Shown here: one piece after another, positions 1 to 64,000 of the stretch
How positions within the stretch are numbered: position 1 is the first letter of the stretch
Layout of the letters: each line of letters opens with the position of its first letter
IMG/VR virus record: IMGVR_UViG_3300037804_000252
Span: 1-64,000 of that record
Reading direction: 5' to 3' (one strand)
DNA length: 64,000 nucleotides
DNA from: a virus
Position numbers and translations under genes: made by a program
Notes under the pieces: model-generated
What the model was told of the DNA's origin: nothing
Database searches by the model: none
The model's input: only the letters and a program-made list of their open reading frames with translations

Positions 1-210
1 ACTTCCACTAGAACCACTTGAACCAGAAGACCCACTAGTACCAGTTGTACCACTTGAACCACTCGTTCCCGAAGTTCCACTTGTTCCAGAAGTTCCATCA
101 GAACCAGTTGTACCTGATGTTCCCGAGGTACCACTTGTTCCACTACTTCCACTAGAACCAGAAGAACCTCCACTACCAGTTGTACCTGCTGTACCAGATG
201 TCCCACTTGC
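1..210 (-). repeat. Collagen-like Gly-X-Y tract (GTS/GSS/GTT/GTA triplets)
   Basis: Minus-strand translation gives ...SGTSGTAGTTGSGGSSGSSGSSGTSGTSGTSGTTGSDGTSG..., continuing off the window edge. Confidence 0.85.
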
Positions 211-3200
211 AATAGTTATACTTTGTTGCTCTAATGCACCAGTTGTTGGGTCATAAGATACAATTGTTGATGAACTACCTACTGGTAAAGTTTCTACAAA
301 TGCACCACCACTGATAATTAAGTCACCTAATATATTCAAACTACCAGTTAATTCTGCCGAACCAGAGAATGGGAATCCATCACCACTACCACCTCCACCA
401 CCATTTAATGCGAATGAAGCAGTTAGAGCAAACGATGAACTTAATACACTCATTGATGCAGTTTGGTCATTTCTTACATAATCTTCAGCAGATACTGCGT
501 TTAGTGCGTATGAAGCAGATACTGCGTAAACTGAGTATGAAGAACTTTGAATACTATCCATTCCAAATGGACCATCTACATTAGATGAAGTTACATAAGA
601 TGCAGTTTCGGAAGACTCGCCTCCTCCACCACCTCCACCACCATTGAGTGCAAATGATGCAGTTACCGCATACGAAGCAGAAAGAACTGTCATCGATGCT
701 GTTTGTGAATTTCTTATAAAGTTTGATAAATCTTGAATTGCTGCGATTGAAGCAGAATCTAAACCTACAACGTTTTGTGCTAAGTCTGATACTTCAGCAC
801 TTATTGCTCTTGATGCAGAAGGAACTATTCCTATTACATTGTCACCACTGATTGCTCCACTAATTTTTGAACCACCACTACCAACAACTACTTGTCCACT
901 CGTTAAAGTACTAAACGTAATTTTTACTCTATTGTTATCTAATGATTCAATAGAAGCAGGTATTAGTTGTGCGTTAGAACCAGTTTCATAAACTTGTACA
1001 ATTGGATAATCTAAATCAAAGTTATGTATAACAGTAACTTGAGTTACATTGTCAAATGGTACAGTTGTAGTTGGTGTTGATTCTGGTACAGGAACAAATT
1101 TGTTTTTTGCACTATCAAATATTAAAATTTCTCTATCTTCGGCATCACCTTCTCCCTCATAAGGGCCTTTAAGTGAACCACTAAATAAACCACCTTCAAA
1201 TCTTGGAGCAAATACAGTATTTTCAACACTTAAATTACCACTAATAGATGCAGATGCGTTTACAACAAATCCAAAGTCAGGTGAAATTTCTGCAGTAAAT
1301 GCCCCACTCTGAAGTAGGTTGGTTTCAAATGCTAGATTTGCAATATTAATGTTTCTAAGTCCACTACCATCTCCATAAATTACACTACCACTATCAACAA
1401 TTAAGTCTCCATCTTGTACATTTAATCCTCCACTAACATTAAGTGATGCAGTAATGTCTACTTTATCAGCAGGTGTAAATATTTCTAAACCTTTGTCAGG
1501 TGATATAATTGCGAATGCAGAACCAGATGTGATTCTATCTAATTGTAAATCAGTTAAGGATTCTGCAGGAATGTTAAATAATTCAGAACCATCACCAGCA
1601 AATACTGATGCTGATAATCTGACATTAACATTCATTTCATTAGGGTCAATGATTGCTTCTGCTGAACCTGATTTAATTCTATCTAATTCTAAGTCAGTTA
1701 ACGATTCAGCAGGAATATTAAATAAACCACTACCATCACCCCTATAAAGAGATGCAGATACTGACCCACTAATATTAATAGAACCAGTAAATTCAGAACC
1801 ACTATCTTCAGATTCTACTCTAAATCCAAATACAGGTGATACCGAAGCAGTTACCGAACCACTTGATATTTTTGGTGCTGCTGCTGCTTGAACATTTTGT
1901 AGATTTGAACCATCACCAAAATATGTTGTAGCAGTCATAGAACCACTGACAAGAACCGAACCACTAAATTCAGAGGTTACTGGATTTACTCCTTCACCCT
2001 CTACCCTAAAGAATCCAGTAGGGTCAACTGATGCTGTTATTGAACCAGTAAAGATACGAGATGAATCAATTGCTAAGTTAGCAATATCAATATTTGTAAG
2101 TCCACTACCATCACCAGTATAGATACCCGTAATTTTTAGGTCTCCATCTACATCTATTGAACCAGTAAACTCAGAACCACTTACTTGAGATTCTACTCTA
2201 AATCCAAATTCTGGTGATACTGATGCAGTTACACCCCCACTTACAATCAATGGAGTATCTTGTGCTCTTTCTGCAATTACACCAGTTAGTTTAGAACCAT
2301 CTCCTACAAATTCAGTTGCAAGTATTGAACCAGTTACATTTATTGAACCAGTCGTATCAACTGAACCTGTTATTTGTTGTAGTGATTCTGTTGTAGAACC
2401 AAATGTATTACTATTTGGTGCAGATAAAGTTTGTAATGTACTTATACCTTGTACATCTAAATTATTTTGTATTTCTAGGTTTGTGTCAATATTAACTGAA
2501 CCAGTTATTTGTAGACTACCTATTATTCTAGAACCACTATCACCAGATTCAACTACAAATCCATCATCGGGTGTTACAGATGCAGTTACCGAACCAGATG
2601 CTATTCTAAATGCATCACCTGTAAATGCTGAACGAGGAATATCAAATAAATTTCTACCAGAACCACTAAAGTTACCACTAATTTCATTGGCAATTAATTT
2701 ATCTGCCTTTAATGTTTTTTCAACTGTTACATTATCACTAATATCAACTCTACCATCAAATACAATATTTGCATTAGTCGGTTCTTCACTTAATACATTA
2801 ATTTGACCACCCATTCCAGAGTGATTAATACAATAATAGTAAAGTGTTGTTGGTGTGTTAGAATCAACATCGATAATTACTCTTGAACCACTATCTCCAG
2901 CATTAATACTACCAGTATCCACACTACCAGTGTAAACATTACCACTATTGTGAGTACCATCCGATGTAATTGATAATCTTAAAGCATGTGTAGCATTATT
3001 ACTACCCGTTTGCCAAAATGTATAAGTTGAACCAACTAAGAATTGTAATGTAGGTTGTCTTTCTGAATTAATAACATATTTGTTACTACCATCAAAATCT
3101 TGAACATCTACATTTAGACTTTTAATATCTTCGAATGGTTCAAATGATGCAGATACTAATAAAGAACCAGTAGTTTTAACATTTCCACCAACATTTAGTC

Positions 3201-6200
3201 CACCACTAATAGATGCAGTAGCATTCACTTCAAATCTGAAGTCAGGTGTTAATGATGCCGTTACCGAACCTGTTGCGATTGATGCTTGTAATGGAAAATC
3301 CTCTGCATTGTCTGAAATAGGGATATCAAATAAATCTCTACCACTACCACTAAATGCTCCACTAACTTCATTTACTACAATTTTATCTCCACTAATTGTA
3401 TTTCCAAAAGAAATATTATCTTGAACATCTAAATCACCATTTAAGTCTAAATTACCTTGTATTAGTGTATTGTTATATAATTCTATTGAAGCACTTTGTA
3501 CATATTCATCTACAACATAAATTGTTCCTGCCATTTCAGCATGATTCTCACAATTATAGTAGTATGTACCTTGTGCAGATGCAGAGAAGAAAATAGAACC
3601 ACTCGTTCCACCATTATTTGTAAATGGAAGTGCGTTACCAGTTCCCGTTCCTGCTGAGGTCTTTAAGTAAAAAGGATGTCCCGATGCTGATATTTCAAAT
3701 TCGTATGCAAGATTTTTAACTAATACTAAATCTGGATTCAATCTACCATCGATTGAGTACGCAGTATTACCAACATTGTATACAAAGAAATGAGTATCTA
3801 AAGAACCCGTAGGAACTATTTGATTTGAGGCAGATACTATAAAACTACCACTTACCCTTAAATCATCTTCAAATCTACCAAATTCATTTACAATAAATCC
3901 TTCATTAGGAGAAACCGATGCTGTTACTGAACCAGATGCGATTCTTGATGCGTCTTCTGAAAGTGCAGATTGTGGAATATTAAATAATCCACTACCATCA
4001 CCTTGGAAAAGAGATGCAGAAATATAATTTTGAGTATCTATCGAACCACTAAATATAGAACGAACTGAACCTTCCGATGAAGCAACGAGAAACTCTCTAT
4101 ATTCAAATACAGAAGCACTTACCGAACCTGTTGCTATTCTTGGAGAATCATCAGATAGTGCTGCTTGTGGAATATTAAATAATCCTCGACCATCTCCACT
4201 AATTATACCATCAACATCTAGTGAATTTGTTACAAATACCGAACCTGTAAATTCTTGTCTATCTGCTAAAGTTTTTCCAAATGTGTTTGAACCTGAAGAG
4301 TAAATTATTGTAGTTTCTACATAGTTTGTATAAAGTTCATTTGATACAATTGCACCTGCTACTACTAAGTCACCATCAATTGATGCACTTGCGTTTACGG
4401 TAAATCCACTTGTTGGGTCAATTGAAGCAGAAAATGCTCCACTAATTATTCTATTTGAATCCAATGCATCTTCAGTTAGTGCATTTCTTGGAATATTGAA
4501 TAATTTTTCACCAGAACCACTAAATGCAGAACCAGATTGTACTCTAACTTCACCAAAGAAAGTAGAACCACTATCAACCGAAGTTACTACAAAACCATCA
4601 TCAGGTGATGTTGATGCAGTTACCGAACCACTAAATATTTTTGATGTATCTAAATCTGCTATGGCAGCAGCTGGTATGTTAAATAGTTTTTCACCAGAAC
4701 CACTAAATGCAGAACCAGATTGTACTCTAACTTCACCAAAGAAAGTAGAACCACTATCTATTGACTCTACAACAAAACCATCGTTTGGTGAAACTGATGC
4801 GGTTACTGAACCACTTGTTATTTCGTTTGATTCTAATGCGTCATCTGTTAATGCAGTTCTTGGTATATTGAATAATTGTTCACCACTACCACTAAAGAAC
4901 GAACCACTACTAATAGAAACTCCACCAAGTACATCAATAGAACCAGTAAATTGTGAACCACTATCTATTGACTCTACTTTGAAACCGTCTTCATTAGAAA
5001 CGGATGCAGTTACATTACCTTGTTGTATTCTCGTTGATGCTACCACTTCTTCTGCAAAAGCAGATAAAGGTATATCAAATAAATCTCTACCACTACCACT
5101 AAAGAATGATGCAGAAACTGAACCACCTGCTGTTACATCAGTACCTACTGTTGCATTTCGAGACACAAAAATAGAACCACTAAATTCAGACCTTGTTCCT
5201 AATATACCTGTTCCAAAATCTTCTACTCTAAATCCTCTATTAGGGTCTACTGATGCTGTTATAGAACCTGATGCTATAAATGATGAAATTAGTGCATCTT
5301 GTGTAAGTGCAGTTCTTGGTATATTGAATAATTTAGCACCACTACCACTAAAGTCAGAACCAGAAGTTAATCTAAGTTCTCCAGTAAATGTAGAACCACT
5401 CACTTCTGATGTTACAATGAATCCATCATTTGGGTCAACTGATGCAGTTACCGAACCAGTTGTTAATATTTTTGCTTCTGCCGCAATTGCAGCATTTATT
5501 GCTTGTTGTGTTTCATCTGAAAGTGCTGCTAGAGGAATATCGAATAACTTTTCACCACTACCACTAAATGAACTACCACTTGCAACTCTAAGTTCACCAA
5601 AGAATGTTGAACCAGTTAATGAAGTTACTACGAATCCCTCATTTGGAGAAACCGATGCAGTTACCGAACCACTTACTATAAATGAAGATAATAAAGCATC
5701 TTCAGTAAGTGCTGAACGAGGTATGTTAAATAAATCCCTACCACTACCACTAAATACCGAACCACTTTGTAGTTTAACATCTCCAATAAAAAGTGAACCA
5801 CTATCAACTGAAGTTACTACAAATCCAGTATCAGGTGAAACAGATGCGGTTACCGAACCAGATGTAATTTGATTTGTAATTAGAGCATCTTCAGTTAATG
5901 CTGAACGAGGAATATCAAAAAGTCCTTGACCACTACCACTAAATACCGATGCCGATACTCCACTTTCTACAAACAATGAAGAACTAAACTCTGCTCTATC
6001 AGTACCTTCTAATCTAAATCCAAACTCTGGACTAACTGATGCGGTTACTGAACCACTTGCTATGAAAGATGATAATAGTGCATCTTCTGTTAATGCACTT
6101 CTTGGAATATCAAATAAGTCTCTACCACTACCACTAAATACAGAACCACTATCTAATTTTACATCACCAAAGAAAAGTGAACCACTTTCAATAGAAGTAA

Positions 6201-6939
6201 CTCTAAATTGATTGTCTGCTGTCGATGCTGTAATTGCTCCACTTGCGATTAAAGAAGCATCTTCTGAAAGTGCTGATTGTGGAATATCAAATAAATCCCT
6301 ACCACTACCACTAAAGAATGATGCAGAAATTGCATTTACTTCTATATCATTTGTAACAAAGACTGAACCAGTTACATTTGCATCACCTCTAAGACCATAT
6401 GAACCAGAAATGGATACTGAACCTGTAAATTCTTGTAAATCAGTTACATCGTTTCCAAATCGATTTGAACCAGAAGAGAATACGATTGATGATGAAATAA
6501 TTTCAACAAGTATCTCTCTTGCTACAATTCTATTATCTACTAATAAATCACCAGTAATTCTAACATCACCATTAACATCCATATCTCCATCAAACGATGA
6601 TGATACGTTTACTAAAAACCCAGTATTTGGTGCGATTGATGCAGATGCAGAACCACTTCTTAATAATGAGGTATCGGGTAAATTATTTAATTCAGAACCA
6701 TCTCCTGCGAATGAACCACTAAAAGAACCCGTTAATTCTTCTAATTGGATTTTAGTTACGAAAAGTCTATTACCATCTGCGTCAGATGCTACAAGTGCAA
6801 TAGAACCAGATGACAGACTCCCACTAATAGGTACACCTAAATTAGGTTCTACCTCCGCAAGTTCTAAAAACTCGTATCTGTCAACCGAAACATCACTCGG
6901 TTTAACTACTCTAACTTTTCCACTTAATAATTGACTCAT
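1..6939 (-). CDS. Giant repeat-rich virion fibre protein (at least 2313 aa, 3' end outside window), with about 55-60 aa Ser/Gly-rich tandem repeats, two cupredoxin-like modules and a collagen-like G-X-Y tract
   Basis: Absent from the ORF track because there is no stop in the window. ATG at 6939-6937 (MSQLLSGKVRVVKPSDVSVDRYEFLELAEVEPNLG...). The same frame reads open at spot checks near 6661, 3481-3720, 2761-3060 and 1-15; not every codon was checked. Confidence 0.88.
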   Translation of the reverse strand, partial: MSQLLSGKVRVVKPSDVSVDRYEFLELAEVEPNLGVPISGSLSSGSIALVASDADGNRLFVTKIQLEELTGSFSGSFAGDGSELNNLPDTSLLRSGSASASIAPNTGFLVNVSSSFDGDMDVNGDVRITGDLLVDNRIVAREILVEIISSSIVFSSGSNRFGNDVTDLQEFTGSVSISGSYGLRGDANVTGSVFVTNDIEVNAISASFFSGSGRDLFDIPQSALSEDASLIASGAITASTADNQFRVTSIESGSLFFGDVKLDSGSVFSGSGRDLFDIPRSALTEDALLSSFIASGSVTASVSPEFGFRLEGTDRAEFSSSLFVESGVSASVFSGSGQGLFDIPRSALTEDALITNQITSGSVTASVSPDTGFVVTSVDSGSLFIGDVKLQSGSVFSGSGRDLFNIPRSALTEDALLSSFIVSGSVTASVSPNEGFVVTSLTGSTFFGELRVASGSSFSGSGEKLFDIPLAALSDETQQAINAAIAAEAKILTTGSVTASVDPNDGFIVTSEVSGSTFTGELRLTSGSDFSGSGAKLFNIPRTALTQDALISSFIASGSITASVDPNRGFRVEDFGTGILGTRSEFSGSIFVSRNATVGTDVTAGGSVSASFFSGSGRDLFDIPLSAFAEEVVASTRIQQGNVTASVSNEDGFKVESIDSGSQFTGSIDVLGGVSISSGSFFSGSGEQLFNIPRTALTDDALESNEITSGSVTASVSPNDGFVVESIDSGSTFFGEVRVQSGSAFSGSGEKLFNIPAAAIADLDTSKIFSGSVTASTSPDDGFVVTSVDSGSTFFGEVRVQSGSAFSGSGEKLFNIPRNALTEDALDSNRIISGAFSASIDPTSGFTVNASASIDGDLVVAGAIVSNELYTNYVETTIIYSSGSNTFGKTLADRQEFTGSVFVTNSLDVDGIISGDGRGLFNIPQAALSDDSPRIATGSVSASVFEYREFLVASSEGSVRSIFSGSIDTQNYISASLFQGDGSGLFNIPQSALSEDASRIASGSVTASVSPNEGFIVNEFGRFEDDLRVSGSFIVSASNQIVPTGSLDTHFFVYNVGNTAYSIDGRLNPDLVLVKNLAYEFEISASGHPFYLKTSAGTGTGNALPFTNNGGTSGSIFFSASAQGTYYYNCENHAEMAGTIYVVDEYVQSASIELYNNTLIQGNLDLNGDLDVQDNISFGNTISGDKIVVNEVSGAFSGSGRDLFDIPISDNAEDFPLQASIATGSVTASLTPDFRFEVNATASISGGLNVGGNVKTTGSLLVSASFEPFEDIKSLNVDVQDFDGSNKYVINSERQPTLQFLVGSTYTFWQTGSNNATHALRLSITSDGTHNSGNVYTGSVDTGSINAGDSGSRVIIDVDSNTPTTLYYYCINHSGMGGQINVLSEEPTNANIVFDGRVDISDNVTVEKTLKADKLIANEISGNFSGSGRNLFDIPRSAFTGDAFRIASGSVTASVTPDDGFVVESGDSGSRIIGSLQITGSVNIDTNLEIQNNLDVQGISTLQTLSAPNSNTFGSTTESLQQITGSVDTTGSINVTGSILATEFVGDGSKLTGVIAERAQDTPLIVSGGVTASVSPEFGFRVESQVSGSEFTGSIDVDGDLKITGIYTGDGSGLTNIDIANLAIDSSRIFTGSITASVDPTGFFRVEGEGVNPVTSEFSGSVLVSGSMTATTYFGDGSNLQNVQAAAAPKISSGSVTASVSPVFGFRVESEDSGSEFTGSINISGSVSASLYRGDGSGLFNIPAESLTDLELDRIKSGSAEAIIDPNEMNVNVRLSASVFAGDGSELFNIPAESLTDLQLDRITSGSAFAIISPDKGLEIFTPADKVDITASLNVSGGLNVQDGDLIVDSGSVIYGDGSGLRNINIANLAFETNLLQSGAFTAEISPDFGFVVNASASISGNLSVENTVFAPRFEGGLFSGSLKGPYEGEGDAEDREILIFDSAKNKFVPVPESTPTTTVPFDNVTQVTVIHNFDLDYPIVQVYETGSNAQLIPASIESLDNNRVKITFSTLTSGQVVVGSGGSKISGAISGDNVIGIVPSASRAISAEVSDLAQNVVGLDSASIAAIQDLSNFIRNSQTASMTVLSASYAVTASFALNGGGGGGGGESSETASYVTSSNVDGPFGMDSIQSSSYSVYAVSASYALNAVSAEDYVRNDQTASMSVLSSSFALTASFALNGGGGGSGDGFPFSGSAELTGSLNILGDLIISGGAFVETLPVGSSSTIVSYDPTTGALEQQSITIASGTSGTAGTTGSGGSSGSSGSSGTSGTSGTSGTTGSDGTSGTSGTSGTSGSSGTTGTSGSSGSSGSSGS
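1150..6760 (-). repeat. Array of about 55-60 aa repeats, consensus IxSGSVTASVSPxxGFxVxSxxSGSxFxGxVxxxSGSxFSGSGxxLFNIPxxALxED, interrupted by two cupredoxin-like modules
   Basis: Recurrent plus-strand motifs gcagttaccgaacc and ccactaccactaaa; a 72-nt identical pair at 4504-4575 and 4687-4758. Confidence 0.85.
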
Positions 6940-6964
6940 CTACCCTAGTATATAATAGTAAATA

Positions 6965-7831
6965 TTACTCATTTGCACTTTCAAGTATAGAAAGTATAAC
7001 TTTTAAGTCTGTTGACCCAGAAACTACCAACGAGAACTCCTCTTCCATAACCAACTTACCTGCGGTAATTGGTGAAAATGAGTCTCCCTTTCGTATCGGA
7101 AAGTCTTTAACTAATTCTATTTTTTCTTGTGGTGCTCTCACTGGTAAGAAGTTTGTATTTGCAATTACTTCTAGCAAATCTTCTATAATAGCAGGAGAAC
7201 CAGATTCTGCGGTTAGTGTTGTATCAAAAGACTGAGTAAATGTTGTCTGATATAATCTATCTACTTCAATAGAACCCGTAACCGATTCGTTATTTAATAT
7301 TTGTTTTGATAAAGTATTTACATAATTTATCGTGTTATATGATGCTGTTACTTGTAACAATTCTGTATCTAATCTAACACCATTTTTATCGTAATATGAT
7401 AATGCTTCTTTTTGAGTTTTTAATGTACCACCATTTTCAATATCAAATCTTACTGCAGTTAATGTCTCATCTACATATGTCTCATATTTTGATGAAGTAA
7501 ATGCAAATGGAATATCTTCTAAATTATTTAAGAAGTTTGCATAAGCCGCTGATTCTTTTTTTAAGAAAGTTCTGTTTATCTCAAGTAATTGTGATGAACT
7601 AATAAAACTACCAGTATTTTCAATATTTTCAATTTGTGGTACTGGTATTTCTCTGTTCGAATCTAATTTAATTGTAACGTTATTATTTTCAGCTACATTT
7701 TGATTAGTAATTTGTGCTGAAAGTAAAATGGTAGAAACTCCTGAAGGAGTAGTATATACTATATCTTCCTCCCCAGTTAATGAAGTTACTACTGATTTGA
7801 ATGCGTTAAGTGGTACAAATACATCTGCCAT
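6965..7831 (-). CDS. Virion structural protein containing one degenerate copy of the helical repeat found in the adjacent 4585-aa protein
   Basis: 288 aa. N-terminal and C-terminal halves of a small beta domain (VYTTPSGVSTILLSAQITN ... GKLVMEE...LKVILSILE) flank LLEINRTFLKKE...KY...DIENGG...YY...INYVNTL. Confidence 0.7.
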   Translation of the reverse strand: MADVFVPLNAFKSVVTSLTGEEDIVYTTPSGVSTILLSAQITNQNVAENNNVTIKLDSNREIPVPQIENIENTGSFISSSQLLEINRTFLKKESAAYANFLNNLEDIPFAFTSSKYETYVDETLTAVRFDIENGGTLKTQKEALSYYDKNGVRLDTELLQVTASYNTINYVNTLSKQILNNESVTGSIEVDRLYQTTFTQSFDTTLTAESGSPAIIEDLLEVIANTNFLPVRAPQEKIELVKDFPIRKGDSFSPITAGKLVMEEEFSLVVSGSTDLKVILSILESANE

Positions 7832-7843
7832 ATCTTTTTATTT

Positions 7844-10800
7844 TTAGTCTTGTAGTGCAAGTGAGAATGGTGTTACTAACGAGAACAATGAACGAGAGAA
7901 TGTTCGACCTTGTAAAGTACCTGTTGCTTGATTAATTACAAGACCAGCACCAATTCTAAAGTCACCAAGTTCATTACCCGAAGTAAAGAATACTCTACCT
8001 CCACCGATTTCGGTTATTTCTTTGTCTGGGTCTGGTATACCTGCACCACCTTGGTTAGGAGGTAATGCTTTATAAGTTACACCAGCACCTGAGTATGAGA
8101 AATCATGTCCAGTAGTAATTATCAAGGAACCAAAGTTTTCTAATGGAGAGTTCCTAACAATTCTCTGGAATTGAGTTCTCAAAAATCTATTAGCATCCGC
8201 AGTTTCATATTTTTGCTCGTTTACTACTGCGGAAGCATCACCATACACACCATTGTAGTATGATTTTGCTGCTTCGATACTTCTTTCATTTCCACCATAG
8301 AATAAATCGGTTGCGATAGCATCTAAGATGAAACCAGTATCTCTATAACATTTTTCTTCATTATAAACAAAGTTAGGGAATGCTCCATTTGTATACGAAA
8401 TTGCCTTACCTTGTAATATTTTTTTACTTGACTTTAATAAGTCAACTGATACTCTTGTATTGAATGGTGGTCTTGTTAATTGATTTTTAAGAATCACATT
8501 TTCAGAAAGACCTTTTGCAAAGTCAATACCATCAATTGTTTGAGGTTTTTGTTCAGTTATTGCGACTGAAGGTATGTAATAGTAGAATCTACCTGCTTGT
8601 AAACTTCTCTCATTACCACCATAAACCATGTCAGTTCTAACTGCGTCAATTATATATCCAACATCTCTAAAACATTTTGATTGATTATATTCAAACTCAC
8701 TCCATGATGAAGATAAGAATGTAATAACTTCTGTTTGAATTAGATTTTTATTACCAATCAATAATTCAGCACCAACAAGTGTTGCATTTGAAGGTGTTGT
8801 AAACTCAACATTTTGAATTACCTTTTGTGATAATCCTTTTGCATATCTAACTCCATCAATTGTTGGGTCTAGTTGATTTTCTTCAGAAGGAACTCCACTA
8901 TTAGTTGCTCTTGATGGATATCTCCAATAGTAACTACCTGCGGTTACACTTCTTTCATTACCACCATAGAATAAATCAGTAGCAGTAGCATCAATTAAAT
9001 GACCAACATCTCTTTTACACTTGTCTTCATCGTAGTAAACACCACTCCAAGAAGATGATACAAAAGCAATAACTTCGTTTTGAATAAACTCTTTATTATC
9101 TCTTAATAAATTCCAAGATGCCGATACCTCGTTAGAAGCAGTTACAAATTCAATATTTTGAACTAACTTTTGTGATATACCACTTGCGTATTTAATACCA
9201 TCAGTTGTTTGGTTTACTTGAGTTGTAGTTGCCTCTGATGGGTATAAATAGTAGTATTCTCCTCCAGTCCTACTTCTTTCGTTACCACCATATAAGAAAT
9301 CAGTAGCAACAGCATCTAGAATGTATCCAGTATCTCTACTACAACTTGCTTCATTATAGTCAAAATTACTCCAAGATGAAGAAATATATGCTATAACCTC
9401 ATTTTGAATAAATTCTCTATTTTCTAATAATGTTTTATTACCTGCTATTCTTTCAGAAGAAGCAGTTACAAATATATTATTTTGAACTAAGTTTTCCATC
9501 AAGTCACCAGCATACTCAATACCTGTTGTTGTTGGGTCAACTTGTGCGTTTGTTGCAGATGATGGATACTTGTAGTAGAAGTTTCCTGCATTAATACTTC
9601 TCTCATTTCCACCATAAAGAACATCAGTTGAAACTGCATCAATTATATGAGTTATATCTCTCTTACATTTTTCTTCGTTATAATCAAACGAACTCCAAGA
9701 AGATGATAAGTAAGAAATAGATTCACTTTGAATAAATTCTCTATTTTCTCTTATTAAGTTATAAGAAGATGATACTTCTAAAGATGCCGTAACGAACTCC
9801 GTGTTCTGAATTAAGTTTTGTGTAATTCTACTTGCGTAGAATATTCCATCTAATGTTTGATTTATTTGTGAACCTGTACCATTTGCTTCTGATGGGAATT
9901 CGTAATAGAATTTACCATTTACAATTGATGCAGAATAACTATTATAAACTAAGTCTTCTGCTGCTCCACTAATAATAAATCCAACATCTCGTTTACATTT
10001 CTCCTCATTGTACGATGATGTACTCCAAGAAGATGATAAGTAAGCAATTGTTTCATCTTTGATAAAGTCAATATTTTCCTTGATAATCTCGTAAGCAGCG
10101 AGAGTAGACGGGTCAGTAGAACGTACTCCATATAAACTTGCAGTTTCATATGAACCCGTTCCATTTGCGATTATCGTAGTGACTAAATCAATTGAAGATG
10201 AAACAAATGCTATATTTTCTAAACTACCACTTAACGAACCAGTAAACTGATTGTGTGTAAAGAACTTAATATTAGAATTTGTATTAAGTGTTCTTTGTGG
10301 TATTTCTAGTGTTTCTTTATTTGCTATTTTTTCTATTAAATCTTTTATGTAAACAATACCATCAACTGTTGAATCTAGTTGATAACTAATTGCTTTAGAT
10401 GGGAATCTATAATAGAATTCACCAGCAGTAATACTTCTTTGATTACCACCCCATCTTAAATCAGTTGCGATTGCGTCTACAATGAATCCAGTATCTCTAC
10501 TACAACTTTGTTCGTTGTAGACTAAGTTAGGATATTTAGCATTTATAAATGAAACTGTTTCATTTTGAATAAATTCTCTATTTTCTCTAATTGAATCATA
10601 AGTGTATTCAACTTCATTACTTGATGTTACAAAAGTAGAACCACTTACAATTTCACCAACTAAACCTTTAATATAATTTATTGCAGTTACAGTTGGGTCT
10701 TTTTGTTGGTTTTCACTTGGTATACCACCAACGATTGCTGCTGATGGGTATTTGTAGTAATATTCTGCCGCAATAATACTTCTCTGATTTCCACCATAAA

Positions 10801-13800
10801 GAAGGTCAGTTGCAATAGCATCAACAATATGTCCAGTGTCTCTTCTACATTTTGATTCTGAGTAATAGAAATCACTCCAAGATGAGGATACAAATGCGAT
10901 TGTTTCCTCTTTAATGAAATCTCTATTGTTACTCAATAATTCAAATGACGCAGAAACATTTTGTGAAGCAGTTACATAAGTTCTACCTCTAACAATATTT
11001 TGTGCCATATTACCTGCGTAGATAATACCATCAAGTGTTTGTTGTAATTGAGAACCAGTTGCTTGAGATGGATATTCATAGTAATATACTCCATTAACAA
11101 GTGACGCAGAATTTGCGTTCCAAATTAAATCTTCGGCTGCTCCACTGATAATAAAACCAAGGTCTCTTCTACATTTTGTTTCATTATAATCAAATTCACC
11201 CCAAGATGAAGAAAGGAATGCTATTGTTTCATCTTGAATAAATGAAATATTATTTTTTAATAAATTATATGCATTGACACTTTTTGGAGCATCAATTGTT
11301 TCAGTATATTCAACAAGATTTGGTAATGAACTTGTTCCATTATTTAGTATATCAACAATAAGTCCAAATGATGAAGAAATTATTTTTTCTTGAACTCTAT
11401 CACCACTACTTCCAATTGTTTGACTAGTATTAGTGTATTTAATTAAATTATTAATATCACTATTTGTTTTAACTAAACTTGGTAAAGAACCTGTACCATT
11501 TTGGACTACATTTTCTATAATACTTCCTCTTTCTTTAACTAAATCAATTTCAGTTAATGAACCACCATATATTCCAATAAATTGTTCTACATTTCCAACC
11601 TTTATATTGTTAGATGTATTTGAAATTTGAATAGGTAGTGAACCAGTACCATTTTCTATGATATCATTTATAATTTTAACAGAAGAACTTACAATTTCTA
11701 ACTCATCAGTAACATTATATGTACCACTTGCTGTTACATAAGAACTAGTAGTTAAATTTTGTGGATTATCGAGTTCTGATGTTTGGAAATGTTTTGCTAT
11801 TGTAAATGGAATTTTGTCAGTTCCGAATCTAATAACATCATTTATTAAATCAACACTTGATGATATAATTCCAACCTCAGTAGAAGTACCACTTGTTGAT
11901 AAAGTAAATTGGTCTATATTGTTTACTTTAGTTTTTGAGTCTATATTTTTTACTTCAAATGGTAAAGTACTAACTGAATTATTTACTACTCTCTTAAACG
12001 TATGATTAGATTGAGGTAGGTGTTTTAATGCACCATTCGAAGCTGATACGAAAGTGTGAACTGATTGAGGTTCATGTTTTACTGCATTGTTAGATGCAGA
12101 TACAAATGTATGAATTGAACCACTTGCACTTCCACCATCACCTACATTAATTGTAAACGTTCCATCTTGTCTTTCTAATCCGTTAGTAGTTGCTGATACA
12201 AATGTATGTGAACCTACATATGGTGAAGAACCTATATTAATATCGAATGTATTTGTAGTTACATTAGAAATTTCTAACCATCTTCCACTTGGATAATCGT
12301 AATTAGGTCTTGGGTAAGATTTGGTAGTTGTATTACCATCTAATACACAAGTATAAGTTAGAGAGTTATCATCTAATTTGATGTAATCTCCATTTGAGAA
12401 CCCATGAGATGCGATTGTTATAGTAACATCACCAGTTGCCGAATCATATGGTGCATTAGTTACACTATGAGAAGTTGTACCAACTGAAGTAATTACAATT
12501 GATTTTCCTGCATATGGGTCTGAACCTGGTCTTGGGTAAGAATGAGTTGTAGCATCATTATCTTGGTCACAAGTAAATGCGAATGATTCATCTTCTAATA
12601 CCACACTTCTACCAACACCCAATCCATGTTGTCCAACAGTTACAATCATATCACCAGTTGATGCGTTATAATTAGCATCGGTTGGTGTAAAGTATTTGTT
12701 CGGACCAGATGCACCAACATTAAATGTTAATGTAGTATCGGTTACCGATGTGATTGGAATTGAACGTACTGCGAATGGGTCGATTCCTTCTCTTGGATAA
12801 GATTTAGTTGACTGGTCATTGTCCATATCACAAGTAAATGCGAATGATTCTGGTGACATAACAACACCCTCTCCAACACTTAAACTATGAGTTCCAACTG
12901 TAACTACAAACTCACCATTTGATGGGTCATAAGTTGCGTTAGTTGGATTAAATTCTATATTAGGACCTGATTTACCAACGTTTACAGTTATAGTATTTGT
13001 TGTTGTTGATTTTATTGGTAATCTATTGTTATATGCAGGTTGACCAACCGATGGTAATATATGTTCAGTCCTATTTCCATCCATATCACAAGTGAATACG
13101 AATGAATCTGGTCTTAGGTATAAACCATTTAATTTAGTTAATGTGTGATTTGGAATAGTCATTACAAAATCACCATTAGCTGGATTATAAGTTGCGTCTT
13201 CTGGAGTGAATGATTTTACACCATCAGTTATAATTCCAATAACTGACTCAAATGAAGAACTAATTTCTGATACTGAACTTCCACTTATTGCTATTGAATT
13301 AGTGTATTGTGTAGTATCAGTAAATCTAATATTATTTTCACTATTTTTTATTATAGAAGGAATAGTCAATAGTTCACTTTGTACTAGTTTTTTACTAACA
13401 GAATCTGCATATCTTATTGCTTGTATAGTTTCTTCTAATTGAACAGTAGTTGCTTCAGATGGGTATAAATAATAGTAAATACCAGCAACAACACTTCTTT
13501 GATTACCACCATATAAAAGGTCAGTTATGACTGCATCTATAATATACCCAGTGTCTCTTCTACATTTAACTCTATTATAAGTAAAATATGGATATGTTTG
13601 GTCTATAAAGTCTATAACATTATCTTGAATAATATCTTTGTTATTTAATATTAAATCATATGATTGTTTTTTGTCTAAAGAAGTAGTAGTAAATATAGTA
13701 TTCTGAATAAGTTTTTCTGCAACCCCAGCTGCGTGTCTGACTCCATCAACAGTTTGTTGTAATTGAGAACCAGTTGCTTCACTTGGGAATAAGTAATAGA

Positions 13801-16800
13801 ACTCACCAGCAGTTACACTTCTTTCATTACCACCATAAAGTGTATCGGTTGCAACTGCATCAATAATATATCCAGTATCTCTTCTACATTTAGACTCTAT
13901 ATACTCAAATCCACTCCAAGAAGATGAAATATAAGAAATAACTTCATCTTGGATAAATGATTTATTTTCAAATAATAAGTCATATGTTGCTTGTCTTTCT
14001 AAAGAAGCAGTTACTAGAGTTGTGTTAGTAATTAATTTATTTACAAGTCTTGACGCAAACGATATACCGTCTGATGTTTGTGATAGTTGAGAACCAGTAG
14101 CGTCAGATGGATATAAATAATAGAATTCACCAGCATTTACTGCTCTTTCATTTCCACCATATACAAAATCAGTTACAACTGCGTCTAAAATATATCCAAC
14201 ATCTCTTTTACATTTAGATTCATTGTAATCAAATGTACTCCAAGAAGATGATAGATAAGAAATTGTCTCATCTTGTATTAGTTGTTTATTTTCAGTTATT
14301 AAACTTGCTACACTTAATTTTTGTTCTGATGCTGTTACAAATAATTTATTTTGTAAAATGTTATCAGACATTGATTTTGCCCACTTAACACCATCAACTG
14401 TTTGAGATAGTTGTGAACCAGTAGCATCTGAAGGATATAGGTAGTAGAACTCACCTGCTACTCTACTTCTTTCGTTTCCTCCATAAAGTAAGTCAGTAGT
14501 AACTGCATCTAAAATATATCCAACATCTCTTGCACATTTAACATCATCATATTCAAAGTCTGCCCAAGATGAAGAAATGTATTCTACAACTTCAGTTTGA
14601 ATTAAGTTTCTATTTTGGAAAATTAAATCATATGCATTTGTTCTACTAAATGGTGCAGATGCAAATTGTGTATTTACTACAATATTTTCAGACAATCTTC
14701 TTGCGTAATTAATTGCGTCAACTGTTTGAGAAAGTTGAGAACCAGTAGCATCAGATGGGTATCTGAAATAGTAGTCTGCTGCCTCTATGGTTCTTTCATT
14801 ACCACCATAAAGAACATCAGTAGCAACAGCATCTATGATGTATCCCACATCTCTTTTACAAGTGGATTCTACATAATCAAATTCAGACCAACTTGCAGAG
14901 ATATACTCAATAGTTTCATCTTGAATAAATTGTTTGTTATCTCTTAATAATTGATGAGATGTAGATACCTCATTTGATGCAGTTACAAAAGTAGTTTGTT
15001 GTATTACTTTATCTGCTAATCTTCTTGCATAATCAATACCATCGAGTGTTTGTTGTAATTGAGAACCAGTTGCAGATGATGGATATAGATAGTAGAACTC
15101 ACCAGCATTTACACTTCGTTCATTACCACCATAAACTACATCAGTTTTTACAGCATCTATAATGTGACCAACATCTCTCTTACAAGTAATTTCAACATAA
15201 TCAAATGTAGACCACGAAGAACTTAAATAAGAAATTGTTTCATTCTGAATAAACTCTGTGTTTTCAGTTAATAAAGTTTGTGTATCTAATCTTTCTTGTG
15301 ATGCAGTTACAAATTCAATGTTCTGAATAAGTTTTTGTGCCAATCTACTTGCATAATTGATACCATCTAAAGTTTGATTTATTTGTGATGTTTCTGCAAG
15401 TGATGGGTTTTCAAAATAGAATCTACCATTAACAACCGATGCAGAGTTTGCATTGTATATTAAATCCTCTGCCGCACCACTTACAATAAATCCAACATCT
15501 CTTCTACACTTTTCTTCATCATAAGATGCGGTAGACCAAGATGAACTTAGATATGTAATTGTTTCTTCTTGAATAAAATCAATATTTTCTTTTATAATTT
15601 CATATGATGCAATTGCATTTTCAGTTGTCAATCTTGTTGTATAATCAACAAGAGTTGGTGCAGAATTTAATCCATTAGTAATAATACTTGTTACTATTGC
15701 AAATGAAGAAGATACAAAATCAACATCTTCAAGTGAACCACTATAAGATGATGAAATATATTGACCTACATTTCCAACTTTAATATTTTCGTTTACATTT
15801 TCAACAATTGTAGGAATACTACCAGTTCCGTTTTCAACTATATCTAATACAATTGCAAATGAAGAACTTACTTTTTCAATTTCAGTATTACTAACACTCA
15901 TTGAAACATTTTGATAAATGTTTGTATCAGTTACTTTAATACTTGCTGATGTGTTAAGAATTTCGGTTGGTAATACACTTGTACCATTTTTTAGAACATC
16001 AATGATTGTTGCATAAGATGAACTAACTAATTCAACTTCAGTATTAGTTGCTGATATAGATGAGGTAACTTGATTTGTAGAAGTTACTTTAATTAAATCC
16101 GAAATATTGTCATCTAATATAGGTAAAATATTTACTGAATTTTCATCTGTTCTAACAAAAGTATGAACTGATTGTGGTAAATGTTTTACTGCTCCATTTG
16201 ATGCTGATACGAATGTGTGAACCGTTTGTGGTTCGTGTTTTATAGCATTGTTTGATGCTGATACAAATGTGTGTATTGAACCACTTGCACTTCCACCATC
16301 TCCTACATTGATTGTAAATGTACCATCTTGTCTCTTTAATCCATCAGAAGTTGCTGATATAAATGTATGCGTGTTTGTGTAAGATGAAGAACCTATATTA
16401 ATATCAAATGTATCAGTTGTTACGTTTGATAACTCTAACCATCTTCCAGAAGGATAATCATAACCAGGTCTTGGATATGATTTTTCAACAGTATCACCAT
16501 CCAATACACAAGTATAAGTTAGAGAGTTATCATCTAATTTTATGTAATCCCCATTAGAGAACCCATGATTAGTTATTGTAATAGTTACATCACCAGTTGA
16601 TGCATTATAAGGTGCGTTAGTTACTGTATGTGATGTTGTTCCAACTGATGTGATTGGTATCGATTGTTCGGCGTATGGGTCAGAACCACTTCTTGGGTAA
16701 GAATGTGTAGTTGAATCTCCATCTTGGTCACAAGTGAAAGCAAAAGATTCATTTTCTAATACTACACTTCTATTTACACCTAATCCATGTTGACCAACTG

Positions 16801-19800
16801 TAACTACCATATCTCCACTCAATGCGTTGTAATTTACATCAGAAGGAGTAAAGTATTTATTTGGTCCAGAAGCACCAACATTAACAGTCATTGTTGTATC
16901 AGTAACATCCGTTATAATCATTGAACGACCAGCGTATGGGTCAATTCCAAATCTAGGATAAGATTTAGTAGATTGGTCATTGTCCATTTCACAAGTAAAT
17001 GCGAATGAACCAGTATCTAATACGATACCTTCCCCAACACTTAATGTGTGAGTTCCAGTTGTGATTACGAAATTACCAGTTGCAGGGTCATAAGTTGCGT
17101 TGGATGGAGTCCATTCAATATTCGGACCTGATTTACCAACGTTTACAGTTATAGTATTTGTTGTTGTTGATAATATCTCTAATTTATTATTGTAAGCAGG
17201 TTGACCAACTGATGGTAATTTATGTTCGGTTTTGTTACCATCCATATCACAAGTGAATACAAACGATTCTGAATTAAGATGTATATCAGTTCCAACAGAT
17301 AAACCATGGTTTGGAATTGTCATTACAAAGTTTCCATTTGATGGGTCATAAGTTGCCGTTGTTGGTGTAAATGAACCTACTCCATTTTCCAATATATTAA
17401 TTATTGTATCAAAAGAAGATGTTACAATATTTCTAATTCCATCAGTTGCATCAGTTGAAGATGTGTATTGTGAAATATTACTCTTTTTAATAGAACCAGT
17501 AATATTACCAACAACCGTTGGTAAGTTATCTAAACCATTTTCTAAAATATCAATTACGGTTGCGAATGATGAACTTACATTATGTGTATCATTTACAGAC
17601 GCCGATAACGATGAACTAAACTGACTATTGTTTGTTACCTTAATATTGTCTATCGTGTTGTATACAACCTCTATTTCACCCTTAGAAGGTACATCTATAT
17701 ATCTTTGAGTGTCTGATAGTGGTAAAGTGTCTACGATGTTAATAATACCACTAGATGAAACATTGTTTCCATTCACATAGAATAATCTATCAGGTGCATC
17801 AAATGGTACAATAAATGTTAATGTTCCAAAAGTAGTTCCATTGTTTGTTATACCACTTGTATATTGAAATTCAGTACCAGATTTTCTTTGTGTTTTAATA
17901 TAGAAAGGTTGTCTTTCATCTGGATTTATACTTCCACCATCTACTATATTTAGAGAGTTAACAGAGAAAGTATATAGTTCTCCTCTTTTTAGAGTAAGTG
18001 TTGGGTCTTTAATTCCATCATCATAAGAACCACTATCTTCTGGTAAGTTTTCTCCATCAATGTCATCAAAACTTGATAATTGATTTTTATTAAAATAAAA
18101 TGCATTGTAGTTACTATCTAAGGTAACCACTTCAAAATAAGTTGAAGCAGTTGATGAACCACTTAGTAAAGAACTTCCAGTTATTCCAAATTCTATTATA
18201 TCAGAAATACTAGCAAATGAAGATGAGACTTTATTAATTTCTGTTGAAGATGCCGTTACTGATGCTGTGTATTGTGAGTTATTATTAAATTTAATATTTC
18301 CATCAGTATTTTTTACAATAGTAATATCATTAGGTATATCTACACCTATTACAGTTTTTACCAAATTATCTCCATAAGAATCTTTTGGTATACCAACTGT
18401 TGATATAGGACTACCCTTTGAATCTGTTCCTACTGTTTCTTCAGTAACTATGGATGAACCACTTTCAATTATTTTTATTACAGTTTCATAGTTACTTGAA
18501 ATACTTTCAGTATATACGTTATCAAAACTTGTACTACTAGTTATTTGATTTCTACCACTTGTGTTTATGGGATTGGTTGTAGTCCAATCAATATCACTTG
18601 AATTTGCTGCTATAGCACCCAACACATTAGTGTCACCATATCTTATAATATCTTCAATAATACCAAATGACTGAGATACTATTTGTATTTCTGTTTCTCC
18701 ACCACTAACTGAACTCGTTGTTGGTGTATATGATGTTACTCTTATATTACCATCGGTGTTTAGAACAATCTGTGGTGTACTAATATTATTCGATAATACT
18801 ATTTGTCTTAAAAACCCTTGAGAGTATCTAATACCCTCTAATGTTTCTTCTAACTGAGTTGTATTAGCAATTGATGGATATAAGTAATAATATAATCCTG
18901 CTAACTCACTTCTTTCATTACCACCATATAATAAATCAGTTATTACATTATCAATAATATATCCAGTATCTCTTCTACACTTTGATTCGTTGTAAGAAAA
19001 TGTTGGATATTTTGTGTTTATATATGTAATCGTTTCGTTTTGTATTAAGGAACGATTTTTTCTTGCTAAATCAACTGCCGATTGTATTGATACCGATGAT
19101 GTTACGAATGTGTCATCGTTAACCAATTTTTGTGACAATCTTTTAGCATACTTAATACCATCTATTGTTTGTTGTTTTTGACCAGTTGTTCCATTATCAA
19201 CTGTTGCTAATGATGGATATTTGTAATAGAAGTTTCCTGCCTCTAATGTTCTTTCATTACCATCATACAATAAGTCAGTTCCAACTGCGTCAATTATGTA
19301 TCCTAAATCTCTTCTACACTTTGCTTCATTGTAATCAAAGGTTGACCAAGAAGATGATAGATACGAAATTGTTTCTTCTCTAATAAAATCTTTATTATTA
19401 AATAAAACATCATACCCATTATCAATGTCAGAATTTGTGTCTCTAAATGTTCTATTCTTTAATACATTTTCAGTAAGACCTCTAACGTATTTAATTGCTG
19501 TTAAAGTTGGGTCTTTTTGAGTTGTTGTAGCATCTGATGGATACTCATAGTAAAAAATACCATTTCTTACAGACTCTTCGTTACCACCATATAATAAATC
19601 ATGTGCTGCACCACTTACAATAAATCCAACATCTCTTTTACAAGTTTCTTGATTGTATTCAAACTCACTCCAAGAAGAAGATAGGTATTCAATAGTTTCA
19701 TCTTGTATAAAAGGTATATTGTTAATCAATAACTCATATGCGTTCTGATATTCAATGGTTGGGTTTGCTACCGAACTACTTTGTATGATGTCAGGTACGA

Positions 19801-21601
19801 TATTTGAACCTGTTCCATTGTCTAAAATATTATACACAATAGATATTGATTCACTAACACTTTGAACAAGTTCATCAGATGAAACTATATCTGTTTGATA
19901 TCGTGTTTGATTAGAAAATTTGAAACTTGCAGATGTATTTGTTATTAGTGTATCTGCGAATTTAGGTCCATTTGTTATAATATCAATAACCTCATCAAAT
20001 CTATCACCAATTATTTCTTGTGTTGTTGATGTTGCAGAAATACCACTACTATATTGGTCTACATTACCAACAAAAATTGATGCGTTTGTATTTTCGACTT
20101 GGGTATATGATGATGTTGCTACATTTCCTCTATCAATTATATCTAATAAAATTGTATAGTTTGTGTCAATAGTTGTTATATCACCAGAAGACGCAGTTAA
20201 TGAAGATGTAATTTGTGAATCACCACTAATATTATAAACCGATGCAGATGAATATCCAGTTGTACTACTTTTTGCTACCAAAGCAACTTCATTCGTATCA
20301 CCATTTTCAATTACAGATGTTACTAATCTAAAATCAGATTTTGCAATTTCTGCAACTTCTGCACTTGAATCTGCTGAGGTAAAGTATTGAGGAATTATAT
20401 TAGGGTCTGTTGCTCTATATCCATTTTCGGTATTTGTTACCAAAGGTGGTATTGCAGAAAGACCATCTTCAATAGTGTCTACAATAATTGAATAATTATT
20501 TTGTACGTTTATAAATGCGTTTTGGTTACCACCACTACCAGTAATAAATCGAGAACCAGATGCGTACATACCAAAATCACCAAACGATGTGTTTGAGTTT
20601 AGAAGTACTGCTTGTCCACCATCAATTACTTTTACTGAGTATGCGGAGAAGTTTGTAAAGAATGATACCAACTGAATGAATCCTCTACCCACAACTTGAC
20701 AACCCACACCATTTGGTGCAACCTGTGTATATGCATCAAGTACCATAGATGCAAGTGGAGAATCTGGATGGATTCTATTACCATCTACATTTAATCCCCC
20801 ACCACCAGGTGGAATTTCTTCATATGCTTCTAAAAATGAATTTTCTTGGTTCGAAATCATCGAACAGTTTTGAACATAAGGAGATGTTGTAATAAATGCG
20901 TTTGGTGCAAATGCAACAGCAAATCCTTTTGCTGATACATCTACCGATGGGAATACTCGTAAACCACCAAAAGTCATCTCTGCTAGATAACACCCACTAT
21001 TTACCCAAAATAAATCTTCATTTTCGTTTTTAGCAATAATTTTTGTTACCCTTAAACCACTTCCCCAAACAGTTGTGTTTCTTGGAAGTTCAATTGGGTT
21101 ATCTTCTAAGTAAGTACCAGTATCAACATCAATTCGGAAACCACTAAAGTTTGAACCAGTTGGTAATCCGAATCTACCATCGTTACCTGGTGTTGCGATT
21201 TCTGCTGCTTTACCAATTGTTTTTAATGGAAACTGTGGTGAACGACCATCATTATCATCACTACCTCTTGTAGCAGATACATAAATTGTTGCGTCACTAC
21301 CACCAAAGTCTTTTACTGAAATTCCACCAAACTTTTGTGTATCAACAGATATATCAGAAAATGATGCGGTTGCATCTAATCTACTTTGTGCATCCTTAAA
21401 TGATAATTGACCATCTAGTTCAAGTGAACCAGTAATTTCAACCGAACCTGTTATTCTTTGTGGTGTGTCTGGATTAGACCCAATGTTAATTGATTGAGAT
21501 ACTAAAAGTGAACCAGAAATAAATACAGAGTTATTTACGGATATCGAATCCCTAAACTCATTTATTTCTTCTATCTGCTTTTGTGGTATTAATCTAGCCA
21601 T
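7844..21601 (-). CDS. Giant virion structural protein (4585 aa): pectate-lyase-like beta-helix frame with 19 helical C-x-R-D repeats and two blocks of nested beta repeats
   Basis: N-terminal IYVSATRGSDDNDG..P.KTI.KA...GTY.E.NPI.LP beta-helix entry motif; 19 countable xCxRDxGxIxxxxxxDxxxGGN-type repeats; location next to neck genes. Confidence 0.85.
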   Translation of the reverse strand: MARLIPQKQIEEINEFRDSISVNNSVFISGSLLVSQSINIGSNPDTPQRITGSVEITGSLELDGQLSFKDAQSRLDATASFSDISVDTQKFGGISVKDFGGSDATIYVSATRGSDDNDGRSPQFPLKTIGKAAEIATPGNDGRFGLPTGSNFSGFRIDVDTGTYLEDNPIELPRNTTVWGSGLRVTKIIAKNENEDLFWVNSGCYLAEMTFGGLRVFPSVDVSAKGFAVAFAPNAFITTSPYVQNCSMISNQENSFLEAYEEIPPGGGGLNVDGNRIHPDSPLASMVLDAYTQVAPNGVGCQVVGRGFIQLVSFFTNFSAYSVKVIDGGQAVLLNSNTSFGDFGMYASGSRFITGSGGNQNAFINVQNNYSIIVDTIEDGLSAIPPLVTNTENGYRATDPNIIPQYFTSADSSAEVAEIAKSDFRLVTSVIENGDTNEVALVAKSSTTGYSSASVYNISGDSQITSSLTASSGDITTIDTNYTILLDIIDRGNVATSSYTQVENTNASIFVGNVDQYSSGISATSTTQEIIGDRFDEVIDIITNGPKFADTLITNTSASFKFSNQTRYQTDIVSSDELVQSVSESISIVYNILDNGTGSNIVPDIIQSSSVANPTIEYQNAYELLINNIPFIQDETIEYLSSSWSEFEYNQETCKRDVGFIVSGAAHDLLYGGNEESVRNGIFYYEYPSDATTTQKDPTLTAIKYVRGLTENVLKNRTFRDTNSDIDNGYDVLFNNKDFIREETISYLSSSWSTFDYNEAKCRRDLGYIIDAVGTDLLYDGNERTLEAGNFYYKYPSLATVDNGTTGQKQQTIDGIKYAKRLSQKLVNDDTFVTSSVSIQSAVDLARKNRSLIQNETITYINTKYPTFSYNESKCRRDTGYIIDNVITDLLYGGNERSELAGLYYYLYPSIANTTQLEETLEGIRYSQGFLRQIVLSNNISTPQIVLNTDGNIRVTSYTPTTSSVSGGETEIQIVSQSFGIIEDIIRYGDTNVLGAIAANSSDIDWTTTNPINTSGRNQITSSTSFDNVYTESISSNYETVIKIIESGSSIVTEETVGTDSKGSPISTVGIPKDSYGDNLVKTVIGVDIPNDITIVKNTDGNIKFNNNSQYTASVTASSTEINKVSSSFASISDIIEFGITGSSLLSGSSTASTYFEVVTLDSNYNAFYFNKNQLSSFDDIDGENLPEDSGSYDDGIKDPTLTLKRGELYTFSVNSLNIVDGGSINPDERQPFYIKTQRKSGTEFQYTSGITNNGTTFGTLTFIVPFDAPDRLFYVNGNNVSSSGIINIVDTLPLSDTQRYIDVPSKGEIEVVYNTIDNIKVTNNSQFSSSLSASVNDTHNVSSSFATVIDILENGLDNLPTVVGNITGSIKKSNISQYTSSTDATDGIRNIVTSSFDTIINILENGVGSFTPTTATYDPSNGNFVMTIPNHGLSVGTDIHLNSESFVFTCDMDGNKTEHKLPSVGQPAYNNKLEILSTTTNTITVNVGKSGPNIEWTPSNATYDPATGNFVITTGTHTLSVGEGIVLDTGSFAFTCEMDNDQSTKSYPRFGIDPYAGRSMIITDVTDTTMTVNVGASGPNKYFTPSDVNYNALSGDMVVTVGQHGLGVNRSVVLENESFAFTCDQDGDSTTHSYPRSGSDPYAEQSIPITSVGTTSHTVTNAPYNASTGDVTITITNHGFSNGDYIKLDDNSLTYTCVLDGDTVEKSYPRPGYDYPSGRWLELSNVTTDTFDINIGSSSYTNTHTFISATSDGLKRQDGTFTINVGDGGSASGSIHTFVSASNNAIKHEPQTVHTFVSASNGAVKHLPQSVHTFVRTDENSVNILPILDDNISDLIKVTSTNQVTSSISATNTEVELVSSSYATIIDVLKNGTSVLPTEILNTSASIKVTDTNIYQNVSMSVSNTEIEKVSSSFAIVLDIVENGTGSIPTIVENVNENIKVGNVGQYISSSYSGSLEDVDFVSSSFAIVTSIITNGLNSAPTLVDYTTRLTTENAIASYEIIKENIDFIQEETITYLSSSWSTASYDEEKCRRDVGFIVSGAAEDLIYNANSASVVNGRFYFENPSLAETSQINQTLDGINYASRLAQKLIQNIEFVTASQERLDTQTLLTENTEFIQNETISYLSSSWSTFDYVEITCKRDVGHIIDAVKTDVVYGGNERSVNAGEFYYLYPSSATGSQLQQTLDGIDYARRLADKVIQQTTFVTASNEVSTSHQLLRDNKQFIQDETIEYISASWSEFDYVESTCKRDVGYIIDAVATDVLYGGNERTIEAADYYFRYPSDATGSQLSQTVDAINYARRLSENIVVNTQFASAPFSRTNAYDLIFQNRNLIQTEVVEYISSSWADFEYDDVKCARDVGYILDAVTTDLLYGGNERSRVAGEFYYLYPSDATGSQLSQTVDGVKWAKSMSDNILQNKLFVTASEQKLSVASLITENKQLIQDETISYLSSSWSTFDYNESKCKRDVGYILDAVVTDFVYGGNERAVNAGEFYYLYPSDATGSQLSQTSDGISFASRLVNKLITNTTLVTASLERQATYDLLFENKSFIQDEVISYISSSWSGFEYIESKCRRDTGYIIDAVATDTLYGGNERSVTAGEFYYLFPSEATGSQLQQTVDGVRHAAGVAEKLIQNTIFTTTSLDKKQSYDLILNNKDIIQDNVIDFIDQTYPYFTYNRVKCRRDTGYIIDAVITDLLYGGNQRSVVAGIYYYLYPSEATTVQLEETIQAIRYADSVSKKLVQSELLTIPSIIKNSENNIRFTDTTQYTNSIAISGSSVSEISSSFESVIGIITDGVKSFTPEDATYNPANGDFVMTIPNHTLTKLNGLYLRPDSFVFTCDMDGNRTEHILPSVGQPAYNNRLPIKSTTTNTITVNVGKSGPNIEFNPTNATYDPSNGEFVVTVGTHSLSVGEGVVMSPESFAFTCDMDNDQSTKSYPREGIDPFAVRSIPITSVTDTTLTFNVGASGPNKYFTPTDANYNASTGDMIVTVGQHGLGVGRSVVLEDESFAFTCDQDNDATTHSYPRPGSDPYAGKSIVITSVGTTSHSVTNAPYDSATGDVTITIASHGFSNGDYIKLDDNSLTYTCVLDGNTTTKSYPRPNYDYPSGRWLEISNVTTNTFDINIGSSPYVGSHTFVSATTNGLERQDGTFTINVGDGGSASGSIHTFVSASNNAVKHEPQSVHTFVSASNGALKHLPQSNHTFKRVVNNSVSTLPFEVKNIDSKTKVNNIDQFTLSTSGTSTEVGIISSSVDLINDVIRFGTDKIPFTIAKHFQTSELDNPQNLTTSSYVTASGTYNVTDELEIVSSSVKIINDIIENGTGSLPIQISNTSNNIKVGNVEQFIGIYGGSLTEIDLVKERGSIIENVVQNGTGSLPSLVKTNSDINNLIKYTNTSQTIGSSGDRVQEKIISSSFGLIVDILNNGTSSLPNLVEYTETIDAPKSVNAYNLLKNNISFIQDETIAFLSSSWGEFDYNETKCRRDLGFIISGAAEDLIWNANSASLVNGVYYYEYPSQATGSQLQQTLDGIIYAGNMAQNIVRGRTYVTASQNVSASFELLSNNRDFIKEETIAFVSSSWSDFYYSESKCRRDTGHIVDAIATDLLYGGNQRSIIAAEYYYKYPSAAIVGGIPSENQQKDPTVTAINYIKGLVGEIVSGSTFVTSSNEVEYTYDSIRENREFIQNETVSFINAKYPNLVYNEQSCSRDTGFIVDAIATDLRWGGNQRSITAGEFYYRFPSKAISYQLDSTVDGIVYIKDLIEKIANKETLEIPQRTLNTNSNIKFFTHNQFTGSLSGSLENIAFVSSSIDLVTTIIANGTGSYETASLYGVRSTDPSTLAAYEIIKENIDFIKDETIAYLSSSWSTSSYNEEKCKRDVGFIISGAAEDLVYNSYSASIVNGKFYYEFPSEANGTGSQINQTLDGIFYASRITQNLIQNTEFVTASLEVSSSYNLIRENREFIQSESISYLSSSWSSFDYNEEKCKRDITHIIDAVSTDVLYGGNERSINAGNFYYKYPSSATNAQVDPTTTGIEYAGDLMENLVQNNIFVTASSERIAGNKTLLENREFIQNEVIAYISSSWSNFDYNEASCSRDTGYILDAVATDFLYGGNERSRTGGEYYYLYPSEATTTQVNQTTDGIKYASGISQKLVQNIEFVTASNEVSASWNLLRDNKEFIQNEVIAFVSSSWSGVYYDEDKCKRDVGHLIDATATDLFYGGNERSVTAGSYYWRYPSRATNSGVPSEENQLDPTIDGVRYAKGLSQKVIQNVEFTTPSNATLVGAELLIGNKNLIQTEVITFLSSSWSEFEYNQSKCFRDVGYIIDAVRTDMVYGGNERSLQAGRFYYYIPSVAITEQKPQTIDGIDFAKGLSENVILKNQLTRPPFNTRVSVDLLKSSKKILQGKAISYTNGAFPNFVYNEEKCYRDTGFILDAIATDLFYGGNERSIEAAKSYYNGVYGDASAVVNEQKYETADANRFLRTQFQRIVRNSPLENFGSLIITTGHDFSYSGAGVTYKALPPNQGGAGIPDPDKEITEIGGGRVFFTSGNELGDFRIGAGLVINQATGTLQGRTFSRSLFSLVTPFSLALQD

Positions 21602-22080
21602 TACTTAATTTCTACAATTTTACCTTTAATCTCAAAGTCAGTCCTTACCACATCATTTGGTACTCTGGTTATACTTTGGTTAAAAATGATTTTGATTGAT
21701 ACCCCGTTCATCAAATTACCAGTAGTTATTTCACCACCAATAGAATTGAATATTTTAACAATGTATCTATCTCCCGTCTGCTTTACTCCATATAAATATA
21801 CATCAATGTAATCTTTCACATCATCTACGACTAAATCTTCATAAACAAATCTGTATCCTTTTATGTCCCCATAATCTGCGTAATCTCCATCACCAGGACT
21901 TGAGTTATCAACTGGTCCTAATTCAACCGTAAACAATTCACCCGATAAGGATATTGATGTTGGAATAAACTCACTTATGAATGTATCTTTTATTACATCC
22001 AATACAAAAGTTCTAAAAGATTTTCTATCTCTTTTCTTTTCAATATTACCTAATTCAATATGTGGTCTTTTTCTTGCCAT
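21601..22080 (-). CDS. Hypothetical virion-associated protein
   Basis: 159-aa ORF overlapping both neighbours by 1 nt; DVYLYGVKQ resembles the FDVFIWG and YRIYINS segments of the next two genes. Confidence 0.7.
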   Translation of the reverse strand: MARKRPHIELGNIEKKRDRKSFRTFVLDVIKDTFISEFIPTSISLSGELFTVELGPVDNSSPGDGDYADYGDIKGYRFVYEDLVVDDVKDYIDVYLYGVKQTGDRYIVKIFNSIGGEITTGNLMNGVSIKIIFNQSITRVPNDVVRTDFEIKGKIVEIK

Positions 22081-22457
22081 TAGTTAACTTGTTCTAAATC
22101 ACCTTCTATTTTAATTTTATCACTAGATTCAATTTGCCATGCTTGACCAAAGTTTGGGTCATTTGGATTTTCAATTATAGATGGAAAGTTTGCACGAATA
22201 AATTTTATATGAAAATCATTTCCAACTTGTTTGTATTTATAATCTCTTTGAGAAATATAACCTCCCCAAATAAAAACATCAAAACGATGTTCAGTTTTTC
22301 TTTTATCAGAAACTCTACTATCTAAAGTTTTTAATCTACAATTTTGAACTCTCCATATCCAATATAGTGGATGAGTACCATTGTATTCTTCCATATCGAA
22401 CTCATTGGGTTCATTAACCTCTTTCATTATATTTTTTATAGTCTTTATACTACTCAT
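22080..22457 (-). CDS. Hypothetical virion-associated protein
   Basis: 125-aa ORF coupled to neighbours in the neck operon. Confidence 0.7.
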   Translation of the reverse strand: MSSIKTIKNIMKEVNEPNEFDMEEYNGTHPLYWIWRVQNCRLKTLDSRVSDKRKTEHRFDVFIWGGYISQRDYKYKQVGNDFHIKFIRANFPSIIENPNDPNFGQAWQIESSDKIKIEGDLEQVN

Positions 22458-23515
22458 AATTGTTCAAATTTACCAACAATATCTACTTCATCGTTTGCAT
22501 CTAAATTAAAACCAAGACCAGAAAATACAAATGTTATTTCATTTGTTGCACCGTTAAATGAATAAGAATAAATTGATGCTGGTTTGAACTCTGAATTAAT
22601 ATAGATTCTATACCAATTAACTGTATCAAAAGAACCAATTAACTCAGGTGGTAAAACAGGTTGTCTTACATTTGTTAATTTAACTTGATTTGCACTTACA
22701 AACTCAGCTCGTTGAGAACTTCGTATAGTGACAAAATCTAATACATTTTGATATTCATTTATAATATTTGGATTCGTAAATGTTAAACCACTCAAATCAG
22801 TTTCAACACCCCAAACAACTCGTTTAGGTGTAAATGATTTTTTAACAGTTGGTTTTTCATCATATGTTTCTGGAAGTAAATATGCATTTACTGCCATCGT
22901 AAATGAAGTTCTAATAATTCTTTCCGAACCTTCTCCTACTTCTTGTTGATTATCAAACGAATCAATACGAGTCCTAAATTTGAATCCATTCTCCTTACCC
23001 CAATACCTATCAGTTGCATATTGAAATTGTTCAACTATGGTATTCATATGTTCGGTAAACGATGTCCAAATCATTACCTCATACGATACAGTTACATAAT
23101 CAGGTACCGAAACTTCATATTGTTCTATGGGTGGTCTTGCGTTTGATTGTAAACTAAACCTTTCATATTTATTTTTTGAAGAATATTTTTTATATGCAGG
23201 GAGTGTATTTACATCTTTGAATTGAGAAAGATTTCCATCCCTTTCAATAGAGTTTCTTTTGAACATTACTAAAGGAATTTGAATCTTACCTCTTTGGTCT
23301 CTCAGATATCCCTTTTGTCTAGCATTATTCCATCGTTCAGCATTACCATACAATAAAGGAACTTTAACTTGATTTCCATTTTCTTCAACATCAGGTATCA
23401 CAGTATGTACCATATATTCTGCTATAGCAGTATCTACATCCAAAAGTTTTACACCTTTAGTGTATTCAGGTTTTATACCCCTCTGTAATGCTCTATTTGT
23501 TTCTTTTTTATTCAT
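22454..23515 (-). CDS. gp15: Tail terminator / tail sheath stabiliser, T4 gp15-like, with C-terminal extension
   Basis: KVPLLYG..ERW, IPL..F.R, VP....V.YE..IWT....MN.IVEQ motifs; gp13-gp14-gp15 order. Confidence 0.75.
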   Translation of the reverse strand: MNKKETNRALQRGIKPEYTKGVKLLDVDTAIAEYMVHTVIPDVEENGNQVKVPLLYGNAERWNNARQKGYLRDQRGKIQIPLVMFKRNSIERDGNLSQFKDVNTLPAYKKYSSKNKYERFSLQSNARPPIEQYEVSVPDYVTVSYEVMIWTSFTEHMNTIVEQFQYATDRYWGKENGFKFRTRIDSFDNQQEVGEGSERIIRTSFTMAVNAYLLPETYDEKPTVKKSFTPKRVVWGVETDLSGLTFTNPNIINEYQNVLDFVTIRSSQRAEFVSANQVKLTNVRQPVLPPELIGSFDTVNWYRIYINSEFKPASIYSYSFNGATNEITFVFSGLGFNLDANDEVDIVGKFEQL

Positions 23516-23970
23516 TAGATAATTCGCATTTCAGTTTGAATAGAACTTCTTCTAGTCATAAATGTTGAACAAATGATTGAGAATTTCTCTCCACTCTGCC
23601 CACCAATTAATTGGTCCTCTCTCACATTATCGATTTCAAAATATGCATCATTGTGCATAATAATATCTCCAATCTCTGGATAGAATTCTTTTCCTTTTAA
23701 TGTAATTCGATTAAATCTAAATTCTACGTTTTGTCCACTATCTGAACCAAATCCTTCATATGAAACCGAAGTATCATCTCTTTCAATAACTGCACTACAT
23801 TCAGTACCTTGATAATAAGATTTATTTAAGGATTCTCCATAAAGATTTGTTGAAATATCTTCAATAGCAAGTTTGAATAGAACTACTGTTGTTTCAATTA
23901 CAGTATCTACTAATTCCTTTGAAATAGATTCAAAGAATCTTATGTCTCTATCTAATGCAAATCTTGGCAT
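23515..23970 (-). CDS. gp14: Neck / head-closure protein, T4 gp14-like
   Basis: NLYGES, P.IGDII, YFEI..V motifs; lies between gp13-like and gp15-like genes. Confidence 0.72.
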   Translation of the reverse strand: MPRFALDRDIRFFESISKELVDTVIETTVVLFKLAIEDISTNLYGESLNKSYYQGTECSAVIERDDTSVSYEGFGSDSGQNVEFRFNRITLKGKEFYPEIGDIIMHNDAYFEIDNVREDQLIGGQSGEKFSIICSTFMTRRSSIQTEMRII

Positions 23971-23971
23971 T

Positions 23972-25120
23972 TTATCCAGTGTATATCGTTAGTGGAACTT
24001 TTCGTAACATTTCTTGCTGATAATTAGATTCGTTATTTCTAATTTCAAACTGATTTTTTCTACTTAACTCTTCTAAGTTTTCTCTGAGTTGTTCAATCAA
24101 AGCGTCTTTTTCAGTTTGAGCCTCAGCTCTTAATGCTGCTCCATCCAACGATATTTCGGAACCAGGAATAGGTACTGAACTATATTTTTCTCTGATTGCT
24201 CCTAATAGTTCTTTAGCAAGAGCAAGTGAATATTTTCTAATCCATTGTTTACCAACATCATTTATAGAAGTATATGGGATGAAATCATATCCAATATTTG
24301 AGTAATCAGAAACTACATCTTCAGTTACGTTTGTTGAGTTTTGAACAAATTCATCTCTTACAAAATACTCAAACCATAATTTACCAGTTGAAGTTGGAAT
24401 AGGAAAAATTTGTAATTTATTATTTGTTATATTAAAAGAGTGAGCAGATTTTCTAAATTGGTCATTAAACTCAATTGCTTGAATTCTTAACATATCCTCA
24501 AAGACAGGCATCAATACGAATTGTGCTGCTGGTGAGAATGAACCAAATCCAAATTCATCAATTAAGTTAAGTGTTCCTTGACCACTTACTGAATAAGGGT
24601 CGAAGAATCTATTAATTGCTGGTGTTGTTTCGTGAAATACCTTTACTACATCAATTCGTTTACCACCTTCCGAAGAACTAGCAAACAATTCATTTAAGTC
24701 ATATTTTTGTTTACCTATTTCTAAATCAATAGAACCACTGTTTACATCAGTTGCACCACCAACACCCGCCAGAGTCCCATATGCGTCTGATATACCTATA
24801 ACTGTTGGTAAAAATGAACCTTGTACCAACTTTCCACTATAATTTGTACCGGTTGGGTTTCCTTTTAATGTATCTAAGTTATTTCTAATATTAAACTGAT
24901 TTACTTGTGAAGCATATTCTGAAGTTGCTTCTTCAAAACAAGCAAATAAACTTTCATCAACCAATTCTACGTTTTGTACCGGATATCCTAATCTTTTTGC
25001 ACACCAATTAGCTATCTTAGGTGCATCGGTTTGGAACTCATAATCACTATCATAAGTACCAAAAGGAGTTGAACCCGTAGCAAATGATGATGAACCAGGG
25101 TATATGTATTCTACTGCCAT
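23972..25120 (-). CDS. gp13: Neck / head-tail adaptor protein, T4 gp13-like
   Basis: RLGYP..NVEL near the N-terminus and WIRKY.LAL.KE.LG..R.KY..V.IPG..I.LDG..L..EA near the C-terminus. Confidence 0.82.
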   Translation of the reverse strand: MAVEYIYPGSSSFATGSTPFGTYDSDYEFQTDAPKIANWCAKRLGYPVQNVELVDESLFACFEEATSEYASQVNQFNIRNNLDTLKGNPTGTNYSGKLVQGSFLPTVIGISDAYGTLAGVGGATDVNSGSIDLEIGKQKYDLNELFASSSEGGKRIDVVKVFHETTPAINRFFDPYSVSGQGTLNLIDEFGFGSFSPAAQFVLMPVFEDMLRIQAIEFNDQFRKSAHSFNITNNKLQIFPIPTSTGKLWFEYFVRDEFVQNSTNVTEDVVSDYSNIGYDFIPYTSINDVGKQWIRKYSLALAKELLGAIREKYSSVPIPGSEISLDGAALRAEAQTEKDALIEQLRENLEELSRKNQFEIRNNESNYQQEMLRKVPLTIYTG

Positions 25121-25191
25121 AAATTATTCCTCTCTTTAGTATAGTATCTATAAATATAAAAAAATATAAGAATAGTGTTTTTCAAAAAGGC

Positions 25192-25222
25192 AAAAAAAAG
25201 AGGGGAACTTTCGAACCCCTCT
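25192..25222 (-). terminator. Rho-independent terminator after the major capsid gene
   Basis: Minus strand AGAGGGG-ttcgaaagtt-CCCCTCT followed by a T run, about 25 nt after the capsid stop. Confidence 0.85.
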
Positions 25223-25247
25223 AATTTAATTTAAGAACTAACTAAGA

Positions 25248-26843
25248 TTAGATAGATGCTAAATCTTTAACATAAATCTTACCATAGAATTCTGGTCTAA
25301 CCATCTTCTTAGCGTATCTTGTCATAACTCCTCTTCTTGGAGTGAAGTTAGTTGGGTCATACACTAATGGAGTCATGATTAATGGTACATAAGGTGCGTA
25401 AACTGCTCCTGTTTCTAGGAAGTTTGAACCTCTAAATCCTAACAAGATTTCATTTGAATTCATGTAAGGGTTTTTGTACACAGTATATCTATTTGCTAGA
25501 GAACCAACAGTAGTTACACCAGCTGCGAAAGACATTGCATCTTTATCAGCAGAAACTGTAAATCCTGGGATTGATTCTAGAATAGTACACACATCAGGAG
25601 AAGCTACTACAAAGTTAGCACCACCTCTTAATGTTAATTGGTGAATCTTATTAGAAACTTTGTTAATCTTAGTTCCTAAAGTTTGGAACCAAGTATTTTT
25701 CTGATAAGCTTGTCCTGCAGTTGCAGCAGTCCATGCAGAGTTTACATACTCTTCACCAATTGTTGCTGACCAGTACTCAGTAGTCAATGCGTTAGAAGCT
25801 AACATATCTAAGATTTCTAAGTCAATCTCTAATGAGATGTAATCAGATAACATAGAAGTTAATTCAGCTTCAGCATCGATTGAGTGGTAAGCGTTAAGGT
25901 CTTGTGCCAACTCAGGAGTCCACACAGCCTTTAGTTTTCTAGTCTTAGCAACGATTGCTTCAGACTTCAATTCTAAGTCTACTTCTGGAATTGCGATATC
26001 AGCATCGATAGTAGCACCTTTTTGAGGTTTACCAGCTTCGAAGTCACCTCTATCGTAATCAGCAGGTACTCTTGAATAGTTTACTGAAATAGCGTTTTGG
26101 TCAACAGCTACTTGAGAGAATACAAACGCAGTAATGTTTGTTCCATCTTGAGAGTTGAATTGACTAAAGTTTACATCATTAGTAATGTCAGTACCAGAAA
26201 TTCTGAAACTTCTTACTGCATCTAAATCAGCGTTGTCTAATTCAGTTTTAGCGAAAGTTACTTTTTGAACATCACCTGCAGCAACTGAAGCAGAAAGTAC
26301 TGCGTCAAATCCTACATCAGCCCAAGAAGCAGAAGCCCAAGTCTGAGCACCAGTTGCAACTGAAGCAGTGTACTCATTTACAGAGTATCCATAAGAACCT
26401 GACCCGTAAAGACCACCTTGTGCAACATCAGTTGAACCTAAGTCAGCACCAGAACCACCAAATAGTGAACCACCTGATGATTTTCCACCATTAGCAGAAC
26501 CATACTTAAAGTCTAAGTAAAAAATTAGACCTGAAGGTAAGTTCATTGGTTGTACTGAAACGAATTCTTTAGAAGCAATCTCACCAAAGATTCTTCTTAC
26601 TAAAGGTAGAGCAACACCGCTCCACTCTTCAGAGTTACTTGCGACACCAGTTTGTGATGCCTCATCAAGCAATTGTTTTGCTTGGTTTTCTAAAAGAACG
26701 GCCATTGAGCCTTGTTCTTTTTGTCCTAAACCTTCTAAAAGACCAGTGTTTTCCCACTTAGATTTCAGTTGTCTTGTTTCATTCAACATTACCGACTGCG
26801 GGGTCTTGCCTTCCATTAGTTTAGATAAATCAAAATTTGCCAT
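25248..26843 (-). CDS. gp23: Major capsid protein, T4 gp23-like
   Basis: LPLVRR, VSVQPM..PSGLIFYL, AKTRKLKA.WT.ELAQDL.A.H.IDAEAEL, G..YAPYVPL, F.P..G.MTRY. Confidence 0.97.
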   Translation of the reverse strand: MANFDLSKLMEGKTPQSVMLNETRQLKSKWENTGLLEGLGQKEQGSMAVLLENQAKQLLDEASQTGVASNSEEWSGVALPLVRRIFGEIASKEFVSVQPMNLPSGLIFYLDFKYGSANGGKSSGGSLFGGSGADLGSTDVAQGGLYGSGSYGYSVNEYTASVATGAQTWASASWADVGFDAVLSASVAAGDVQKVTFAKTELDNADLDAVRSFRISGTDITNDVNFSQFNSQDGTNITAFVFSQVAVDQNAISVNYSRVPADYDRGDFEAGKPQKGATIDADIAIPEVDLELKSEAIVAKTRKLKAVWTPELAQDLNAYHSIDAEAELTSMLSDYISLEIDLEILDMLASNALTTEYWSATIGEEYVNSAWTAATAGQAYQKNTWFQTLGTKINKVSNKIHQLTLRGGANFVVASPDVCTILESIPGFTVSADKDAMSFAAGVTTVGSLANRYTVYKNPYMNSNEILLGFRGSNFLETGAVYAPYVPLIMTPLVYDPTNFTPRRGVMTRYAKKMVRPEFYGKIYVKDLASI

Positions 26844-26871
26844 TTTATTTTTCCTTTTTAATGTTAGTTAA

Positions 26872-28023
26872 TTATTTGATATTAGCTAATTGTTTGAATC
26901 TTTCAGCTAATGCATTTGTGTTCTCAGAAATAATGTTTTTTACTGGAGCAGTTGAAGCAACTGGTTTAGAAGCACCTTCCGATACTACTTTCTTAGTTCT
27001 TTTCTCAGTTCCTGTAAAATTCATAGATTCTGCTAACGTAGCGTAAACTAATTTTACTTCTCTAACAGATGTTGTTCTGTCTAAGTTTTCTACAACTTTA
27101 GATTTTTGCTCGTTTGTTAACGAGTATCCTCTAAACAACTTGTTAGCGTATAATAATTTTGCGTTGAGAAGGTTTACTTCATTGATAGTACCTTGTAGAG
27201 TCTTAATAGTAGCATATGCTTCTTCTAAGTCTTTTCCAAGTTCTTCGTACTTTTCTTCCATGTCTTCTTCTTCAGAGTGAATTTCTTCTTCTTCAGATTC
27301 TTCATTTACATCATTTCCGTATCCCATTTCTCTAAGGATTTCATCTAAGTCGATTTCATCATCCATGTCTTCTTCTTCTTCTTCACCTTCGTGAGAATCT
27401 TCAGAATGCACTTCTTCTTCTTCTTCTTCTTTAACTTCTTCCTCACTAGGTACTTCTTCTTCAGATTCTTCTTCAGAGTGAATTTCTTCTTCTTCTTCAG
27501 AAACTTCTTCATCATCTTCCATACCCATTTCAAGTTCTCTAATGATAGACTCTAAATCTAACTCATCATCTTCTTCAATTTCTTCTTCTTCAGAGTGAAT
27601 TTCTTCTTCTCCTTCTTCTTCAGAAATTTCAGCGTCATCAGCGTTAGTTGGGTCATCATATCCAACTCCATCCACTTCTTCTTCAGATACTTCTTCTTCA
27701 GAGTGGTCACCTTCTTCCAACTCATCACCTACTTCTGCAGTTTCTTCTTCAGATTCAGGTCCAAGTTCGGTGTGTGCGTCTGAAGCGTCTGCTGATGGTT
27801 CAACTGGAGTCTCTTCATCACCATCACCAATATCACTTGAATCTAATTCCTCTTCGATTTCTTCATCATCACCTTCCATTTCAGCTTGTAGCTTCTTTGA
27901 TAGGATTGATTGTAATCTTGGAGTAAATGCTTCCTCAAGTGCAATCTTAGCGTTAGCGATTGCAGTTTCTCTTACAGCTTTAGCATCGGCAATTGCTTCT
28001 TTTAACAATTTTGAATTTGCCAT
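26872..28023 (-). CDS. Prohead core scaffolding protein (gp22 position), extremely acidic
   Basis: Directly upstream of the capsid gene; long Glu/Asp low-complexity core with coiled-coil ends. Confidence 0.8.
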   Translation of the reverse strand: MANSKLLKEAIADAKAVRETAIANAKIALEEAFTPRLQSILSKKLQAEMEGDDEEIEEELDSSDIGDGDEETPVEPSADASDAHTELGPESEEETAEVGDELEEGDHSEEEVSEEEVDGVGYDDPTNADDAEISEEEGEEEIHSEEEEIEEDDELDLESIIRELEMGMEDDEEVSEEEEEIHSEEESEEEVPSEEEVKEEEEEEVHSEDSHEGEEEEEDMDDEIDLDEILREMGYGNDVNEESEEEEIHSEEEDMEEKYEELGKDLEEAYATIKTLQGTINEVNLLNAKLLYANKLFRGYSLTNEQKSKVVENLDRTTSVREVKLVYATLAESMNFTGTEKRTKKVVSEGASKPVASTAPVKNIISENTNALAERFKQLANIK

Positions 28024-28034
28024 TTTACTTTTAC

Positions 28035-28160
28035 TTTTTTTAATTTGCTGAAGTTATTTGAGGAACCTCAATATAGAATAGTGTAATTTGGTTGTTCGGT
28101 CACTTCACATTATACGCGAGTATTCATTAACCAACAGAACCCACATAGATTGTGGGTTAT
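28035..28160 (-). promoter_or_regulatory. Candidate structured 5' leader RNA of the scaffold-capsid operon
   Basis: About 200-nt intergenic region with hairpins AACCCACA-atcta-TGTGGGTT, ATAC-tcgc-GTAT and TTGAG-gttc-CTCAA, plus longer-range complements TTGGTT/AACCAA and TGAAGT/ACTTCA. Confidence 0.5.
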
Positions 28161-28223
28161 TATAGGAATAAATATATAAAAATTTATAAAAACATAAAAA
28201 ACTAAAGAAAATATAAGTTTTTA

Positions 28224-28754
28224 TTATCCTTTTTTAATAACAGAATGAGTTTTTGTTGCAATCCACTGACCATCTTTAACACCAGCCATCTTAGCAGCCT
28301 TCTTTATTGCTTCAACAGTGTTTCTTGCTTTAATAGTGTATTTATTTTTTTTAGATAGTTTTACACCACTTAGATTCATATTATCAAATATTACTTCCCA
28401 TGTAGAAAATCCTTCTTTGATGATTGATTCTTTAATTTTGAAATATTTCTTAAATTCTTGTCTAACTATTTCGCCTTGGTCATTTTTAGTTTTGTTTTGT
28501 TTCAAAATAGTCTCCAATCCCTTTTCCATTTTTGGAATATTATTGTTGTATTTTTGTTTTAACATTCTGAAAATGTTTTTTGATTGTATTCTGGTATTTT
28601 CCCATTGGTCTTCGTTTACTGATTCTTTTTCATCATCAGTAGATTCATCCTTACCATCTTTTTTCTCTATTGCTTTTTGAAGTGCTGGTGGTAATTTTTT
28701 CTGAGCATCTGTTAATTCAGAAACTTGTTCTTTCATTATGTCTTTTAGTTTCAT
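28224..28754 (-). CDS. Predicted internal head protein, modular
   Basis: Leader MKLKDIMKE; linkers ESVNE and ESIIKE; lies between protease and scaffold genes. Confidence 0.65.
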   Translation of the reverse strand: MKLKDIMKEQVSELTDAQKKLPPALQKAIEKKDGKDESTDDEKESVNEDQWENTRIQSKNIFRMLKQKYNNNIPKMEKGLETILKQNKTKNDQGEIVRQEFKKYFKIKESIIKEGFSTWEVIFDNMNLSGVKLSKKNKYTIKARNTVEAIKKAAKMAGVKDGQWIATKTHSVIKKG

Positions 28755-28766
28755 ATTGTTTTTTCC

Positions 28767-29423
28767 TTATTTATTATTTTTTTGAACATGCTGAACAATC
28801 TTCTTAGCAAATGCAGGAGAAGTGATTTTAGCTATCTGAATAATAGTTTCTCTTCCATTAGGTCTTACCGATTTTGAACTTGCATGACCTTTCATATCAG
28901 GAAACTTACCATCGAGTGAATATCCATAATCACGAATATCAATTAGGTTGGAATCTTTATCAAAAATAAATCCATATGCACTTATTCTTGAATTGTAAGT
29001 TTTTCTTACGTTAAGTTCGTATCCATTGTTACCTTGTTTATCAGAACCGATAACCATTCCAAATGATTCACCAGTTTTGTTGTTTCTACCTTTGATTACT
29101 TCGGTTATTGATTTACCACCACATCCACCTGGAGTAGTTCCAGCACACCCACAACCACAATCAGTAGATTCATTTACTGATTCTTCATTCATTTCAGAAA
29201 TAACTTTTTCTCTCATTATCTCTCTTACGATTTTTCTAAGTTGTTCTTTCATCTTTGGTAATCCTTTATGTTTCGTTGCTGCAAAATCTTCAATCTCCTT
29301 TTCACTCATTCTATCAGCTATTCCTTTTATTTCATCTGAAACCTCTGAGGCTGGTATTTCACCTCGTTTGAATGCTAATGCCAATCCAAATAACTTTTGT
29401 TGTTGTTGTGATTGTGCGGGCAT
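28767..29423 (-). CDS. Predicted internal head protein with N-terminal DUF3008-like domain
   Basis: MPAQS..QQ...G.ALA.KRGE...MSEKE.EDFA.TK.KGLP recalls DUF3008; followed by ISE/ESVNE/ITE linkers and a CGCGC...GGCGG segment. Confidence 0.65.
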   Translation of the reverse strand: MPAQSQQQQKLFGLALAFKRGEIPASEVSDEIKGIADRMSEKEIEDFAATKHKGLPKMKEQLRKIVREIMREKVISEMNEESVNESTDCGCGCAGTTPGGCGGKSITEVIKGRNNKTGESFGMVIGSDKQGNNGYELNVRKTYNSRISAYGFIFDKDSNLIDIRDYGYSLDGKFPDMKGHASSKSVRPNGRETIIQIAKITSPAFAKKIVQHVQKNNK

Positions 29424-29427
29424 AGTC

Positions 29428-29892
29428 TTATAACAATTTTAATTCTTTATCTTTGTAGGTATCTGCGAAATACCATTTTTTATCTTTTTCATTGTAAAGG
29501 TAAACATATTCAGCACCAGATTGATTACCAGCATTTTTAATATAGTCAGAAACTTTATCAAATTTACCTTTCGTAAATTTTCCACCCTTTTCACCTCTAT
29601 CTCTACCATAGAAAATAGTTTGGTCTTTGCCTGGGGTTTGGAATGTGTGGTCTTCACCACCATCCATTTTTTTATTTAATGAAGAAATACCACCACCTTT
29701 ATCAACTTTAAGTAGTTGTTTGATTTTACCACCACCATAATAATTTTTTGCAATTTTACCTACCCCATCAGGATAACCATCGTAATGTACATAAGTAGAA
29801 ACAATATTTCCGCTTCTATCAATTACACCAATCTGTGAACGAGTTCCTTCGGTAATTAAATCTTCCGATAATAAGTTTTTTAATTTAATCAT
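29428..29892 (-). CDS. GTRS...YxHxDGYP-family phage protein with an added capsid-targeting-like leader
   Basis: Preferred start MIKLKNLLSE at 29892, which avoids overlap with the upstream gene; GTRSQIG...YVHYDGYP.G.G, FYGRDRGE and EY.YLY...W motifs. Confidence 0.7.
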   Translation of the reverse strand: MIKLKNLLSEDLITEGTRSQIGVIDRSGNIVSTYVHYDGYPDGVGKIAKNYYGGGKIKQLLKVDKGGGISSLNKKMDGGEDHTFQTPGKDQTIFYGRDRGEKGGKFTKGKFDKVSDYIKNAGNQSGAEYVYLYNEKDKKWYFADTYKDKELKLL

Positions 29893-29896
29893 AATA

Positions 29897-30448
29897 TTAC
29901 CTTTTTTCTCCAAGTCTTTTTTTCATAGTATCTGGGTCAATATCAGATATTTCATAATATCTACCTAAAATATGTCCCATATCTTCATACAATGAATGTA
30001 ACCTTTCATCTAATGCTCTTGCCTCAGATGCAACTTTATCAAATGACTTATCTAATTTATCTAACTCACTCATATTTCTTTTGATGGTTACGGTATCAAA
30101 CCAATCACCAGCTTCAGAAAGAGTCAAAGTTTTTGCTGCCTCAACAACACCACCTAAAGTTTCTGCAACTTGAACAATATCAGATTGTATATTCATTTGT
30201 TCTTGGAATGTTTTATAAGTAGAAATGATTTCTAAGAAATGTTTCTTAACTTCATTCGTTAGAGGTTTATTAGCTTCAATGGATTCTGATAATGAAAACT
30301 TACCATCAACAATTTTTACTTCGTTAATGTTAGTTTTTCTAATATCATTATATCCTTTAAATACATTAGTTTCTTTTTTGTTCTCAACCTTTAATTCAAA
30401 TTTATTGTTGTGAACGTAATCGTATATGTCAAAGTTTTTCTTACTCAT
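29897..30448 (-). CDS. Hypothetical helical head-module protein
   Basis: 183 aa, coupled to the prohead protease gene; DWFD and LYEDMG.ILGRYYEI motifs. Confidence 0.7.
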   Translation of the reverse strand: MSKKNFDIYDYVHNNKFELKVENKKETNVFKGYNDIRKTNINEVKIVDGKFSLSESIEANKPLTNEVKKHFLEIISTYKTFQEQMNIQSDIVQVAETLGGVVEAAKTLTLSEAGDWFDTVTIKRNMSELDKLDKSFDKVASEARALDERLHSLYEDMGHILGRYYEISDIDPDTMKKRLGEKR

Positions 30449-31035
30449 TATGCTAGTTCCGTTATAATTTCTCTCATTAAGTTTTGTGCTTTACAAAAAT
30501 CTCCACAAACATCAGTACCAATATTCTTTACTACTGATTCGTTCATTGGAGTCATAAATGCACCATGTGTAGATGGATTGGAAACAAAGTCCCAACCTAT
30601 TAGTTCAAAATCTTCACCAACTAAAAGTTTGTTATCTTTTATTGGTTGAGTAGAACCCATACCTCTTGATGAGATACCTAAAAGGATTCCTGCTCTTAAT
30701 AATTCTTTTAGAATATTACCAGAAGGAGTAGGTAAGATTTCCACTGTACCTACCACATCATCACCTTCCCAATGTATTTCTTTAATATTATGTGATACAT
30801 TCTTTAGGTTGATAACCGAAGAGTCTGGGTGGTCTAATTCACCTAATGCTCTTCTTTCTTTAATAAGTGTTTCGTACTTTTTTATTTCTCTTTGTAATAT
30901 TTCTTTTGGGTACACTCTACCATTTTGGTTTTCTGCACTTGCTCTTTGAAGGATACCTTTAACCATAGTTCTCCCTGATGAATCTTCGTTCACCTTTCCT
31001 TCAAATAAGTTTGTTTCTATTAATAGGTTCTTCAT
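30448..31035 (-). CDS. gp21: Prohead core protease, T4 gp21-like
   Basis: N.NGR.YP, ALGELDHP, VSH.I, TP.G.I, G.SSRG.GS, D.V..PS...AF motifs, including the catalytic His and Ser. Confidence 0.95.
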   Translation of the reverse strand: MKNLLIETNLFEGKVNEDSSGRTMVKGILQRASAENQNGRVYPKEILQREIKKYETLIKERRALGELDHPDSSVINLKNVSHNIKEIHWEGDDVVGTVEILPTPSGNILKELLRAGILLGISSRGMGSTQPIKDNKLLVGEDFELIGWDFVSNPSTHGAFMTPMNESVVKNIGTDVCGDFCKAQNLMREIITELA

Positions 31036-31046
31036 ATTGGTTATCC

Positions 31047-32126
31047 TTATTTATATTTTTTTAGTAAATCTGCAAATTCCTTCTTCACTCCAGAAGATAA
31101 TCTTTTATGTACACCAACTTTTGCTAACATAGAAATTGCATCTTTCATTTGTGCATTATCAATAGCAATACCAGTTCTTGTTCTTGCTAAAAGAGGTCTT
31201 TGTAAAAACATTCTTAATTCAAATGCTAAATCTTTTGAAATTTTAACTCCTTCAACTCTTGAGGTTTCACCATCTTCAACACTTCTCAATAAATCAACTT
31301 TTCCCAATCTTCTTTCAGAAATTGTTGTTTCTTTAAGAGTTACAGGATAAGTTTTACCATTAAACTCAAATTCGGTTTTACCTTCTTCTTTTGCTTTTCT
31401 TGCAGCTTGCACAAATGCTCTACCTTCGTTTACTGATTCTGCTTTAACTTTTCCAAACTTTTTTTCCATCTCTTCATAGATATCATATAAAGCACTGAAC
31501 CAATTGTTAAATTTTTTGAAATTCTTATTTCCATTCAATCCACTACCACCATCGTTCAAGTAATCTATAATAGAAACATTAGTTGGTAATCCAATCATTT
31601 TTGCAATCTTTGAGTCAAGATATCCCTTTCCATCTATATTATCTCGTATAAATCCTTTGAATATATCAGCTCCTGCGTTTTTTCCATATCCATCTATGAT
31701 TTCAGGATGTGTGTTCCATTGAGACGGTGGTATATTATCGTATAGGTTATATCCTCCTCCAAATAATTTTTTTGATGGAGTATTCCAATACTTTTTGGCA
31801 GATGATGAAAGTTTAAGATTACCTTCGTTTACTGATTCAACTTTATATGTTTTACCATCAACTTCAAATTCATCTTCACCTTTTTCTTTTGCTTTAGTAA
31901 CAGCAGCACCAAAGGCATTACCTTCGTTTTTCTTTTCACCCTTTCCACTCCATGCCTTATCAATTTTATTGAAGAACTCTTTCTTTTCTTCATCTGACAT
32001 TGATGGAATAGATTTACCTGCTTTTTCTAAAGTTTTTCTAAAAAATTTTTGATAGTCAGATTCTTCTGACATAATCTGTCTAAGTGTTTCTTTGATGTCT
32101 TCTCTGGTAATATTCATAATTGCCAA
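31047..32126 (-). CDS. Predicted internal head polyprotein with repeated modules
   Basis: Two EG.AF..A..KAKE.G..EFE..GKTY.V modules; ESVNEG linkers encoded by an identical 19-nt direct repeat. Confidence 0.7.
   Translation of the reverse strand: MAIMNITREDIKETLRQIMSEESDYQKFFRKTLEKAGKSIPSMSDEEKKEFFNKIDKAWSGKGEKKNEGNAFGAAVTKAKEKGEDEFEVDGKTYKVESVNEGNLKLSSSAKKYWNTPSKKLFGGGYNLYDNIPPSQWNTHPEIIDGYGKNAGADIFKGFIRDNIDGKGYLDSKIAKMIGLPTNVSIIDYLNDGGSGLNGNKNFKKFNNWFSALYDIYEEMEKKFGKVKAESVNEGRAFVQAARKAKEEGKTEFEFNGKTYPVTLKETTISERRLGKVDLLRSVEDGETSRVEGVKISKDLAFELRMFLQRPLLARTRTGIAIDNAQMKDAISMLAKVGVHKRLSSGVKKEFADLLKKYK
31421..31838. repeat. 19-nt perfect direct repeat taccttcgtttactgattc at 31421-31439 and 31820-31838
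   Basis: Read directly. The core ttcrtttactgattc also occurs at 28611-28625 and 29169-29183. Confidence 0.9.
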
Positions 32127-32133
32127 TCTTGTT

Positions 32134-32571
32134 TTATAGTTCCGATATCGATTTTGATATTCTATTTAACCTTTCTCTTATCTTAAAGAGATGACTTTGT
32201 GTTCGTTTCCATTGGTCTTCGGATTTTAATCCACTTTCTTGTTTAATCTTACCATACCACTTTAGAAATGATTCCATTTCTGAAAGTTGTTTGTTGATTC
32301 CTCTAATCCCTAAACCAATTTTTTGTTTTGGAGTTCCATCAGATTTTCTAAGTTCATTCCAACGATTCTCATTAACTTTAGTATAACCACCACTTACTTT
32401 AATAATATGGTCTACATCAGACTCTGCTTCATCATCAGTCCCATCGGTATCTGTAAATGCATTTGGGGTATTATAACCTGCTACATTACCAGTAGTGGTT
32501 GCCTCATCAACATCTAAGTTTTCTTGCTCTATTTCTGCAATTAAATCTTCAATTAATTCTTTCAGATTCAT
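32134..32571 (-). CDS. Predicted internal head protein
   Basis: Leader MNLKELIE...VDE, then ATTTGNVAGYNTPNAF; helical C-terminus. Confidence 0.65.
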   Translation of the reverse strand: MNLKELIEDLIAEIEQENLDVDEATTTGNVAGYNTPNAFTDTDGTDDEAESDVDHIIKVSGGYTKVNENRWNELRKSDGTPKQKIGLGIRGINKQLSEMESFLKWYGKIKQESGLKSEDQWKRTQSHLFKIRERLNRISKSISEL

Positions 32572-33431
32572 AGTTTACTCTTCAATTCTTTTATTAATTC
32601 ATATGACATCATTATTGATGAAACATGATTATCCGAAACATTTTTACCAATCTTAACTTTAGATAAAACAGAAATAGTTTCCTTTAACTTAATTTTAGTT
32701 ACTTTATCGGTAACCTTAGATTCAATTGAGTTTAATTCTTTTATAATAGTTGGAATCTGTTTTGTTACATACGATTTGAATCCAGTTGTATTAGTTAAAT
32801 TATTGATGTACTCTTTTAATAAAGATTTTTGCGATTCATTTAAGTTAGAATATTTTTTATTGAAAGTTTCTACTAAAATTTTATAAGTAAGTAATCTTAA
32901 ATCTTTTTCTTGTTTTTTATAAGATTCAACTAATTTATCTTTTTTTAATTGAGTTTTAGTTGCTGTATTAGATGTAATACTTTCAATAAGGGTAATTTTT
33001 GAATTGAATACATCCTTAACATCGTAGTTATTCATCTGTTTAGATTCAAAAATCTTATAGATAGATGCCATCAAACGATAATTAGATATAGGAGAAGATA
33101 AGAATTCATCCATATTGAATGATTCGTTAATCTTTTTAATTAGATTATACTTCTCTTTATGTAATTGTTTCTGGTCAATACGATTATGAGCTTCGTTAAC
33201 AGTATCAATGAACTTTTCAGCTCTGGATTCTGAACTATACTTTTCCTTCATAAGAAGTTCGTATAATCTCAACTCTTTGTTTAACTCTGTTTTTGGACTA
33301 AAAAACTCACTTACGATTTTTTTAGCTTTTTCCGTGGTATCACCATTAAGAACTTCTAACGTAATTTGTCTTACGAGAAGTTCAAACAGTATACCTGTAT
33401 TCTTAAATTTTGAATGTTTTACCCTCTTCAT
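32568..33431 (-). CDS. Hypothetical basic helical protein of the head module
   Basis: 287 aa, first gene after the portal, preceded by the late-type motif at 33482-33490. Confidence 0.75.
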   Translation of the reverse strand: MKRVKHSKFKNTGILFELLVRQITLEVLNGDTTEKAKKIVSEFFSPKTELNKELRLYELLMKEKYSSESRAEKFIDTVNEAHNRIDQKQLHKEKYNLIKKINESFNMDEFLSSPISNYRLMASIYKIFESKQMNNYDVKDVFNSKITLIESITSNTATKTQLKKDKLVESYKKQEKDLRLLTYKILVETFNKKYSNLNESQKSLLKEYINNLTNTTGFKSYVTKQIPTIIKELNSIESKVTDKVTKIKLKETISVLSKVKIGKNVSDNHVSSIMMSYELIKELKSKL

Positions 33432-33515
33432 TGTGTTTTTATCCTATAATAATATATGAATATACGATAGCATACATCGTATATAAATATAAGTTAATTT
33501 TGATTTCCTAAATTT

Positions 33516-35276
33516 TTATTCATCAATCAAATTTGCGTCATCTAAGAAGTCTCCGTTTTCACTCATCAACCTTCTTTTTGCTGAAACTCCGTTAACGTAT
33601 TCTTTCGCAACTTTTTGCGTAGTTTTACTAACTTTACTTTCAGTTTTCTTTAACGCTTTTTGATTTTCTTTTTTACCAAGTGGGTCTCTCCCAAGTGGAT
33701 GTTTATCTTTTCCATAGGTGTTTCCCTCTCTTGGTCTACCACCTTTGTTTTTTAACTCAGTCTTTAATTCTTCCAATTCATCTTCAATATCAGTAGGTTC
33801 TGCTTCCATTGCAGGGTCGTTACCTTCATCCTCAATTGAACGATATCTGAACCTATCTTTTAGGTCATCAATAAGTTGTTCTTTTTGGGAATCAACTTCA
33901 TCTTCACTAAAGTTAAATATATTTTTATATGTCCAATCTTTAGATACCATATTTAGTTGTTGAATATCAGAAACCAATCTAACCTTTTCACTCCAAAGAT
34001 TTACTTTTTCTTGCTCATAGATTGTAGATGGATTAACTAAGTCTAATTCAAAATCTACCATATCAGTTCCCTCAATACCTTGAGCAGCTAAATGAGTTAC
34101 TGCAATCTTAGTTAATTCTGATATTAAAGTTCTTTGTATTCTTTCGATTGTTCTTGCGAATCTTACATCTTCTGCAGCAAGAGTTGCTTTACCATTTACA
34201 TTCTCATCATATCCCAAATATGCTTTTGGAATCTTTAGAGCTGCGAATAGTTTATTCTTTAAGTAATCGATATCATCAATAGCAGTATATTCTAAACCAC
34301 CTAATGAATCTATTTGAGTTCCACTATCACCACCCCTAACAGGTAAAAAGAAATCTTCAGTTAGGTTTTGGATATTATATTTTAAGTTGTAATCTCCAGT
34401 TCTTTTATCTACGAATGGAGTTTTTTTCATTTTACTAATAATTTTTTGCATATAGTTATCAACCTCTTGTGGAGGAATGTTACCAATATCAATTTTGAAA
34501 ACTCTCTTGTCTGGTGCTCTCATGATTCTATGAATTAACATAGCATCTTCCATAAGAGAAACTTGTTTCCAAATTCTTCTACCATTTTCAATCATTGCTT
34601 TTCCATATGGTAAGAAGTTAGTATCTGATAATAATCTAAAGTGTACTACCTCATAGTTTTCATATTCACCTTTACCTGCGGGGTCATGGTTTAATTTGAA
34701 CTTTACATAGTTTGGATTATTTGGGTCAGTATTTTCCATTCTTTCAAGTTCATAAACAGGAAGTGGTTTTACATTAAGAATACCAACACCTGGTTGAATT
34801 TCTTGTAGTAAAAAGAAATCACCATACTTTACCATATTTCGTGTCCATGACCATAGGTTAAATTCTATATTCAAAACATCATAGAAAAGGTTTTCTAGTA
34901 TTTCTTTTATTTTTTCGTTTTTTGATTTTATTTGTACAACTTCTCCAAATTCATTTTTAAGTGTACATTCATCTGCGTAGATATCTAATGCTGATGAGAT
35001 AATTGGGTCATTATCCATTGCATCATAATCTCTAAAAAGTTCTCTACGAACTTGATGGTATGCCATTGATTGAGCTGCCATCTGGTCTCCATAAAAAGAC
35101 CTTTGTAGTTTAGTGTACCTATCTCTTATATTCATAAGATTAGTACCACCTTGTTGTCTATCATCAGTATCAACAACTCTCCTTTTTCCATCTTTATCAA
35201 CCTTTACGATTGCTTGAGTAGAAAAAAGTTTTGTTAATCTTTGAAAGAATGAACTATTGTTTTGTGCTTCTGCCAT
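33516..35276 (-). CDS. gp20: Portal protein, T4 gp20-like
   Basis: LMEDAM.I.RI.RAP..RVF.ID.GN.P, EDFFLP.RGG..GT.I..L.G, DI.Y...KLF.AL.IP. Confidence 0.96.
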   Translation of the reverse strand: MAEAQNNSSFFQRLTKLFSTQAIVKVDKDGKRRVVDTDDRQQGGTNLMNIRDRYTKLQRSFYGDQMAAQSMAYHQVRRELFRDYDAMDNDPIISSALDIYADECTLKNEFGEVVQIKSKNEKIKEILENLFYDVLNIEFNLWSWTRNMVKYGDFFLLQEIQPGVGILNVKPLPVYELERMENTDPNNPNYVKFKLNHDPAGKGEYENYEVVHFRLLSDTNFLPYGKAMIENGRRIWKQVSLMEDAMLIHRIMRAPDKRVFKIDIGNIPPQEVDNYMQKIISKMKKTPFVDKRTGDYNLKYNIQNLTEDFFLPVRGGDSGTQIDSLGGLEYTAIDDIDYLKNKLFAALKIPKAYLGYDENVNGKATLAAEDVRFARTIERIQRTLISELTKIAVTHLAAQGIEGTDMVDFELDLVNPSTIYEQEKVNLWSEKVRLVSDIQQLNMVSKDWTYKNIFNFSEDEVDSQKEQLIDDLKDRFRYRSIEDEGNDPAMEAEPTDIEDELEELKTELKNKGGRPREGNTYGKDKHPLGRDPLGKKENQKALKKTESKVSKTTQKVAKEYVNGVSAKRRLMSENGDFLDDANLIDE

Positions 35277-35307
35277 TTTATTTTCTTATTTTATAACCTT
35301 TATTTAT

Positions 35308-35715
35308 TTACCATGCTTTACAACTCCAATACCTAGCCTTATGTCTTGGTCCTGGTGTATCACAATTATGTCTTGCTCTAAATGCTTTTTTTCGGTCTGG
35401 ATTATCTTTCTTAATCCTCATAGTTTTCTCACCTGCTTTTTTTGCAGATGTTCCACCATGTCCAAAGTTAACCTTCACAACATTTCCTTTTGGATTTTTA
35501 ACATACACTTTGAACTTCTTTACATCACCAGCCATCGGTTTGTTTAACTTAATATCTCTACCTTGATATTCTGCTTCAGTAATGTCCTCTTTTATGTTTT
35601 TTAGAAAGTGAACAAACTCTTTCAAATCTTGATAGTTTTCAACATCGTATTCTTCGATAGTTTCATCTATTGATAATTTGAATTCATTATAAAGTTCTTT
35701 AGAATAATTTTTCAT
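35308..35715 (-). CDS. Small basic protein with acidic propeptide, predicted internal head protein
   Basis: Acidic N-terminus ending in DITE, then basic domain AEYQGR...KKFKVYV...VNFG...RKKAFRARHNC...ARYWSC. Confidence 0.7.
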   Translation of the reverse strand: MKNYSKELYNEFKLSIDETIEEYDVENYQDLKEFVHFLKNIKEDITEAEYQGRDIKLNKPMAGDVKKFKVYVKNPKGNVVKVNFGHGGTSAKKAGEKTMRIKKDNPDRKKAFRARHNCDTPGPRHKARYWSCKAW

Positions 35716-35762
35716 ACTTAATCCCTATTTAACCTATACTATATAAATATAAAACTTTTATT

Positions 35763-37346
35763 TTATAACCATTTAGTTAAGTCCTCTACATTATCCTCAC
35801 CAATTTTCATCTGCCATGGATTTTCATCAACATCAGTTGAACCATATACTCCACTATAAGTATAAGATGAAATACTGTTGATTGCTTGTTTAGTTAAATC
35901 AATTCCTTCTTGTCTTAATCTAAGTGCGGTATCACGAACCCATAGTGATATTGCTAATGACATTGTTAAGTCATCATTATATCCACGCATTGCTTCTGCT
36001 CTACCATTCATCCATATAAATGTGAATAATTCATCAATAGTTCTAACTGAACGTATTATAATTGATTTCTCTCTTATATACTCCTCTAACTTTGAAATAA
36101 TCAAAGGTCGAGTTCTTGATGTAGTTGAGAATCCTGCAATCATTCCTTTATCTTGTGACCTGTATCTATTCGAATGTTGGTGTTCAACATCTACATATTT
36201 CAAGTCCTTACTCATGTAATATAAGTTAGGATAGTTTCTATCAATCACTTGTTGAATAGTTGCCCAACCAATATTTGCGTTTTCAATTACAAGTAATGCT
36301 TGATTATATTCAGTTGCTAATGCAACTAAAAAATTACCAAAATCTTTTGTATCTAGTTTGCCCCTATACTCAGCAACTTGTTCAGAATCTTCAACATCAA
36401 TTACATGAGCAGCTGAATAATCCGATGAATCTCCTCTAGAAACATCGGCAACAACCATATATGATTTATTGTAATCTGGGAATTGCCATTTCCATAAGTT
36501 TCCATCAAAACCAGTTTTTTCTAAAGGTTCTTGTACATAAGTTTCCTTATAAAATTGAAGTACTTGTGGGTCAATTACCGAATCACCAGAAGATACAAAA
36601 TCACAATCACATTCTTGTGCTGCTCCTTTTGGTCCTAATAGAGTTTCTTGTTCATCTCTCCAATCTTGGTTTCTTTCTGGATGAACTGACCAATGTAGTC
36701 TAATATTATTAAATCCATTAGTACCATCTTCAGAACCTACCCAAGTTTTGTGAAAGAAGTTACCTACACCATTTGGAGTAGATAAAATAATTGCGTTACC
36801 ACCAGTAGATAATGTAGATTGTGCCGATACCCATATCTCTTCAATCTTATCAATGAATGCTGCCTCATCGAATACTAAAAGGGATAGTGCTTCAGAACGA
36901 CCTGCATCTCCTGCTGCTGATGTTGCTTTTATCTGAGACCCATTTGAGTATCTAAGGGATAGTTTATTATCTTCAATAGTTGTTAACTTTAACCAAGAAG
37001 GAAGATAACTATTCATTACTCTAACCTTTGTTACCAAGTTTTTGGCAACTTCTTGTTTTGTTGCAATTACTAAACAATTAAAGTCATCGTTAAACAACAT
37101 TTTCCATAAAGAGAATCCTGCCGTTAAAGTCGATATACCAGTTTGTCTGGATTTAAGAATGATATTATATCTATGGTCTTTGAACTCATTTAGAGTTTCT
37201 TCTTGGAAAGGATATAGGTGAAAAGGAATTTTACCCCTAACAGGATGTTGAATCATACAATATTTACGCATGAAATAGGTTGGGTCAGAAGCACACTTCT
37301 GATACTCAATCTTAATTATTTCTTTTAATGATGATTTCTTAGCCAA
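35763..37346 (-). CDS. gp17: Terminase large subunit, T4 gp17-like
   Basis: F.LYPFQ, Walker A KSRQTGIST, Walker B LLVFDEAAF, STPNG, nuclease ADVSRG...DYS and DDL.M. Confidence 0.96.
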   Translation of the reverse strand: MAKKSSLKEIIKIEYQKCASDPTYFMRKYCMIQHPVRGKIPFHLYPFQEETLNEFKDHRYNIILKSRQTGISTLTAGFSLWKMLFNDDFNCLVIATKQEVAKNLVTKVRVMNSYLPSWLKLTTIEDNKLSLRYSNGSQIKATSAAGDAGRSEALSLLVFDEAAFIDKIEEIWVSAQSTLSTGGNAIILSTPNGVGNFFHKTWVGSEDGTNGFNNIRLHWSVHPERNQDWRDEQETLLGPKGAAQECDCDFVSSGDSVIDPQVLQFYKETYVQEPLEKTGFDGNLWKWQFPDYNKSYMVVADVSRGDSSDYSAAHVIDVEDSEQVAEYRGKLDTKDFGNFLVALATEYNQALLVIENANIGWATIQQVIDRNYPNLYYMSKDLKYVDVEHQHSNRYRSQDKGMIAGFSTTSRTRPLIISKLEEYIREKSIIIRSVRTIDELFTFIWMNGRAEAMRGYNDDLTMSLAISLWVRDTALRLRQEGIDLTKQAINSISSYTYSGVYGSTDVDENPWQMKIGEDNVEDLTKWL

Positions 37347-37353
37347 ACTAAAT

Positions 37354-38043
37354 TTATTTTTTTCCTATTTTCCAATACATACCACCAGTAATAAATGGTG
37401 CTAATTGTGAGGTATTAGAATTATTCTGAATACCTATACCCAATTGATATAAATTATTCTTTTTATTTTTTAGGATTAACCCAGCTCCAACATTACTGAT
37501 TATATCTTCTTTGTTGAAACCACCATTCAATCCCCAATAAAATTCATTCTTTGGTAATTCTTTTACAATTGTTGTGTTATACACAGTTGGGATTTGGAAG
37601 AACCAATCCACATCTCTTGATTGGATTTGGTTTTGTGAAATGATATCAGTTAGGATACCATATCCTAAAGTTGGATTTGGTTTCTTTCCTAATGAATCAG
37701 TAACACCTTTTGGAAAATCATATGTAAGATTAAGTGTATCCTTTACTTCGTACTTTGCGAAATAATCTTCTACAATTTTCAATGTATCAATATCGATAGG
37801 AACTTCAACTTCAACAGTTTCAGTTACTACTTTAGTAATGTACTTTGGTACATATGTTGGAACTTTAACTGTTTTCTCTACAACAATAGTATCAACTTTT
37901 TGTTCTAACAATTCATAATCTTTACCATCTACATTTACTATTTCTTTTTCCCCTTCTTCACCACCACAACTTCTTAATAACAATACCACACATAGTGCCA
38001 TTATCATTATTGTTTTCAAATCAAATTTCTTTAACCAACTCAT
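37354..38043 (-). CDS. Membrane-anchored or lipoprotein lysis-accessory (spanin-like) candidate
   Basis: Basic N-terminus, hydrophobic stretch and LRSC lipobox-like motif; repetitive DT(I/L) stalk; C-terminal amphipathic beta strands ending YWKIGKK. Confidence 0.5.
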   Translation of the reverse strand: MSWLKKFDLKTIMIMALCVVLLLRSCGGEEGEKEIVNVDGKDYELLEQKVDTIVVEKTVKVPTYVPKYITKVVTETVEVEVPIDIDTLKIVEDYFAKYEVKDTLNLTYDFPKGVTDSLGKKPNPTLGYGILTDIISQNQIQSRDVDWFFQIPTVYNTTIVKELPKNEFYWGLNGGFNKEDIISNVGAGLILKNKKNNLYQLGIGIQNNSNTSQLAPFITGGMYWKIGKK

Positions 38044-38692
38044 AATTCATAGGTTTTAATTTCTCGTAGGCAGCGTTTCTTTTTTCTATAACTTCGATAA
38101 GTTCTTTTTTACCATTTTCTATATCAGACTCTATTTGTTCTCTTAATACTTTAACATCTTCATTAGATGTCCACTTCTCAATAGAACCATCATCATTTAC
38201 ATATTCATGAATATTTTTAACTTCATTCAATGCTTGATTCCACTTTTCTAAAACTTCAGTACCGTGTGCTGCCATATTAGAATATATCTTATACTCATTA
38301 TAAAATTCCCACATACCATCAAGTTTTATTTGTGTTTCTCTACTTGATAAACAAGCTCCACAAAAACCAGTTTTCTTTATTAGTTTTTTATCGGCATCTG
38401 AATATTTTGTGTTTTCACAATTATCCCCCTTACCTTTGGTTTGTTCTTCTAAATATTTTCTAACCTTTGATAACTCCGAAGATGCTTTAGACTGTTTTAC
38501 TCTACCATATGATTTTTGTTCCCAAACTACACCATTTTCTTCCCATATATCACCAACATTTCTTTTTGTTGTTTCTTTGATATTGGATAATGATATTTGA
38601 GTATCTTTATCATACTCACCAGTTTGAATCATGTTAACCAACTTTCTACGAGTTGGGTGCATATATTTTTTATTGAATTTTTTCTCAGTCAT
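38021..38692 (-). CDS. Hypothetical protein (VGDIW...W motif, Cys-containing)
   Basis: 223-aa ORF with a late-type motif upstream at 38719-38727. Confidence 0.7.
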   Translation of the reverse strand: MTEKKFNKKYMHPTRRKLVNMIQTGEYDKDTQISLSNIKETTKRNVGDIWEENGVVWEQKSYGRVKQSKASSELSKVRKYLEEQTKGKGDNCENTKYSDADKKLIKKTGFCGACLSSRETQIKLDGMWEFYNEYKIYSNMAAHGTEVLEKWNQALNEVKNIHEYVNDDGSIEKWTSNEDVKVLREQIESDIENGKKELIEVIEKRNAAYEKLKPMNYELVKEI

Positions 38693-38738
38693 AAAATCGT
38701 AACTTATATATCTGTATATATAAGTATTAAGTTTTTTA

Positions 38739-41700
38739 CTATTCGTAAAATAAACCGAGAATCTGATTGAGAGGTGCGAATGTTCCTGTTAGTTTGAATG
38801 TCTTACCACCATATACAAATACGATTCCCTCATTAGGAACTATCTTATCAGTACCACCAATAGCGTTCAACCTTTGTAGTTCTAATTTAAGTTTATTAAT
38901 TTTCTTAACATCACCTGATTTCTTAACATCTTGGATTGTTTTATCCAATCTCTTTTTCATATCCCTAACTGCTTTATCAGGGTTAGCAGCCAATACTGAA
39001 CTCATAAATGAAAGTATATCTGCTCCGATACCTAAGAAGATATCTTCGAATGGTCTAATATTATCTTTAGCCATTTTAGCATGGTCATTCTTATCAATTC
39101 CTTTTGCCCATTCCAAAGTTTTCTCATCACTAAAATTCTTCTTATCTAATCTAAATGATTTATCATAGAATGCCCATCTCTTAACTAATCCCATTAAAGT
39201 TCTATTATCTAACTTAGTTGGAGATTTTTTATTTACAAAATCCATCCAAAATGCTTGATGATAATCAGCAATTCCATCGGTATCTTTTAATTTGAATTTA
39301 GATTGTAATTTTGAAATTTTAGAATTGTAAGGACCTTTTAGTTTTCTTAAATCTTTTGATTTAGGTAATTGATTAATTGGAGGACCAGAAATAGTATATG
39401 CTGATTGTACATCTGCATTTACTTGTTTAATCATTCCTGCTAACATTCTTGCTGCGTCTTGGTTCTCACCAATAGCAACACCATCTTCATTATACTCCAT
39501 TGTTCCATGGAATACTAATAGTGCTTGTCCATATGGTATTACATTAACAGAAGTTGGATAGATTACTTCCAAATTCATAAAACATGCTCCTCCTTTGAAA
39601 ATCTTATCTTTTTGTTTTTCACTCAACTTAGATATTGCTTTCGTTAAATCTTTCATTGCGAAGTTGTATGCCTTTTCCAATTCTCCTCTACCAGCAAACT
39701 TCATTGCCACACCATTAATATCTAATGCACCTTCTCCTTTGTTTTTCAAATGTCCTTTGTTTCTTGCCGCAACTAATCTTCCATCTCTCCAACTAACTGC
39801 TAATGCTTGACCATCTGTCTTTTCTCTAGCTAAATCTAAGTTTCCTTCTAATGCTTTATTTACAATATCTTTAAGTTGTCCAAAAGTTAAATTTATTTCG
39901 GTATCGAATGGGTGATTCATATGTCCATAAGCACCTCCTTCCAAAATCAATGATTCAGTAATACCACCACCTAATGCGTATGGTACGAGTTCATCCAATT
40001 CACTATCTCCTAAACCTTTTCTACTTGGAGTTGATTGTATGTTACTCTTAAACATTACATATTCTTTGAGTGAACTATATTTTATAATTAATTCACCCAA
40101 AACCTCAAGTCTACCCATTTCTTCTTGAAAATCAATATCTTTCATATTGAAATTAATTTTTTCATGAGTTTCTTTGAATTCTTCTTTAGCTTGTTCTAAG
40201 TCAAATTTACCATTTGATGCTTTTTCATAGTAAGGAAGTTTTACATCAAAATGATGGTGTGTTAATAGTGAATCGCCACCTTTTTCTTTTGCATTACTAG
40301 AAATTGTTCCAGCTCCATTTCCTCTACCTTTAGCAAAGTCATTAAAGGGACTGTCAGTATCTTTGTTTTCTTTTATATAAAAGAAATCATTCACACCTTC
40401 GAATTTATATTTTGGGTCTGGTGTTTTGAAATCATCTTTTCTCATTATGGTTTTAGCAATCACTTTGTTTGCTTGTTTCATAAATGGAATGTTAAGGTTT
40501 GTTCTATTATCTTTTGCTACAATCTGTCCATACAAATTAAGAAAGTTTAAGAAATCTTTTTTCTTTTTTCCTAACCTCTTAAAGAATCCGATTAATTCGG
40601 CTTGGGATATTTCTTTTTTATTTCTTGGGTCAGTTAATCTATCGAAGAAATGTTTATCAGTCAGAACCACATCTACTGGATTAAGTTGTTTGTCAGCATA
40701 CTGGTCAATCTTTTGTAAATCAGCCATAGGGATTTCATCTAACTGAACTTGTATACCTTCTTTTAAGATTCTGAAGTTTACAACTTTTCTACCATTGATT
40801 GTTGGCATTCCATGTTCATCCTTACCAATAGTTTTAACAACTGTCTTTTTATTCTTAAATCTACCTGTTAGAATAGTATCACCAACATTTACTGGAAGTT
40901 TAATGTCTTCATTAATATTGTTTGATTTTTTCCATGCTTCAAATTTTTCCAAATCATACTCTTTTGATTGATTGTCAAATCCACAATTGTGGCATAAATA
41001 TTTCTGAGTATCATTTGTTTCTATTTCCCACTGATGGTCGCATTTTTCACAGTTAATTGAAGTATCATTATTTTCTGTTTTTTCATAAGACTCTCCCACT
41101 ACATTAGTTACTTCTTCTTTTTCTTTATCTAAATCTCGTAATGACTCATCTCTTTCATCTGCCAATTCAATAAAGTCAACTAATGAATATCCAACTAACC
41201 CAGATATTCTTGTCACATGCTTGAACCATTTATCATATGCATCTGAACCGTAAAAATCTTTTTGGTTGGTTGCGGTTGTTTTACCAGCAACACCTGCTGG
41301 GAATGGAGTTACTGCTTTTACAGGTCCATCGGGATAAATTGGATGTGGGTCTATATCGGTAAGGTCATCACTCATAATTTGTGATAAAACAGTGTATCCT
41401 ATTTCTTCTGCTCGTTTTTGAGAAACTCTATCGAATGTTGTATAAGATGGAAATAAAAAGTTTGGACCATCATCAACTTCAGATGAACCTAAAACTTGTG
41501 AGGCTTCTTTAATTAAATCACTACCCTCAATTATTAACCAATTTTGTAATAGTTCTTCCGAAATACTAAATTCTTCGTTTAATGTATTTGTTATAAAATC
41601 AAATATCTTTTTATCAAATTTTGGATATGCTCTTTTTGAAAAGAAATCTTTCTTATCTTCATCTGAACCTGCTGATAATCCATTACGAACTTCAGTTCCA

Positions 41701-42176
41701 CTTATAGGATTAGATTGTTGGGGAGCGATGTAAACATATCCCTTATCTTCATATCCTTCGAAATCTAAGTTATCTTTATAAGGTGTAAAGAACTTACCCC
41801 CACTACCTAATCTACCAGCGTCTTTCTTACCTACAACAGTAATAAACGCAGTTGTATCTTTATCAAACTTCGTTAGTACCTCAGTTGGTACATAAGGATT
41901 TTTTACTTGAAAAATTTTGTTTTTTGGAATCCCAAACATTTTGGTAATAATCATTACCTTTTCTTTGAAGTTGAATGGGGATTTATCATTATCGGTTTTA
42001 TTGGATGTACCGATATACACATTATTCTTTCCGAACTTTTTTACTAAGTGGGAATAGGTTGCGTAATGACCTTTATGAAAAGGTTGAAAACGACCAGCAT
42101 AGACTACAACTTTGTTGTCTACACTGCTCGTTTCTCCTAAAATACTTTCTATTAAGAATTGAGATAATTCGTTCAT
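38739..42176 (-). CDS. Mosaic protein: N-terminal HIGH-family nucleotidyltransferase (NMNAT/cytidylyltransferase-like), several small modules, and a C-terminal KxDG ligase/nucleotidyltransferase-like domain
   Basis: GRFQPFHKGH and ISGTEVR; zinc ribbon CEKC...CHNC; HFFDR..D.RN module; GGAYGHM.HPFD, EKTDG, NLEVI and EGIV motifs. Confidence 0.75.
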   Translation of the reverse strand: MNELSQFLIESILGETSSVDNKVVVYAGRFQPFHKGHYATYSHLVKKFGKNNVYIGTSNKTDNDKSPFNFKEKVMIITKMFGIPKNKIFQVKNPYVPTEVLTKFDKDTTAFITVVGKKDAGRLGSGGKFFTPYKDNLDFEGYEDKGYVYIAPQQSNPISGTEVRNGLSAGSDEDKKDFFSKRAYPKFDKKIFDFITNTLNEEFSISEELLQNWLIIEGSDLIKEASQVLGSSEVDDGPNFLFPSYTTFDRVSQKRAEEIGYTVLSQIMSDDLTDIDPHPIYPDGPVKAVTPFPAGVAGKTTATNQKDFYGSDAYDKWFKHVTRISGLVGYSLVDFIELADERDESLRDLDKEKEEVTNVVGESYEKTENNDTSINCEKCDHQWEIETNDTQKYLCHNCGFDNQSKEYDLEKFEAWKKSNNINEDIKLPVNVGDTILTGRFKNKKTVVKTIGKDEHGMPTINGRKVVNFRILKEGIQVQLDEIPMADLQKIDQYADKQLNPVDVVLTDKHFFDRLTDPRNKKEISQAELIGFFKRLGKKKKDFLNFLNLYGQIVAKDNRTNLNIPFMKQANKVIAKTIMRKDDFKTPDPKYKFEGVNDFFYIKENKDTDSPFNDFAKGRGNGAGTISSNAKEKGGDSLLTHHHFDVKLPYYEKASNGKFDLEQAKEEFKETHEKINFNMKDIDFQEEMGRLEVLGELIIKYSSLKEYVMFKSNIQSTPSRKGLGDSELDELVPYALGGGITESLILEGGAYGHMNHPFDTEINLTFGQLKDIVNKALEGNLDLAREKTDGQALAVSWRDGRLVAARNKGHLKNKGEGALDINGVAMKFAGRGELEKAYNFAMKDLTKAISKLSEKQKDKIFKGGACFMNLEVIYPTSVNVIPYGQALLVFHGTMEYNEDGVAIGENQDAARMLAGMIKQVNADVQSAYTISGPPINQLPKSKDLRKLKGPYNSKISKLQSKFKLKDTDGIADYHQAFWMDFVNKKSPTKLDNRTLMGLVKRWAFYDKSFRLDKKNFSDEKTLEWAKGIDKNDHAKMAKDNIRPFEDIFLGIGADILSFMSSVLAANPDKAVRDMKKRLDKTIQDVKKSGDVKKINKLKLELQRLNAIGGTDKIVPNEGIVFVYGGKTFKLTGTFAPLNQILGLFYE

Positions 42177-42219
42177 CTGATATAGTACTATTTCCTTTGT
42201 ACTATATAAATATAGAGTT

Positions 42220-42591
42220 TTATTCTTTTGGTAATTCAGTTGCTGGAATATCTTGATTCTTTAGTTGTTCCTTCATTTGTTCCAACACTGCAGGGTTATA
42301 TGTAATAGTGCCCTTTTGTAAATCTAATTGTCCTCTTGGATATTCTTTCTCAAGTGCTGCAATCATCTTTCTCATTTCTTGATTGTCAGATTTGAAGTCA
42401 TTTTCAAGTTTATCTCTGTCAGAGTGTAATAATTCCAATTCTTCACCTAACTCCTTTTCACGGATGTATAATTGACCGAAACTATTTACTGCTTGATTTA
42501 GTTTATTATTTTGGTCTACAATCGGTTTAATAACACCTTCATCTAAGGTAACTGTTACTAATTCAATTTGTTGTTTTTCTTCGTTTGCCAT
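42220..42591 (-). CDS. Small coiled-coil protein, paralogue of 47173-47445
   Basis: QN.L...FGQL...coiled coil...KEYP.GQLDL.KG.I. Confidence 0.75.
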   Translation of the reverse strand: MANEEKQQIELVTVTLDEGVIKPIVDQNNKLNQAVNSFGQLYIREKELGEELELLHSDRDKLENDFKSDNQEMRKMIAALEKEYPRGQLDLQKGTITYNPAVLEQMKEQLKNQDIPATELPKE

Positions 42592-42646
42592 ATTACTATA
42601 AATTAATTAATTTTTGTTTTTGAATATTCGTATATAAATATATAAA

Positions 42647-43402
42647 TTATAAGTTTTCGTAATCTATTGTTGTAACACCTCGTTTTTGTACAACTTGTGC
42701 TGAACATCGATTTCCGAATTGTATTGATTTTGGAATATCGTTAGTATCTAAGAACTCTTTCACAAATCCTGCTACAAATGTATCACCAGCCCCTGAGATA
42801 TCCATAATCTCTACTTGTTCGGTTGGATATACTATATCATGATACATACATCCATCTTTATCTAATGTAACTATTAATTTTTCTACCAACCACCCATTGT
42901 CATTAATATATTCTATACTATTTTGAAATTCTGAACGGTTCTGTTTTATAAATCGTAAATTTTCACACCAATCCCCTAATTGTTTTTTCGTATCACAAAT
43001 TACATTTGGGTGTCTGAATGAGATAAAACTAATAACTTCTTCCGTTAAAAACCCTTTATTATAATCAGAGATTACAACCATATCATAATCAGAATAATTA
43101 ATAGAAAGAAGTTGTGCATCGGTTATTCTATCTATTCGTTCTTCCTCATCTATTCTTAGTAGTAAACTGTTTGATGCTTCATGAATGTGTCTTGTCTTTT
43201 TTATAGTAGATTCATGTGTAATAAAGTCAACTTCTAATTTTAGTGATGTAAGATTACTCAATACATTCAATCCCATTCCACCATTACTAACTGTCCTTAA
43301 AGGAATAAATACAGGAGCAGGTCCTTCTGGTGATAACCTTGGTGTATCTCCATAAATGAAGATATCATCACATTGTTCTCCTATTAATAAAACCTTATTC
43401 AT
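42647..43402 (-). CDS. hldA: D-glycero-D-manno-heptose-7-phosphate kinase (HldA / RfaE domain I, PfkB family)
   Basis: D..IYG...RLSPE.P.PV, ISDYNKG, D.SGAGDTF, VV.K.G. Confidence 0.85.
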   Translation of the reverse strand: MNKVLLIGEQCDDIFIYGDTPRLSPEGPAPVFIPLRTVSNGGMGLNVLSNLTSLKLEVDFITHESTIKKTRHIHEASNSLLLRIDEEERIDRITDAQLLSINYSDYDMVVISDYNKGFLTEEVISFISFRHPNVICDTKKQLGDWCENLRFIKQNRSEFQNSIEYINDNGWLVEKLIVTLDKDGCMYHDIVYPTEQVEIMDISGAGDTFVAGFVKEFLDTNDIPKSIQFGNRCSAQVVQKRGVTTIDYENL

Positions 43403-43784
43403 TGTTTAATATTTTTGTTGTACTAAAATTATCTATTCTATTAAAATAAACAATTGATTTTGCGTATTGTCCACCTATTATAGATTTATTTTTATAATCA
43501 GAACCAATTACAAAGACATCTGGTTCAAATGTTTTTATTAATTGTTCTAGCATTTCAGATGAATCAAATATCACAACTCGTTTAACACCCTTTATTCTTT
43601 CTAAGTTGTACTTTCTTTCCTCTTGTGAGTGAAAGGGTCTATCATCACCTTTAAGTTCTTTAACTCGTTTATCAGAGTCTATTCCTACTACCAATAGTTC
43701 ACCAAAACTAGCTGCGTGTTCTAATAATCTAAAATGAGCATGATGTAAGACATCAAAACAACCATTCACCCAAACTTTTTTCAT
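43395..43784 (-). CDS. hldC: Heptose-1-phosphate adenylyltransferase (HldC / RfaE domain II)
   Basis: NGCFD.LH.AH, LVVG.DSD..VK.LKG..RP, GSDY, STT.I; coupled to the hldA-like gene. Confidence 0.82.
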   Translation of the reverse strand: MKKVWVNGCFDVLHHAHFRLLEHAASFGELLVVGIDSDKRVKELKGDDRPFHSQEERKYNLERIKGVKRVVIFDSSEMLEQLIKTFEPDVFVIGSDYKNKSIIGGQYAKSIVYFNRIDNFSTTKILNNE

Positions 43785-44935
43785 AAGAACTTTTTTAATT
43801 CAGTAATTACCATATTAGAAGTTATTGATTTAGTACACTCAAAATGTCTTTCTGTTCCTTTATGTTCTGGACACCAATTCCAATCTCCTGCATCTAACCT
43901 ATGTTTATTAAAACACCCACCACATTTATCTTTAGGTGCACCGATTCTTATACAATCTTGCATTTCTGCCCATTTTTCTGAAAACCCACTGATTAAAACT
44001 GTCTTTGTTCCTAATGCCCAACTTAACCAACTTAATCCACTACCAATACCAATAAATGCTTTAGATTTTTCCATTTGATTCATAACCGATTGTAAACTTC
44101 CCTCTGGGTGTTTTTTGATACCATCTGGGTGGTAGTTACCCATATATCCACTCTCTTCTCGTGAAAGTAATTTTACTTTATACCCTTTATCATTTAACCA
44201 ATCTACCACATCTTGCCAACCAGTTGGATTATTCCAATATTTTGGTTGTGCAGTTCCATGAAAAGCAATCGTAATTAACTTATCATCTTTTTTAATTTTT
44301 TTATTTGAGATTTTAGGTTTTATTTCTACATAATCAAGTCCTAAAATATCAGACCCCATTTTTTGTAAAGGTTGTTCTAAAAAGTTATTTGGATTTAATA
44401 AAGGGTTTGGATTATTATTATCAGTATAATAAATTCCTAACTTGTACATAGCATATAGGTTATGTACGGTTGAACCAGGATTTACAAACTTTAGTGTTGG
44501 GTAGTGTTCTTCAAATAAATAATTATGAAAAGTTGATACAATTAATTCACAATTATGCTTTTTTCTAAAAGTTTCTATATATGGAAACCATGCTAATGTA
44601 TCACCAAGTGCTTTTGAATCAAATGCAATAAATACTTTTTTATTTTTTAGATTAATTTTGTGAGTATGAACCAAATCATCACCATGGTAAATATCAATTT
44701 TCCAATCTATAAAATATTCATAATTTGATTTAGCCCAATGACCTGCCTTTAATTTGTTTTCGTATAAAGTTTGTCCATTTTTTTGATTTACAAATTTTAC
44801 TAAATATTCGTTATCACTATTACCAACAACCTCTACATATGGACCATTTACAAAATGAATGTTAAATGTATCACCATCTACACTTGGTAGTTGTTTAATA
44901 TTATTTTTATTTATTTTTATATTATCGTAAATCAT
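43781..44935 (-). CDS. Autotransporter-type protein O-heptosyltransferase (TibC/AAH family, GT9-like fold)
   Basis: LGDTLAWFPY..F..KH.C, K.WNNP.GW..VV..L...GY.V, FIG..SGLSWL.WA, LISGFS, and four Cys in C..CFN...WCP.H.GT.R.FECTK.IT. Confidence 0.88.
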   Translation of the reverse strand: MIYDNIKINKNNIKQLPSVDGDTFNIHFVNGPYVEVVGNSDNEYLVKFVNQKNGQTLYENKLKAGHWAKSNYEYFIDWKIDIYHGDDLVHTHKINLKNKKVFIAFDSKALGDTLAWFPYIETFRKKHNCELIVSTFHNYLFEEHYPTLKFVNPGSTVHNLYAMYKLGIYYTDNNNPNPLLNPNNFLEQPLQKMGSDILGLDYVEIKPKISNKKIKKDDKLITIAFHGTAQPKYWNNPTGWQDVVDWLNDKGYKVKLLSREESGYMGNYHPDGIKKHPEGSLQSVMNQMEKSKAFIGIGSGLSWLSWALGTKTVLISGFSEKWAEMQDCIRIGAPKDKCGGCFNKHRLDAGDWNWCPEHKGTERHFECTKSITSNMVITELKKFL

Positions 44936-47101
44936 TTATGACCATTTTTTATCGTATAAATCTAAAAGAGAAAAACCATCTGCTTGAAGTGAATATACTT
45001 TATTTGTAGTGTATCTTGGTCTTGGGTGTGTGTAAAAAACATGATTAAACCAAAGGTCACCAACATCCCACTCACAATCGTTTATTCTATCAACCCACCA
45101 ACTTTTTTCTCTATTTGGTATCAGATAACAATGAGCAAGATTTTGATTATGACCTGTCTTTGTAAATAAATCATCTATCACTTCTTTATATTGAGACCCA
45201 TTATTTGCAAAAGATAAAAAAGGAACTTTATCTCTTTCTGAAATAAAACATGCCTTGTGTACAATATTAGTAAATTCTTCAAGTCCAACACTCAAGTATC
45301 CATCTGCTTCAAATATTAATGTATAATCAAAATTTTCAGTATCTATTGTTTCTATTGCGGTTTTATGAGCAAGATAACAACCATAATGTCTACCAGTAAT
45401 CCAACCCAAACCAGCACCTGGATAAAGTTCACCTGGTTTATTATCTTTACTGAGATGGTCTGGTCTTCTACAAAATTCTTTTGGTGCGAATCCATCATAG
45501 ACTTCATTTATAATTGGTTCGTAAACCATACCATATCTTTCTAATTGTTTTAATGAGTTATGTGATATAGTTTCTCGTAAGTCATCAGGTCTTGTTAATA
45601 AGTGTTTAACTTGAATTCTTGGTTTTCTTCTCATATAAGAATGACCATCAATTGCAACTTGATTATAAAAAAACGTTTCAACTGATTTATTGACCTCATT
45701 AAATACATTAAAATCATCACCTGCTATAATTCCACCTGGTTTTATTTTATGATACCATATATTCAGATTTTCTTCTGTTGATTGATAATCAGAATCTATC
45801 ATCATAAAATCAATAGAGTTATTTTCAAATAATTTTACTGAACTTTCTGAGGTGTCTTTTATAACATTAAATGAATCTTTGTTGTTTGAAATTAATGTGT
45901 TATCTATAAAATCACAATAAATGTCTCCATCAAAATCATTTACAATACTTTGTTTAGAGTTTTCTTTATATTCAGAAAAAGTATCAATAGTAGTAAAATT
46001 AATATTTTTTTTAGATTTTTTAATTAACTCTGCCATTTTGTTTGATGACTTACCCATCCAAGAACCAAGTTCAACAAATGTAGAATTGTCATTAAACTCA
46101 TTGACCATTCTTTTGTACACCTTTTCATATGAAAACCAACCAGGAATTTCATTAAACTCTGGTTTAAGTATTTCTATAATTGTCTTTTTTGTTTTTAATA
46201 AATCATCATCAATGTAAGTAACCAATGGATTATTATCGTAAGTATCTAAATAAGTCTCTAACTTTCTAAATATTGATTTTAATGAATACTCCAACGCTTC
46301 TTTAACTGATAGTGGGTTTAGTTCTAATGTTGAACTAAAATAAAATAAATCGGCTGCTTCGTAAAAACTACTAACATCATCTCGTTCTCCCCAAACAATA
46401 CAATTATTTGGTTTATTATCCATTAGGGGTTTCCAATAATGTTCAAAGTTTCCTGCTTGGTTACCAATGAAATGAAATTTTATTTTATACTTTTCTAACT
46501 GTCTTGCTATTCTAAAAATTTCACTTTGGTTTTTACCAGGTGTAAATAAACCAACCATGATTACATGCTTCCAATCATGCTCAAGATTTAATTCTTTTTT
46601 TGCTTTAGATTGATTTTTTTTCTTTTTTATAATTGGATATTCCCAAACATCGGTGTCTATATTCAAATGTTCAAATTGTCTTCTACTCCACTCAGACACT
46701 AAAACATATTTGTCTGCATGAAATCTTATTTCATTTGGATTTGTTTTTGAACCATGTGTGGTTACAACTATTTTATAATCTCTTTTTTTATTATTAAATA
46801 TTTTTTCTAAAGAGTTATGTGGAAGATAATGTTCTGGTATTTCTTGAAAATGAATAATGTCTGGAGTTTGACTTTCTATAATAGATTCTATTTCAGATTT
46901 GTCATCACCCAACGTATGTAATTTAACCAAACTATTTATTTGATTTTTTTGAACTACAAACGTATTTCCCGAATGATTGTTGACTTCTACTACTTGTATA
47001 TGAAAATCATCTACAAAGTTTTCTATTTGTCTTAAAAGATATTGTGGCATCCCTCCCGTAGATAAATGGGGGGCAATATATAGTAACTTTTTTTTATCCA
47101 T
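44936..47101 (-). CDS. Three-domain fusion: GT4 glycosyltransferase, class I SAM methyltransferase, and GT-A (GT25-like) glycosyltransferase
   Basis: PHLSTGG...KNQ...ADLF.F.S..E..PL.V.EA; VELGSW.GKS...W..K.KPGG.IAGDD; GCY.AH...LIFE.D. Confidence 0.8.
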   Translation of the reverse strand: MDKKKLLYIAPHLSTGGMPQYLLRQIENFVDDFHIQVVEVNNHSGNTFVVQKNQINSLVKLHTLGDDKSEIESIIESQTPDIIHFQEIPEHYLPHNSLEKIFNNKKRDYKIVVTTHGSKTNPNEIRFHADKYVLVSEWSRRQFEHLNIDTDVWEYPIIKKKKNQSKAKKELNLEHDWKHVIMVGLFTPGKNQSEIFRIARQLEKYKIKFHFIGNQAGNFEHYWKPLMDNKPNNCIVWGERDDVSSFYEAADLFYFSSTLELNPLSVKEALEYSLKSIFRKLETYLDTYDNNPLVTYIDDDLLKTKKTIIEILKPEFNEIPGWFSYEKVYKRMVNEFNDNSTFVELGSWMGKSSNKMAELIKKSKKNINFTTIDTFSEYKENSKQSIVNDFDGDIYCDFIDNTLISNNKDSFNVIKDTSESSVKLFENNSIDFMMIDSDYQSTEENLNIWYHKIKPGGIIAGDDFNVFNEVNKSVETFFYNQVAIDGHSYMRRKPRIQVKHLLTRPDDLRETISHNSLKQLERYGMVYEPIINEVYDGFAPKEFCRRPDHLSKDNKPGELYPGAGLGWITGRHYGCYLAHKTAIETIDTENFDYTLIFEADGYLSVGLEEFTNIVHKACFISERDKVPFLSFANNGSQYKEVIDDLFTKTGHNQNLAHCYLIPNREKSWWVDRINDCEWDVGDLWFNHVFYTHPRPRYTTNKVYSLQADGFSLLDLYDKKWS

Positions 47102-47136
47102 AACAAATTTATTTATAGTGTAAATACACTACAATA

Positions 47137-47168
47137 CAAATATAAGAAAAAATTATTTGAATACCAAA
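47137..47168 (-). promoter_or_regulatory. Bacteroidota primary-sigma promoter driving the glycosylation operon
   Basis: Minus strand TTTG-N20-TATATTTG, matching the -33/-7 consensus TTTG-N19-21-TAnnTTTG. Confidence 0.8.
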
Positions 47169-47172
47169 TATT

Positions 47173-47445
47173 TTAGAAAATAATAATTCCTTTTTCTAAA
47201 TCAATTTGTCCATTAGGATATTTTTTATCAATCTCACCTAATTCAAGATTCATTTCGTTGATTGACTTATCTAATCTTAATCCAAATTCATCTTCCTTTG
47301 AATCCAACTCATCAAGACTTTTTTCAAATTGTCTTCTCTGAACTGCTAATTGACCTAGTGCAATTACAAGATTGTTTTGTTCATCTTGAATTCCTTTTAG
47401 TTTTTCAACTAATGATTGTTCTAATTGTTCTGTTTTTTGTTCCAT
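47173..47445 (-). CDS. Small coiled-coil protein, paralogue of 42220-42591
   Basis: QN.L...LGQL...coiled coil...KKYP.GQIDL.KG.I. Confidence 0.75.
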   Translation of the reverse strand: MEQKTEQLEQSLVEKLKGIQDEQNNLVIALGQLAVQRRQFEKSLDELDSKEDEFGLRLDKSINEMNLELGEIDKKYPNGQIDLEKGIIIF

Positions 47446-47502
47446 GTTAAATCCACTTTATGTATACATATATAAGTATATACTTTTTTTATTTAACGAA
47501 AA

Positions 47503-47895
47503 TTATTCTGGTTTTGTTGGGAGTGTATATGGTGGAGTTTGTGAAGTTATATCTCTCAAGTCTTGTCTATATTGAACCCACTCATCTAATTTAGAACCAG
47601 TAATAGGAGAATGAGGAAGTACTACCCAATCACTATCATTCAATAATGAGTTTCGTGTATTTCTAATACCAAGTAATTGTTCAGCGTTTATTTCATCGGT
47701 AGTAAATGGTACTTCGGTGTGAACACCATCAATTACTCTGTATCTAATATTACTTCTAGCTTCTATCCATTCCTCTTTAGTTAGTTCTATATTTGGAGTT
47801 GGTATAGAATCATAGTCAGTCCATATATCAGTTGGATGATAACTTTTGTAATCACCACTACCAGTATCATAATGTGCGAAATATTGTATTGCCAT
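47503..47895 (-). CDS. Tail fibre assembly chaperone (Tfa-like)
   Basis: IP...IE.T.EEW; R..RN.LL..SDW...P..P...W..YRQ.LRD......P.KP; immediately downstream of the fibre gene. Confidence 0.82.
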   Translation of the reverse strand: MAIQYFAHYDTGSGDYKSYHPTDIWTDYDSIPTPNIELTKEEWIEARSNIRYRVIDGVHTEVPFTTDEINAEQLLGIRNTRNSLLNDSDWVVLPHSPITGSKLDEWVQYRQDLRDITSQTPPYTLPTKPE

Positions 47896-47909
47896 AATTT
47901 ATTTTTTTA

Positions 47910-50900
47910 TTAATGTCCTATTGCTATCCAAAACCCAGATGTTCCATCTAATATGATATCCATTCCATTCCTATCCACATTAGATACATGATTAAATCCA
48001 CTTCCACCTGCTGAGTTTCTTAGAGTAGAACAAACAGCTGCACTTATTGAGGTTGGGAATTCAGTTGGAAATCCAACATTCTTTATACCATAAGAAGTAC
48101 CTTGATTAACACTTCCCCATTGTATTATTACACCACCAGGAAGTTTTACATAACTATCTTTATTATTAACGACTGTTGTTTGACCCGTGGTTCCTGTTAT
48201 AGAATTGACAAGTGAAACTGCCAGTCCACTAATATCTATACCATTTAGATATTTCCATCTATTTCCATCTTTACCTAATGCAAATGGTCTATAAACTCCA
48301 CCAGTTGCACTTATACTATTAGTACTAGCTACATCAGGGTTCATTGGTAATATGTTACCCATTGCAAATATTGCTTGTGCATTAGTATCATCGTAGGCTG
48401 AAGCTGCTGGGTCAACAGCAAATGCTCTTGATGTAATTTCTAAATGACCATCACCTACTTCTAATAATTTTGTGGCAGTATCAATCAATTCTCTTCTAAA
48501 AATTCTTACAAATCTATCGTTATTAGATACAACTTGTATTCCTGCTGGTCTTATTTCTACAAAGTTATTTTCTGCTTGAACTGTAATATCCTGGTCCCAA
48601 CCTCCATAACTATAACCACCATTACTAAAAAACTCTTCAGTATAATTTGATGTAGAGGTATTTGTTTTGAATGTTGTAGTATGAACGTTCCAAGGTCCAG
48701 CCGTAAACCCACCACCTGATGTAACAGAAAAACTCTGTCCAGAAGCAGATGCAACTTCCCATCTATATCTAAGTCTAGCAGGTCCACTTTCTTGAATAGA
48801 GATACTTTTTTCAACCGTTTCTGAAGATGAAGATTTATTACCTCCACCTGAAGATGCTCCGTCAATTATTTGATATACCCATTCTAAAGTATCCCCACCG
48901 ATGATGTTGTGAGAAATAATACCATTTGAAAGATAGTTTACATAGTGAGGTACACTAAAGGTTATTACCTCTTCTTCTTTTTCAATTATTTCAACTTTGC
49001 TTATTTTAACTGCTTTTATAGAGTCACCATCTTTAATACGAACATGGTAACCATCTTCTTCTAGTAAATCAGTATGATTTTTATAAACATCATATAAATT
49101 AGTTACTTTTACCTTTCCACTGTTTAATTGTGTACCAAATAACCAAAAACAGTGATTTTTGGAAACTTCAATCTCTTTTCCATCAGTAGTTGTTACTTTA
49201 TAGACTTTAGATACATCTCTTTTATGAATTTTAGATAATTTAGCAGATACCCATTTTTTATTTATATCATCCCATGCTAAAATCGTATCATTGATGGTAA
49301 TATATTTTGCTAACTTCGTAGTACCATCCGATAAAGTTATCTTAGTATCACCCACTACCGAAAGCTGACCACCACCACCAAATGTTTCCTCTGCCTGATA
49401 ATTGGAATATGAATTTGTTGGACCGTAAGTGTAAAGAGTTTTTAGTAATGTCTCTCCAATTACCACATCATCATTATTAATAACTTCTAGATAAACCGAA
49501 CCTCTTCGTTGTTGAGGAGATGGGTATGCTTGTATCCCCCCATGTATCTCACCTGAAAAGACCGGGTCATTGGAAGGTTGAGCAATTGTTGGATTTTGCG
49601 GTGATGTCATTCCAGTTTGTTTTAACTGAAGATATGGTATGGTAATATCCTTAAATGTTTTTACACCCGCTGAGATTGTTATAGGAGTGTTTGATGGTAT
49701 TGAAGTTCCTGTTGTTTTCGCAAAAGTTTTACCATTACTAGTAGAGGTTGCGGATATATTACTTCGAAGACCTCCAACAGAGGTTGCTGCGGAACCAGAC
49801 CATGTAAAACTTGTGTTTAGTGCTGCTGTTGATGAGAAATCCGAAACCGAATCTATTCGTATTTGTTCTCTACTTGATACCGGAATCAACTCTGATGGGT
49901 TCGAACCTGCTTCATATAATTGAACAGGTGCCCCATAACCAGTTGCATTTTCATTATAATAATAGAAATTGGTTGACGGTCTAGATGCTCCTAATACTGG
50001 TGAATTACCAAAAAGGTCAAAACTTTCAGATGGAAATATCGTAAGATATGCACCCGCATTACCTGGTAATGCACTTGAGGTTTGGATTAAGAATGGTTGG
50101 TTTTCAATGTTACTTGTATCTAAAGTTGTTGGTCTATTATACCTACCACCATATGTACCAATACCATCTTCTCTAACTGAGAAACTAAATAACTGATTTA
50201 ACATTGATGGGTGAGATAAATCAAAGTAATAACTACCACCATTATCTGTTGCAGGGGCCTGTTGCTCCAGTCGGGTTTGGGTTGGAGTAAATGGTAAAAA
50301 CTCTGACATGATTAAGTTAAGAGAAGCTTTGGATTCAGTGACATCAGAACTAAGACCTATGGCGAACGCATTATTCTCAACAAATACAGACATACTTCTA
50401 GGTGCACTTGTATCCACTTCTTCATATGACTGACTAAATATTTTTATACTAGGTGGTATCCCTATGTCAGCATCACCTGGATTTAATATAATTTCATTAC
50501 CATCATCTCTAAGTGTATTTGTTGTCTCATCAATAATCCATTCACCAATTTTACCAGAACTTGCTTGAACCGTACCTGCTATATTTGCGTCTGATGCCGA
50601 AACAATTCCAAGTATATCAACAGTAAATCTATATTCATTTGTATTTGGTCCAGTTTCTCCTATGAATAGTGATGGTCCTATAATTGCAGAACCAGTACCA
50701 GTAAATGATGCATCTGATAATGTAATTGCTCCATCTTTATATCTTAAAAATCTAGAACCAGTAGACATTGACAAAACAGGTAAACTTCCCGTGTATCCTA
50801 AGTATATTCCATCTTCTCCAAAATCTTGAACTACCTGCCCAATAGATATAAATGGATTTTCGTTATTGTTACTTGCGTCAGCATTTAATGCAATTGTTGG

Positions 50901-53900
50901 AGTTCCTGTATTATCTGCACCAATGTTAATTGTTTGGTCTACATAAACTTCTTGAGCTAGAAGAATATCAGTTGCAACTGAACTAAACTGAGCTCCAAAT
51001 GATGTCCAATCACTACCACCAACTGGATTATCCCAAGTATCTAATCCATTTTTATTTGAATTATCAACTATATAGTAATTACCATCACTACCCTCTACAA
51101 CATCAGTTCTCTCAGTAGATTGAAAGTAAAGTTTAGTTGAATCATAAACTCCTCTGAATACTACTCCTGCTCCAGGTGCTCCAGGTGCACCAGTTGCTCC
51201 AGAGGAACCAGCAGTTCCAGCAGTTCCCGAAGTACCATCGACACCAGCATTTGCTCGTGTAAATGATTGTTTCTTAACAAGTCTAACAATATCACCATTT
51301 GCTTTTTTATGTTTTAGTACATGATTGATAAATCCATTGGCTGTACTAAAGTTTGTTAAATTTCCTATTGTACCCGTTGTAGTACCACCTCCACCAATTG
51401 TTGGAAATTGTCCACCTGTAAATCCTTTATATAATGATGCTTCAATTGTGAATTCAGAATTATTCAATGCTGAAGGATTACTTGTACGAATTTGATAATC
51501 ACTATCACCATCAAATGCACAAAAATCAAATAAGATACCAGATGCACCTTGTCCACTAATTTCGTATTCATCTGAAAGTACTACTTCCCAATTTGTACCA
51601 CTTGTATTATTGATAGCTTTAACTTTTGCGTAATCGAATCCACTTTGTACATCAACTCCCTCGGATTGAAAACCACCATCAACATTCACATCATGTACCC
51701 AAAGAATTCCTAACTCCGCAAGAATTTGCATCAGTTGAAGCATCGATGCTTGTCCTGAACTTATATCACTTTCACTAAATGTAATTACCGCATCTCCTTG
51801 ACCTTCGTTTCCAGGACCCTGTATTTCAAAATTAACATTAATATCAATATTTTGGTCTGGGTTTTTGAAAGTTAATGGAGTTGTTCCTTCATATGCATTT
51901 ATTTCAGTTCCACTATCTGAAAAGTTGGTTATAGTTCCAGTAGAATTTGCTTGGAATGTGTGAGATTCATTTGATAATACGGATGTGATTGCATTAGAAC
52001 CATCTGTGAGTCTAACAACAGTTATTTCATCAGATTTACCACCAGCAGTAGCAGTAACAGTAACTGCGGTGTTTGTACCAAAATCTCCTTTTCTCAAATA
52101 AACAGTATCACCAGTTGTGGTTGAACTACCACCAGTTGATGCATCATAAAGAGTTACCGATGGTGAAGTTGTCCAAGATGTTGCAGTTCCTATATTTTCT
52201 TTATTAGCAGTAAACTCAATAAAATCAGGAGTTAGTACACCATTTGTTCCTTCTACAAAAGATTGACCATCTGTGGTTAATCTTAATGTTTTTGCTGCCA
52301 AATTGGATTCTTGCCAATATGTTGTGTATGAAGAACCTACACCAGGTTCATCGTTACCAACACCCTTATCATGAACTAAGATACATTCCCAAGTTATACC
52401 ATTATTAGATGTTGTATCTCCTACTATAAAAGAAAACCCACTTACGAGAGTACTCCATGCTGCAAGAATTCTGCTTTCTACCTCACCTTCAGGTGTTTGT
52501 CTAAGTGCACCTCTGATAGTTAGTGTTTCACCATTCCATTCTAACGATTTATACTTTCCACTAACGGTGTTACTTTTCATTGACATCTTTGGAAGGATAC
52601 TTGTTCCCGCATCCCCTGCCGAATTGGACATACCCATCCAAATTCCTTGTTCTTGGAATCCGATAGTACCCGTTTGTCCTACTGCAATATAAGGTTCATC
52701 AGTACCACCTGCAATTGTAATTTGTGGATTGACTGCGTATGAAGTTGGTGGTGTACCAACATTAAGTGTATTTTTTACAAATGACTCTTCAAATATTGCT
52801 AACTTTGCTGCTACGAAGAATTCTTCTTGACCAAGTGATACCCAATAATCAGTATTTACTTCTCTACCACCACTACCATCATCTCTTGTTGGTGCTTGAG
52901 CGTCTCCTGCACCAGGTGATGAATCATTAGGAGTTATAAAAGAAGAACCACTGTCTTTTGTTGCGTAATAGGTATCATATGGTTCATTACCACTTTCAGA
53001 ATAAAGTACAGAATCTCTTCGTTTAGATTCTTTGTTATAGATATATTCTATTGAACCAGTCCAAGGCCCTCTAAACACAAGACCAGGACCCACATCACCC
53101 TCTTTTGTTGATGCTATTGATTGTGATAAGAAATAAGTTGCTCTACCATTTTCAATATCAACTTTGTAAATTACAGTTGCAGTTGGATTGTCTTGTGGTA
53201 AAGTCCAATCAGTTAATGGTCCTACTGACGCAGGGTTTCCTTGTGGGAAACTTGGTTGAGTAATGTATGTATCTAAGTTAAATATAGATGAAGAAAACTC
53301 ACCAAGTGTACCAATAGGGTCACCTACATTATCAAGTTGTTGACTAGAGTAGTTCTGAACATTAGTTAGTTCTTGAGTACCCTTAAATGCTTTTATCTGA
53401 GTACCAGTTGTACTTAAATCAAGTTCTCCATCAACCTTAACTGTAATTGTTGGTGATGGGTTAGTTAAAAATACCTGATAATTATTTGCTCCACTTTGTA
53501 CACCCGATATAGTTACTTCCTTACTTGCGAATACTGGTCCACTTATTGAACCATCTCGTAAATCAACTCTATACGTTGTAGTTGTACCAGGTGCAGGTAA
53601 ATCACCAGACCCAACTTCAAACTGATTGTTTGTACCAGGAAAAGTAACTGCGAATCCTTCTTGAAAGAATTCATAATATGCTTGAGATGATGTTATATTA
53701 AATGGTGTTGCTGTAAGAAATATAGATGTTGGTTCTAAAGATGATGCGTCTACTGGTGATGTTATAATACCATCCTTATCATAATTTGCTACCTCGGTTG
53801 TGGTTGATAGTTCAACACTTCTTGCTCGTATACCTTCTTTATTTTTTGAAAATAGTTGTTTTCTATTTACGGTTTGAGACCCACTTAATATTCCACTTGT

Positions 53901-56900
53901 AATTGAGAATGGATATATTTTAATTTGGTAATCAACACTACCACTATCAGTTAAAAAGTTATTAAAGTCTCTAAAATGTAGTGTATCATCTAAATTTCTT
54001 TCAGTTGAATTATCATTTGAAGATGAGAATGTACCAATTGATATTTGGTTTGGAGAAAGAGACGCACTAAATGTACCAGGTAAAACTAAAGAAGATGTAC
54101 TAAACTCCATGTAAGTATCACCCTGTTTAACTCTCAATGTTGTATTTGCAGAACTAAAGTCAACTATTCCTCCGTTTTCTTCTGCATCTATTGTTACTGA
54201 CACTGGGTCTAATTCTATATTGATTGCATCTGCACCTTCTAGTGTTTTCTTAAACTGTTGAACAAAACTTTGTGTATAAAATGAACCCGTAAAGTATGGA
54301 TGGATTTCCAAATCATATGTAACACTTGCTGTTAGGTCTGTCATTCTTCGGAAACCACTTAAAGACATTGTTGCGTCTCCAAGAATTTCATCAAAAGTTG
54401 TATACTCAATCCCTAAAGGAGTTATTGATGATGTAGTAAATGTACCAGGTTTTTTTGTATCATCAAATATAAGTGGTAATCTACCTTGTGTTACAGTAAT
54501 TGTTGTATCTGCATTTGAATAGTTAAATACATTTCCTCGTTGGTCTGCATTAAGAACTACTGGTCTTGGGTCTATATCAACTATAATAGAATCTACACCA
54601 GGTAATCCATCAGGTACAGAAAAAAATGTTTTATCTACTGAAATCGATGCTGATGTGATATCCTCAGTATATGTAAATGTTGTAGTTAATTGTTTTCGTT
54701 CTATTGGTACGAAATATGAAACTTCCTCACCAGGTCTACCACTATCTACAATGTTGTTGTCTTTATCAGTTACTACAATATCGATTCTTCTATCAAACGA
54801 ATCAGTAACGTAGAACATATAATAAAATGGTTCTTTTGTCTCAGGGTCAACCGACATTGATGGGTAGATATCTAAAGTACCACTAATTGGACTTGAGTTA
54901 GTTCCTCTTAAATAGAAAGAACCAGTAACTCTACCAATCTCTGGAGTGAAAACTCTTTCATCTCTCGGTTTTATTCCAAATTGTTCTGCATCAAAACTAA
55001 TAAATCCACTTGCAAGACCATCTTGTAAATCATTTAGAATAATAGAAGTTAATATAGATTCAGAAGTAGGTCCATCCATTAAATAAACCGTAAGTTCTTT
55101 ATCTATTGAATCTCTGTTAAAAGTTGCGTTATAATCTATTTCACCACTACCAGTTGTACCCGCAGTTAAACCTCTTATAAATCCACTTGTCTGTACTTCA
55201 GATAATAAAAAATATGATGATGATACATCAGATGTGATTGGGTCAATTGATGAGGATAATACCCTAAGTTTGGCATCTGAAAATCCTGTCTGAGGTAATC
55301 CATCCTTTAACTCAATTCTATTTATACCATCAATACGATATGCTTGTATTTCTAAATCTTTATCAGAATTATTTTTTATCGATGTTCCTCTAAATGGTGT
55401 TATTTCAAAATTTACACCACCCTTTCCATCTTGAACCCGTGTAATAACAACTTCATCTGATATACCTTCTGCGAATCCAGTAAATCTAATATATTGAACT
55501 ACGATATCACTTCTTGAACCAGTAAAATCTGCAACATTAAGAACAGGTGTTCTTGTATCTATATTTCTTAATAATCCAGGATATTGTCCTCCTGCGTATT
55601 CTGACGCAGATAGGAAGTTCCCAAACTCATCGTATGCACCAGATGTAAATGATATGGAACCTGTCAATAAACTTGTTTCAATATCAAATATTATTGATGT
55701 TGGTGGCATTGGATTTGCTGGAAGCGATGCCGAATCAAATGTAAAATATAAATTAGATGGAGTTATTTCAAGTTCTTTATCAAATAAGTTTAAGTTACCA
55801 CCATCAAACCTTTTTGTTGCTTCTACTAAAACAGGAATGTAGTTGTTATTGATATCATAAAATTCAAACCTATAATCAAATGTTTCAACTGCTAATGTCT
55901 TTGGAACATTTTGAATAAATGTTATGACATCAGGTGAAAATGATGTTTCTTGAGATGCTTTCAGACTTAAATTGTTTATATACCAATTAGAGCCATTTAC
56001 ATCAAAGTATAGTTGTGCAGAATCAAATTCATCTGCTATAAAATTTTCATTAAAGTTTGTTTTTTGAAAAAGTCCATTAGAAGAAGGTATCTCGATTATC
56101 GTTTGAGACTTTGCTACATTATTTAGAGAACCACTCAAAAACACAGTTAGTTTTTCTCCTGCTACTAAACTTCCAGAAAGTCTTGTATTAAAGTCAAGTG
56201 AGTATTCAATATCATTTTCAATATCTAAACTTTTTGTTGTAAAAAATAAATTATCACCTGTTGAGTTTAACCTTGCTGAATTATATAAAAAGTTTTGGTT
56301 AAGGGAAACACTTAAATCATTAGATGATGTTACCCAATACTCTTCTATTATAGGTTCAGTAAAAAACCCGTAAAGTTCTTCTGGTGCTGAAAAGGTTTCA
56401 ATGTCTCGTAGTAACTCATTTGATTCTAATTGTATTTCTTGTACAAATTCGAAATCGGTTACATTGGATTGAGACCTTCTAAATATTTTTACTCTCGCAG
56501 CATCTCCTACGAAAGTTTTCATATCAGTTATTTTTATTTTTGCGAAAGAACCAGTTAATGCAGTTGCTAAGTCATTAATACCCTCTAAATATGGGAACGT
56601 TACTGAATAGTTTTCATTGGTAAGTGATTTTACCAAACCATTTTCGGAATATGGTGGAGTTACTATTAACTCAGTTTCATTTACAACTTCTTCAACTATT
56701 GGATTATAGTTTATATTATCAAAATTTATAGGGTCTCCTTCAATAGAGCCTGTCCAATTATTTCCTGTTTTAATTTTTAATCTATATGAAGTTGGTAAAC
56801 TAAAATTAGATAAATTTGTATTTTCAATCGGAACTAATGGAATACCATCAACAGTACCAGTTTGAGTAACTAATCTTGAATTATTGCTAAAAATTGGTTT

Positions 56901-57398
56901 GTTTATCTCATCAATAGTAACTTCGGGTCTTCTATAAAACCTAACTCTATCTTCATTCGATATATTTTTATTTACTTGAAAAGTTCTTTCCCACTTAACA
57001 TTATAAACACCCTCCCATTGGTCTGGTACAACTCTTTTAACTCCCTCATCATCATACTCCTTTAGTTCACCTAAAACAGTAATCTTACCCAATCCAATTG
57101 GAGTATCATTATAAATGTAAACAGCTATTAGTTTAGATATACCTTCGTAGTATTCCGGAATACCATTACCTGGTTCAAAGTAGATTGGGTCTCCATTAAC
57201 ATCTAAAAGTTCAATCTTTATTTCGGTTGATTCTTTTAGATATTCTGAACCCTCTATAAGAAATCCATTCTTACCACCAGTAAACGTATCCTTAAATTCG
57301 GTTATTCTAAAGTAATCTGAATTTGGATTTTCATCATTTATAAATGTTTGAAATGATGATAAATTTTGAAGTGGTGAATATTTTTTAATTCTTGCCAT
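47910..57398 (-). CDS. Giant baseplate/tail fibre protein (3162 aa) with an internal Hint domain and C-terminal tail-fibre tip domain
   Basis: Ig-like repeats, short collagen-like segments, FRG.(W/Y) modules, Hint domain, terminal Y.KLPGG.IIQWG...V.FP..FP...WIAIGH; followed by a chaperone gene. Confidence 0.85.
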   Translation of the reverse strand: MARIKKYSPLQNLSSFQTFINDENPNSDYFRITEFKDTFTGGKNGFLIEGSEYLKESTEIKIELLDVNGDPIYFEPGNGIPEYYEGISKLIAVYIYNDTPIGLGKITVLGELKEYDDEGVKRVVPDQWEGVYNVKWERTFQVNKNISNEDRVRFYRRPEVTIDEINKPIFSNNSRLVTQTGTVDGIPLVPIENTNLSNFSLPTSYRLKIKTGNNWTGSIEGDPINFDNINYNPIVEEVVNETELIVTPPYSENGLVKSLTNENYSVTFPYLEGINDLATALTGSFAKIKITDMKTFVGDAARVKIFRRSQSNVTDFEFVQEIQLESNELLRDIETFSAPEELYGFFTEPIIEEYWVTSSNDLSVSLNQNFLYNSARLNSTGDNLFFTTKSLDIENDIEYSLDFNTRLSGSLVAGEKLTVFLSGSLNNVAKSQTIIEIPSSNGLFQKTNFNENFIADEFDSAQLYFDVNGSNWYINNLSLKASQETSFSPDVITFIQNVPKTLAVETFDYRFEFYDINNNYIPVLVEATKRFDGGNLNLFDKELEITPSNLYFTFDSASLPANPMPPTSIIFDIETSLLTGSISFTSGAYDEFGNFLSASEYAGGQYPGLLRNIDTRTPVLNVADFTGSRSDIVVQYIRFTGFAEGISDEVVITRVQDGKGGVNFEITPFRGTSIKNNSDKDLEIQAYRIDGINRIELKDGLPQTGFSDAKLRVLSSSIDPITSDVSSSYFLLSEVQTSGFIRGLTAGTTGSGEIDYNATFNRDSIDKELTVYLMDGPTSESILTSIILNDLQDGLASGFISFDAEQFGIKPRDERVFTPEIGRVTGSFYLRGTNSSPISGTLDIYPSMSVDPETKEPFYYMFYVTDSFDRRIDIVVTDKDNNIVDSGRPGEEVSYFVPIERKQLTTTFTYTEDITSASISVDKTFFSVPDGLPGVDSIIVDIDPRPVVLNADQRGNVFNYSNADTTITVTQGRLPLIFDDTKKPGTFTTSSITPLGIEYTTFDEILGDATMSLSGFRRMTDLTASVTYDLEIHPYFTGSFYTQSFVQQFKKTLEGADAINIELDPVSVTIDAEENGGIVDFSSANTTLRVKQGDTYMEFSTSSLVLPGTFSASLSPNQISIGTFSSSNDNSTERNLDDTLHFRDFNNFLTDSGSVDYQIKIYPFSITSGILSGSQTVNRKQLFSKNKEGIRARSVELSTTTEVANYDKDGIITSPVDASSLEPTSIFLTATPFNITSSQAYYEFFQEGFAVTFPGTNNQFEVGSGDLPAPGTTTTYRVDLRDGSISGPVFASKEVTISGVQSGANNYQVFLTNPSPTITVKVDGELDLSTTGTQIKAFKGTQELTNVQNYSSQQLDNVGDPIGTLGEFSSSIFNLDTYITQPSFPQGNPASVGPLTDWTLPQDNPTATVIYKVDIENGRATYFLSQSIASTKEGDVGPGLVFRGPWTGSIEYIYNKESKRRDSVLYSESGNEPYDTYYATKDSGSSFITPNDSSPGAGDAQAPTRDDGSGGREVNTDYWVSLGQEEFFVAAKLAIFEESFVKNTLNVGTPPTSYAVNPQITIAGGTDEPYIAVGQTGTIGFQEQGIWMGMSNSAGDAGTSILPKMSMKSNTVSGKYKSLEWNGETLTIRGALRQTPEGEVESRILAAWSTLVSGFSFIVGDTTSNNGITWECILVHDKGVGNDEPGVGSSYTTYWQESNLAAKTLRLTTDGQSFVEGTNGVLTPDFIEFTANKENIGTATSWTTSPSVTLYDASTGGSSTTTGDTVYLRKGDFGTNTAVTVTATAGGKSDEITVVRLTDGSNAITSVLSNESHTFQANSTGTITNFSDSGTEINAYEGTTPLTFKNPDQNIDINVNFEIQGPGNEGQGDAVITFSESDISSGQASMLQLMQILAELGILWVHDVNVDGGFQSEGVDVQSGFDYAKVKAINNTSGTNWEVVLSDEYEISGQGASGILFDFCAFDGDSDYQIRTSNPSALNNSEFTIEASLYKGFTGGQFPTIGGGGTTTGTIGNLTNFSTANGFINHVLKHKKANGDIVRLVKKQSFTRANAGVDGTSGTAGTAGSSGATGAPGAPGAGVVFRGVYDSTKLYFQSTERTDVVEGSDGNYYIVDNSNKNGLDTWDNPVGGSDWTSFGAQFSSVATDILLAQEVYVDQTINIGADNTGTPTIALNADASNNNENPFISIGQVVQDFGEDGIYLGYTGSLPVLSMSTGSRFLRYKDGAITLSDASFTGTGSAIIGPSLFIGETGPNTNEYRFTVDILGIVSASDANIAGTVQASSGKIGEWIIDETTNTLRDDGNEIILNPGDADIGIPPSIKIFSQSYEEVDTSAPRSMSVFVENNAFAIGLSSDVTESKASLNLIMSEFLPFTPTQTRLEQQAPATDNGGSYYFDLSHPSMLNQLFSFSVREDGIGTYGGRYNRPTTLDTSNIENQPFLIQTSSALPGNAGAYLTIFPSESFDLFGNSPVLGASRPSTNFYYYNENATGYGAPVQLYEAGSNPSELIPVSSREQIRIDSVSDFSSTAALNTSFTWSGSAATSVGGLRSNISATSTSNGKTFAKTTGTSIPSNTPITISAGVKTFKDITIPYLQLKQTGMTSPQNPTIAQPSNDPVFSGEIHGGIQAYPSPQQRRGSVYLEVINNDDVVIGETLLKTLYTYGPTNSYSNYQAEETFGGGGQLSVVGDTKITLSDGTTKLAKYITINDTILAWDDINKKWVSAKLSKIHKRDVSKVYKVTTTDGKEIEVSKNHCFWLFGTQLNSGKVKVTNLYDVYKNHTDLLEEDGYHVRIKDGDSIKAVKISKVEIIEKEEEVITFSVPHYVNYLSNGIISHNIIGGDTLEWVYQIIDGASSGGGNKSSSSETVEKSISIQESGPARLRYRWEVASASGQSFSVTSGGGFTAGPWNVHTTTFKTNTSTSNYTEEFFSNGGYSYGGWDQDITVQAENNFVEIRPAGIQVVSNNDRFVRIFRRELIDTATKLLEVGDGHLEITSRAFAVDPAASAYDDTNAQAIFAMGNILPMNPDVASTNSISATGGVYRPFALGKDGNRWKYLNGIDISGLAVSLVNSITGTTGQTTVVNNKDSYVKLPGGVIIQWGSVNQGTSYGIKNVGFPTEFPTSISAAVCSTLRNSAGGSGFNHVSNVDRNGMDIILDGTSGFWIAIGH
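48906..49361 (-). other. Hint (intein-like, BIL-type) domain of 152 aa with no endonuclease
   Basis: Block A SVVGDTKI...DG, block B VSKNH, blocks F/G V.TFSV....NY.SNGIISHN; the +1 residue is Ile. Confidence 0.85.
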
Positions 57399-57460
57399 TA
57401 AGTAATAGTTCCTTTAATTCCAGTATAAATATTTCAAAAATATAATTTAGAATATTTATT

Positions 57461-57487
57461 CTAAAGAAAACTAAAGAGTTCTAAAGA
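57461..57487 (+). promoter_or_regulatory. Three CTAAAGA direct repeats at 10-bp spacing, candidate operator
   Basis: ctaaagaaaa ctaaagagtt ctaaagaaat at 57461, 57471 and 57481, directly before the ATG at 57489. Confidence 0.6.
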
Positions 57488-57488
57488 A

Positions 57489-57656
57489 ATGAATAAAAAA
57501 TATGCAATGTTACAAATTGATGCTGAGGTTCATCAATTATTAAAGTCTTTTTGTAAAGAAAAGGGATATAAGATGAATGGATTAGTAGAGTCTCTTATAA
57601 AAGAAAAAGTATCACCGAAACAAACTCAACCACAAAACATTTTAAGGTCTAACTAA
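57489..57656 (+). CDS. Ribbon-helix-helix DNA-binding protein (55 aa), absent from the ORF track
   Basis: MNKKYAMLQIDAEVHQLLKSFCKEKGYKMNGLVESLIKEKVSPKQTQPQNILRSN: beta strand, helix, G turn, helix; fills the intergenic gap and has ATATTTAT upstream on its own strand. Confidence 0.8.
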   Translation: MNKKYAMLQIDAEVHQLLKSFCKEKGYKMNGLVESLIKEKVSPKQTQPQNILRSN

Positions 57657-58470
57657 CTGCTCTACCTTTCATCTGTTCCCAATCTCTATTCTTCCTAACC
57701 GAATCATTTGTTTTTTGGGTTGCGGATAAAACATTATTTGTTGTTCCCATAATTTGAGTAATGTAAAGTAGTGCCGATAAATCTTTTGGAAAACAATGTC
57801 CACCGAATCCAAAATCACCATCATGACCAGGTACGTTCCAATGTGAGTTACCCAATCGGTCATCATGAGTTGCATATTCAACAACTTTATCATAGTCAAT
57901 ATTCAAACCTTCACATAACTGATATATCTCATTCGCGAAAGAAACCTTTACCGATAAGAATGTATTAGTTAGATACTTTACCATTTCAGCATGAGTTGAA
58001 TCGGTTTTGATTATATTTGCTTTAGGAAATACTTTTGAAAATATCCTTTTTAGATTTGTTGTTGATGGTCTTGGTCCTCCTAAAATAATTCTATTTTGAT
58101 TATTATAATCTTCTATCGCATTCCTTTCAGTTAAAAACTCTGGGTTAAATACAATCTGTAAAGATGGAAACTTTTTATTTAATCTTTCGGTAGTTCCTGG
58201 TGGAATAGTTGATTTAATAACAACAGTTTTGGTTACACCAAATTCAAAACATCTTTTAACTGCATATTCTACAATTGAGGTATTACATCTACCAACCTCA
58301 TCCATTGGAGTTGGTAAACAAATAAATACAATTTCATTATCTAATGTTTTTTGTTCTGATGAATTACTTTTAGATGAGTCTAAATCATAAGTACTTATAT
58401 TGTAATACTTTTTGAATTTTTGATAAACTGCATTTCCTACAAAACCTTGACCTATTATTCCTATACCCAT
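57649..58470 (-). CDS. ugd: UDP-glucose/GDP-mannose dehydrogenase family protein (short phage form)
   Basis: GIIG.GFVG, IC.PTP, KSTIPPGTT, FNPEFL.E, E..K...N.F...K..F.NE, GFGG.CFPKD. Confidence 0.9.
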   Translation of the reverse strand: MGIGIIGQGFVGNAVYQKFKKYYNISTYDLDSSKSNSSEQKTLDNEIVFICLPTPMDEVGRCNTSIVEYAVKRCFEFGVTKTVVIKSTIPPGTTERLNKKFPSLQIVFNPEFLTERNAIEDYNNQNRIILGGPRPSTTNLKRIFSKVFPKANIIKTDSTHAEMVKYLTNTFLSVKVSFANEIYQLCEGLNIDYDKVVEYATHDDRLGNSHWNVPGHDGDFGFGGHCFPKDLSALLYITQIMGTTNNVLSATQKTNDSVRKNRDWEQMKGRAVS

Positions 58471-58473
58471 TTA

Positions 58474-61400
58474 TTAAAATTTAATGTTACTGAATCCATT
58501 TACTTTTTTAATTTCCATAAGAGAGTCTACCACATCTCTCATTGAATCAATATGTGATATAATCATTACAAAATCAAATTGTGTTTTTAGATATGCAAAC
58601 AACATATACAAAGATGTTAGGTTCTCATTATCTAATGTTCCAAATCCTTCATCAATTACTAAGAAGTTTGGTCTTGGTAAGTTACATACGTTGATTAGAG
58701 CGATTCTAATTGCCAATCCACTAATAAACTTCTCCATACCACTACACATCTCTAAACTCCACTTCTGGTCATCATAGACAATGTTAGCATTAATATTCTT
58801 ACCATCCATTTCTAATTGTAAACCAAACTCTACGATTTGACCCAAGATGTTATTTACTTCACCCTCAATCATTGGTAGTGCTTTAGAAATTAATTCATAA
58901 GATACACCATCTTTTCCTAATGAGTTTAGGTAGTATTCAAACAAACCATGTTGTTCTTCCAACTGAGATACCTCCTCAATTCTATCTTCTATTGTTTTCT
59001 TTTGATTCTTCAAAGAAGATACTGAACCATTTAGAACTAAGATGTCTGATTCACTATTTAACAAGATTTGTTTTGATTTGCCCAAGTCATGTCTTACATC
59101 TACAATCTCATCTCTAAGTTCTTTATTAATTTTTATTTGCTTCTCATTCTCTAAATAATCATCTATAATTTGTGTAACTTGAATAAGTTCACTATTTAGT
59201 TTGATTTCTTGAGTTTCGAATGTTGATAACTTGTTGATAAGTATGTTAATATCTCTACTTACTTTGTTTTCATCTTCTTTAAGTTTTTTCAACTTTTCAT
59301 ACTCTGCTTGAAATGGTGCTAACTCGTTTCGTTTAGATACCAACTCCGATTGTTTGTTTTCTAAATCACTTAGTTCTGATTTGATGGTTTCTAATTCACT
59401 CTCTACCTTTTCTTTTTGTTCTAAGATAGTTTGTGAGTTCTCCATACAAATATCACACTCTTCATTGTATTTATGGGAATCCAAATGTTGTTTTCTCTCA
59501 TTAAAGGATTCACTCTTTATAAGATGTTTCTCAATATTGTTTTCAACCAATGTAAGGTCATATCCCAACTCAGTATATTCGGTTAGACCCTTATCGATTT
59601 TATCCTCATCATATGAATCAATTTTTTCCTCTAATTCAATTTGAGTTTCTTCTAACTTACCAATCTTAGATTGTGTCTTATCTCTTTGAGATAGCAATTC
59701 GGTTAATGAAGTTTCCGAAGTCGATTTTTTATTTTCTAGGTCGGTCAAAGAATAATTGTCGGATTTAACTTTTACAATCTTTTCGTTGAGGGAGATTAAT
59801 TTCTGATTGTGCTTCTCCACCTTTTCTTTAGCAGTTTTTAGATGTACCTCCTCCAACTTATACTCTGCTTCTGCTCTTTTTAAGTCAGTTTGAATATCTG
59901 CCAACTTTTGAGTAAAGTCATCTTGTTTGAACTTTCGTATTAAAGAAGCATTATCTCTATTTTCTTCTTGAGCATGTGAATACAATTTATCAAAGATGTC
60001 CACACCCATAAATTGTGCTAAGATTTCTTTTCTTTCACTTTGTGATTTATCAATAAAGAGAGTGTTGTTTCCTTGTAAAGAAAGAGTAGTTAAAACAAAA
60101 TCTTCATACGTTCCTAAGTATTGTTGAATGATGGAGTTGGTATCCCTTCTCTGCTCTCCGTTCAGTGAATGAATACCACTCTCATCTTCTTTCCAGAAGG
60201 ATACATCTACTTTTAGATTTTTCCCCCTATTAATTAATTTAGCCCTTCTCTCAATAAAGTAATCTACATCTTGTATTTGAAAGTGTAGTTTACAATAAAA
60301 GTTAGACTTTCTATTATTAAGAATATTCTTTGCTATATAGGTTCTACTTGTTTTATCAAATATACAAAAGGATAGTGCATCGAATAAAGATGATTTACCT
60401 GAAGCATTTGGTGCGAATATACCCACTATACCATTTGCATTATTAAATCGTATCTTATTGTTCTCACCATATGAAAACATATTAGAGAATTCGAATTGTT
60501 TAGGAACCCACTGTATATTAGGTGTTACATCATCATCAACCAACTTTGTGTTGATTTGTCTATTGATTTGTTTTATCTTATCAATAGTTACATCATCTGC
60601 AAGATATTGTCTTTCCAAATAATCTTTAATCAATTCGTTTTGGAATTCAATATCTTTAACGTTTCCAATTGCTAATCTATCATCGAAGTTACCAGTCTTT
60701 TGTTTAGATAAGGTATCCATTCGAGTAACAGTGAACTCTTGTACTTTATATTGTTTTTTAATTTTTGTTAATGCCTTTTTAATCTGAGAAGGGTCAGTAT
60801 TCGAAACTCTAACTCTTAATCTAGGTTTCTTTGGCATATTAGTAACTGTTGGAACTATACCATCGTTTACATCTAAAGTATAGAAACCATAATCATTAGG
60901 AATATCAACTTCCTCAAAAGTTCTACTTTCAACATCCCATAATAGATAACCATGCTTCTCTAATGATTCTCCGTGGTTTTGTTGAATCATAGAACCAGCA
61001 TATGCTATTGTTGGAGTTCCTAATGTTTGTCTTTTGTGTATATCACCTAACATCACCATATCAAATCCATCGAACATATCAGTTGTGAATGAATTAGATG
61101 ATACAGTATATCCTATATCGGTTTGTGCTAAGTTAACAGGTCCGTGGAATAAACAAATAGTATTCTCACCTTCTACCAATTCTCCCTTTGGCCAATTCTC
61201 TTGGTTATCGAGTATCGAATATACCACAAAAGTAAGATTATGGAAGGGATACACACCAGTGTCTTTAAGATAATGGATTCTATCATTTTCTAAGTTTTCT
61301 ACAATTGGAGTAAGTACATCCAATCTATAATTATTGTTTAAGTTACAATCGTGATTACCTGTAATTAAGAATGTGTGTTTTCTATTTGCACATTCAGTTA

Positions 61401-61605
61401 AGAACCAACTGATTTCTCTGATTAACTCAGGACTCATTTCAGTTTTTGCGTGTGCGATATCACCAGCTAAATAGATAACTGAATTCTCAATGTTATCTTT
61501 ATCTACGTTGTTTAAGAATTTTTGGAATACTTCTCTATATTCCTTATGTCTTTTTAGATTACGAATATGTAAATCTGCTAAATGGTAGATTTTTTCTACT
61601 ATCAT
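58474..61605 (-). CDS. Fused Mre11/SbcD nuclease and Rad50/SbcC ATPase (T4 gp47-gp46-like)
   Basis: ADLH, GD..H, GNHD, FHG, GDIH phosphoesterase motifs, then Walker A PNASGKSS, zinc hook CDIC, signature SGMEK and Walker B IDEGFG.LD. Confidence 0.92.
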   Translation of the reverse strand: MIVEKIYHLADLHIRNLKRHKEYREVFQKFLNNVDKDNIENSVIYLAGDIAHAKTEMSPELIREISWFLTECANRKHTFLITGNHDCNLNNNYRLDVLTPIVENLENDRIHYLKDTGVYPFHNLTFVVYSILDNQENWPKGELVEGENTICLFHGPVNLAQTDIGYTVSSNSFTTDMFDGFDMVMLGDIHKRQTLGTPTIAYAGSMIQQNHGESLEKHGYLLWDVESRTFEEVDIPNDYGFYTLDVNDGIVPTVTNMPKKPRLRVRVSNTDPSQIKKALTKIKKQYKVQEFTVTRMDTLSKQKTGNFDDRLAIGNVKDIEFQNELIKDYLERQYLADDVTIDKIKQINRQINTKLVDDDVTPNIQWVPKQFEFSNMFSYGENNKIRFNNANGIVGIFAPNASGKSSLFDALSFCIFDKTSRTYIAKNILNNRKSNFYCKLHFQIQDVDYFIERRAKLINRGKNLKVDVSFWKEDESGIHSLNGEQRRDTNSIIQQYLGTYEDFVLTTLSLQGNNTLFIDKSQSERKEILAQFMGVDIFDKLYSHAQEENRDNASLIRKFKQDDFTQKLADIQTDLKRAEAEYKLEEVHLKTAKEKVEKHNQKLISLNEKIVKVKSDNYSLTDLENKKSTSETSLTELLSQRDKTQSKIGKLEETQIELEEKIDSYDEDKIDKGLTEYTELGYDLTLVENNIEKHLIKSESFNERKQHLDSHKYNEECDICMENSQTILEQKEKVESELETIKSELSDLENKQSELVSKRNELAPFQAEYEKLKKLKEDENKVSRDINILINKLSTFETQEIKLNSELIQVTQIIDDYLENEKQIKINKELRDEIVDVRHDLGKSKQILLNSESDILVLNGSVSSLKNQKKTIEDRIEEVSQLEEQHGLFEYYLNSLGKDGVSYELISKALPMIEGEVNNILGQIVEFGLQLEMDGKNINANIVYDDQKWSLEMCSGMEKFISGLAIRIALINVCNLPRPNFLVIDEGFGTLDNENLTSLYMLFAYLKTQFDFVMIISHIDSMRDVVDSLMEIKKVNGFSNIKF

Positions 61606-62540
61606 ATATTATTTAGTTTTGAAAGGATTAAATCATCCCAACCGGTTTCTTCGGTTTCTTTTAACAAGTTATTTATTTTATCAAATCCCAATTCACCAGC
61701 ATCACCACCTTCAGGTATAACATTCTTTACCTTTATACCATTTTTGATAAAATAGTTTGCATGCTTAGTAGAATCATCTATTGCATCGGAATCTAACAAT
61801 ATGTTGATTTCCTTTACACCCTTCTCTTTAATTTTGTTTTGTAAACTTCGAGGTATAAACTTTCCTAAAATAGGAATAACATTTCTCTTAACTGAGAATG
61901 AATCAAAAACACCTTCTACTAATGTAATAGGTTCTTTCCAATCAATTTGATTATCAAATACAATTACATTCCTACTGACAGGTGGATTCTTATATTTCAT
62001 CTTTTCATCTTCATAAAAAGAACGAGCAATGAAATAATTTAATTCACCATCTTCATTATAAGATGGAATAATTATTCTACCACTATATAATCCTTCCTCA
62101 CAATAACCAATGTTATATTTCAAAACCTCATCCATAGAAATACTTCTTTGTTTGAGATAATGAATTGCTTGATTATAACTTGGATTAATTGATTTTGGTT
62201 TTTTAGAAAGTGTTTTGAATTCCTTTGGAAGTCTGAGAACTATCTTCTCAACTTCTACTTCGTTTCGTTTTGGTTTATACTCACCATATATAGAATGAAT
62301 TCTTGCTAATTCACTCTTATCAAGATTTAGTTTATAAAGTAAGGATTGAATACTCCTACCCTTAGAGTCACATACCCAACAATGCCAATATTGAGATTCT
62401 AAATTTATTTGGAGTTTTTTCTTATGGTGATGGCAAAAAGGACAATGATGTGCTTGTTCATTTCCTTTCATTGATGTACCAACACCTAATGCAGAATCCA
62501 ATACGTTTATAACAACTAACTTATTTCTTGCGGAGAGCAT
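61602..62540 (-). CDS. DNA primase (zinc-binding domain plus Toprim)
   Basis: CPFC...HCWVC, YL..R.I, RIIIP, KY.NP, VEG.FD, LD.DA. Confidence 0.88.
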   Translation of the reverse strand: MLSARNKLVVINVLDSALGVGTSMKGNEQAHHCPFCHHHKKKLQINLESQYWHCWVCDSKGRSIQSLLYKLNLDKSELARIHSIYGEYKPKRNEVEVEKIVLRLPKEFKTLSKKPKSINPSYNQAIHYLKQRSISMDEVLKYNIGYCEEGLYSGRIIIPSYNEDGELNYFIARSFYEDEKMKYKNPPVSRNVIVFDNQIDWKEPITLVEGVFDSFSVKRNVIPILGKFIPRSLQNKIKEKGVKEINILLDSDAIDDSTKHANYFIKNGIKVKNVIPEGGDAGELGFDKINNLLKETEETGWDDLILSKLNNI

Positions 62541-62555
62541 AAATTAAATTTTATA

Positions 62556-62587
62556 CAAATATACGAAAAATATTTGGATTTACCAAA
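62556..62587 (-). promoter_or_regulatory. Bacteroidota primary-sigma promoter upstream of primase
   Basis: TTTG-N20-TATATTTG on the minus strand. Confidence 0.8.
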
Positions 62588-62591
62588 TTAT

Positions 62592-62795
62592 TTATGTAAG
62601 ACTTGAATCAGATACATCAAATAGGAATTCTCCTAGTTTTTTTATATCATTTATGGTTTGGGGGTCAGTTTTTCTTTTTTCAAGAATAGGAATCAACTGT
62701 TGAATTGATTTTACTGCTATTTTTAATCCATCATCCTTTGCATTCAAAGAATTTGGATTTATACCATGTTTTTTTGCTATTTGGTCTAAAGTCAT
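62592..62795 (-). CDS. Small hypothetical protein (67 aa)
   Basis: Start moved to MTLDQIAKK (62795) because the track's longer start overlaps the promoter -7 box. Confidence 0.65.
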   Translation of the reverse strand: MTLDQIAKKHGINPNSLNAKDDGLKIAVKSIQQLIPILEKRKTDPQTINDIKKLGEFLFDVSDSSLT

Positions 62796-62828
62796 AATAT
62801 TATTTTTTGTGTATATACAATTAATAAA

Positions 62829-62860
62829 CAAATATACGAATAATATTTTAATTATCCAAA
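62829..62860 (-). promoter_or_regulatory. Bacteroidota primary-sigma promoter
   Basis: TTTG-N20-TATATTTG on the minus strand. Confidence 0.8.
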
Positions 62861-63312
62861 TCTTTTTTATAAAATTTTCCTAATATATTACCATTTAGAC
62901 AATTATCATCTGAAAGTACATCATATTTGAATTGATAATGTACTTCATAATAAGATAATGATTTTTTTGAATAGCAGAATTGTAATACACTTCGTTTGAA
63001 CTCTTCTTCTTTACCTTCTGAGATTTGTTCTTTAATCCAATCGTTTGATGAGTAGTATTTCTGCCAGTCAGAAGATTTTCTAACTTTTTTCTTTTTGGGT
63101 AGTGAACCTCGTACACCTTTTAACTTTCGTTCTTCTTTGATACGTTGTAATTCTCTAACTCCGATTTTTACATTACGAACACTTTGTAATGATTTTTTAC
63201 CAATGTAGTATTTACCAGAAGGAATATGTTCTATTTTGTAAACAAATCCTACGGCATTTTCAGGTATAACATCTTCGGTAACATCGTTACCATTCCATAA
63301 CCAATTGACCAT
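62848..63312 (-). CDS. GIY-YIG-like endonuclease family protein
   Basis: GFVYKI......YYIGKK, W..Y.SS, F.R..L, Y.E...Q, N.NI. Confidence 0.78.
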   Translation of the reverse strand: MVNWLWNGNDVTEDVIPENAVGFVYKIEHIPSGKYYIGKKSLQSVRNVKIGVRELQRIKEERKLKGVRGSLPKKKKVRKSSDWQKYYSSNDWIKEQISEGKEEEFKRSVLQFCYSKKSLSYYEVHYQFKYDVLSDDNCLNGNILGKFYKKDLDN

Positions 63313-63320
63313 AAATTATT

Positions 63321-63503
63321 TTATTTGTGAGAATCTGTATAAGGTTTGGTATTTAATTTACCACCCCTTGCTTGTTTTAGTGCACTTTCATTTTTAGAAA
63401 GGTCTAAACCACCATCTGCTTCTAATTTAGTTTTGTCCCCACCTTTAAGGTTTGCTTTTGATACTGCTGGAGGAGTTTGTGCTAATCTTTCTTCTAAAGT
63501 CAT
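63321..63503 (-). CDS. Small hypothetical protein (60 aa)
   Basis: AAGGA upstream of the ATG and late-type motif at 63524-63532. Confidence 0.6.
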   Translation of the reverse strand: MTLEERLAQTPPAVSKANLKGGDKTKLEADGGLDLSKNESALKQARGGKLNTKPYTDSHK

Positions 63504-63536
63504 AATTGTTTTCCTTTATATATTATAAATATAACC

Positions 63537-64000
63537 TTATGTATCGAAACGAACAATGAAATTTACAGGATAATCTGGTAATGATTTGATTGCTTTTGGT
63601 AGTTTTGCTACTGCAACCATATTATTATCATTATCATATAAACCTATTGTTGTAATAAATGGTGCTATGTAAGAACCTGTTGGGTCTACCGAAGATGATA
63701 TCATATAGTCATCAAAACTACCAACACTTGAATTCAAAGATGATACAAATGGATGTGATGAGTTTTTAATATATCTTGCACCAGGTTGATAAAATGATGC
63801 GGTGTAAAATTCATTTGATGAAAGTGGTCTATCTCTTCTATTTGCTAAGATACTTAATTTCTGTCCTCCAACTTCATGTATTGCTGTTGGATTTTGTGAT
63901 ACATTAAATTCGTTTTCTAATACCGAAAGAAATATTTCATTTTCGTAAATAGTCATTGTAGAACGATATGTAACTGTATATTGTGTTAATTCAGAATTAT
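63537..64000 (-). CDS. 3' part of a virion (baseplate/tail-associated) protein; 5' end outside window
   Basis: Frame stays open past the track's Met to the window edge (NSELTQYTVTYRSTMTIYE); C-terminal P.ITTIGLY.....VAVAKL..I.....FIVRFD. Confidence 0.75.
   Translation of the reverse strand, partial: NSELTQYTVTYRSTMTIYENEIFLSVLENEFNVSQNPTAIHEVGGQKLSILANRRDRPLSSNEFYTASFYQPGARYIKNSSHPFVSSLNSSVGSFDDYMISSSVDPTGSYIAPFITTIGLYDNDNNMVAVAKLPKAIKSLPDYPVNFIVRFDT

Follow-up and report, generated by a model that had tools for sequence, protein, structure and literature searches.

Why would a phage place a short leader in front of a domain that in other phages starts directly behind its initiator methionine, and what would follow if that leader were cut off exactly at the border of the domain? 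The question is raised by an open reading frame (ORF) of a virus represented by IMG/VR record IMGVR_UViG_3300037804_000252, a virus contig of 88,699 bases with 32% G+C. Positions 1 to 64,000 of the record, i.e., the whole stretch of 64,000 nucleotides that was analyzed, are called the window here. Translation of the minus strand of the ORF yields 154 amino acids and a stop codon (Table 1), with MIKLKNLLSEDLITE first and GTRSQIGVIDRSGNIVSTYVHYDGYP after it, the domain part reading GTRSQIG...YVHYDGYP. This arrangement bears out the starting point of the original prediction, which held that cleavage of the leader regenerates the native N terminus of a recruited protein family and that the protein was converted into capsid cargo.

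All genes around the target are located on the minus strand and form a head module of the T4 type. Their order is portal protein, three ORFs without a family assignment, prohead protease, a 183-residue ORF, the target, a DUF3008-containing ORF, a 176-residue ORF, a scaffold-like protein and a capsid protein of the Gp23 family. The target is separated from both of its neighbors by gaps of 4 nt, and the gene for the S77 protease lies two genes upstream. The nearest capsid proteins of cultured phages are those of Flavobacterium phage vB_FspM_immuto and Microcystis phage Mel-JY01. Since even the nearest one, that of vB_FspM_immuto, is only 51.5% identical, the phage of the window belongs to a distant, uncultured T4-like lineage. 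The close relatives of the target are all from marine and other metagenomes.

Table 1. Features of the target ORF and of the surrounding head module, in window coordinates
Feature	Position	Strand	Remarks
Portal protein (Portal_T4)	33516..35276	minus	E 4e-72
145-residue head-module ORF, unrelated to the target	32134..32571	minus	similar leader, MNLKELIEDLIAE
Prohead serine protease (Peptidase_S77, gp21-like)	30448..31035	minus	PF03420, E 8e-29, above the Pfam cut-off; phrog_207; presumed processing enzyme
183-residue ORF	29897..30448	minus	upstream neighbor of the target
Target ORF, complete (P0001)	29428..29892	minus	154 residues + stop; leader and phrog_1987 domain
Leader/propeptide, residues 1-15 (MIKLKNLLSEDLITE)	29848..29892	minus	low pLDDT; leader type found on other head-module ORFs
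Predicted prohead-protease site I13-T14-E15, cut after Glu15	29848..29856	minus	[LIV]-x-E at P3-P1 in 223/228 extended homologs; motif as in PMC9026906 (partial text); Glu15 codon 29848-29850
Predicted mature protein, residues 16-154	29431..29847	minus	139 residues, 15.5 kDa, pI 9.3, start G-T-R-S; AF2 pLDDT 96-98; codons of Gly16 29845-29847, Thr17 29842-29844, Arg18 29839-29841
H36-Y-D38-G39-Y40-P41 motif	29770..29787	minus	directly after β-strand 2; H, D, G and Y at least 90% conserved
DUF3008-containing ORF	28767..29423	minus	downstream neighbor of the target
176-residue head-module ORF, unrelated to the target	28224..28754	minus	similar leader, MKLKDIMKEQVSE
Acidic 383-residue scaffold-like protein	26872..28023	minus	14 [LI]-x-E sites; termed scaffold solely for its position and composition
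Major capsid protein (Gp23 family)	25248..26843	minus	E 6e-77; conserved QLLDE, with A as the next residue, near residue 61; likely propeptide cut

The leader carries two [LIV]-x-E sites, LSE10 and ITE15. The T4-type prohead protease gp21 cuts after L/I-X-E (PMC9026906, partial text), and the I-T-E at the end of the leader fits this motif. With an S77 gene in the same module, the claim that the leader ends in a prohead-protease motif with the protease encoded nearby agrees with the data. A comparable site is found in the capsid proteins of the lineage, which have L-[LV]-[DK]-E followed by A around residue 61 in all nine aligned sequences. The S77 protease of the window itself has L-I-E at residues 5-7, and T4 gp21 likewise has L-I-E near its N terminus (PMC9026906, partial text).

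Before any meaning is attached to the leader, one has to consider that it might be an artefact of start-codon choice, or else that it directs the protein to the membrane or to export. The gene can indeed be called with an earlier start (P0002, 175 residues; TTG at 29913, or ATG), but this version runs into the upstream gene. Most of the homologs that were compared begin at the position of the ATG at 29892, with M-I-K-L. In the other direction, there is no Met or alternative start near Gly16. Since the next Met after the start is Met76, the leader is translated. Furthermore, it is charged and amphipathic rather than hydrophobic, it is kept across dozens of clusters, and it is common to other head proteins. 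Hence, both explanations are highly improbable.

The domain behind the leader matches phrog_1987 (E 2.1e-23), with residues 16-151 of the protein on positions 2-123 of the 128 in the profile. Because profile position 2 aligns with Gly16, position 1 represents the Met of the free-standing members, and Gly16 corresponds to their residue 2. A cut at the Glu15/Gly16 boundary would thus give G-T-R-S, the terminus expected in the free homologs once their Met is removed, as had been predicted. With 2,409 representatives (at 50% identity) matching at E ≤ 0.001, the family is large, and a profile of free members matches at least 6,246 clusters at E ≤ 0.001 among 8,000 scored candidates. Members in cultured phages are found in T4-like cyanophages, Streptococcus prophages, Rak2-type jumbo phages and Caulobacter phages, and all are annotated as hypothetical. 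Neighbors in the ESM Atlas are exclusively unnamed viral clusters, and the family is seemingly restricted to phages. The nearest named clusters in that resource, Prok-E2_D (15% share) and RecE, with values of 0.85 and 0.81, are leads only by the rating of the tool and were not retained. The target has no Pfam or NCBIfam match, and a sequence profile search against the PDB gave only rows of repeat proteins with E 0.3. When the target and three free members were compared with Pfam at E ≤ 1, only chance-level rows were obtained. The recruited family is thus uncharacterised, as supposed. The domains fused to long free forms, i.e., pentapeptide repeats, DUF7222 and DUF4240 (the latter just below the cut-off), do not indicate a function. 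Searches of the full text of articles turned up no publication that contains the motif strings or the number of the PHROG. The literature found on CTS and prohead proteases, which covers work on T4, giant phages, P1 and CBASS, does not name the family in titles or abstracts.

Whether the predicted cut restores a native terminus depends on how the other members of the family begin. A first collection of 262 proteins had Glu at P1 in 206 of 209 cases. The full table took in every fetched protein with a family-profile match of at least 100 positions, which gave 413 domain hits. Five hits, from rows P0001, P0002, P0122-P0124 and P0325, were left out, and 408 instances remained, three of them without an aligned Thr, namely one internal hit and two that are either fragments or miscalls. 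All 177 free forms have Met at -1, a Ser, Gly or Ala at +1 (88, 61 and 28, respectively) and Thr at +2, followed by Arg in 171. In a second sample, which was seeded from free forms, 112 of 113 proteins start with M-[GSA]-T-R, and the remaining one has MKIM and then STRS. The starts in six proteins of cultured phages are MATKAR, MATRSR, MGTRSR, MGTPAC, MATRSN and MGTRSR. The kind of start that had been put forward for stand-alone members, M-[GSA]-T-R-S, thus holds. Methionine aminopeptidase removes the initiator Met when residue 2 is small, and it is by this general rule that the free forms are expected to lose their Met. As free members, which are acidic proteins of the cytoplasm, start with Met-[Gly/Ser/Ala]-Thr-Arg, the predicted cleavage of the target would restore their terminus.

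The extended forms show the complementary picture. Directly before the domain, 223 of the 228 have [LIV]-x-E at P3-P1, with Ile (157), Leu (57) or Val (10) at P3 and Glu in 223 at P1. The P1' residue is Gly in 139, Ser in 55 and Ala in 33, the next one is Thr in all 228, and Arg follows in 220. The upstream part varies between 4 and 415 residues (median 36), and the junction motif is independent of its length. Extensions of diverse kinds, which might have argued against a fixed terminus, do occur, but they end in the cleavage motif. Uncleavable ones make up only 5 of the 228, two of which have a Met directly before the domain and are probably true starts. Two others have Ile or Ala at P1. The last one, P0466, has L-I-E directly before the Thr (T-S-A-R), and a cut there would not regenerate [GSA]-T. 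Among the 32 proteins longer than 294 residues, the domain starts at residue 2 in 16 and is internal, behind [LIV]-x-E, in 14. Four of these 14 contain two tandem copies of the domain, each preceded by L-I-T-E. The remaining two are an N-terminally truncated protein and P0466. An upstream part of 635 residues precedes a domain at position 636 of a 755-residue protein. The multidomain proteins that are not cleaved have the domain at their extreme N terminus in 16 of 16 cases. At the level of the family, the junction as read from these sequences is far from chance, with the qualification that the extended sequences are related and that the 228 instances do not represent independent events.

If the extended forms pass through the prohead together with an active protease, traces of this might be expected in the domain itself. 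Counts of internal sites were made in a non-redundant set of 270 domains, 114 extended and 156 free. In the extended forms, the number of [LI]-x-E sites per domain is 0.22, and 82% of these forms lack such sites altogether, whereas 0.65 sites are found in shuffled sequences of the same composition. The free forms contain 1.79 sites per domain, with 1.36 in their shuffles. The predicted mature target protein has no internal [LI]-x-E in its 139 residues, but this is not significant by itself (0.5 expected from composition, P = 0.60), and the depletion is therefore a signal at the family level only. The two forms also differ in charge and composition, in a manner that would suit the extended forms to a capsid filled with DNA. 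Extended forms have a median pI of 9.2, a net charge of +5, 12.7% Lys and 0.1% Cys, and the mature target would contain 21 Lys. Free forms have a median pI of 5.3, a net charge of -6, 7.4% Lys and 1.7% Cys. The Cys that free forms have beside the conserved His (Y-C-H-W-D-G-Y-P) is replaced by Val or Gly in extended forms. The proposed conversion of the domain to capsid cargo appears well supported by comparative evidence, as four independent sequence signatures point to it, i.e., the synteny with the head module, the presence of the leader type on head proteins that are not related to the target, the loss of [LI]-x-E sites within the domain and the reversal of charge to basic.

The leader is not peculiar to the target. 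Within the window, leaders of the type M-I-K-L-x-x-L-x-E are found on two non-homologous ORFs. In related loci, the same leader, or a version of about 40 residues that ends in I-T-E, precedes several non-homologous proteins, including homologs of the 183-residue ORF, and one capsid protein there starts with the related sequence MNLGNILNE. Among 34 relatives of the target on viral contigs, 19 are located in the same head module, 18 of them with the protease in the locus and the other one (L026) with the scaffold and capsid protein. In 10 of the 34 viral loci, the domain is part of a polyprotein of about 760 residues, outside the head module and beside genes for a helicase, a primase and SSB. 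In this polyprotein, the domain starts at residue 105 behind V-I-N-E, and L-L-T-E followed by G is found about ten residues past its end. The rest is divided by further [LIV]-x-E-[GAS] sites. A complete phage genome of 256 kb with the polyprotein form encodes an S77 domain elsewhere. In P0125 (384 residues), the sequence K-E-L-K-L-L, with which the protein of the window ends, continues with E and then G, and therefore the domain in P0125 is bounded by sites at both ends. A fusion of P0125 with the downstream DUF3008 gene of the window was considered and ruled out (best E 1.9).

A FastTree tree of the 270 domains, which was built from a short domain and does not give the direction of change, contains at least eight changes between the free and the extended state, with the extended forms mostly in one region. 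This suggests that recruitment events were few and mostly confined to that region. As a consequence of this clustering, the junction counts are far from independent of each other, and a single ancestral event, or a few of them, could lie behind them. The presence of an S77 protease does not dictate the extended form, because some T4-like phages with this protease (P-HM1, G004 and G005) keep free forms.

An AlphaFold2 model of the target, based on 135 sequences, has a mean pLDDT of 93.6 and a pTM of 0.86. Its weak part is formed by residues 1-20 (block means of 61 and 77), and the domain has a pLDDT of 95-98. The order of predicted elements begins with β-strands at 19-24 and 29-35. Two helices and a short strand come next, then a long loop that includes a short helix (95-99), another strand, a helix and, finally, two C-terminal strands. 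The model of a free member, P0183, has the same topology (pLDDT 97.3), and the mean for its first ten residues is 93. With these two models, Foldseek found nothing in the PDB at E ≤ 0.001, and the best Z scores in a wide VIA-align search, 4.2 and 3.9, were with unrelated chains and below the noise guide of the tool. Such a lack of a solved relative in fold searches does not prove a new fold. A structure search in BFVD gave only uncharacterised phage proteins, with a GAP32 protein matching at E 6e-12.

The target has all conserved residues of the family, i.e., T17, R18, Y34, H36, D38, G39, Y40, G65, S70, Y95, R97, D98, Y131 and W140, and free forms additionally conserve a His and R-x-E. The set looks like a catalytic or ligand-binding site. 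Because a four-residue turn joins strands 19-24 and 29-35, the hairpin register read from the DSSP string would place Thr17 opposite His36, and Gly16 near Tyr37 and Asp38. Thr and Arg at mature positions 2 and 3 are invariant or nearly so. Since they lie at the base of the first β-hairpin in the model, beside the invariant His-x-Asp-Gly-Tyr, the N terminus probably belongs to the functional site or borders on it, and extensions would be tolerated only if they can be removed precisely. Whether a free N terminus is actually required for function is, in our judgment, an even bet. Three observations argue for it: uncleavable extensions are essentially absent, the 16 multidomain proteins that are not cleaved all carry the domain at their N terminus, and residue 1 is restricted to Gly, Ser or Ala in both contexts.

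The reading that we favor, with a probability of about 0.72, is that the ORF encodes the pro-form of an internal head protein with a T4-style capsid-targeting propeptide that is cut after Glu15. Residues 1-15 would direct the protein to the scaffolding core of the prohead. There, as motif, synteny and comparative data suggest, the gp21-like S77 protease would cut after Glu15 in I-T-E. The resulting basic protein of 139 residues, starting with Gly-Thr-Arg-Ser, would stay with the packaged DNA and, by analogy with the T4 internal proteins, would probably be ejected into the host. As a working guess, the cargo may be an enzyme or a binder with a target in the host and a role soon after infection starts, in counter-defense or takeover. 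It would then be delivered ready-made in the lineage of the window, as opposed to being expressed after entry in other lineages. A more far-reaching version, which is tentative and which we consider improbable as a whole, would regard the domain as an enzyme or binder with a fold that has yet to be solved, and would put the α-amino end together with Thr2 and Arg3 in an active site beside His-x-Asp. The leader would then have two functions, i.e., loading the protein into the prohead and keeping the form in the producing cell inactive, as in a zymogen. The protease would arm the protein, which would be injected ready for action ahead of all phage gene expression. The switch from a cytoplasmic early protein to a capsid-delivered one would have been made more than once, each time leaving an exact junction, loss of sites and reversal of charge.

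The strictness of the junction may, however, have a trivial cause. Because the first strand starts at residues 2-4, any leader must abut the domain, and the junction could stem from one or a few fusions in which a cleaved capsid-targeting propeptide replaced the start Met, so that the exact regeneration of the native terminus would be devoid of functional meaning. Small phage proteins often start at their first structural element, the extended forms are found mainly in one region of the tree, and Gly, Ala or Ser at P1' may simply reflect a preference of the protease for small residues, the site in the capsid protein also being E followed by A. Yet, the junction is exact in spite of the variation of the upstream part from 4 to 415 residues and of the tandem duplications. 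Moreover, the free forms use Gly, Ser and Ala alone at residue 2 (177/177), although Met excision permits other small residues as well. Two further observations speak against this account, namely that none of the 16 multidomain proteins without cleavage has the domain anywhere but at the extreme N terminus, and that Thr and Arg at mature positions 2 and 3 are invariant or nearly so. Thus, this account is a serious one but rather doubtful. We give much less weight to self-maturation in the manner of N-terminal-nucleophile hydrolases, in which an autocatalytic cut between [GSA] and Thr would generate a Thr nucleophile and the Glu motif would be secondary. Processing of proteasome β-subunits occurs at a Gly-Thr junction, which the target resembles. 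The Thr is invariant in the alignments as T17 (and in 405/405 instances by construction of the table), and in the divergent P0466 a protease cut would fall directly before it. These hydrolases have a four-layer αββα architecture and an N-terminal Thr, Ser or Cys nucleophile. The predicted mature residue 1 in the family is Gly, Ser or Ala, with no conserved nucleophile. On the other side, the domain has only about 125-140 residues. No Ntn-hydrolase fold was found among the matches of the models (best Z 4.2 and 3.9; none in Foldseek at E ≤ 0.001), which by itself does not exclude such a fold. A prohead protease accounts for the [LIV]-x-E in 223 of 228 junctions and for the scarcity of sites inside the domain, whereas self-cleavage does not. 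Self-maturation is, therefore, very unlikely.

The protein could also be a structural component of the head or of the scaffolding core, which is degraded or expelled at maturation rather than delivered as an effector. Its gene is located between those of the protease and the scaffold-like protein, and T4 core proteins likewise carry L/I-x-E sites (PMC9026906, partial text). However, core proteins are cut into many fragments, whereas in the extended phrog_1987 domain the internal sites are lost and the fold is compact and predicted with confidence. Besides, the family is mostly free-standing in phages whose heads are of another type, e.g., jumbo phages and those Streptococcus siphophages that have Clp-type proteases, which argues for a function that is unrelated to head assembly. 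A structural role is, for these reasons, unlikely.

The favored reading, i.e., an internal head protein with a cleaved capsid-targeting propeptide, invites comparison with packaged proteins of other phages. The T4 internal proteins IPI, IPII and IPIII are, like the target, small basic proteins of a phage with a gp21-type protease (PMC9026906, PMC3012670, both partial text). Their propeptides of 10-19 residues target them to the core, end in L/I-x-E and are removed, and the leader of the target, with 15 residues ending in I-T-E, is of the same kind (PMC9026906, partial text). The T-even internal proteins are diverse, with the CTS alone conserved, and they are rich in lysine and embedded in the DNA, with which their lysines make contact (PMC3012670, partial text). 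In T4, an Asp in the final position of the CTS is reported to prevent processing while leaving targeting intact (PMC9026906, partial text). The CTS has been proposed as an evolutionary means of loading varied proteins (PMC9026906, partial text). In T4 and in the phage group of the window alike, unrelated cargo proteins share one type of leader, but the likeness of the leader to the T4 CTS is one of format only. As judged from sequence, the target resembles a CTS-bearing internal protein in each feature that was checked, i.e., the S77 protease, the leader, the occurrence of a common leader type, and a small and basic product. It differs from the T4 proteins in that its gene lies inside the head module, in that its cargo part has no sequence or detected fold similarity to anything solved, and in that its packaging and ejection are predicted only. 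A further difference is that the cargo has thousands of free-standing relatives, so that sequences can be used to read in which direction recruitment went and at what cost.

Alt of T4 is an enzyme that is loaded into the head for a task in the next host cell and is trimmed by gp21 at both ends (PMC9026906, partial text). In the polyprotein relatives of the target, the domain is likewise flanked by [LIV]-x-E sites. No similarity between the target and Alt was detected, and the target is much smaller. In phiKZ, 201phi2-1 and SPN3US, many proteins of the inner body or for ejection are processed by a gp21-related protease after S/A-x-E, and the propeptides carry redundant sites (PMC9026906, partial text). 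The target leader also has two sites, LSE10 and ITE15, but the P3 residue in its family is Leu, Ile or Val instead of Ser or Ala, and the phages belong to another group. The most informative comparison is with the free phrog_1987 proteins, e.g., PHM1_059 of Prochlorococcus phage P-HM1, GAP32_010 of a Cronobacter phage, gp083 of Caulobacter phage CcrColossus and Javan599_0023 of a Streptococcus phage. They are equal to the target in the domain, in the conserved T, R, H-x-D-G-Y, S, Y-x-R-D, Y and W, and in predicted topology. They differ in that they lack the leader, are acidic and rich in [LI]-x-E, have a Cys next to the His, and are encoded outside a head-maturation cassette.

Leader-directed loading of proteins into heads of the T4 type is textbook knowledge. 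To our knowledge, very few such cargo families have been described, nearly all from coliphages. The phrog_1987 family adds a case in which one domain is found in two states, i.e., free and acidic versus leader-bearing, basic and purged of protease sites. The combination of leader, junction, site depletion and shift in pI offers a recipe by which capsid-delivered proteins might be recognized from sequence alone in uncultured T4-like phages, and in phages with marine hosts of the Bacteroidota type the leader could be used as a natural tag for packaging. For a fold without a solved relative, the strict terminus provides a concrete hypothesis about the active site. As for the family itself, its function is probably one that is needed at the very start of infection.

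The free members of the phrog_1987 family, which start at their own Met, and the extended members, in which a leader or other upstream sequence ending in [LIV]-x-E precedes the domain, differ in residue usage. In alignments A1 and A2 of the family, a Cys precedes the conserved His in most free forms (Y-C-H-W-D-G-Y-P), and this residue is Val or Gly in the capsid-module forms. Overall, Cys accounts for 1.7% of the residues in the free forms vs. 0.1% in the extended forms. At position 4 of the mature protein, free forms have a Ser; 104 of the 228 extended forms have a Trp.

Some uncleaved, multidomain free forms (among P0449, P0450, P0448, P0462, and P0446) carry pentapeptide repeats or DUF7222 in addition to an N-terminal phrog_1987 domain, and a DUF4240-like stretch in some long free forms scores 25.5 bits, just below its cut-off of 27 bits. 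The precomputed Pfam list gives P0466 (1,186 aa) an S77 protease domain alongside its phrog_1987 domain. The free homologue found in Streptococcus suis prophages is flanked by an antitoxin/Doc toxin pair on one side and the portal gene on the other; this location, where the structural module begins, resembles that of a moron.

Positions of the features discussed, in the window or in loci of relatives
Feature	Location	Strand	Remark
DUF3008 ORF	window 28767-29423	-	directly downstream of target
S77 protease	window 30448-31035	-	N-terminus MKNLLIE-TNLFE-G
359-aa head-module ORF	window 31047-32126	-	two copies of ~35-aa motif
4,585-aa giant ORF	window 7844-21601	-	
3,162-aa giant ORF	window 47910-57398	-	
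Locus of free phrog_1987 homologue	L001 (Streptococcus phage Javan599) 2228-3348		Streptococcus suis prophages
504-aa ORF containing target relative	L004 5948-7459		upstream extension of target's open frame
758-aa polyprotein	L019 6722-8998		carries phrog_1987 domain

The target protein in L004 is 93% identical to that of the window. Its frame runs open upstream, and the resulting 504-aa ORF has its own leader, MIKLKNLLYE, and retains the internal leader MKLKDLLSEKLINE ahead of GTRS. Thus, one reading frame contains two leader-cargo units.

The ORF adjoining the target has DUF3008 at its N-terminus (residues 3-58, E 2e-14). Beyond this domain, it contains [LIV]-x-E sites (at 68, 77, 85, and 108) and a Cys/Gly-rich stretch (C-G-C-G-C-A-G...C-G-G). 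Since a MIKL-type leader is absent from this ORF, DUF3008 itself may be a targeting or core-binding module. The S77 protease of the window contains L-I-E at residues 5-7. T4 gp21 similarly has L-I-E near its N-terminus; section 2.6 of PMC9026906 considers that this element might serve in self-cleavage or in targeting.

No Pfam match at E <= 0.001 was found in the 4,585-aa giant ORF. In the 3,162-aa ORF, the end matches the Gp53-like C-terminal domain of tail fibres (E 1e-10), and residues 2713-2831 give a sub-threshold Intein_splicing match (28.3 bits vs. a cut-off of 35.8).

In the L019 polyprotein, the phrog_1987 domain is directly followed by a predicted L-L-T-E cut site and then by a motif of ~35 aa, G-N/R-A-F-...-K-A-K-E-x-G-x-x-E-F-E-x-x-G-K-T-Y, which is shared with the 359-aa ORF of the window. 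This shared occurrence suggests that the motif is a second small module that would be exchanged between head-internal proteins.

What the first reader, a model, noticed from the sequence alone, without database searches (positions are those of the whole stretch)
42647..47168. Phage-encoded ADP-heptose synthesis and TibC/AAH-type protein O-heptosyltransferase: candidate virion heptosylation system
Seen: one operon under a host-type promoter encodes a GT4-methyltransferase-GT fusion, a transferase with the TibC/AAH signature including four C-terminal Cys, HldC and HldA; ugd lies about 10 kb away. Known: TibC/AAH use ADP-heptose to hyper-glycosylate Ser residues in repetitive beta-rich autotransporter passengers, and HldA/HldC are two steps of ADP-heptose synthesis. 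Inference: there is no autotransporter here, but the operon sits among giant Ser-rich repetitive virion proteins. The phage may make its own donor, heptosylate its particle and then extend and methylate the glycan, for shielding, stability or adhesion. GmhA, GmhB and HldD are not in this window.
Basis: partly seen in the sequence, partly recalled or inferred. Interest (0 to 1): 0.9.

Follow-up and report, generated by a model that had tools for sequence, protein, structure and literature searches.

The report
Phage TibC-like heptosylation operon for collagen-like fibre
A marine T4-like phage carries a four-gene operon with a true relative of the E. coli adhesin-glycosylating enzyme TibC plus two ADP-heptose pathway enzymes, and comparison with many genomes suggests it sugar-coats the phage's own proline-free Gly-Thr-Ser collagen-like fibre, although no sugar has been observed.

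Summary
On the minus strand, 42647-47101 is a tight four-gene operon. It encodes a GT4 / methyltransferase / GT25-like fusion, and a 384-aa enzyme that passes NCBI's Aah/TibC model (273 bits, cut-off 200) and folds like TibC (TM 0.85). The last two genes are HldC-like and HldA-like; heptose enzymes are their best matches, but both score below the curated cut-offs. The 88.7-kb contig (about 44% of the genome) has no gmhA, gmhB, hldD or autotransporter.

The target can be narrowed. The enzyme belongs to a distinct clade of the family. In bacteria, 16 of 28 clade members lie within 2 kb of a gene with a (Gly-Ser/Thr-Ser/Thr)n tract, against 1 of 51 classical members. The cultured phage Mel-JY01 fuses GT4 and TibC-like domains two genes from such a fibre.

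The window's 2313+-aa protein (1-6939) breaks off 66 residues into such a tract. Its 91%-identical orthologue continues for 337 Gly-X-Y triplets.

Most likely the phage raises ADP-heptose supply, heptosylates this fibre, then extends and methylates the glycan. Nothing has been tested at the bench. The scan reached the same reading on other DNA (at least 193 genomes); this window adds the clue to the donor sugar.

The parts
47102..47168 (-). Region upstream of the operon. It holds TATATTTGTA (47135-47144), a one-mismatch copy of the phage's recurrent intergenic motif, and TATAAATA (47110-47117) 9 nt before the ATG.
   Evidence: The 7 exact TATATTTATA copies in the window all lie on the coding strand. 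Neither TATAAATA (16 found, 12.8 expected) nor sigma-70-like sites are enriched. Promoter function is inferred.
44936..47101 (-). 721-aa fusion protein: GT4 glycosyltransferase (about residues 3-320), Methyltransf_24 (343-464) and a GT25-like domain (495-721). Proposed to extend and methylate the glycan.
   Evidence: Pfam; PHROGs; GT25 is weak. The protein is conserved next to the TibC-like gene in 15 of 15 viral loci. GT4 is fused to the TibC-like domain in Mel-JY01 and in 27 of 56 fused representatives.
43781..44935 (-). 384-aa Aah/TibC-family protein O-heptosyltransferase (P0001).
   Evidence: TIGR04414 at 273.3 bits against a cut-off of 200. PDB TibC E 3.9e-49. Model pLDDT 91.4 with TM 0.84-0.85 to 4rap/4rb4, against 0.39-0.48 to the LPS heptosyltransferases WaaC and heptosyltransferase II. 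D112, T228, K232, W303 and the four Cys are kept.
43395..43784 (-). 129-aa HldC-like nucleotidyltransferase (P0004), the proposed heptose-1-phosphate adenylyltransferase.
   Evidence: rfaE_dom_II at 108.6 bits (cut-off 181.5), against 74.2 bits for glycerol-3-P cytidylyltransferase. phrog_7878. PDB does not separate HldC from cytidylyltransferases.
42647..43402 (-). 251-aa HldA-like PfkB kinase (P0003), the proposed heptose-7-phosphate 1-kinase. It is shorter than bacterial HldA.
   Evidence: rfaE_dom_I at 116.7 bits (cut-off 345). The best PDB match is Burkholderia HldA 4e84 at E 1.2e-10; the next is ribokinase at 6e-5. The GAGD motif is aligned.
1..6939 (-). N-terminal 2313 aa of a giant fibre protein, cut by the contig end. 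Its last 66+ residues (nt 1-204) begin a Gly-Thr/Ser-Ser collagen-like tract. This is the candidate acceptor.
   Evidence: Pfam Collagen E 4.2e-6, 26.9 bits against a cut-off of 27.2. The orthologue L100 is 90.7% identical over residues 1-2244, is 3539 aa long, and has 337 G-X-Y triplets.
47910..57398 (-). 3162-aa tail fibre immediately upstream of the cassette. It has one short Gly-Ser/Thr tract (residues 2055-2069, nt 51192-51236).
   Evidence: Gp53-like_C E 1.1e-10; tract; orthologues precede the cassette in related loci.
47503..47895 (-). 130-aa tail-fibre assembly chaperone.
   Evidence: PF16778 E 4.3e-11; PHROG tail-fibre assembly families.
47173..47445 (-). 90-aa coiled-coil-like protein, a paralogue of 42220-42591. 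The two flank the operon.
   Evidence: BLASTP 32% identity over 78 aa, E 7e-9. A homologue is present in 11 of 15 related loci. Function unknown.
42220..42591 (-). 123-aa paralogue of the 90-aa protein, directly after the operon.
   Evidence: A homologue is present in 15 of 15 related viral loci. No family match.
57649..58470 (-). Truncated UDP-glucose dehydrogenase-like gene (273 aa). Whether it belongs to the system is uncertain.
   Evidence: PF00984 and PF03721 only; phrog_9148.

Best explanation
This is a phage system that glycosylates the phage's own fibre. The four-gene operon is expressed with the virion module.

1. The HldA-like kinase and HldC-like adenylyltransferase raise the supply of ADP-D-glycero-D-manno-heptose. 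The starting heptose 7-phosphate, and the GmhA and GmhB steps, must come from the host or from the unsequenced half of the genome.
2. The TibC-like enzyme transfers heptose to Ser/Thr hydroxyls of the proline-free (Gly-Thr/Ser-Ser)n collagen-like tract of the giant fibre. That fibre's N-terminal two thirds are encoded at 1-6939.
3. The GT4 and GT25-like domains of the neighbouring fusion add further sugars, and its methyltransferase domain caps them.

The result would be a densely glycosylated fibre shaft with up to about 600 Ser/Thr per chain. The coat probably stabilises, hydrates or shields a triple helix that has no proline.

Shown by computation: the gene content, the family membership and fold of the transferase, the operon structure, and the genomic pairing of this enzyme clade with such tracts.

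Inferred: the acceptor, the donor, the order of the steps and the purpose.
For: Enzyme identity:
- TIGR04414 at 273.3 bits against a cut-off of 200; the LPS heptosyltransferase models reach only 25-27 bits.
- TibC in PDB at E 3.9e-49.
- Model TM 0.84-0.85 to TibC over the full length, against 0.39-0.48 to the LPS heptosyltransferases.
- Kept: the catalytic Asp, Thr/Lys/Trp of the sugar pocket, the four Cys, and a hydrophobic thumb tip.

Clade:
- A tree of 98 rows rooted on E. coli Aah puts all 17 phage rows in one clade of 45 rows (SH-aLRT 99, stem length 0.61), apart from the classical enzymes.

Pairing with tracts:
- 16 of 28 cellular clade members have a tract of at least 7 Gly-Ser/Thr triplets in an open frame within 2 kb, against 1 of 51 outside the clade (Fisher p 2e-8; rows are not independent).
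- Ten other neighbours from 6 such loci are unrelated: nine match mutually unrelated families, mostly housekeeping, and one matches none.
- Mel-JY01 fuses GT4 and TibC-like domains in one 1226-aa protein. Two genes upstream lies an open frame of at least 1016 aa with 537 aa of tract.
- Huge phage LR756501 has a tract protein, a homologue of the GT4/methyltransferase part of the fusion, and a TibC-like fusion side by side.
- The TibC-less relative, phage immuto, has no such tract in 160,000 nt.

This window:
- The fibre at 1-6939 ends in the tract.
- Its orthologue goes on for 337 G-X-Y triplets, with X = Thr 64% / Ser 28%, Y = Ser 72%, and 6 Pro in 1145 residues.
- All 12 orthologues examined have 483-846 aa of tract.
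- A 102-kb contig with a 45%-identical fibre also carries a TibC-like gene.

Donor:
- HldA-like and HldC-like genes overlap the transferase operon.
- Their best families and best PDB kinase match are heptose enzymes.
- 13 of 15 related viral loci keep HldC beside the transferase, and 9 of 15 also keep HldA.

Glycan extension:
- Fusion partners in 56 representatives are GT4 (27), FkbM methyltransferase (13), Methyltransf_24 (7) and sugar O-methyltransferase families.
Against: - No experiment exists; the acceptor rests on gene neighbourhood.
- In this phage the fibre gene is about 37 kb from the transferase, not adjacent.
- The 12 clade members without a nearby tract include full-length 17-kb loci (L022, L026, L028, L039), although L022 has a looser Ser-rich neighbour.
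- The pairing traces to essentially one origin of the clade, so the Fisher p overstates independence.
- HldA and HldC score far below the curated cut-offs.
- HldC is not separable from cytidylyltransferases in PDB, and it aligns HHAH against the cytidylyltransferase's HYGH at the nucleotide-binding motif.
- TibC Arg-286, which reads adenine and is needed for activity, aligns to Val and varies across the clade. Pro-300 aligns to Gly.
- GmhA and GmhB were found in none of the 9 records searched for gmhA or the 6 searched for gmhB, including the complete Mel-JY01 genome.
- Two of 15 related loci have no HldA or HldC, and Mel-JY01 has neither.
- A published reading of rfaE/ugd/GT genes in the fibre regions of marine myophages is modification of the host O-chain (PMC7029224, passages).
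Confidence: 0.5

Rival explanations
1. The enzyme glycosylates virion proteins, but not mainly the collagen-like tract. Its targets would be scattered Ser/Thr-Gly-Ser/Thr motifs in the giant fibre and decoration proteins, closer to the first reader's general 'particle heptosylation'.
For: [ST]G[ST] and [ST][GAS]S are far above composition-shuffled expectation in the giant proteins. In the 2313-aa protein with its terminal tract removed, the counts are 81 against 13 (z 19.9) and 130 against 30 (z 18.4). In the 4585-aa protein [ST][GAS]S is 106 against 28, and in the 3162-aa fibre 35 against 16. Portal, terminase and the enzymes show no excess. The cassette sits directly after the 3162-aa fibre and its chaperone.
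Against: Internal repeats inflate these counts: the 4585-aa protein has a 108-aa repeat. Such scattered motifs cannot explain why bacterial clade members sit beside small secreted proteins whose only shared feature is a pure (Ser-Gly-Thr)n tract.
Confidence: 0.2
2. The operon remodels the host envelope during infection, for example by adding heptose to LPS or to a host surface protein. This would block superinfection or help release, as has been proposed for 'LPS-related' genes of marine myophages.
For: PMC7029224 (passages read) reports rfaE, UDP-glucose dehydrogenase and glycosyltransferases inside the fibre hypervariable region of pelagimyophages and reads them as O-chain modification. HldA and HldC are LPS-core pathway steps, and GT25 is an LPS family.
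Against: The transferase scores 273 bits on the protein-heptosyltransferase model and 25-27 bits on the LPS heptosyltransferase models. Its model gives TM 0.85 to TibC against 0.39-0.48 to the LPS heptosyltransferases. The clade pairs with tract proteins in bacteria. No anti-phage defence family matched.
Confidence: 0.1
3. The system glycosylates proteins, but the donor is not ADP-heptose. The small kinase and nucleotidyltransferase would make another activated sugar or polyol, and the TibC-like enzyme would have shifted donor specificity.
For: Both enzymes are below the curated cut-offs. The nucleotidyltransferase matches ethanolamine-P and glycerol-3-P cytidylyltransferases as well as it matches HldC. 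The Arg that reads adenine in TibC is Val here and varies across the clade. There is no GmhA or GmhB. Some relatives lack both genes.
Against: Heptose models are the best match for both proteins, by 34 bits and 71 bits over the next distinct family. HldA is the best PDB match for the kinase by five orders of magnitude. Thr, Lys and Trp of the heptose/phosphate pocket are kept.
Confidence: 0.15
4. The cassette hypermodifies phage DNA with heptose, as shown for some phage gene clusters that put mono- and di-heptose on 5-hydroxymethylcytosine.
For: bioRxiv 10.1101/2023.12.21.572611 (passages read) reports that a kinase-like enzyme, a cytidylyltransferase and a GT-B transferase together make heptosyl-5hmC. 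This gene set looks superficially similar.
Against: No thymidylate-synthase-family hydroxymethylase was found in this contig, in a related 62.9-kb contig, or in the complete Mel-JY01 genome. The Tet/JBP search was uninformative because its control rang nowhere. The transferase is a TibC-family protein with the N-terminal barrel and iron finger, not a T4 beta-GT-like enzyme. About 56% of this genome is unseen.
Confidence: 0.03

Closest known systems
TibC-TibA and Aah-AIDA-I of E. coli (bacterial autotransporter heptosyltransferases, BAHT; TIGR04414; PDB 4rap/4rb4; eLife 2014, PMC4358343, passages read)
   Same: Same family by curated HMM and by fold. The catalytic Asp, the Thr/Lys/Trp of the sugar pocket, the four iron-finger Cys and a hydrophobic thumb tip are kept. 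The enzyme gene travels with a Ser-rich repetitive substrate gene.
   Different: About 30-35% identity, and a separate clade on a long stem. No autotransporter is present. The candidate acceptor is a Gly-X-Y collagen-like tract rather than a beta-helix. Arg-286 and Pro-300 are not kept. The gene is phage-encoded, sits in an operon with HldA/HldC-like genes, and lies next to a GT4/methyltransferase/GT25-like fusion.
Phage clusters that heptosylate 5hmC in DNA (bioRxiv 10.1101/2023.12.21.572611, passages read)
   Same: Phage-encoded kinase-like enzyme, nucleotidyltransferase and GT-B transferase that use heptose.
   Different: Those transferases resemble T4 beta-glucosyltransferase and act on DNA. 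Here the transferase is TibC-like, and no hydroxymethylase was found.
'LPS-related' auxiliary genes (rfaE, ugd, glycosyltransferases) in the fibre hypervariable region of marine pelagimyophages (PMC7029224, passages read)
   Same: Marine T4-like phages with rfaE-like, ugd-like and glycosyltransferase genes among the fibre genes.
   Different: That paper reads them as modification of the host O-chain, and in the passages I saw it does not mention a TibC-type enzyme. By capsid protein, this phage is nearer to Flavobacterium phage immuto and Microcystis phage Mel-JY01.
Glycosylated collagen-like or virion proteins elsewhere: BclA of Bacillus anthracis, Thr-galactosylated cuticle collagen of Riftia, and glycosylated capsid and tail proteins of mycobacteriophages (all recalled from memory; no call)
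   Same: O-glycans on Thr/Ser of Gly-X-Y repeats that can stand in for hydroxyproline, and phage-encoded transferases that decorate virions.
   Different: Different enzyme families and sugars. None uses a TibC-type heptosyltransferase as far as I recall.

Membership tests
BAHT / Aah-TibC protein O-heptosyltransferase (TIGR04414) | Score above the curated cut-off of the equivalog model | tested here: met
   273.3 bits against 200, covering model positions 25-373 of 374.
BAHT / Aah-TibC protein O-heptosyltransferase (TIGR04414) | Fold: N-terminal flattened beta-barrel plus a GT-B-like catalytic domain with thumb and finger insertions | tested here: met
   Model pLDDT 91.4, pTM 0.90. Foldseek TM 0.84-0.85 to 4rap/4rb4 over 373-389 columns; LPS heptosyltransferases (WaaC, heptosyltransferase II) give 0.39-0.48.
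BAHT / Aah-TibC protein O-heptosyltransferase (TIGR04414) | Catalytic base Asp-110 and the four iron-finger Cys (339, 342, 358, 370 in TibC) | tested here: met
   D112, C338, C341, C355 and C367 align and are invariant in 19 sequences. Residue roles are from PMC4358343. Iron binding itself cannot be tested here.
BAHT / Aah-TibC protein O-heptosyltransferase (TIGR04414) | ADP-heptose contacts Thr-226, Lys-230, Trp-305 and Arg-286 | tested here: inconclusive
   Thr, Lys and Trp are kept. Arg-286 aligns to Val and that column varies in the clade. Pro-300, the D,D-selectivity determinant, aligns to Gly.
BAHT / Aah-TibC protein O-heptosyltransferase (TIGR04414) | Partner autotransporter with a beta-helical passenger as substrate, usually the next gene | tested here: not met
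   No PF03797 barrel in the 88.7-kb contig. The E. coli references do sit next to AIDA-I or another autotransporter.
BAHT / Aah-TibC protein O-heptosyltransferase (TIGR04414) | Dodecameric ring; heptosyl transfer to Ser | not testable with these tools
The thumb tip is Tyr-Met where TibC has Phe-Val.
[quoted passage not shown] | Score above the curated cut-off | tested here: not met
   116.7 bits against 345. It is still the best family (the next distinct one, ribokinase, scores 45.4). The best PDB match is HldA 4e84 at E 1.2e-10. The protein has 251 aa, compared with 315 positions in the model.
[quoted passage not shown] | Score above the curated cut-off; separation from cytidylyltransferases | tested here: not met
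   108.6 bits against 181.5; glycerol-3-P cytidylyltransferase scores 74.2. PDB E-values are 2e-17 (ECT), 6e-17 (TagD) and 4e-16 (HldC 5x9q).
Complete ADP-heptose pathway (GmhA, HldA, GmhB, HldC, with or without HldD; order recalled from textbook knowledge) | All steps encoded | tested here: not met
   No gmhA, gmhB or hldD in the contig. No gmhA in 8 related records and no gmhB in 5, Mel-JY01 included. The contig is about 44% of the genome.
Collagen-like triple-helix repeat (PF01391) | Uninterrupted Gly-X-Y periodicity | tested here: met
   The window has at least 66 residues at the contig end. Pfam gives 26.9 bits against a cut-off of 27.2. The orthologue has 337 triplets.
Collagen-like triple-helix repeat (PF01391) | Pro-rich X/Y positions; trimeric helix | tested here: not met
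   6 Pro in 1145 residues; X is Thr/Ser in 92% and Y is Ser in 72%. Helix formation cannot be tested here.

The most novel reading that the evidence does not exclude
A whole clade of TibC-like enzymes, in phages and in bacteria, is a dedicated 'serine-collagen' glycosyltransferase. It would coat proline-free (Gly-Thr/Ser-Ser)n triple helices with heptose-based, extended and methylated glycans at almost every triplet. The sugar would take the role that hydroxyproline plays in animal collagen, and marine and freshwater phages would use it to build very long glycosylated fibres. This window, with HldA and HldC inside the operon, would then identify the first sugar as heptose.
Probability: 0.4. 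Interest if true: 0.8.

Novelty: new variant of a known kind. Interest (0 to 1): 0.7.

Why it matters
Protein O-heptosylation is known only for autotransporter adhesins of Gram-negative pathogens.

If the reading holds, the same enzyme family has a second, much wider use: decorating collagen-like tracts of phage fibres and of small secreted bacterial proteins. The clade is abundant. The representative search found 1516 clusters at 50% identity, and near-identical DNA of this operon occurs in at least 14 marine or estuarine runs.

It would also change how the 'LPS-related' auxiliary genes in marine myophage fibre regions are read, from host-surface remodelling to virion glycosylation. And it offers a testable answer to how a triple helix without proline could be stabilised.

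A cultured phage, Mel-JY01 on Microcystis, makes this directly testable.

I found no paper that links collagen-like proteins with heptosyltransferases or this enzyme family with phages. The searches were made, and one search found no paper on Mel-JY01 in the library. Subscription journals and supplements were not covered.

Tried and rejected
DNA hypermodification was considered because heptosyl-5hmC clusters exist. No PF00303 hydroxymethylase was found in three records. The Tet/JBP search is uninformative, because its control rang in no genome.

A T4-type late promoter was considered. TATAAATA sits 9 nt before the first gene, but the motif is not enriched (16 found, 12.8 expected). A host-type promoter is not supported either (55 sites, 66.8 expected).

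The 1145-aa neighbour (38739-42176) was considered as an acceptor because its C-terminus varies between relatives. It has no Ser/Thr tract, so I dropped it.

A first six-frame tract count with 5 triplets gave false hits: the Mel-JY01 fusion gene has none in frame. I replaced it with the rule of at least 7 triplets in an open frame of at least 80 aa.

The strict DNA pattern for seven Gly-Ser/Thr triplets missed Mel-JY01, a known positive. Its zeros for immuto and LR756508 therefore mean little by themselves. Immuto was re-scanned at protein level; LR756508 was not.

LR756504 has a lone TibC-like gene with no tract within 20 kb.

RNA evidence: contigs from three seawater RNA libraries match parts of all four operon genes without mismatch, and one bridges the HldC/TibC junction. 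The tool warns that DNA carry-over is possible and that contigs give no level or strand, so I do not count this as expression. Two of the DNA holders are labelled soil. I did not lay them and draw nothing from them.

No PADLOC family matched. P0002 has no PDB sequence match.

The whole-genome context of the 240-kb and 288-kb contigs that hold close homologues could not be read. Supplementary files were not requested.

Full report
**What is there.** The window is the first 64 kb of an 88,699-base IMG/VR viral contig. CheckV rates it 44% complete, and its GC content is about 28-38%. Nearly all genes lie on the minus strand. The capsid protein is T4 gp23-like, with terminase and portal beside it. 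By capsid protein the nearest cultured phages are Microcystis phage Mel-JY01 (54%) and Flavobacterium phage immuto (51.5%). Near-identical DNA of the finding occurs in 14 runs at 0.86 or more of the sampled words. These come from seawater, marine and estuary metagenomes, plus two labelled soil that I did not lay.

**The operon.** Four genes abut or overlap on the minus strand.
- 44936-47101 (721 aa) has a GT4 domain and a Methyltransf_24 domain. Its C-terminal 227 residues are GT25-like, but only weakly: PF01755 E 0.004, below the cut-off. Six of 7 homologues match at E<=1, best 2.1e-5, and the Atlas gives a lead.
- 43781-44935 (384 aa, P0001) scores 273.3 bits on TIGR04414, cut-off 200. It scores 25-27 bits on the LPS heptosyltransferase models.
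- 43395-43784 (129 aa) is closest to rfaE domain II (108.6 bits, below the cut-off of 181.5).
- 42647-43402 (251 aa) is closest to rfaE domain I (116.7 bits, below the cut-off of 345).

For the kinase, the best solved relative is Burkholderia HldA at E 1.2e-10; ribokinase follows at 6e-5. The nucleotidyltransferase cannot be told apart from cytidylyltransferases in PDB.

The upstream region holds a one-mismatch copy of TATATTTATA. All 7 exact copies of this motif in the window lie on the coding strand. Neither a sigma-70-type nor a T4 late-type promoter is statistically supported.

**Is the transferase really a TibC?** Against PDB it matches only TibC, at E 3.9e-49. Passages of the TibC structure paper (PMC4358343) name these residues:
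- Asp-110 as catalytic base;
- Thr-226, Lys-230, Trp-305 and Arg-286 as ligand contacts;
- Pro-300 as the D,D-heptose selectivity determinant;
- Cys-339, 342, 358 and 370 as the iron finger;
- Phe-265/Val-266 as the thumb tip.

In the alignment the Asp, Thr, Lys, Trp and all four Cys are kept, and the thumb tip is Tyr-Met. Arg-286 is Val and Pro-300 is Gly. In 19 relatives the Asp, Lys, Trp and Cys are invariant, while the Arg column varies.

An AlphaFold model built on that alignment (pLDDT 91.4) superposes on TibC at TM 0.84-0.85 over the whole length, N-terminal barrel included. The LPS heptosyltransferases (WaaC, heptosyltransferase II) give 0.39-0.48.

Family membership is therefore met. 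The adenine contact and the partner autotransporter are not: no PF03797 domain is in the contig.

**Relatives and synteny.** The word-indexed search gave 2566 proteins at E<=1e-10, and the 120 listed are 60% or more identical. The exhaustive search of 50% representatives gave 1516 at E<=0.001. Most of the 150 listed are 500-2000-aa fusions. Of 56 fused ones scanned, 27 carry GT4, 13 an FkbM methyltransferase and 7 Methyltransf_24, and a few carry sugar O-methyltransferase or GT2 families.

Fifteen IMG/VR loci share this order: giant fibre, chaperone, 90-aa protein, GT fusion, TibC-like, HldC, HldA, 123-aa protein, a roughly 1000-1300-aa cytidylyltransferase-like protein, then terminase.
- Nine of the 15 have HldC and HldA.
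- Four, all identical, have HldC only.
- Two, identical, have neither.
- By distinct lineage, about six in all, that is four, one and one.

In the public phage collection only 4 records hold a relative: Mel-JY01 and three huge-phage records. In Mel-JY01 the GT4 and TibC-like domains are one 1226-aa protein.

**The acceptor.** I scanned bacterial and archaeal genomes with the 19-sequence alignment (560 relatives among 600 stretches, 80 kept). Many neighbours turned out to be proteins made largely of Ser-Gly-Thr triplets:
- signal-peptide proteins in Methylococcales;
- lipoprotein-like proteins with poly-Asp tails in Arenicellales and related Gammaproteobacteria;
- a 534-aa protein in a Pseudobdellovibrionaceae MAG;
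- fibre-like proteins on low-GC, phage-like MAG contigs.

I applied a fixed rule: at least 7 consecutive Gly-Ser/Thr triplets in an open frame of at least 80 aa. It is met in 16 of 27 loci whose enzyme is 36% or more identical to P0001, and in 2 of 45 below that (8 of the 80 loci gave no ORF-level match and were not counted).

A tree of 98 rows (IQ-TREE quick search, rooted on E. coli Aah and a second plasmid enzyme that sit next to AIDA-I and another autotransporter) puts all 17 phage rows and 16 of the 17 tract-adjacent cellular rows in one clade of 45 (SH-aLRT 99, stem 0.61). The Enterobacterial, Burkholderiales, Lentisphaerota and Selenomonadales enzymes fall outside. By clade, 16 of 28 cellular members have a tract within 2 kb, against 1 of 51 outside (Fisher p 2e-8).

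The rows are related, so this is one origin kept across at least five distant lineages, not 16 independent events. Ten other neighbours from 6 such loci are unrelated: nine match mutually unrelated families, mostly housekeeping (adenylosuccinate lyase, GST, FtsX, pyrophosphatase, thymidylate synthase and others), and one matches none. The tract gene is thus the only recurrent partner.

Twelve clade members lack a strict tract. Seven are on contigs under 10 kb. L022 has a looser Ser-rich neighbour. L026, L028 and L039 have none by the rule, and L027 has one 5.6 kb away.

**Phage side.**
- Mel-JY01 has an open frame of at least 1016 aa two genes upstream of the fusion. The frame consists largely of Gly-Thr/Ser-Ser triplets, with 537 aa in tracts. 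GenBank annotates the opposite strand there.
- In huge phage LR756501 three genes lie side by side: a 699-aa tract-bearing protein, a homologue of the GT4 and methyltransferase part of the fusion, and a 743-aa TibC-like fusion. The record has 999 strict pattern matches.
- LR756504 has a lone enzyme and no tract within 20 kb.
- Phage immuto, a capsid relative without the enzyme, has no such tract and no Gly-X-Y run of 8 or more in 160,000 nt.

**This window.** The 2313-aa open frame at 1-6939 runs off the contig end. Its last 66 residues are Gly-Thr/Ser-Ser triplets; Pfam Collagen scores 26.9 bits against a cut-off of 27.2.

A complete orthologue, L100, is 90.7% identical over residues 1-2244. 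It has 3539 aa and continues with 337 Gly-X-Y triplets: X is Thr 64% / Ser 28%, Y is Ser 72%, and there are 6 Pro in 1145 residues. A globular end follows. All 12 orthologues examined hold 483-846 aa of tract.

Of five contigs holding such a fibre, the largest (102 kb) also holds a TibC-like gene (293.8 bits). The other four are 15-38% complete fragments.

The 3162-aa fibre just upstream of the cassette has one 15-residue tract.

**Donor.** Neither gmhA, gmhB nor hldD is in the contig. gmhA is absent from 8 related records and gmhB from 5, including the complete Mel-JY01 genome. So the phage can at most boost two steps of a host pathway. The missing epimerase would fit TibC's use of ADP-D,D-heptose, but the selectivity residue differs here. 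The donor remains an inference, supported by best-family matches and by the operon link.

**Rivals.** Heptosylation of DNA is known for other phage clusters. No hydroxymethylase was found here, and the Tet search was uninformative. Host O-chain modification is the published reading of similar gene sets in pelagimyophages; the transferase's family and fold and the clade's pairing argue against it. Scattered [ST]G[ST] motifs are strongly over-represented in the giant virion proteins and may be extra or alternative sites.

**Earlier scan notes.** After reaching this reading I looked at the scan's notes. The same pairing of a TibC-like enzyme with proline-free Gly-Ser/Thr fibres has been noted on other DNA, in at least 193 genomes, with the sugar mostly left open. 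These are AI notes, not independent evidence. What this window adds is HldC and HldA inside the operon.

**Literature.** In the library I found no paper linking collagen-like proteins with heptosyltransferases (one unrelated paper). Two reviews mention this family and phages without such a link, judged by their listings only. Nothing on Mel-JY01 is in the library. Subscription journals and supplements were not covered.

**Verdict.** This is a new variant of a known kind of system, untested at the bench.

Noticed in passing
window 21791-21800, 25149-25158, 33482-33491, 35742-35751, 42205-42214, 42633-42642, 63524-63533: TATATTTATA occurs exactly 7 times, always on the coding (minus) strand. Six copies are in intergenic regions 20-45 nt before a start codon, ahead of both structural and replication genes. 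It is probably this phage's promoter element, and it is the reverse complement of the T4 late box.
   Followed up: partly
L002 (Mel-JY01, PP395634.1) 2-3052, plus strand: An open frame of at least 1016 aa made mostly of Gly-Thr/Ser-Ser triplets is not annotated. GenBank has two hypothetical genes on the opposite strand instead. This is probably a mis-annotation of a collagen-like fibre that runs across the start of the record.
   Followed up: partly
window 7844-21601: The 4585-aa protein has a strong 108-residue internal repeat (self-identity 0.19 at lag 108 against a median of 0.07). Another first-reader note reads these as repeats with a C-x-R-D motif. I did not examine this.
   Followed up: no
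window 1-6939, 7844-21601, 47910-57398: [ST]G[ST] and [ST][GAS]S tripeptides are 2-6 times above composition-shuffled expectation in the giant virion proteins and not in portal, terminase or the enzymes. This agrees with another first-reader note on this genome. Internal repeats may inflate the counts.
   Followed up: partly
window 38739-42176: A 1145-aa protein has an N-terminal cytidylyltransferase-like domain (PF01467, E 4e-8). It is conserved next to the cassette in all 15 related loci and in Mel-JY01. Its C-terminal half differs even between otherwise near-identical contigs (99% identity over only 601 aa in L003).
   Followed up: no
window 49904-50258 (residues 2713-2831 of the 3162-aa fibre): A sub-threshold Intein_splicing hit (E 1.8e-6, 28.3 bits against a cut-off of 35.8) lies inside the tail fibre. 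It could be a self-cleaving or chaperone-like module.
   Followed up: no
L013 5597-7594: In one related phage lineage a 665-aa radical SAM/SPASM protein sits between the fibre and the glycosyltransferase cassette. This hints at a further fibre modification.
   Followed up: no
window 57649-58470: The ugd-like gene encodes only 273 aa: the NAD-binding and central domains, with no C-terminal UDP-binding domain. The 250-nt gap after it is too short to hold the rest.
   Followed up: partly
run X2, laid: A run filed under a coded organism name rather than as a metagenome holds a 16.4-kb contig with one mismatch to 43624-57300. It might point to a culture or enrichment that contains this phage or its host.
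   Followed up: no
L018 and L020: Two MAGs assigned to different classes (Oxalobacteraceae and Bradyrhizobium) carry nearly identical TibC-like genes and flanks. This suggests a binning artefact or a shared mobile element.
   Followed up: no
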